20,000 bases of DNA from an uncultured virus (IMG/VR IMGVR_UViG_3300034104_004859) (lineage: Duplodnaviria > Heunggongvirae > Uroviricota > Caudoviricetes): IMG/VR virus record IMGVR_UViG_3300034104_004859, one strand, 5' to 3'. This document shows positions 1 to 20,000 of this stretch, in pieces. Below the pieces are notes generated by a model. That model was not told the origin of the DNA. It saw nothing but the letters and a program-made list of their open reading frames with translations, and did no database searches. Positions within the stretch are counted from its first letter, which is position 1; every line of letters starts with the position of its first letter. The position numbers and the translations under genes are program-made.

Positions 1-18
1 ACATTAAATAACCCCGTT

Positions 19-1224
19 ATGGTAAAGTCTAAAAAAGACAAAGTAAGTAACCAAGTTTACAAAGTTGTAAAAGTTGGTACACATTTTAAGTTGGCAAATA
101 CAGCCGGTACAATTATAGGTACGAATGGTATAAACACAGGTACTCGTAAGAAAGCTTACGATACTAAGAAAGCTCTTAGAGAGGTAGTAGGTAAAGGTGG
201 AAAAATTTCATATCGTTTAGTTGATATGAAAGAGTATTCGGACTTAGTTGCTCCATTAAAGAGTAACGCTGAAGTGAACAACGAAGTGAGTGGTGCACAT
301 GAAGATATCAAAAACTTCATCCACAATGATTCAGTAGCATTAAAGCCGGAATCAATCGTAATGACTGACCTTAAGTGGAAGTACTTAATTCGTTCAGCAG
401 TTAGAGCAAAAAATATTATGATGACTGGACCTGCTGGTTGTGGTAAAACAATGGCAGCTAAAGCATTAACTAAAGGTTTAAATCGTCCTGATTTCTACTT
501 TAACTTAGGTGCTACGCAGGATGCTAGAGCAACCTTAATTGGTAACACACACTTTGATAGTAAGAAGGGTACATTCTTTAGTGAATCTGCTTTCGTAAAA
601 GCTATAAGTACTAAAAACGCTGTTATCTTATTAGATGAGTTGAGTAGAGCACATCCGGACGCTTGGAATATCTTAATGACAGTATTGGACCAGGGCCAAA
701 GGTACTTAAGATTGGATGAGGCTGTTAATTCTCCAATTGTGAATGTGGCTGAAGGTGTGACCTTTATCGCTACCGCTAATATCGGGGGTGAATACACGTC
801 AACACGTGTTATTGATAGAGCAATTATGGACCGTTTCACTACAATTGAAATGGATGTGTTGAATGATGAGCAAGAATTTGGATTATTGAAATATATGTAC
901 CCTAATGTGAATGATGATGATTTGAAAGCAGTAGCTGAAATCGCTCATCACACTCGTGAGGTAAGTAAAGGTGGTGATGGTAAGTTGAGTACAATGGTAT
1001 CAACTCGTGCTAGTGTTGAGGTAGCTGGGTTGTTGTATGATGGATTCAATTTGTTTGAAGCAGCTGAGATTGGTATTTTCCCATTCTTTAGTAACGATGG
1101 TGGAGCAGATAGTGAAAGAACTTATGTGAAGCAGTTAGTTCAGAAGTATGTGAAGGATGAGAAGGCTGATGAGAAATTATTCACCGAACCAACCGAAGAA
1201 GATAGTGAAACTATTGTTTGGTAG
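19..1224 (+). CDS. MoxR/CbbQ/NirQ-type AAA+ ATPase (AAA_5) with basic N-terminal extension
   Basis: 401 aa ORF; Walker A GPAGCGKT, Walker B ILLDELSR, sensor FIATAN, Arg-finger region DRAIMDRF, STR motif of the CbbQ-type C-terminal lid. Confidence 0.85.
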   Translation: MVKSKKDKVSNQVYKVVKVGTHFKLANTAGTIIGTNGINTGTRKKAYDTKKALREVVGKGGKISYRLVDMKEYSDLVAPLKSNAEVNNEVSGAHEDIKNFIHNDSVALKPESIVMTDLKWKYLIRSAVRAKNIMMTGPAGCGKTMAAKALTKGLNRPDFYFNLGATQDARATLIGNTHFDSKKGTFFSESAFVKAISTKNAVILLDELSRAHPDAWNILMTVLDQGQRYLRLDEAVNSPIVNVAEGVTFIATANIGGEYTSTRVIDRAIMDRFTTIEMDVLNDEQEFGLLKYMYPNVNDDDLKAVAEIAHHTREVSKGGDGKLSTMVSTRASVEVAGLLYDGFNLFEAAEIGIFPFFSNDGGADSERTYVKQLVQKYVKDEKADEKLFTEPTEEDSETIVW

Positions 1225-1252
1225 TGTTAAGGGGTTAGCCTCCAAACATAAC

Positions 1253-1280
1253 GGGAGGGCTTCGGTCCTCCCATTTTTTT
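1253..1280 (+). terminator. Intrinsic terminator
   Basis: GGGAGGGC-TTCG-GTCCTCCC hairpin (cUUCGg loop) followed by ATTTTTTT, 28 nt after the ATPase stop. Confidence 0.9.
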
Positions 1281-1300
1281 AACCCTATAAAATTTAAATT

Positions 1301-1477
1301 ATGAAAGAAAATTATTTTAATTATTGGTATAAAAAATTCATCAAAGATGGATTGAAGGCATGTAAAACAATTGTTGGATTAGGTATCGCAGTAGGATTAT
1401 GGTATTCGGTTAATTTACCAATTGGTATTATGTTCTTTGGTTGGGTATTGATAGAAGCATTAATAGATAGAAATTAA
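1301..1477 (+). CDS. Small membrane protein (58 aa, not in ORF track)
   Basis: MKENYFNYWYKKF...IVGLGIAVGLWYSVNLPIGIMFFGWVLIEALIDRN; two hydrophobic segments; AAATT-ATG start context like neighbouring genes. Confidence 0.65.
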   Translation: MKENYFNYWYKKFIKDGLKACKTIVGLGIAVGLWYSVNLPIGIMFFGWVLIEALIDRN

Positions 1478-1488
1478 AAAAAACAAAA

Positions 1489-1662
1489 ATGAAAAAATTT
1501 AGTGTAAGCGAAATGCTTATTTTGGTGGTATGTGTAGTGTGTATATTCGTAAGTGAATACATCTACTTAGTTCAAAACAACGTATTAAAAGCAATCTTTA
1601 TTGGATTATGGCCACCAACCATATTAGGATTGTTAAACTTTATTAATATCAAACGAAAGTAA
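1489..1662 (+). CDS. Small membrane protein (57 aa, not in ORF track)
   Basis: MKKFSVSEMLILVVCVVCIFVSEYIYLVQNNVLKAIFIGLWPPTILGLLNFINIKRK; two hydrophobic segments; stop 1 nt before the next ATG. Confidence 0.7.
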   Translation: MKKFSVSEMLILVVCVVCIFVSEYIYLVQNNVLKAIFIGLWPPTILGLLNFINIKRK

Positions 1663-1663
1663 A

Positions 1664-2041
1664 ATGGAAAATTTAGATATAATAATTCTTTCAACTATTG
1701 TATCAACATTGTTTGTTGTATTTGGTATCGTTATGTATAAGGAATTAAAAAACGCATCTGACCAAAGTGATGATTTGTATGATAATGGCCCTAGAGCAAA
1801 TATGATTAGGTTCATTGGTTCTATGTTTGATAGTGAATCAACAAATAAGATGACAAAAAAAGAAAAGGTTGCAGTATATAACGCAGTCAAACGAACAATG
1901 GCTGATATGGAAAGTGATGGTGTATATTTTCCTGAAGATGTTAAACAGGAGCTTGAAAAGAAAAGAGAAGAATTACATTGTGAATATAGTGGGCTACCAT
2001 CAGTAAAAGCATATGAATCAGTTAATAATATTATTAAATAA
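1664..2041 (+). CDS. Hypothetical protein with N-terminal transmembrane anchor
   Basis: 125 aa ORF; hydrophobic IIILSTIVSTLFVVFGIVMY; tightly packed with neighbours. Confidence 0.75.
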   Translation: MENLDIIILSTIVSTLFVVFGIVMYKELKNASDQSDDLYDNGPRANMIRFIGSMFDSESTNKMTKKEKVAVYNAVKRTMADMESDGVYFPEDVKQELEKKREELHCEYSGLPSVKAYESVNNIIK

Positions 2042-2046
2042 ATTAT

Positions 2047-2673
2047 ATGTTAAGTAAAGCAAACGGAAACGAATTAATAGATAGCTTTGAAAAAAGTAAG
2101 AGATTAAGTGAAGCCACAAAATACTATGGACTATTTTTGGAATCATTGGGGTTTGACTATATGGCTGACCCTCAAACAATAGATACCCCAAAGAGAGTAG
2201 CTAAAGCTTGGTTGGATGATTTGATTAAAGGTAGTGTATCGGCTGAACCTAATATCACTGTGTTCCCAAATGAGGAGCATTACAATGGTGTAGTTATTCA
2301 GACGGGTATCAAAGTTAATTCAATGTGTGCCCATCATAACTTACCTTTCTATGGATACGCAGCTGTGGCTTACATACCAAAAGAAAACGTAATTGGATTG
2401 AGTAAGTTGAATAGAATTGTAGAATGGTTCAGTAGGAGACCTCAAATGCAGGAATCCCTAACGGCTCAGATACATAAATTCGTTAGTGATAAATTGCAGT
2501 GTGATGATGTAGCAGTATCAATTAGTGGACATCACCTTTGTTGTGGTATGAGGGGAGTACAACATCCTGATAGTATGATGACAACCAATAAATTTAGTGG
2601 GGCATTTGTGGAGAAAGATAACTTAGTAAGACAAGAATTCTTACACGCAATTAAAATGAACAATTTAAAATAA
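2047..2673 (+). CDS. folE: GTP cyclohydrolase I
   Basis: DTPKRVAK, SMCAHHNLPFYG (Zn ligands), GLSKLNRIVEWFSRRPQMQE and HLCCGMRG motifs. Confidence 0.95.
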   Translation: MLSKANGNELIDSFEKSKRLSEATKYYGLFLESLGFDYMADPQTIDTPKRVAKAWLDDLIKGSVSAEPNITVFPNEEHYNGVVIQTGIKVNSMCAHHNLPFYGYAAVAYIPKENVIGLSKLNRIVEWFSRRPQMQESLTAQIHKFVSDKLQCDDVAVSISGHHLCCGMRGVQHPDSMMTTNKFSGAFVEKDNLVRQEFLHAIKMNNLK

Positions 2674-2679
2674 AATAAT

Positions 2680-2829
2680 ATGGACAAGATTAAAAGGATT
2701 TGGAATTTAGTGTATATACCAACAGCATTCTTTTTGGGTGCATTAAATATGTGGATAGGTGAAACAGGAATAGGATGTTTATTTATTCTATTTGCAACAA
2801 ACGAAACAATAAATAAAAAATATGAATAA
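2680..2829 (+). CDS. Small membrane protein (49 aa, not in ORF track)
   Basis: MDKIKRIWNLVYIPTAFFLGALNMWIGETGIGCLFILFATNETINKKYE; fills the gap after folE. Confidence 0.55.
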   Translation: MDKIKRIWNLVYIPTAFFLGALNMWIGETGIGCLFILFATNETINKKYE

Positions 2830-2983
2830 TCAAACAAATGGTTGGATGGAGAAGTTAGCAAAAAGCTATAAGTTACCAGAGGAACAACCTAAACAAAAGA
2901 AAGAACCAGTATCTCTATTAAGAGAATCTCAATTAAAGATTATAATGGGTAGGGATAAAAAAGATTTGGTAAATAAGAAATAA
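2822..2983 (+). CDS. Small hypothetical protein (53 aa, not in ORF track)
   Basis: MNNQTNGWMEKLAKSYKLPEEQPKQKKEPVSLLRESQLKIIMGRDKKDLVNKK; ATG overlaps the previous stop region. Confidence 0.55.
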   Translation: MNNQTNGWMEKLAKSYKLPEEQPKQKKEPVSLLRESQLKIIMGRDKKDLVNKK

Positions 2984-2996
2984 TTTCGTATATTTG
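2964..2996 (+). promoter_or_regulatory. Bacteroidota-type sigma70 promoter (copy 1 of 9)
   Basis: ATTTGGTAAATAAGAAATAATTTCGTATATTTG: -33 TTTG, 20-nt spacer, -7 TAnnTTTG. Confidence 0.8.
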
Positions 2997-3013
2997 TATA
3001 AATTAAATTAGTT

Positions 3014-3277
3014 ATGAAAACATTTAATGATTTAGAATTTGTACCACATGCTGCCGGAATGGGAGGTGTGATGAGCCGTATCCAATTTGAAAACGGATAT
3101 GGTGCTAGTGTAGTTAAGACCGATTATACCTATGGAGGTGATAAAGGTTTGTATGAATTAGCAGTATTGGATAGTGATGGTAACTTAACATACGCTACAT
3201 CTGTTACCGATGATGTGATTGGATATTTAAGACCGGAAGATGTAACTGATGTATTGGTTAAAATTCAACAACTATAA
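3014..3277 (+). CDS. Conserved phage hypothetical protein
   Basis: 87 aa; FENGYGASVV...GLYELAVL motif typical of a small phage protein family; directly downstream of promoter. Confidence 0.8.
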   Translation: MKTFNDLEFVPHAAGMGGVMSRIQFENGYGASVVKTDYTYGGDKGLYELAVLDSDGNLTYATSVTDDVIGYLRPEDVTDVLVKIQQL

Positions 3278-3278
3278 T

Positions 3279-3671
3279 ATGATAGCTAATATACTAAGAG
3301 GTACAAAGAGAAATCCATATTCATCTTCTAAAGTAAGAAAGATGCGTAGTGATAGAATGTTGACTAAAGCTAAGAAGGATGGAGTTAGTAATGACCAAGT
3401 CCAACATTATTTAGGTAAGTTACAAGCTGCCGGACATATGAGATTGAGTGGTATGAGTTCATTTGATACTAAAATAGATGCCGATGTATTTAGTGATGGT
3501 AAGGCTATAAAAGCTACTACTATTAAATTTGATACAATACTTGAGAAGGGAATGGGTGAGAGACCGCATATGACTGGTTATTTGACATCGGCTAGTGATA
3601 ATGATAAACAATATAAATTAAAGGGTTGGTTTAATGAGGATGGAACATTCCGAATTGAACTTGTAAACTAA
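3279..3671 (+). CDS. Hypothetical protein (start moved from 3249 to ATG 3279)
   Basis: In-frame ATG 1 nt after the upstream stop (MIANILRG...); C-terminal RPHMTG...YKLKGW beta-rich segment. Confidence 0.7.
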   Translation: MIANILRGTKRNPYSSSKVRKMRSDRMLTKAKKDGVSNDQVQHYLGKLQAAGHMRLSGMSSFDTKIDADVFSDGKAIKATTIKFDTILEKGMGERPHMTGYLTSASDNDKQYKLKGWFNEDGTFRIELVN

Positions 3672-3676
3672 TAGCA

Positions 3677-4168
3677 ATGGGATATAATAAATTCAGATGG
3701 TGGACTAAGGGTAGACCTAATAACCCACTTAAAGCTGACGCTCCGTTATTATTGAAAATCCGAAATGGTGACTTTGATTATTCGTATATGTTTAATGAGG
3801 CTATTGGTATGAGAGAAACGGCTAAACAGGCATACGAACAAACATACAAAAACTATGGTGGCACGGATGAAAAGAATCGGCAAGAAGCGGCATTAGAAGC
3901 TGGTAGGATGAAAAGGGTTAAGGCTATTAAATTGGAGTTAGAAGCAAACAGGGAAGAGCAAATGACCCTATGGAAACTACAAATGGAACTAAAGAAAGAG
4001 TTTGGTAAGGACTTGTGGGAGAAAGCTATGGAGAGACAAAGAGGTAAGGGTACATTGGAGGACTTGTATATGTGGTATAAGAAACAAGTTAAGCAAGGTA
4101 CTACCAAATCGGAAACTGATATTCAATTAAAAAGAACGAATACTTTAGGACTGGAATATTTATTCTAA
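3677..4168 (+). CDS. Hypothetical protein
   Basis: 163 aa ORF, helical and charged, operon-packed. Confidence 0.75.
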   Translation: MGYNKFRWWTKGRPNNPLKADAPLLLKIRNGDFDYSYMFNEAIGMRETAKQAYEQTYKNYGGTDEKNRQEAALEAGRMKRVKAIKLELEANREEQMTLWKLQMELKKEFGKDLWEKAMERQRGKGTLEDLYMWYKKQVKQGTTKSETDIQLKRTNTLGLEYLF

Positions 4169-4177
4169 ACATAGAAC

Positions 4178-4372
4178 ATGGAAAATTTAATAAAATTAGA
4201 ATCTATTAATGTATGGGCTGGTCCTTTGGGTGTAATGCCTTCGGATGAAAACAACCTACCAATAATGGAGGAAAGTAGAAGCTGGGGAAGTTTAGAAGCT
4301 GAATGGTTTCAAAACTTATCCGTAGAAGATAAAGAATTAGTAAACGAAATTATAAACAAAAAAAATAACTAA
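4178..4372 (+). CDS. Hypothetical protein
   Basis: 64 aa ORF, operon-packed. Confidence 0.65.
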   Translation: MENLIKLESINVWAGPLGVMPSDENNLPIMEESRSWGSLEAEWFQNLSVEDKELVNEIINKKNN

Positions 4373-4377
4373 TAGTT

Positions 4378-4656
4378 ATGGAAATCGTAAAGAGCAGATT
4401 TGGAGTAGACCGTTCAATTGAAAGAATCAATTTGAACAAAGTAAGAGTATTAGGTGAATCACAATTCATCCGTAAATCAACTAACAAACAAGGTGATATC
4501 ACTATGTTTGATTTTGAAGGAGGTCCTTGTTATTCATTGGGCGGTAAATTCTTCTTTGAGAAAATGAATTGGAGAATCAACTACATTGAGCCAATGGAAA
4601 GTGGTTACAAAGACCTTTATGAGGTGAACCTACACATTGAACCAATTTGGAGATAA
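4378..4656 (+). CDS. Hypothetical protein
   Basis: 92 aa ORF with FDFEGGP motif; operon-packed. Confidence 0.75.
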   Translation: MEIVKSRFGVDRSIERINLNKVRVLGESQFIRKSTNKQGDITMFDFEGGPCYSLGGKFFFEKMNWRINYIEPMESGYKDLYEVNLHIEPIWR

Positions 4657-4847
4657 TGACATTTGAAGAATTGCAAAGACAAGAAGTTGGGAGATTAAAC
4701 AACGCTTTGATTTCTCAATCACTTCAGCCGCAAGATAGAAAACTACTTAACCAAAAGATGTTCAATCCTAAAACAGGTGAACTACAACTATTTGTTGATA
4801 ATGGTAAAGGTGGTGTAAAGATGGCGGCGGTGAATATCTTTGAATAG
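4656..4847 (+). CDS. Hypothetical protein (start likely ATG 4656, TAATG overlap)
   Basis: In-frame ATG overlapping the upstream TAA; MTFEELQRQEVGRL... Confidence 0.65.
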   Translation: MTFEELQRQEVGRLNNALISQSLQPQDRKLLNQKMFNPKTGELQLFVDNGKGGVKMAAVNIFE

Positions 4848-4907
4848 AACGAACCCCTTTGGGGAGAGTCGTTAGGTAAAAATTTTTGATAGTGAATATT
4901 TATTGGT

Positions 4908-5000
4908 ATGAAAATACTAATAATCAAAATACAAGCTATCATCCTAGCTATCGGAGTTGGGATATACGAATATTACAAAGGTGGAAACAAACCATTTTAA
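4908..5000 (+). CDS. 30-aa single-TM micropeptide (not in ORF track)
   Basis: MKILIIKIQAIILAIGVGIYEYYKGGNKPF; preceded by ATATTTAT-N4; ends 13 nt before iscU. Confidence 0.5.
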   Translation: MKILIIKIQAIILAIGVGIYEYYKGGNKPF

Positions 5001-5013
5001 AAATAAATAAATT

Positions 5014-5424
5014 ATGGCATATAGTGATAAAGTTTTAGACCATTACCAAAACCCAAAGAATGTAGGTACGTTGGATAAAAGTAAATCTAATGTAGGTACT
5101 GGATTGGTAGGAGCACCTGAATGTGGGGATGTTATGAGATTACAAATTGAAGTAGTGGATAACATTATAGTTGATGCAAAATTCAAAACCTTCGGATGTG
5201 GTTCGGCAATCGCATCATCTTCGGTAGCAACTGAATGGTTGAAAGGTAAGAGTTTGGATGAGGCAATGACGATTGATAATATGGATTTGGTTGAGGAACT
5301 AAATCTACCTCCTGTAAAAATTCATTGTTCGGTTTTAGCAGAAGATGCAATCAAATCAGCTATCAATGATTACCGTGTAAAGAACGGATTAGAACCAATT
5401 GTGTTTGAAGATTCGCATATATAA
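5014..5424 (+). CDS. iscU: Fe-S cluster scaffold IscU
   Basis: YSDKVLDHYQNPKNVG, GAPECGDVM, FKTFGCGSAIASSS, LPPVKIHC (HscA-binding motif); three conserved Cys. Confidence 0.96.
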   Translation: MAYSDKVLDHYQNPKNVGTLDKSKSNVGTGLVGAPECGDVMRLQIEVVDNIIVDAKFKTFGCGSAIASSSVATEWLKGKSLDEAMTIDNMDLVEELNLPPVKIHCSVLAEDAIKSAINDYRVKNGLEPIVFEDSHI

Positions 5425-5434
5425 AAAATAAATT

Positions 5435-5743
5435 ATGAGCTATATTATTGGTAAGAGTTGTGTTGATTGTATGGATACTGCGTGTGCTAGTGTATGCCCG
5501 GTAGATTGTATTCACGGACCTATTAATGTTGATGGTTCAGGTTCGGAAATAGAGAAGGATGGTAGAGAAGCATTTCCCGGTGGGCAGATGTATATCAATC
5601 CTGATGTATGTATTAATTGTGGTGCATGTGAGCCTGAATGTCCTGTTTCTGCAATTTACGAAGATGAGGATTTGGCTATCAAAGCTGGTGATGAAATATC
5701 GGTACATAAGAACTACGAATTCTTTGGATTAAAATACGCATAA
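5435..5743 (+). CDS. Dicluster (7Fe/8Fe, FdxA-like) ferredoxin
   Basis: CVDCMDTACASVCPVDCI and CINCGACEPECPV Cys motifs, with a ~20-aa insertion between them. Confidence 0.9.
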   Translation: MSYIIGKSCVDCMDTACASVCPVDCIHGPINVDGSGSEIEKDGREAFPGGQMYINPDVCINCGACEPECPVSAIYEDEDLAIKAGDEISVHKNYEFFGLKYA

Positions 5744-5934
5744 TGATAATAATAGATGTAACAAAATTCAGCTCTATTGAACAGGCTCTAAAGGTGTATA
5801 AGAACAAACACAATAAGATAGGAACTGTTAGAGAGTTAAGGGATAGACAAGTATTCGTTAAACCATCGGTGAAACGTAGAGAGGAAGTTCGTAAGGCAGT
5901 GTATATGGAAAAAAAGTTTAACAACAATAATTAA
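5743..5934 (+). CDS. rpsU: Ribosomal protein bS21 (phage-encoded)
   Basis: 63 aa; IEQALKVYKNK...GTVRELRDRQVFVKPSVKRR...KAVY matches bS21, Bacteroidota-like. Confidence 0.9.
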   Translation: MIIIDVTKFSSIEQALKVYKNKHNKIGTVRELRDRQVFVKPSVKRREEVRKAVYMEKKFNNNN

Positions 5935-5938
5935 AGAT

Positions 5939-6238
5939 ATGAAAGAGTGGATATCAAAGTATCAAAAAGCAATCGTAGGAACGGGCGCTGTATCGGTGTT
6001 AATCCTATGTTACTTTCAACAAAAAGAATTAAGTAAATTACGAAGTGAGCAGATTAAAGTATATAACATTCCGAATAATGTAGATTCGTTAATGAATATA
6101 GCGGATAGTTTACATGATGAGTTATTCATGTCTAAAGTACAAAATGGAAAATACGAATTGAGTTTAGAACATTTATACGAAATTAATCCTAAAGCTGGAA
6201 AGGAGTTTACGGAGTTTATGGAAAATGAAACCGAATAA
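5939..6238 (+). CDS. Membrane-anchored hypothetical protein
   Basis: 99 aa; N-terminal hydrophobic [16 protein letters not shown] followed by a helical region. Confidence 0.7.
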
Positions 6239-6240
6239 CT

Positions 6241-6570
6241 ATGGTAACCTTAGAACCTAAAGCATTAGAGCATGTGATTGAGTTAATGAAGGAAGGTGGC
6301 TTAACGCCGGATACTCATAACTTAAGAGTTGGTATCAAAGGTGGTGGGTGTAGTGGGTTATCTTATACAATGGATTTTGATGATAAGATAGAAGCTACGG
6401 ATGAAGTAGTACAAGCGGATGGATTGAAAGTAGTAATAGATAGAAAGAGTTTACTATACCTGTATGGTACTCAATTAACATATTCAGATGGATTAAATGG
6501 TAAAGGATTTCAATGGGAGAATCCAAACGCATCCCGAACTTGTGGATGTGGTGAAAGTTTTTCTTTATGA
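6241..6570 (+). CDS. iscA: A-type Fe-S carrier (IscA/SufA/ErpA, HesB family)
   Basis: [15 protein letters not shown] and [14 protein letters not shown] motifs. Confidence 0.93.
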
Positions 6571-6743
6571 TAAAATGGATTCCTAAAATATTAGCTTATA
6601 TAGTTATGATGCCTATTTTAATTATTGGTATTATAGTAGGTATTATATGGAATATAGTTTTGATTGGAGATTATATATTCGGAGATATTCGTAGAAAGGG
6701 TAAAAAAGAGATACAACAAATCAATAGAGAACAACATAAATAA
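6567..6743 (+). CDS. Small membrane protein (58 aa, not in ORF track)
   Basis: ATGA overlap with iscA stop; [47 protein letters not shown]... Confidence 0.6.
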
Positions 6744-6762
6744 AAATCTTGCATGCCATGCG

Positions 6763-6799
6763 AAACTCCTTAATAATATCCAAAAATTAAGGAGTTTTT
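6763..6799 (+). terminator. Probable intrinsic terminator ending the Fe-S/bS21 operon
   Basis: AAACTCCTTAAT...ATTAAGGAGTTT 12-bp stem running into a short T tract, immediately before the next promoter. Confidence 0.65.
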
Positions 6800-6800
6800 A

Positions 6801-6833
6801 ATTTGGTAGAATGAAGAATAATTCGTATCTTTA
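6801..6833 (+). promoter_or_regulatory. Bacteroidota-type promoter (copy 2)
   Basis: ATTTGGTAGAATGAAGAATAATTCGTATCTTTA. Confidence 0.8.
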
Positions 6834-6848
6834 CATAAATTAAGTTAT

Positions 6849-7022
6849 ATGCCGCTTAAAAAAGTAATGAAAGGTTTGGAAATATCCTTACAAGCCGAAA
6901 AAGAAATCCATCCAAAAACTAAATTAGGTGTTTGGTTTCATATTTGGAAACTACACTCTATTCAATCACGCATAGATAGTATAAAAAAAGAACTACTATA
7001 TAGAAAAACAAAAACAAAATGA
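6849..7022 (+). CDS. Small basic hypothetical protein (57 aa, not in ORF track)
   Basis: MPLKKVMKGLEISLQAEKEIHPKTKLGVWFHIWKLHSIQSRIDSIKKELLYRKTKTK; ATGA overlap with the TerC gene. Confidence 0.6.
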   Translation: MPLKKVMKGLEISLQAEKEIHPKTKLGVWFHIWKLHSIQSRIDSIKKELLYRKTKTK

Positions 7023-7672
7023 CAGAAGTATTAATTTTCCTAAACATTATGATACTAGAAATAGTATTGAGTATTGATAACGCAGCAGTATTAGCAGCGA
7101 TGGTAAAAGAACTACCAAAAGAACAACAAAAGAAAGCCCTAACCTATGGTATAGCAGGGGCATATGTATTTAGAGGATTGGCATTGGCGTTCGCATCCAT
7201 TCTTATCAAATTAGTATGGTTGAAAGTAGCAGGTGGATTGTATCTTATGTATTTAGCATATAAAGCCTTATCTACAAAAGTTGAAGAAGGTGGTGAGAGT
7301 AAGATGAGTATTAAGATACCATTTCTATCAGCACTTTGGTCTACCATCGTAGCAATTGAGATGATGGATTTGATATTCAGTATTGATAATGTATTTGCCG
7401 CAGTGGCATTTACTCCTAACTTATGGTTGATATGTGGTGGGGTATTCATTGGTATCCTTGCTATGAGATTTGCAACAACAAAGTTTGTGAAAGTCTTAGA
7501 GAAGAATCCTATATTGGAGAGAGTAGCATATTGGGTAATTGGGGCATTGGGATTAAAGTTAGTATCATCGTATTGGTTACATGATTTGAATACGGAATCA
7601 ATTGATGCAGTATTCTCAATCCTAACTTTATTAGCATTTATAATTCCTTTAATAATAAAAACAAAAAAATAA
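7019..7672 (+). CDS. terC: TerC-family integral membrane protein
   Basis: LEIVLSIDNAAV and DLIFSIDNV acidic motifs, GIAGAYVFRG, GILAMRF; about 7 TM segments. Confidence 0.9.
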   Translation: MTEVLIFLNIMILEIVLSIDNAAVLAAMVKELPKEQQKKALTYGIAGAYVFRGLALAFASILIKLVWLKVAGGLYLMYLAYKALSTKVEEGGESKMSIKIPFLSALWSTIVAIEMMDLIFSIDNVFAAVAFTPNLWLICGGVFIGILAMRFATTKFVKVLEKNPILERVAYWVIGALGLKLVSSYWLHDLNTESIDAVFSILTLLAFIIPLIIKTKK

Positions 7673-8928
7673 TGGCAGTACCAAAGATACCTAGAAGATT
7701 GACAGAACCGGAGTTGGAAGATATATTATCGGTAGAGGAATTGGATATGATTCCAGCTGAAGTCCGAATGGCTATTAGTGAATCAATAAAATCATCAGAA
7801 GGATATGGCGATGGTAGTAGTACAACAACTGGACAATCATATAAACCAATTGATTATGATGATTTCCCAATTGGTATGTATATGATTAATAAGACAGGTA
7901 GGAGTTCATCGGCATACTTTAGAATATCGGATGAGTTTCAGGTTAAGCAAGATGATGCATTGGCATTAGTAGAGAAGTTAGGATTCGTTGAAATATTTAA
8001 CAAATCTCTATTCATGCAATCAGGTCACTTTGAAAATAAAATCTATGAGAAAGTATTTGATGATGGTATCGTACTTCTAATGGTAGATAGTATAGCTAAG
8101 AAATGGGCTACATCGGTTTCTAAATCATATAGACAGGATAGAGGTATTAACATTTCATTATGTTCTAACTCATCACCTAAATATTTTAGTGAGATAACAA
8201 ATCAGTTTACTCCACTAGCTAAAAGACGTAGAGAGAAAGAGAATAACATTGCCTTAGTAATACAAACAAATAGAGGTTATGATACAACTTCATTTGAGTT
8301 ACCAAAGCAGAAATTAGATATTGAGTTGGGATATGGTAAATCGTTTAAACCAATTCACGAAAAGATTATACATAAGTTGAATGAACGAAAGAGTAAAGGA
8401 TTAGTTCTATTGCATGGTACGCCTGGTACTGGAAAGACTCACTACTTAAAGTATTTAGCAAGTAAGATTAAGAATAAGAGAGTACTATTCATTCCTCCGT
8501 TCTTAGCAGACTTCATCACATCGCCTGAAATGACACCATTCCTAATTCAAAACGCAGGTTCGGTACTATTCATTGAAGATGCGGAGAAGGTAATTACGGA
8601 TAGAAACACTGGTGGTGGTAATGGCGTATCAAACATACTTAACATTACGGATGGTATCTTAAGTGATATCCTTAACATTCAGATTGTGGCAACATTCAAT
8701 ATGGATAAAAAGAAAATTGATGAGGCATTACTTCGTAAAGGTAGATTGATTGCAGAACATAAGTTTGATGCACTACCAACAGAAGATTCACAAGCCCTAA
8801 TAGACCATTTAGGGTTTGATTATAAAACGGATAAACCAATGACACTAACTGAAATATACAACTTAAGTGAGGTTGAATATAAGAGTGAAGATAAAGGTAG
8901 AGCAACAATAGGATTTAATAGATATTAA
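7672..8928 (+). CDS. AAA+ ATPase with N-terminal domain of unknown function
   Basis: GLVLLHGTPGTGKT, LFIEDAE, ILNITDG, ATFN, IDEALLRKGRL; ends in IGF. Confidence 0.88.
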   Translation: MAVPKIPRRLTEPELEDILSVEELDMIPAEVRMAISESIKSSEGYGDGSSTTTGQSYKPIDYDDFPIGMYMINKTGRSSSAYFRISDEFQVKQDDALALVEKLGFVEIFNKSLFMQSGHFENKIYEKVFDDGIVLLMVDSIAKKWATSVSKSYRQDRGINISLCSNSSPKYFSEITNQFTPLAKRRREKENNIALVIQTNRGYDTTSFELPKQKLDIELGYGKSFKPIHEKIIHKLNERKSKGLVLLHGTPGTGKTHYLKYLASKIKNKRVLFIPPFLADFITSPEMTPFLIQNAGSVLFIEDAEKVITDRNTGGGNGVSNILNITDGILSDILNIQIVATFNMDKKKIDEALLRKGRLIAEHKFDALPTEDSQALIDHLGFDYKTDKPMTLTEIYNLSEVEYKSEDKGRATIGFNRY

Positions 8929-8929
8929 T

Positions 8930-9688
8930 ATGGCATACTTAGATAAATCAAAATTAATAATTTTAGTTACAGGAACTACAATAGAACCTTGGGACCAAAA
9001 TTGGAAAGAATGTGAAAATACTTGGATTCCTGAATTGAGAAAACTTGGATATAATGTTATGATTGCGATAGGTAATCCTGATTTGGATACTGATTATTCT
9101 ATTAATGGTAATATAATTACTTTTAAAGCAGATGATACCAAAACGGGATTGTTTGATAAATCAATTAGATTGCCAATCAAATGGATATTACAACAAACCG
9201 ATTATGAATATTATTTTAGAATAGATTCCGATTCATTTGTTGCACCAATACGATTTGATAGAATGATGATAGAAAATTTTTATGAAATACCAAATCTTCA
9301 TTATATGGGATGCTCTCATCCAGCTAATTTTATCAATCCACATTTACATAAAAGATTTTTTGTTTGTAAAGAAGGTACAATTGCAAGTGGGTGTGGTTAT
9401 ATGATATCAAAAGAAGCTATGATAATAGCGGATGCTAAAATGAGAATAGATGCGGAAGTTGATTATCAAATTGATGATTGGGTTTTGGGTAGAGCAATGT
9501 GGGAAAACGGAGTACAACTTTTACATGATTCCAGAATATTATTTGAATCAAAGTATAATAAATTGGCAGCCGATCCTGATAACATAGGTTTGCCTGATAT
9601 AGATAATCCACAATCACATTTAGCACTTCAACATTATATGAATGGACATATGGAAGAAGCAATGATAAGTTTAGGATATAGAAAATAG
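8930..9688 (+). CDS. GT-A glycosyltransferase, GT31/Fringe (beta-1,3-galactosyltransferase)-like
   Basis: YEYYFRIDSDSFV (DxD motif), SGCGYMIS, IDDWVLG, C-terminal His. Confidence 0.75.
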   Translation: MAYLDKSKLIILVTGTTIEPWDQNWKECENTWIPELRKLGYNVMIAIGNPDLDTDYSINGNIITFKADDTKTGLFDKSIRLPIKWILQQTDYEYYFRIDSDSFVAPIRFDRMMIENFYEIPNLHYMGCSHPANFINPHLHKRFFVCKEGTIASGCGYMISKEAMIIADAKMRIDAEVDYQIDDWVLGRAMWENGVQLLHDSRILFESKYNKLAADPDNIGLPDIDNPQSHLALQHYMNGHMEEAMISLGYRK

Positions 9689-9693
9689 AAGTT

Positions 9694-10053
9694 ATGAAGT
9701 TTAGAACAAGAAAATTAATTAAGCCCGAAGATTTAAATGCTAGGGGTACATTATTCGGCGGACAGATGTTAAAGTGGATAGATGAAGAAGCATCTATATT
9801 TACAATCTGTCAATTGAAAGAACGTAGTATTGTTACAAAGGCAATGAGTGAAATCAACTTTGTAGCATCTGCAAAAACAGGTGATATCATTGAGATAGGC
9901 TGTGAGTTAGTACAATTTGGTACAACATCAGTTACTATAAGTTGTGAGGTACGGAACAAAGATAGTAAGCAAACCATTATCCGAATTGATAAAATAGTTT
10001 TTGTTACAGTAGATGAAAACGGAAGACCAAAACCACATGGAATTGTTAAATAA
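9694..10053 (+). CDS. Hotdog-fold acyl-CoA thioesterase (YciA-like)
   Basis: PEDLNARGTLFGGQMLKWIDE, GTTSVTI, FVTVDENGRP. Confidence 0.9.
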   Translation: MKFRTRKLIKPEDLNARGTLFGGQMLKWIDEEASIFTICQLKERSIVTKAMSEINFVASAKTGDIIEIGCELVQFGTTSVTISCEVRNKDSKQTIIRIDKIVFVTVDENGRPKPHGIVK

Positions 10054-10631
10054 TGAAAGAGTACATTTGTGCATACTGTGGTAAAGATACATCTGACGTA
10101 GATTATGATTATTTAGTTGGATTCAATCACTTATCATGTGTACTTATGGACCAACTTTCAGATGCTCTTGATAAAGAAAAAAATATGAATAAGAAAAAAC
10201 CCATAGAGATATCAAATTGGAATAAGTTAAGTGATAGTAAGTTTGATGTGATGGGAGCTAGTTTTTTTATATCCGATACTAGCCATGCTAGTAATTTATA
10301 TACGGCTTGGGTACACCCATTGGATAATAGTGAGGCTTTTGCTAGAGTTACTTTATTTTCGGATAATATGGATATGCAAGTTAAGGTACTTCCGCCGGTT
10401 AAATATGATAGTATGATACCATATGAGTTGACTAGTACTATAACAAAGAATCACATATCCAATCCATCTATCTTTATACAAACTATTGCGGAGGCACTAT
10501 TAAGTGACCCAACAACAAGAGATATTTTATCGTATGTTAGTAGAGAGCAAGATAATGTTAGACGATTTAAAGGTAGGGGATATTCATCTTCATCTGGTTT
10601 AAGTGGAAGTAGTGGAAATACAATTTGGTAA
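10053..10631 (+). CDS. Hypothetical protein with N-terminal Zn-finger-like motif
   Basis: CAYCGK...HLSC at the N-terminus; Ser/Gly-rich tail; TAATG overlap. Confidence 0.7.
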   Translation: MKEYICAYCGKDTSDVDYDYLVGFNHLSCVLMDQLSDALDKEKNMNKKKPIEISNWNKLSDSKFDVMGASFFISDTSHASNLYTAWVHPLDNSEAFARVTLFSDNMDMQVKVLPPVKYDSMIPYELTSTITKNHISNPSIFIQTIAEALLSDPTTRDILSYVSREQDNVRRFKGRGYSSSSGLSGSSGNTIW

Positions 10632-10655
10632 TATCGGGTATTTTTCGTATCTTTA
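10623..10655 (+). promoter_or_regulatory. Bacteroidota-type promoter (copy 3), probably giving a leaderless mRNA
   Basis: ATTTGGTAATATCGGGTATTTTTCGTATCTTTA followed by CAAT-ATG(10660). Confidence 0.75.
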
Positions 10656-10659
10656 CAAT

Positions 10660-10998
10660 ATGAATTTATTAATAGGGTTTCTTTATGGGTTAGTAGCACA
10701 AATATTAACCTTTTTACAATTACAAGGTAGTATCAAATATGGTTGGTATGAAAAATATCCAATCATAATAATTTTAGCATCTATACCATCGGGTTGGTTA
10801 TTCCTAAAATCAGTACAATATTTTGTTACTGCATTTGGAGGTGAAATATGGCCATCTCGTTTGATAGGATATGGAATTGGAGTTGTGATATTTACTTTGA
10901 TGAGCTACTATTTATTTAAAGAACCACTTAACGCAAAAACATTAGTTTGTTTGGGATTGAGTGTTGCTATAATATTGATACAAATACTTTGGAAATAA
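10660..10998 (+). CDS. 4-TM small membrane protein, DMT/SMR-like (start moved from 10603)
   Basis: MNLLIGFLYGLVAQILTF...; four hydrophobic helices and an FKEPLNAKTLVCLGL DMT-like C-terminal hairpin; the longer start overlaps the upstream gene and promoter. Confidence 0.75.
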   Translation: MNLLIGFLYGLVAQILTFLQLQGSIKYGWYEKYPIIIILASIPSGWLFLKSVQYFVTAFGGEIWPSRLIGYGIGVVIFTLMSYYLFKEPLNAKTLVCLGLSVAIILIQILWK

Positions 10999-11012
10999 TA
11001 AAAAGAAATAAT

Positions 11013-11870
11013 ATGAATATAGTAATTACAGGTGGTGCTGGTTTTGTTGGAACTAACTTAGCAAAGAGACTAGTAGAAGATGGTCATAAGGTAATCGTAT
11101 TAGATGATTATTCAGTAGGTACAGTAGAAAATCAAATAGAAGGTGTTAAGTATATACCAATGAATATAGAGCAGATAAACTATATGAGTGGTGCGGAAGT
11201 TGATATATGTTTTCATCTTGCAGCACTTAGTAGAATCCAACCATCATTTGAAAACCCATCGGAGTTCTTTAGAGTTAATACATCTGGAACTGAAGCTGTA
11301 TGTGAGTGGGCTAGAAAGGGTAATGTGAAGGTAGTATATGCTGGTTCATCTTCACAATGGCATGACCCGTTTCAATCACCATACGCAATGTATAAGAAGT
11401 TGGGTGAGGATGTGTGTAAGATGTATAAAAAAGTATTTGGTACTAACATTGAGATTGCCAGATTTTATAATGTATATGGTCCACATGAAATTACCGAAGG
11501 TATGTGGGCGGCTGTGATTGGTAAATGGAGAGGACAAGTTGAAAAGAATCACCCAATTACAATTGTAGGTGATGGTGAACAAAGGAGAGATTTTACGCAT
11601 GTTGATGATATTGTTGATGGTTTGATTAAGATTGCATTTAGTGATGAAACGCACGAAGATGCTTGGGAGTTAGGTACTGGATTTAACTATTCTCTAAATG
11701 AAGTGGCTGATATGTTTATCAAAAAGTTCAATTGTGTGAAGGTGTATATGACTGATGAGAGGGGTAATTATAGAGAAACAAAGAGAGAAAATAATGATGC
11801 TCTTAATAGACTTGATTGGAGACCAAAAGATGTATTAAGAGAGTATATTGAAAATTTAGAAAAACAATAA
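11013..11870 (+). CDS. NAD-dependent nucleotide-sugar epimerase/dehydratase (extended SDR); start moved from 10947
   Basis: MNIVITGGAGFVG, FHLAA, YAGSSS, SPYAMYK (YxxxK), RFYNVYGP, GDGEQRRDFTHVDD. Confidence 0.93.
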   Translation: MNIVITGGAGFVGTNLAKRLVEDGHKVIVLDDYSVGTVENQIEGVKYIPMNIEQINYMSGAEVDICFHLAALSRIQPSFENPSEFFRVNTSGTEAVCEWARKGNVKVVYAGSSSQWHDPFQSPYAMYKKLGEDVCKMYKKVFGTNIEIARFYNVYGPHEITEGMWAAVIGKWRGQVEKNHPITIVGDGEQRRDFTHVDDIVDGLIKIAFSDETHEDAWELGTGFNYSLNEVADMFIKKFNCVKVYMTDERGNYRETKRENNDALNRLDWRPKDVLREYIENLEKQ

Positions 11871-11872
11871 TT

Positions 11873-12031
11873 ATGAGTGGCTTAACAATTTTCGGAATAG
11901 TTTTTGTGTTATTATGGGGGTGGGTTATCTATTGTGGGTGGAGTGCACCTATGATGGAAGAACAACCTGATGGTAGTTGGAAAACTATAAGACCGGAAAA
12001 GAAATTATCAGACCTCTTTAAGAAAAAATAA
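11873..12031 (+). CDS. Small membrane protein (52 aa, not in ORF track)
   Basis: MSGLTIFGIVFVLLWGWVIYCGWSAPMMEEQPDGSWKTIRPEKKLSDLFKKK; fills the intergenic gap exactly. Confidence 0.65.
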   Translation: MSGLTIFGIVFVLLWGWVIYCGWSAPMMEEQPDGSWKTIRPEKKLSDLFKKK

Positions 12032-12034
12032 GTT

Positions 12035-12607
12035 ATGAAAGTAGAATTTAAAGACTCATTCTTTGAGAGCTTAGAGAAATTGGTATGGTATGATAGCAAC
12101 CTATGGAAAGTATGGGCAGCTATAAGATATGATATTCCCCTATTCTTTAAGAATGTATGGAGGTTCAGAAAGGAGTTATATAATCACCAATGGTGGGATT
12201 ATCGTTTCCATTTAGAAATGATGTATCGCTCTTTGAGTATTATGGAGAAGGGAATGAGTGATAAAGGAATGGAAGTTGCTGAGACCCGAAATGTAAAGTT
12301 AATAATGATGCGTAGAGCATTAGAGTTACTTAAACATAAGTTGGATGATGATTATATCCAAAGAGCTGAATTAGAATTGGGTGAAATCAATCATAGTGAA
12401 TTTGAGTTTGAGAAAACCGAAGATGGGAATTATACATTGATAGATAACGATACAGAAGAAGATAAGAAGCACGCTAGGAAAGTATATAAGAGAGCAAGAG
12501 TTATAGAAGACAAAGAGTGGAAGGAATTATGGGACATCTTCAAAGGGAAGAAATTTACTACTTGGGAGAAATACGATGGTAGTGATTTGAGAGGATGGTG
12601 GGACTAG
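12035..12607 (+). CDS. Conserved phage hypothetical protein
   Basis: 190 aa; WRFRKELYNHQWWDY and terminal RGWWD motif. Confidence 0.8.
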   Translation: MKVEFKDSFFESLEKLVWYDSNLWKVWAAIRYDIPLFFKNVWRFRKELYNHQWWDYRFHLEMMYRSLSIMEKGMSDKGMEVAETRNVKLIMMRRALELLKHKLDDDYIQRAELELGEINHSEFEFEKTEDGNYTLIDNDTEEDKKHARKVYKRARVIEDKEWKELWDIFKGKKFTTWEKYDGSDLRGWWD

Positions 12608-12643
12608 AAGTCCAACAAAGGGGTAAACAAACAAAAACAATAT

Positions 12644-12841
12644 ATGGTGGGAATTATTATTTTTGTTGTTGCTTCAACAGCGTTACTAAGCTGGGCATGG
12701 GTTAGAGGAATTGACTACATGAACAAAAAACATCCTGAATACAAAGGAGAAGATTTGTTCGGAGAAGATGAATGTGTAACTAAAACCGCAGGTAGAGATG
12801 GTTGGGATGACAACATTATTCATGGAGAAGGAGATTTTTAG
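12644..12841 (+). CDS. Small membrane-anchored phage protein
   Basis: N-terminal TM followed by WVRGIDYMNKKHPEYKGEDLF. Confidence 0.7.
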   Translation: MVGIIIFVVASTALLSWAWVRGIDYMNKKHPEYKGEDLFGEDECVTKTAGRDGWDDNIIHGEGDF

Positions 12842-12921
12842 TACTAACTAAATTTATTCCAAAAAAAGCAATATTAACTATTGCCAGGCGAAGTATTATC
12901 TAAAAATTAAATTATAAAAAT

Positions 12922-13494
12922 ATGTTACCATTAAAAGAAGCCATAGCTGAGAAGCACTCTTTGGCAGAGAAAATGACATTCAATCAAAGAATGTTCAACG
13001 GAGAATTATCTAACGAAGAATACGTTTTGTATCTTTCGCAACAATTAGCAATATTTGATGCAATTGAAAGGAACGAATTACCCCATTCATCATTGAATCG
13101 CTCAAAAAGAGTATTTCAAGATATTAAAGAATTAATGAAATTGGAAAATGGAGAATCGTTAGATATTAAGCCATTAAGTTCAACTAACGAATACCGAAAA
13201 TACCTCAATACACTAACAAAAGAAGAACAACTTCCGCATGTATATTTAAACTACTTAGCATTGATGTTTGGTGGACAGATGATGAAAGCTAAAACACCGG
13301 GTAGTGGTAAGATGTATGAGTTTGATGGTGATATGAGAGAAATTGCTGAAAGCATTAGAGCTATCCAAAAAGATGAGTGGGCTGATGAAGCAAACAAAGC
13401 ATTAGATTATAACATAAACATATTAGATGAATTACAAAGAGTATCTGAATCAGCTAGCAACGAAGTTGAAGTTGATGGTGGAGAAAGCGCCTAA
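12922..13494 (+). CDS. Heme oxygenase (biliverdin-producing family)
   Basis: LKEAIAEKHSLAE (proximal His12), YVLYL, HVYLNYLALMFGGQ distal helix, YEF, DEANKALDYN. Confidence 0.85.
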   Translation: MLPLKEAIAEKHSLAEKMTFNQRMFNGELSNEEYVLYLSQQLAIFDAIERNELPHSSLNRSKRVFQDIKELMKLENGESLDIKPLSSTNEYRKYLNTLTKEEQLPHVYLNYLALMFGGQMMKAKTPGSGKMYEFDGDMREIAESIRAIQKDEWADEANKALDYNINILDELQRVSESASNEVEVDGGESA

Positions 13495-14065
13495 TTGCCA
13501 ACCACTACATACTGAGGATTATGGATGGGTCAATCACCGATACGAAGCTAAACATTTCCGTTTAGCGCACGTTGAAAGATATGCCGATGGTAAGATTGAG
13601 GTATTACACTTCACTACGTTTCCGCATAAGTGGTCTCCCGAACCGATATTTGGTTTTGATGTAATATGTACTGGTAAGATTGTTACCGGCGCCTATATGG
13701 ATTTAAGCCCCATTATAGACACCTATCCTTTTGATGAAGGAATGGATATTGGGGGTAGAAAACCGATTCCTGAGTGGGCTACTGTGTTCTCTGACCGATT
13801 TATAATGATTAAACCCGAATCGGATGAGGAATTTATCCGTTTTTGTGACTGGGTGGTGGACAAATATGATTGGTATCTAAATTCATTATTAAAGTTAGAG
13901 CATAAAACCGATAACATTAAAGGTGTAATAGAAAAACAAAATACTTATTGTCAGGTACAAGCATCTAATCCAAGAACCTATTCGGCATTAAAAGCTTTGA
14001 TAGGTGAAACGGAAGCTAGATACTTTATGGAAAACATTTTATTCCCAAAGATAGATGAAGCCTAG
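13427..14065 (+). CDS. Ferredoxin-dependent bilin reductase, PcyA/PcyX-like
   Basis: FRLAHVE, VLHFTTFP, PIFGFD, MDLSP, PEWATVFS, QNTYCQVQASNPRT, FMENILFP all align with PcyA motifs. Confidence 0.88.
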   Translation: MNYKEYLNQLATKLKLMVEKAPNCQPLHTEDYGWVNHRYEAKHFRLAHVERYADGKIEVLHFTTFPHKWSPEPIFGFDVICTGKIVTGAYMDLSPIIDTYPFDEGMDIGGRKPIPEWATVFSDRFIMIKPESDEEFIRFCDWVVDKYDWYLNSLLKLEHKTDNIKGVIEKQNTYCQVQASNPRTYSALKALIGETEARYFMENILFPKIDEA

Positions 14066-14423
14066 AGAAATACATATGGAACAAAAAGTACCTATTCAGC
14101 AATGGGCTGAAGAAAACAAAGGTACTATAATGGATGCAATCTATGAGAATGTGTCTGAATTTATGACATCTAAAGAGGAAGATAGAATTGTATTACGAAT
14201 TATAACAGGTCCTAAGAAGATAAGAAGGCCACAAAGTATAAATGATATTCCAATGAATGTGGACTTTATAATATCAAAGCAAGACATTCATGAAACTCTA
14301 CAAAAGTTATTAGAACATTGTATTGAGGTTGAGGAATACGAAAAATGTGCAGAAATTGTTAAACTGCAAAACGCACCACCAAAGAAAAAAAGGGGAAGAC
14401 CTAAGAAAACCATCATAAAGTAA
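14055..14423 (+). CDS. UVR (UvrB/UvrC)-motif protein with C-terminal AT-hook-like motif
   Basis: IEVEEYEKCAEI matches the UVR motif; PKKKRGRPKK. Confidence 0.7.
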   Translation: MKPREIHMEQKVPIQQWAEENKGTIMDAIYENVSEFMTSKEEDRIVLRIITGPKKIRRPQSINDIPMNVDFIISKQDIHETLQKLLEHCIEVEEYEKCAEIVKLQNAPPKKKRGRPKKTIIK

Positions 14424-14434
14424 TACTTATATGC

Positions 14435-15088
14435 ATGAGTTATTTAGTTGCTAATATACCACCAATTGAAGTTTATGTAGATAAGAAATTTCTATACGAT
14501 TTCCAAAAAGATGAAAAGGGTAATTATTTAGGAGATGGTGAGTGGGAAAGGGGACATTGGGTGAGTGTGAAATCAATTCCTAATAGAGCTTTACTTTTTG
14601 AAACATATATTGATTCATTTGGAGCAGTATATGACAAATTACCTATCCATGCATTCCGTTGGAGAGATTTAGAAACGGACGATAAAATATACCCATTGGA
14701 TTTCCTACAATTATGGGATTGTCTTTCATACAATATATCAGTAATAGAAAAAAGGGTATTAAGGGGAACGAAAACTTTTACAACTCTTAAAGACCACACC
14801 ATTATTGATGGTGATTATCTTTTTACAATTGATACTGCACATTCAGACCCAAACGAAATAGATTGTGGCTGGAGTGAAACACCAAACGAACATAAGTGCT
14901 ACAACATATCTAAATTAAATAATGGACAGTTTTGTGCACAACCAAACAATAGAACCCGATGGTATCAACCCAGTAGAACAAAAGATATAACAAAAATACC
15001 ATATTTCCATTATTCTACAAAAGTGTGGAAATGTGAAGATTTTGGAAAATGGAGACCATCTGATACAAATTGGGATTATACCTCTTAA
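14435..15088 (+). CDS. Conserved phage hypothetical protein
   Basis: YLVANIPP, GAVYDKLPIHAF, LQLWDC, EHKC, NGQFCAQPNNR; family recalled from large aquatic phages. Confidence 0.8.
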   Translation: MSYLVANIPPIEVYVDKKFLYDFQKDEKGNYLGDGEWERGHWVSVKSIPNRALLFETYIDSFGAVYDKLPIHAFRWRDLETDDKIYPLDFLQLWDCLSYNISVIEKRVLRGTKTFTTLKDHTIIDGDYLFTIDTAHSDPNEIDCGWSETPNEHKCYNISKLNNGQFCAQPNNRTRWYQPSRTKDITKIPYFHYSTKVWKCEDFGKWRPSDTNWDYTS

Positions 15089-15112
15089 TTAAAATAAGTA
15101 ATATTTATTCAT

Positions 15113-15430
15113 ATGATACGATTGACACACATATTAAAAGAAGAAGTAGTAGAAGATATTGATTTTGTAAATAACAGAATGAATGGAGCTGCTAAGATAA
15201 CTCAAAATGCAAAAGAGAAAGGTGGTGATGCTTTATTAACATACCATCACTTTGTTGTAAAATTACCTTATTACAAAAAAGCAAAAGATGGTGAGATGGA
15301 TATTGATGTTGCTAAAAAGGAGTTCGCAGAAACATTGAGTAAAATATCATTAGATATGGACCAGACTACTTTTCAAACCGAAGTTGGTAGATTAGAAGTA
15401 TTAGGTGAATTAATTATAAAATCAAAATAG
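15113..15430 (+). CDS. Hypothetical protein
   Basis: 105 aa; MIRLTHILKE start typical of large-phage proteins; preceded by ATATTTAT-N4. Confidence 0.75.
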   Translation: MIRLTHILKEEVVEDIDFVNNRMNGAAKITQNAKEKGGDALLTYHHFVVKLPYYKKAKDGEMDIDVAKKEFAETLSKISLDMDQTTFQTEVGRLEVLGELIIKSK

Positions 15431-15467
15431 TTACAACTTTCACTAAATAAATCATAGATGGACGACG

Positions 15468-15713
15468 GTGATAGTAAAAACAATCAACAAGCTGAAAAGC
15501 AAGGAAAACAGAATAATGCTATACAAAGATATGGCATTGATGCTGGCACTATTCTTCAATCCATTTGGGTTCGATGCCGTACAATATTCCCTAATATTAC
15601 TGACAGGAAGTTTATGGAAAGCGAACTTCGTTTTGTATTGTATAGCGGGGTTATTTTTTGGGGTTTATATGTGGTTTACGAAACGTTTAAATAAATTTGG
15701 TAAAACGGATTAA
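15468..15713 (+). CDS. Small 2-TM membrane protein (GTG start)
   Basis: LMLALFFNPFGFDAVQYSLILLTGSLWKANFVLYCIAGLFFG; overlapped by a second open frame at 15458-15694. Confidence 0.6.
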   Translation: MIVKTINKLKSKENRIMLYKDMALMLALFFNPFGFDAVQYSLILLTGSLWKANFVLYCIAGLFFGVYMWFTKRLNKFGKTD

Positions 15714-15727
15714 TTTTCGTATCTTTG
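15695..15727 (+). promoter_or_regulatory. Bacteroidota-type promoter (copy 4)
   Basis: ATTTGGTAAAACGGATTAATTTTCGTATCTTTG. Confidence 0.8.
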
Positions 15728-15747
15728 TATAACAAAAGGGAGGTCAT

Positions 15748-15990
15748 ATGGAAGTAAATGAGAAAGTTTTAAAATTAAAGGTTAGGGAACAAAAGTTAAA
15801 AGAAGAATTAGCTTATTGGGAAAGTGAGTTTCAACCATCCGGAAATATGGGTAAATGGGGTAGACAAGTTAAGGTAGATAAGATAAAAAAGGAATTGGAC
15901 GAAATTCAAAGTGATATTGGATTCCACGATTCTTTATATTTATCTAATGAAATATATAAACAATGGAAAGACGAAAATCTTACAAATTAG
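15748..15990 (+). CDS. Coiled-coil hypothetical protein
   Basis: 80 aa helical hairpin; preceded by AAGGGAGGT. Confidence 0.7.
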   Translation: MEVNEKVLKLKVREQKLKEELAYWESEFQPSGNMGKWGRQVKVDKIKKELDEIQSDIGFHDSLYLSNEIYKQWKDENLTN

Positions 15991-16655
15991 ATGAAGCCTC
16001 TTTAGGTAGAGTGTATCAGCATGTAAACTCAGACAAGAATGTTAAGTCTTGGGGTATGGTTACTGCTTTTAGAAGTTTGAATACGCCTAAAAAAAATAGA
16101 CAACTTAATAAAGAATTAGAAGCTCAAATTAGAGGTAAGAAATTGGGATTCTTTAAAGTTGAAGGATATTGGAGAGAATGCCAAGATTCTGATTTAGCTT
16201 ACGCAGATTGTCCAAAGGATAAATTAAAGGATAGTATTGAAACTACATTTTTTATTCCTAATATTTCAATAAAAGATATTCATAAATTTGGAAAACAATA
16301 TAATCAAGACTCTGTATTGTATGGTGGTCCTGAAACTAAAGGTAACGCTCATTTGATATGGAGAAATGGTTCGCAAGATAATGTTGGTAAATTTCATCCA
16401 AATATTATTCAACAAGCTTATTCTAAAATGAAAGGTGGTAAAACTTTTGGATTTAATGATACTCCTACAAAAAAGGCAGAACCATCAACTACTAAATTAA
16501 CAGGAAACTTACCAAAAGATATTGCGGATAAGACTGTTAAGAATCCACAAACTGGTAGAGATATCAAAGTAACATCAGCTTTAAAGTATGATGATAAAAG
16601 CCCTGTTTATAAGGCAGCAACATCTTTAGTTGCTATGATGAATAAGAAGAAATAA
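15963..16655 (+). CDS. Conserved phage protein with C-terminal NPxTGR motif
   Basis: EASLGRV...GMVTAFR...VEGYWRE...YNQDSVL core plus tail KNPQTGRDIKVTSAL. Confidence 0.75.
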   Translation: MERRKSYKLDEASLGRVYQHVNSDKNVKSWGMVTAFRSLNTPKKNRQLNKELEAQIRGKKLGFFKVEGYWRECQDSDLAYADCPKDKLKDSIETTFFIPNISIKDIHKFGKQYNQDSVLYGGPETKGNAHLIWRNGSQDNVGKFHPNIIQQAYSKMKGGKTFGFNDTPTKKAEPSTTKLTGNLPKDIADKTVKNPQTGRDIKVTSALKYDDKSPVYKAATSLVAMMNKKK

Positions 16656-16669
16656 ATAAGTTTTTTAAT

Positions 16670-17254
16670 ATGGCAGTTCAATTTCCTAGTTATAGTAACG
16701 TTGACATGAATACCATTAGATATGCTATGGGACTTGTTGATAATGCAACTGGCCCCAATAGATATGAATCCGGTGATATGAATCGTATTGCAGGCCTTAC
16801 TGGTCGTGGCAGGGCATGGAGTGATTACGTTGGTGTAAATTTTTACGCATATTGCATAATGTATCAAAATGATGGTTACATATATGATGGATGTGCTGGT
16901 AGAGACCATTGGTGTTACTATGATGGTACTGATGAATATGGAGGATATGTAGGTCCATTTGGTGGTGGTTCTACATATAATACTGAAAGAGGATATAATA
17001 ATGGCACATTCTTAACATTTGGATATGGATATTGTTGGACATATTTTAGACCGTATTCATATCATACCTACGTTTCATATTCATACGCTCCATACAATTG
17101 TGCAGCATTTTATGTTGATATTCTTAGAAATGGTGGTGTTGTTGCTGGTAACTACTTTGCCTATGCAGGTGGAGACCAATATACTTCATATAACTTTGAC
17201 CAAGGATTCCAAGCATCAGAATCTATCACATGTAGATTGATATATTGGTATTAA
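16670..17254 (+). CDS. Tyr/Gly-rich beta protein, possibly virion-surface or fibre-tip
   Basis: 194 aa, no Lys, very rich in Y/G/N; function is inferred. Confidence 0.7.
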   Translation: MAVQFPSYSNVDMNTIRYAMGLVDNATGPNRYESGDMNRIAGLTGRGRAWSDYVGVNFYAYCIMYQNDGYIYDGCAGRDHWCYYDGTDEYGGYVGPFGGGSTYNTERGYNNGTFLTFGYGYCWTYFRPYSYHTYVSYSYAPYNCAAFYVDILRNGGVVAGNYFAYAGGDQYTSYNFDQGFQASESITCRLIYWY

Positions 17255-17260
17255 AAATAA

Positions 17261-17293
17261 ATTTGGTAGATTAAAAAATAATTCGTATATTTA
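17261..17293 (+). promoter_or_regulatory. Bacteroidota-type promoter (copy 5)
   Basis: ATTTGGTAGATTAAAAAATAATTCGTATATTTA. Confidence 0.78.
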
Positions 17294-17322
17294 CATAAAT
17301 AAAATAATTAAAAACAAAAAAT

Positions 17323-17643
17323 ATGGCAAAGGAATATTATAAAGTAGCTAATCAATGTATAGAATTTGATACAGACACATTTACTATGACTGTAACAATG
17401 CACGATGATAAATTTACAGTTGTATCTGTTCAAAAAATGGATGAACATGGGTTCAATGGACAATATCTTACTTTTAAAGGTAGTATGTACAGATCAATGG
17501 CTAACGCAGCTAACCCAGCGGTATTAGCAGCTATGCCTGAAAATGAAAGAAGACAATTAGAGCACATTCCATCTGTAACAGATGTAGAAACTTTCAATGA
17601 AATGAAACAATCTGCATTAGATTATCTTCAAACTATCGTATAA
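17323..17643 (+). CDS. Hypothetical protein
   Basis: 106 aa ORF downstream of promoter, A-rich leader. Confidence 0.75.
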   Translation: MAKEYYKVANQCIEFDTDTFTMTVTMHDDKFTVVSVQKMDEHGFNGQYLTFKGSMYRSMANAANPAVLAAMPENERRQLEHIPSVTDVETFNEMKQSALDYLQTIV

Positions 17644-17665
17644 CTCATTGATAATCAATTAGTTA
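17641..17665. repeat. 25-bp imperfect palindrome (copy 1)
   Basis: TAACTCATTGA-TAA-TCAATTAGTTA, ending 6 nt before promoter copy 6. Confidence 0.65.
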
Positions 17666-17671
17666 AAAAAT

Positions 17672-17704
17672 ATTTGGTAGTTTAAAATAATTATCATATC
17701 TTTA
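17672..17704 (+). promoter_or_regulatory. Bacteroidota-type promoter (copy 6)
   Basis: ATTTGGTAGTTTAAAATAATTATCATATCTTTA. Confidence 0.75.
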
Positions 17705-17719
17705 CTAAGATTGAAATTT

Positions 17720-17944
17720 ATGACTGAAAAAATAACAAATATAACTGTATATATCATATTATTGATTGTAATAGGATTTGCGGGTTATAGTATATTTACT
17801 AAAATCCACAATAGTTGGAAATCATATATTTGGGAAATGATATCAATTGTATTAATAATTAATGCATATTTTCAATACAGGTTTCTTAGAATATCTCAAA
17901 CAAAAATAAAGAGATATGAAAATAGATTCTTTGGTATAGAATAA
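17720..17944 (+). CDS. Small 2-TM membrane protein (ATG 17720 preferred to TTG 17711)
   Basis: MTEKITNITVYIILLIVIGFAGYSIF...; two hydrophobic segments. Confidence 0.6.
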   Translation: MTEKITNITVYIILLIVIGFAGYSIFTKIHNSWKSYIWEMISIVLIINAYFQYRFLRISQTKIKRYENRFFGIE

Positions 17945-17954
17945 AATAATATAT

Positions 17955-18026
17955 CGTGGGGTAGAGCAGTGGTAGCTCGCTAGGCTCATAACCTAGAGGC
18001 CGGTGGTTCGAACCCATCCCCCGCAA
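17955..18026 (+). tRNA. Initiator-type tRNA-Met (CAT)
   Basis: Cloverleaf CGTGGGG/CCCCGCA with C1:A72 mismatch, A11:U24, anticodon arm CTAGG-CTCATAA-CCTAG, GGTTCGAACC; CCA not encoded. Confidence 0.93.
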
Positions 18027-18035
18027 CAAAAAAAG

Positions 18036-18068
18036 ATTTGGTACTTTGAAAAAATTATCGTATCTTTA
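18036..18068 (+). promoter_or_regulatory. Bacteroidota-type promoter (copy 7)
   Basis: ATTTGGTACTTTGAAAAAATTATCGTATCTTTA. Confidence 0.8.
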
Positions 18069-18148
18069 ACAAAGTTAAGGTTGAAGCCATCAAATAATAA
18101 AACCGATTGAGTGACCTACCCAGTAGGGAAGAAAGCCGGACACCTTAA

Positions 18149-18173
18149 TAACTTATTGATTTTCAGTAAGTTA
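18149..18173. repeat. 25-bp imperfect palindrome (copy 2)
   Basis: TAACTTATTGA-TTT-TCAGTAAGTTA, ending 7 nt before promoter copy 8. Confidence 0.65.
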
Positions 18174-18180
18174 AAAAAAG

Positions 18181-18213
18181 ATTTGGTAGTTTGAAAAAAT
18201 TATCGTATCTTTA
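18181..18213 (+). promoter_or_regulatory. Bacteroidota-type promoter (copy 8)
   Basis: ATTTGGTAGTTTGAAAAAATTATCGTATCTTTA. Confidence 0.8.
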
Positions 18214-18281
18214 TGAAGATTCAAAAATAAAGTAGTTGATTGGTTTGACCAGAAAACAAAATTGAGAATCTTTAAAAATAA

Positions 18282-18314
18282 ATTTGGTAGTTTGAAAAAG
18301 ATTTCGTATCTTTA
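18282..18314 (+). promoter_or_regulatory. Bacteroidota-type promoter (copy 9)
   Basis: ATTTGGTAGTTTGAAAAAGATTTCGTATCTTTA. Confidence 0.8.
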
Positions 18315-18340
18315 TAAAGTTAGCAAATAACAAAAGAAAA

Positions 18341-18357
18341 GTTCTTTACATTATTGA
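18341..18357 (+). promoter_or_regulatory. boxA-like antitermination element
   Basis: GTTCTTTACATTATTGA resembles rrn boxA (GYTCTTTRA-like); lies between the last promoter and the large RNA. Confidence 0.45.
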
Positions 18358-18400
18358 AATAATTTGCACATAATAACTTAGTGTTATATAGTGTACAAAA

Positions 18401-19226
18401 TGGCCGCCTATGGTCATTAAATAAACTACGAAAGTAGGATAAAGTGAAACATTTGGTTAAGTGTTTTGCGGTTCACAACCCTGTAAGGTTATGAGCTTGA
18501 GTAGGCAAGTGAGATATCATTGAGGCTTTGTATGTGAGGGTAACACTGTAGCAGAAGAGTTTTGATGACTGAGCAATTGTAGATTGTTCAGTTGAGTTGG
18601 GAACAACGATAAGAATAACTCATAGGATTATTGTAAGATATATGAACTTAATCCCTTCATACTATTGCGTGATTCAATATTAGAGTGGTCTTAACATCAA
18701 GCTATCCGAAAGGACGTAAGATAAGACTGTGTACGCGTGGTGGCGTTACTATCCTTGTATAGAGTTTACCAAAACCTATATTTGAAGATGACTCAAAATA
18801 TGGTGATAGGGATATCACATCTGGTAGTATAGTATTCTGTTCTTCAAAAGGGGACAGAGCTGGTGATGAACCACTACCGGAATCCATCTACGAACCAAAC
18901 CCTTTATGCTAAATATACAGGATATATAAACATAAAAGCAAAAGTGTTCATCAGTTATGACTGAAAGATGTCTACACAGTATTGAGTGTTCAATGCCATT
19001 GTTACTCGCAAGGTAATGGTGATTCTTTCGAAAGGTTTCTAATCCCGCAAGGATTAATCAGGCCGATAGGTTTGAAGAAAATAAGTAAAGAGAGAGTAGG
19101 TTATGACTTTATGAGTGGTTGGCCGTAAGCAACCGACATTGATTTGGTACTTCTCAAAAGGAAGTGGAAACGAAAGGAACTAATAATCTTTCAAAAGCTG
19201 AATCACCCATTGGAGTATTCTCATCC
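18401..19226 (+). ncRNA. Large structured ncRNA (~830 nt), GOLLD-like; boundaries approximate
   Basis: No credible ORF and higher GC. Many hairpins: CTAC-GAAA-GTAG 18426-37, TCC-GAAA-GGA 18705-14, two TCAAAAG-loop stems at 18835-59 and 19149-65, TAATCC-CGCAA-GGATTA. The 3' TATTCTC can pair with GAGAGTA near 19092. Size and phage tRNA-cluster context fit GOLLD. Confidence 0.65.
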
Positions 19227-19234
19227 ATTTATAA

Positions 19235-19304
19235 GCGGTTTTAGTGTAACAGCAGCACATCGGACATTCCAGTTCGAAGGAGGGGGGCAGCACCTTTCAC
19301 CGCT
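19235..19304 (+). pseudogene. Degenerate tRNA-Gly-like element
   Basis: GCGGT/ACCGC acceptor with T discriminator, GTG(T)...GCAC D arm, TCGGA/TTCGA stem around an 8-nt loop CATTCCAG; T-loop lacks TTCG. Confidence 0.55.
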
Positions 19305-19357
19305 CGATACAACTGAAAAGTTGTTTTCATATCTTAATTTTTATTACAACTTGAAAA

Positions 19358-19381
19358 GGGGAATGTAGCAATATATTCCCC
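19358..19381 (+). other. GNRA-capped hairpin (processing site or weak terminator)
   Basis: GGGGAATGTA-GCAA-TATATTCCCC, no good U tract. Confidence 0.5.
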
Positions 19382-19449
19382 GATTTAGGCTTTAAGATAC
19401 TAACAACAATTCGGAAAAATAAAATTGATATACTTATTAATAGATAAAA

Positions 19450-19572
19450 ATGAAAAACCTTAACTTACATACAGAGTGTTTACTACCGATGTTTTCAAAA
19501 ACATGGGCAGGGAGAAGTGTGTATAATCAAATTAGTGATTGTAAGTTAGAGGTAAGTGCACAGGAAGTGTAA
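19450..19572 (+). CDS. Putative attenuator leader peptide (40 aa, not in ORF track)
   Basis: MKNLNLHTECLLPMFSKTWAGRSVYNQISDCKLEVSAQEV; A-rich start context; contains the antiterminator strand at 19544-19553. Confidence 0.65.
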   Translation: MKNLNLHTECLLPMFSKTWAGRSVYNQISDCKLEVSAQEV

Positions 19573-19598
19573 GATGTAAAAGTAAAAATTACAAATAG

Positions 19599-19640
19599 AA
19601 AGACCTCTAACTGATAAAAAAGTTAGAGGTTTTTTGTTTT
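19599..19640 (+). terminator. Intrinsic terminator (attenuator) abutting tRNA-Asn
   Basis: ACCTCTAACT-GATAAAAA-AGTTAGAGGT 10-bp stem followed by TTTTTGTTTT. Confidence 0.85.
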
Positions 19641-19712
19641 GGGGATATAGCTCAGCGGTAGAGCGGGTCACTGTTAATGACTAGGTCATAGGTTCGAATC
19701 CTTTTATCCCCG
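19641..19712 (+). tRNA. tRNA-Asn (GTT)
   Basis: GGGGATA/TATCCCC acceptor, G73, GGTCA-CTGTTAA-TGACT, GGTTCGAATCC. Confidence 0.93.
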
Positions 19713-19719
19713 CTGATAG

Positions 19720-19732
19720 GTTCTTTGACATT
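19720..19732 (+). promoter_or_regulatory. boxA-like antitermination element
   Basis: GTTCTTTGACATT between tRNA-Asn and tRNA-Val. Confidence 0.5.
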
Positions 19733-19745
19733 GTGGAAAAAAGTT

Positions 19746-19820
19746 GGAAGTTTAGCTCAGTTGGTTTAGAGCATCACGTTTACACCGTGAGGGTCATAGG
19801 TTCGAATCCTGTAACTTCCA
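19746..19820 (+). tRNA. tRNA-Val (TAC)
   Basis: GGAAGTT/AACTTCC acceptor, A73, TCACG-TTTACAC-CGTGA, GGTTCGAATCC. Confidence 0.95.
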
Positions 19821-19900
19821 CAAACGGTTACCAATCCGGAACACGCCTGGAAGTTTAGTGTATTAGCACACCGGGATATGGTGATAACAAAATTGGAAAT

Positions 19901-19982
19901 GGAGGTATCGCATAGTGGCAATTGCGGAGCACTGTAAATGCTCTCTCATTAGAGTTCGGTGGTTCGAGTCCATCTACCTTCA
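19901..19982 (+). tRNA. tRNA-Tyr (GTA)
   Basis: GGAGGTA/TACCTTC acceptor, GAGCA-CTGTAAA-TGCTC, long variable arm, GGTTCGAGTCC. Confidence 0.95.
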
Positions 19983-20000
19983 CAAACCCTAATAGTTTTC

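Follow-up and report, generated by a model that had tools for sequence, protein, structure and literature searches.

A putative leader-peptide attenuator with all 20 amino acids in its reading frame precedes the tRNA array of a freshwater phage

To our knowledge, little is understood about how phages regulate their tRNA genes, and attenuation by leader peptides is textbook knowledge for amino-acid operons only. The question of how a phage might control its tRNAs is raised by a stretch of 20,000 nucleotides (the window) from a large uncultured freshwater phage, the complete relatives of which are T4-like. In this window, a short open reading frame lies between a GOLLD RNA gene and a tRNA array, which is where the putative attenuator would sit. 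A preliminary description had read the region as a translation-sensing attenuator with its own promoter and had assumed a Bacteroidota host. The attenuator reading held in the comparative tests (ORF, covariation and array linkage), whereas the promoter and the host found no support. The module contains the following features, all on the plus strand:

17955..18027, plus strand: tRNA-Met(CAT), head of the module (ARAGORN; Rfam tRNA, 61.8 bits)
18820..19227, plus strand: GOLLD RNA, conserved 3' domain (Rfam RF02032, full model, 289.8 bits, E 2.7e-82; gathering score 150)
19427..19439, plus strand: conserved motif rich in A/T, GATATACTTATTA, with the family consensus TATACTTAT; 14-27 nt upstream of the ATG
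19450..19572, plus strand: leader ORF, 40 codons plus TAA, ATG start, all 20 amino acids inside codons 1-30
19641-19713, plus strand: tRNA-Asn(GTT) (ARAGORN)
19746-19821, plus strand: tRNA-Val(TAC) (ARAGORN)
19901-19983, plus strand: tRNA-Tyr(GTA) (ARAGORN), where the window ends

The leader ORF with its complete amino-acid set was present as first described. Its residues 7-30, a stretch of 24, already comprise all 20 amino-acid types. The window has 158 six-frame ORFs with a length of 30 aa or more, none of which except the leader reaches 20 types within the first 30 codons (the runners-up have 18), and all 7 complete windows among the 9,491 stop-free 30-residue windows of the 20 kb fall within the leader ORF. 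There are no runs of regulatory codons in the leader; each of the 20 amino acids occurs mostly once to a few times. The computed probability at uniform frequencies is 1.3e-3, in agreement with the original estimate of about 1e-3; with the amino-acid frequencies of this phage, the exact values are 1.9e-4 for 30 codons and 2.5e-6 for any given stretch of 24 residues. The original estimate was post hoc and drawn from a single window, a point in favor of a chance ORF and a chance repeat beside an ordinary terminator. However, in addition to the within-window value of 1.9e-4, 49 distinct elements show the same features together with covariation, so that the family data refute coincidence and its probability is close to nil.

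The leader family was assembled from uncultured viral and metagenome contigs and comprises 75 loci, 49 of them distinct, as well as 154 distinct peptides. An N-terminal pattern gave 19 matches, five of which (L137, L142, L145, L146, L151) were unrelated and left out. The pattern TATACTTATTA...ATGAAAA was given up as a family probe in viral contigs; it is too unspecific, with more than 118 unrelated matches. A nucleotide search of GenBank phages with the leader gave no match, nor did a tblastn search with a 53-aa family member against 50,697 GenBank phage records (E <= 1), and no cultured carrier is known. The leader peptide matches 157 database proteins at E <= 0.01, all of them unnamed, and no precomputed Pfam domain is found among the 120 matches listed of these 157.

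All 20 amino acids are present in 141 of the 154 distinct peptides (39-53 aa), which confirms the excess amino-acid diversity that the preliminary description had suggested looking for in short ORFs of related phages. By chance, a peptide would be complete with a probability of 0.006 if it has 40 aa and of 0.047 if it has 53 aa. In a column-shuffle control on peptides with at most 70% identity, 23 of 27 were complete, compared with 7.0 +/- 2.1 in the shuffles (0/2000). A tree-aware simulation with a complete root yielded 92.6 +/- 27.6 complete tips, compared with 140/153 observed, and reached the observed completeness in 1 of 300 runs, which is significant but not overwhelming. Cysteine has a mean of 1.10 copies per peptide, spread over 9 columns. 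When Cys10 is absent, a Cys is found elsewhere in 35/36 peptides, and when Cys10 is present, in 10/53 (p 1.7e-14). Tyr has the same compensation pattern (12/13 vs 10/76), and only 2 of 153 peptides are devoid of Cys. Single-copy Cys and Tyr shift columns, yet they are almost never lost. The leader peptide is under selection for amino-acid completeness.

Some observations speak against the reading as an attenuator with a pan-amino-acid sensor. Thirteen of the 154 peptides are incomplete, and a sub-clade with leaders of 42-43 aa is usually without Arg, though its arrays encode two tRNA-Arg; the idea that a missing amino acid reflects a missing tRNA was rejected because these Arg-less leaders still head such arrays. 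The conserved peptide blocks W-x-G and LGKVDYIS would be superfluous for a pure composition sensor, and RNA pairing accounts for only part of them. We also set aside the idea that the leader samples codons. The leaders use 33.2 distinct codons vs 31.0 expected (37/45 higher) and 19% rare codons vs 10%, and both effects are too weak and confounded by RNA structure.

Several lines of evidence indicate that the frame is maintained as a coding sequence. The pN/pS ratio of the family is 0.57 in frame vs 0.88 and 1.11 in the shifted frames. The ORF is intact in 75/75 retrieved loci, which were picked for an intact ORF of 35-75 aa, and the frame is open in 49/49 distinct elements. Seven of seven loci found by the terminator sequence alone also carry the intact ORF, and no homologue without the ORF or the alternative pairing turned up, these seven included. 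Indels in the ORF are multiples of three, save for one compensated +1/-1 frameshift in codons 3-5 that restores the frame, and the sequence ATGAAAA is invariant in 44/44 aligned homologues. If the region were instead a non-coding structured RNA with an incidental open frame, for example a 3' extension of GOLLD or a platform for tRNA-precursor processing, its very strong fold (z-scores of -6.3 and -5.4) would be expected, as would the persistence of nucleotide conservation across the frameshift and an RNA contig that joins the 3' end of GOLLD to the leader. We nevertheless regard this as very improbable: the frame stays open in every distinct element despite 33% GC and heavy divergence, the indels and the compensated frameshift preserve it, the frame-specific pN/pS and the completeness statistics have no RNA-only explanation, and a scan of 19228-19645 gave no Rfam match above the family thresholds.

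The leader starts in an SD-less, A/T-rich context, as do 20 of 25 genes of the same phage. Upstream of it, the consensus TATACTTAT is found with at most one mismatch in 35 of 49 distinct elements. The sequence ATACTTAT, which had been taken for a promoter, is indeed located at 19430-19437, but a promoter role was not borne out: the sigma-70 scan made no call there, the 13-mer around 19430 is not enriched in the window at up to three mismatches (21 matches vs 37.4 expected), and the RNA contig is continuous from GOLLD into the leader.

GOLLD was found upstream of the leader on the same strand in all 20 related loci tested. In the window, the leader lies 222 nt downstream of the Rfam GOLLD match and thus outside the GOLLD model, the variable 5' domain of which probably starts soon after tRNA-Met. 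Many related loci have a tRNA-Met ahead of the leader, and some members carry a phage tmRNA in the same module. GOLLD is known from phages, where it occurs near tRNA islands and downstream of tRNA-Met (bioRxiv 10.1101/2024.12.08.627333); the order tRNA-Met, GOLLD, tRNA island matches this window. The same preprint uses neither 'leader' nor 'terminator' as a term. In the 635-kb uncultured phage LR745206.1, GOLLD is present, but the 2.9 kb downstream of it contain no tRNA array. The best cultured relative as judged by one protein is Mel-JY01 (55% identity), in which a GOLLD search gave no match and the controls gave no signal either. The nearest related record ends inside GOLLD, short of the leader.

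Metatranscriptome data add some weak hints. The contig depth in the GOLLD region is 700-13,000 and drops at about 19210-19250, differences in depth and uncovered stretches being hints only in such assembled contigs, which are blind to 3' ends and may include DNA carry-over. Contigs over the leader were found in three of four runs (X1, X2, X5), and contigs in X1 and X5 bridge the terminator. In X5, the depth is 42.8 ahead of the terminator vs 4.6 across it, to be read with the same reservation.

The linkage to tRNA genes is invariable. In 72/72 assessable loci, a same-strand tRNA array begins 63-94 nt past the stop codon of the leader, which leaves no room for a separate promoter. Beyond the three tRNAs of the window, the array in near-identical and related contigs goes on with Phe, Lys, Pro, Ile, Trp, Arg, Cys and more. 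Two complete T4-like relatives (238-274 kb) encode 24-25 tRNAs that cover all 20 amino acids. Across 4.7 kb of the array, the leader terminator is the sole plus-strand terminator-like site; in the output of the terminator scan, the hairpin was listed under the minus strand only. The proposed Bacteroidota host is unsupported, given the T4-like relatives and a heme oxygenase and a bilin reductase encoded in the window. psbA was absent in 0/4 related records, which speaks neither for nor against the idea of a cyanophage.

The RNA between the start codon and the array can be divided into four segments, from which three mutually exclusive helices could form: an anti-antiterminator (1:2), an antiterminator (2:3) and an intrinsic terminator (3:4).

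19457..19473, plus strand: segment 1, codons 3-8, forming the 5' strand of the anti-antiterminator; its partners in the MFE fold of 19445-19645 are 19541-19553 and 19520-19524
19541..19553, plus strand: segment 2, switch strand, codons 31-35 (K-L-E-V); its partner is segment 1 or the terminator 5' arm
19603..19612, plus strand: segment 3, terminator 5' arm ACCTCTAACT, common to antiterminator and terminator
19621..19640, plus strand: segment 4, terminator 3' arm AGTTAGAGGT (19621-19630) and T tract (19631-19640)

Both arms of the terminator and the T tract abutting tRNA-Asn were found where the preliminary description had placed them; the T tract ends at 19640 and the tRNA begins at 19641. Within the 20 kb, the repeat AAGTTAGAGGT does have exactly two copies, one at 19543 and one at 19620, and segment 2 holds an exact 11-nt copy of the terminator 3' arm. 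Absent from that description were the upstream GOLLD, the anti-antiterminator helix and the strong RNA fold across the whole ORF.

Covarying terminator and antiterminator arms, which had been proposed as a check in relatives, were found for both helices. Of the cells in helix 2:3, 97.4% are paired, and both partners have changed in 4 of 8 pairs; its covariation score, 0.159, compares with 0.074 in shuffles (0/500). Helix 3:4 has 97.9% paired cells and double changes at 2 pairs, with hairpin energies of -12 to -20 kcal/mol across 44 homologues. The best complement of the ORF to the terminator 5' arm measures 8-11 bp in 43/46 cases. Helix 1:2, in which about codons 3-9 pair with segment 2, was found in 44/44 aligned homologues. 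It is supported by per-sequence folds and by a partner-swap test (mean of -8.36 kcal/mol for native vs -7.38 kcal/mol for swapped partners, 0/5000 permutations), while the alignment-wide consensus fold is without the outer helix: the only helices that RNAalifold returned for A2 were the terminator and an invariant ACAUAC:GUAUGU pairing, frameshift indels in the alignment having blurred the outer one. The full-length MFE structure contains the terminator in 43 and the antiterminator in 1 of 44 homologues. In the fragment from the ATG to segment 2, the latter pairs with ORF nucleotides 5-20 with a mean probability of 0.86. The distance from the segment-2 core to the stop codon is 14 nt in 30/44 and 17 nt in 11/44 homologues, and the residues at the L-E-D position (LED, LRE, LGD, LGF) change with the terminator arm. 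The family combines a conserved ORF, three covarying helices and an invariable linkage to a pan-amino-acid tRNA array.

We consider it fairly probable that the element is a ribosome-mediated (leader-peptide) transcription attenuator that heads a phage tRNA operon and acts as a pan-amino-acid sensor. We infer that termination is regulated in vivo, as well as the polarity of the switch and its natural trigger. Helix 1:2 would close a strongly folded structure holding almost the whole ORF. With no ribosome on the leader, segment 2 would be held by segment 1, 3:4 would form and the polymerase would stop before the tRNAs. Once a ribosome has reached the stop codon, which lies 14-17 nt beyond segment 2, this segment would be bound by segment 1 or else occluded, again leading to 3:4 and termination. 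A ribosome delayed in the body of the ORF, by contrast, would keep 1:2 from closing, allowing 2:3 to pair and the polymerase to read through into the array. Because the ORF retains the full set of 20 amino acids, more tRNA would be made whenever any charged tRNA runs short, be it through starvation, a codon usage that does not match the host or the cleavage of tRNAs, and the device would act as a general homeostat of decoding capacity. The phage thus probably makes its own tRNAs when ribosomes read slowly. Whether a clade of T4-like freshwater jumbo phages has a universal decoding-capacity sensor that switches on the full tRNA set when any single host tRNA becomes limiting, e.g. by tRNA-cleaving defence or host shut-off, is a broader claim to which we assign even chances.

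Ribosome-footprint models were used to examine the switch. Helix 2:3 forms with the P-site at codon 1 to about codon N-12 and is absent as long as the ribosome sits on segment 2. When the last sense codon is reached, the helix remains absent in 3/5 leaders; at the stop codon it re-forms in 2/5, which speaks against the proposed off-state. In 15 of 44 leaders, namely the short forms including that of the window, one or two amino-acid types (D, E, R, Y, Q or C) appear no earlier than the point at which a stalled ribosome would already cover segment 2, and three of these 15 lack one type altogether. The caveat of the preliminary description that stalls at codons 28-30 may still cover the switch strand was right: Asp30 lies two codons past the modelled sensing limit. 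At equilibrium, a transcript ending at segment 3 favors 2:3 even without a ribosome (P 0.67-1.0), and the off-state would therefore rely on co-transcriptional kinetics. As a single ribosome stalled in mid-ORF leaves segment 1 uncovered, opening of 1:2 would need steric or entropic destabilisation, or ribosome queuing.

Some of these results would also suit a check of translation competence, in which the loading or passage of ribosomes opens 1:2 and permits 2:3, untranslated transcripts terminate and tRNAs are made when translation is active. Segment 1 spans codons 3-8, so any initiating ribosome disrupts 1:2, and in the footprint model 2:3 is fully formed as soon as the P-site is at codon 1; the re-forming of 2:3 at the stop codon in two of five leaders points the same way. 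However, such a check offers no reason to retain all 20 amino acids and leaves the stop spacing of 14-17 nt in 41/44 homologues unexplained, while the C-terminal residues vary. We therefore regard it as unlikely.

Somewhat less likely still is a gene for a small trans-acting protein of 39-53 aa with its own terminator. The RNA fold would then act in mRNA stability or translational control, and leaky read-through would account for the expression of the array. The ORF is conserved, with M1, K2, H7, W19 and G21 invariant in A1 and LGKVDYIS present in the long forms, and trans functions have been reported for leader peptides (peTrpL). On the other hand, a pN/pS of 0.57 is a weak constraint for a functional protein, and searches with four leader peptides gave no Pfam match and, in PHROG at E <= 1, a single stray match (E 0.22). 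The C-terminal half is swapped wholesale between subfamilies while the composition stays complete, the wandering single Cys and Tyr suit composition rather than a fold, and the residues at the L-E-D position track the terminator arm.

A literature search found no paper on an all-amino-acid leader gating phage tRNAs. If the proposed mechanism is true, this would be the first leader-peptide attenuator over tRNA genes and the first sensor of compositional completeness instead of a codon run. It would also provide the first functional context for GOLLD, within a translation-maintenance module that includes tmRNA, tRNA-Met, leader and array. A sensor that answers any shortage of charged tRNA with tRNAs would represent a new regulatory principle, based on selection for amino-acid completeness of a peptide, and would explain how large phages remain independent of the host tRNA pool, including under tRNA-targeting defences. 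Since the element is small and self-contained and has an intrinsic terminator, direct testing in vitro is feasible, and a use as a compact reporter of translation stress is conceivable.

Three known types of regulators can be compared with the phage leader. T-box riboswitches bind one uncharged tRNA directly and need no ORF. Like them, the leader is proposed to couple tRNA charging to terminator read-through before translation-related genes, but the phage element is translated, and Rfam gave no T-box match at gathering, nor at E <= 10 on 19228-19645. Antibiotic-responsive stalling leaders precede ermC/cat-type, vmlR, lmo0919 and msr/mef genes. They too use a stalled ribosome to flip terminator and antiterminator, with translation performance and not a single metabolite as the signal. 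However, what they detect are drug-bound ribosomes at particular peptide motifs, and the genes they turn on confer resistance, whereas the phage leader gives no hint of a drug-dependent arrest motif and its output would be tRNA supply. The third type are the leader attenuators of amino-acid operons, such as trpL, hisL, leuL and pheL of E. coli/Salmonella and the multivalent thrL and ilvGMEDA. The phage element shares with trpL-type attenuators a short ORF that would be translated, four segments with 1:2, 2:3 and 3:4 alternatives, an intrinsic terminator directly ahead of the regulated genes and a stop codon placed such that a terminating ribosome touches segment 2. It differs from them in that each of the 20 amino acids appears about once in the sensor, in place of a run of one or a few cognate codons, that segment 1 lies at the very start of the ORF and 1:2 encloses the sensor codons, that the regulated genes specify tRNAs instead of biosynthetic enzymes, and that the element is encoded by a phage.

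The leader ORF, the hairpin, the T tract and the repeated terminator arm that the preliminary description had placed ahead of the phage tRNA cluster were all present exactly as described when the sequence was checked. Together with two upstream RNA features, they are:

17955, + strand: tRNA-Met (tRNA gene call)
18820-19227, + strand: conserved domain of GOLLD, a structured RNA (Rfam RF02032; full-length match scoring 289.8 bits, gathering threshold 150)
19450-19572, + strand: leader ORF (ATG start, 40 codons)
19543, + strand: AAGTTAGAGGT, second exact copy, within codons 32-35 of the leader ORF
19603-19612 and 19621-19630, + strand: terminator hairpin arms ACCTCTAACT and AGTTAGAGGT
From the hairpin up to tRNA-Asn, + strand: T tract (tRNA-Asn begins at 19641)

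From 5' to 3', these features thus run tRNA-Met, GOLLD, leader, tRNA array. GOLLD lies ahead of the leader in all 20 related loci tested, and a phage tmRNA lies ahead of GOLLD in seven of these 20. A tmRNA directly 5' of tRNA-Met and GOLLD was seen at 254-624 of L209 (a related locus on record G003; tag peptide with C-terminal AVAA) and in L155, L156, L157, L162, L165, L166 and L177, the order in such loci being tmRNA, tRNA-Met, GOLLD, leader, tRNA array; ARAGORN and Rfam found no tmRNA in the window. Between GOLLD and the leader, the spacer at 19228-19449 includes GGTTCGAAGG, which resembles a T-loop and precedes a G-run, as well as a small hairpin that carries a T-run (19319-19340). At the equivalent position of several relatives (e.g. 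L147, L159 and L187), ARAGORN reports a tRNA-like gene of type "???"; the tRNA-like spacer sequence could be a degenerated tRNA, or GOLLD could have a tRNA-like 3' end. According to passages of a GOLLD cryo-EM preprint (bioRxiv 10.1101/2024.12.08.627333), GOLLD is found near tRNA islands and its function is unknown; the words "leader" and "terminator" do not occur in these passages.

Homologous elements were retrieved by four routes, each of which recovered the element. The terminator sequence alone, a query independent of the ORF, yielded 7 loci on viral contigs, all 7 with a homologous ORF before tRNA-Asn or tRNA-Tyr. A pattern from the first codons of the ORF gave 19 matches (14 true homologues), profile-guided scans added 15 viral and 38 metagenome loci, and a protein-database profile search delivered 157 unnamed relatives, all without a Pfam domain. 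The family comprises 75 loci, a figure that counts some contigs more than once, and 49 distinct elements. No member was found in 50,697 GenBank phage records, and neither the peptide (Pfam, PHROG) nor the leader RNA (Rfam) matched a known family. Two unrelated viral contigs, L137 and L151, share a different 29-aa ORF that starts MKTLTNIFDFAFFAAEED and is followed by a terminator and, in L151, by a tRNA-like sequence; the pair may represent a second, non-homologous kind of leader ahead of tRNA genes.

The window also carries a dense auxiliary metabolic block of a T4-like jumbo phage:

2047-2670: GTP cyclohydrolase I gene
5014-6567: IscU, ferredoxin and IscA genes
7019-7669: TerC gene
12922-14062: adjacent heme oxygenase and ferredoxin-dependent bilin reductase genes
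15963-16652: SAM lyase gene

Two complete relatives with the same element (238 and 274 kb) both encode a T4-type major capsid protein, and neither has psbA. Among cultured phages, the best relative on the basis of a single AAA protein infects Microcystis (55% identity). The Bacteroidota host named in the preliminary description thus found no support.

All 20 amino acids occur within residues 1-30 of the leader ORF, and residues 7-30 already suffice. Among the 158 six-frame ORFs of the window, no other has 20 types in its first 30 residues, and the only 7 of 9,491 stop-free 30-residue windows with 20 types all lie inside it. Calculated exactly from the amino-acid usage of this phage, the probability of 20 types in 30 codons is 1.9e-4. 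Excess amino-acid diversity in the short ORFs of related phages had been proposed as a check, and it was found there. All 20 amino acids are present in 141 of 154 distinct peptides (39-68 aa); 12 others contain 19, and one, which has a frameshifted tail, contains 17. By chance, 0.6% of peptides would be complete at a length of 40 aa and 4.7% at one of 53 aa. Because the peptide sequences are related, three controls were run. When residues were shuffled within alignment columns, the observed completeness was reached in none of 2000 shuffles, either at ≤70% identity (23/27 complete vs 7.0 ± 2.1) or at ≤60% identity (12/15 vs 3.4 ± 1.5). A tree-aware simulation with a complete root and columns evolving independently at parsimony-matched rates expects 92.6 ± 27.6 complete tips; the observed 140/153 was reached in 1 of 300 runs, and in 0 of 300 at 1.5-fold rates. 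Finally, losses are compensated. Cysteine has a mean of 1.10 copies per peptide, spread over 9 alignment columns, and is found elsewhere in 35/36 peptides without Cys10 vs 10/53 with it; two-Cys intermediates occur, and only 2/153 peptides are Cys-free. Tyrosine is found elsewhere in 12/13 peptides when the usual one is missing vs 10/76 when present, and internal methionine in 9/11 vs 13/78. We give chance as an explanation of the element next to no credence. Counting against strict completeness is a 42-43-aa sub-clade that mostly lacks Arg, yet whose arrays encode two tRNA-Arg.

The reading frame is open in 49/49 distinct elements, even though GC content is 33% and the sequences have diverged strongly. 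Its indels are multiples of three, and a one-base insertion at codon 3 is offset eight bases on (MKTLTLHT vs MKNFNLHT). A Shine-Dalgarno motif occurs in 0/49, but it is also missing from 20/25 window genes, which have the same A/T-rich start context. That the element acts purely as a non-coding RNA appears very improbable. Alternatively, the product could be a small protein acting in trans, which we regard as rather improbable: the ORF frame has a pooled pN/pS of 0.57, compared with 0.88 and 1.11 for the shifted ones, which indicates, at the sequence level, a real but weak peptide constraint of the kind that would fit a leader.

Four RNA segments can be distinguished: segment 1 (19457-19473, codons 3-8) and segment 2 (19541-19553) within the ORF, segment 3 (terminator 5' arm) and segment 4 (3' arm and T tract). 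Covarying terminator and antiterminator arms, suggested earlier as a check, were found in an alignment of 44 distinct elements. The antiterminator 2:3 is paired in 97.4% of cells, with changes on both sides in 4/8 pairs (e.g. A-U in 34, G-C in 10, never unpaired) and a covariation score above 500/500 shuffles and every slid register; the terminator 3:4 is paired in 97.9%, with 2 compensated pairs. The residues encoded at segment 2 vary with the arm (LED, LEE, LRD/LRE, LGD, LGF, LEV), as RNA-level selection would predict. The preliminary description had overlooked that the whole ORF has a very stable predicted fold (z -6.3 in the window, -5.4 in a 53-codon relative), in which segment 1 pairs with segment 2 and a conserved mid-ORF GUAUGU. 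An alignment-wide consensus fold did not recover the outer 1:2 helix, so its support rests on per-sequence tests: a 6-12-bp duplex is found in 44/44 sequences, and native partners (e.g. CUUUAAC with GUUAGAG, CCUUAAC with GUUAGGG) score -8.36 vs -7.38 kcal/mol when swapped (0/5000 permutations). The three helices thus constitute a canonical attenuator architecture, with 1:2 as anti-antiterminator. In full-length MFE structures, 1:2 plus terminator is the ground state in 43/44. The non-coding spacer between stop codon and terminator arm (19573-19602; alignment columns 270-310) shows nucleotide conservation across many relatives (sequences resembling AAAATGTAAAAATTTTATAACAATATT) and might be a polymerase pause site or a structured antiterminator loop.

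The most economical reading, and in our view a fairly probable one, is trp-style ribosome-mediated attenuation. With the leader untranslated or fully translated, 1:2 (or an occluded segment 2) and 3:4 would form and transcription would stop; a ribosome delayed within the ORF would allow 2:3, and the tRNAs would be transcribed. As every amino acid is represented, any limiting charged tRNA would increase tRNA output. At equilibrium, 2:3 outcompetes 1:2 before segment 4 exists, so the off state would have to be kinetic. Moreover, a single ribosome stalled mid-ORF leaves segment 1 uncovered, and the reading therefore needs a disrupted enclosing structure or ribosome queuing. A further weak point is the existence of incomplete leaders. 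That the same RNA switch follows a different logic is possible but unlikely.

Ribosome geometry was modelled with an assumed footprint of -12 to +14 nt around the P site. The distance from the segment 2 core to the stop codon is 14 nt in 30/44 elements and 17 nt in 11/44, and the intervening residues vary (DTDVG, EASGW, DDNWG, VSAQEV) despite this fixed spacing. With such a spacing, a modelled ribosome that terminates would have its trailing edge over the G-rich end of segment 2. Helix 2:3 is predicted to form when the P site is at any codon from 1 to about N-12, and to be lost as long as segment 2 is covered by the ribosome; once the stop codon is reached the outcome is mixed, 2:3 returning in 2/5 leaders. 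In the long forms (29/44), all 20 amino acids lie within the codons where a modelled stalled ribosome spares segment 2, and in 22 of these 29 the twentieth type is the Tyr of V-D-Y, exactly at the modelled limit. Short forms, including the window, have 1-2 types 1-6 codons past it. In the window this is Asp30, in keeping with the earlier caveat that stalls at the last sensor codons may cover the strand.

A same-strand tRNA begins 63-94 nt past the leader stop in 72/72 loci with enough downstream sequence (tRNA-Asn in 68/72). The terminator fills this gap, and polymerase therefore reaches the array only through it. Each of the two complete relatives has 26 tRNAs in its genome, 24-25 of them in the array, where all 20 amino acids are represented; a 4.7-kb stretch of one array has no plus-strand terminator-like site other than the terminator of the leader. 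Three protein ORFs (111, 87 and 174 aa) lie within the L209 array (3501-4624), between tRNA-Arg and tRNA-Cys; because no plus-strand terminator was found near them, they may be co-transcribed with the tRNAs under the same gate. ARAGORN assigns anticodon ACT to a tRNA-Ser in the L130/L140/L155, L150/L156, L165 and L177 arrays, whereas relatives carry GCT; A34 is unusual in a tRNA-Ser, and the call may be an error or reflect a modified-wobble tRNA.

Four lake or freshwater metatranscriptomes were available as assembled contigs, which count as hints only because they cannot show RNA ends or exclude DNA. GOLLD depth is 700-13,000 and falls at about 19210-19250; leader depth is 2-43 in three of the four runs. 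One contig spans the GOLLD 3' end to the leader, ending at 19597. In two runs, contigs cross the terminator and extend into tRNA-Asn and tRNA-Val; one run shows a depth of 42.8 before and 4.6 across the terminator. These data hint at transcription of the leader, possibly from upstream, and at the possible existence of both terminated-like and read-through forms.

A full-text literature search found no paper on an all-amino-acid leader or on tRNA genes preceded by a leader peptide or an attenuator. The canonical 1:2, 2:3, 3:4 architecture is common to trp-style attenuators and this element; while ribosome-mediated attenuation is known, the sensor principle and the class of target appear to be new.
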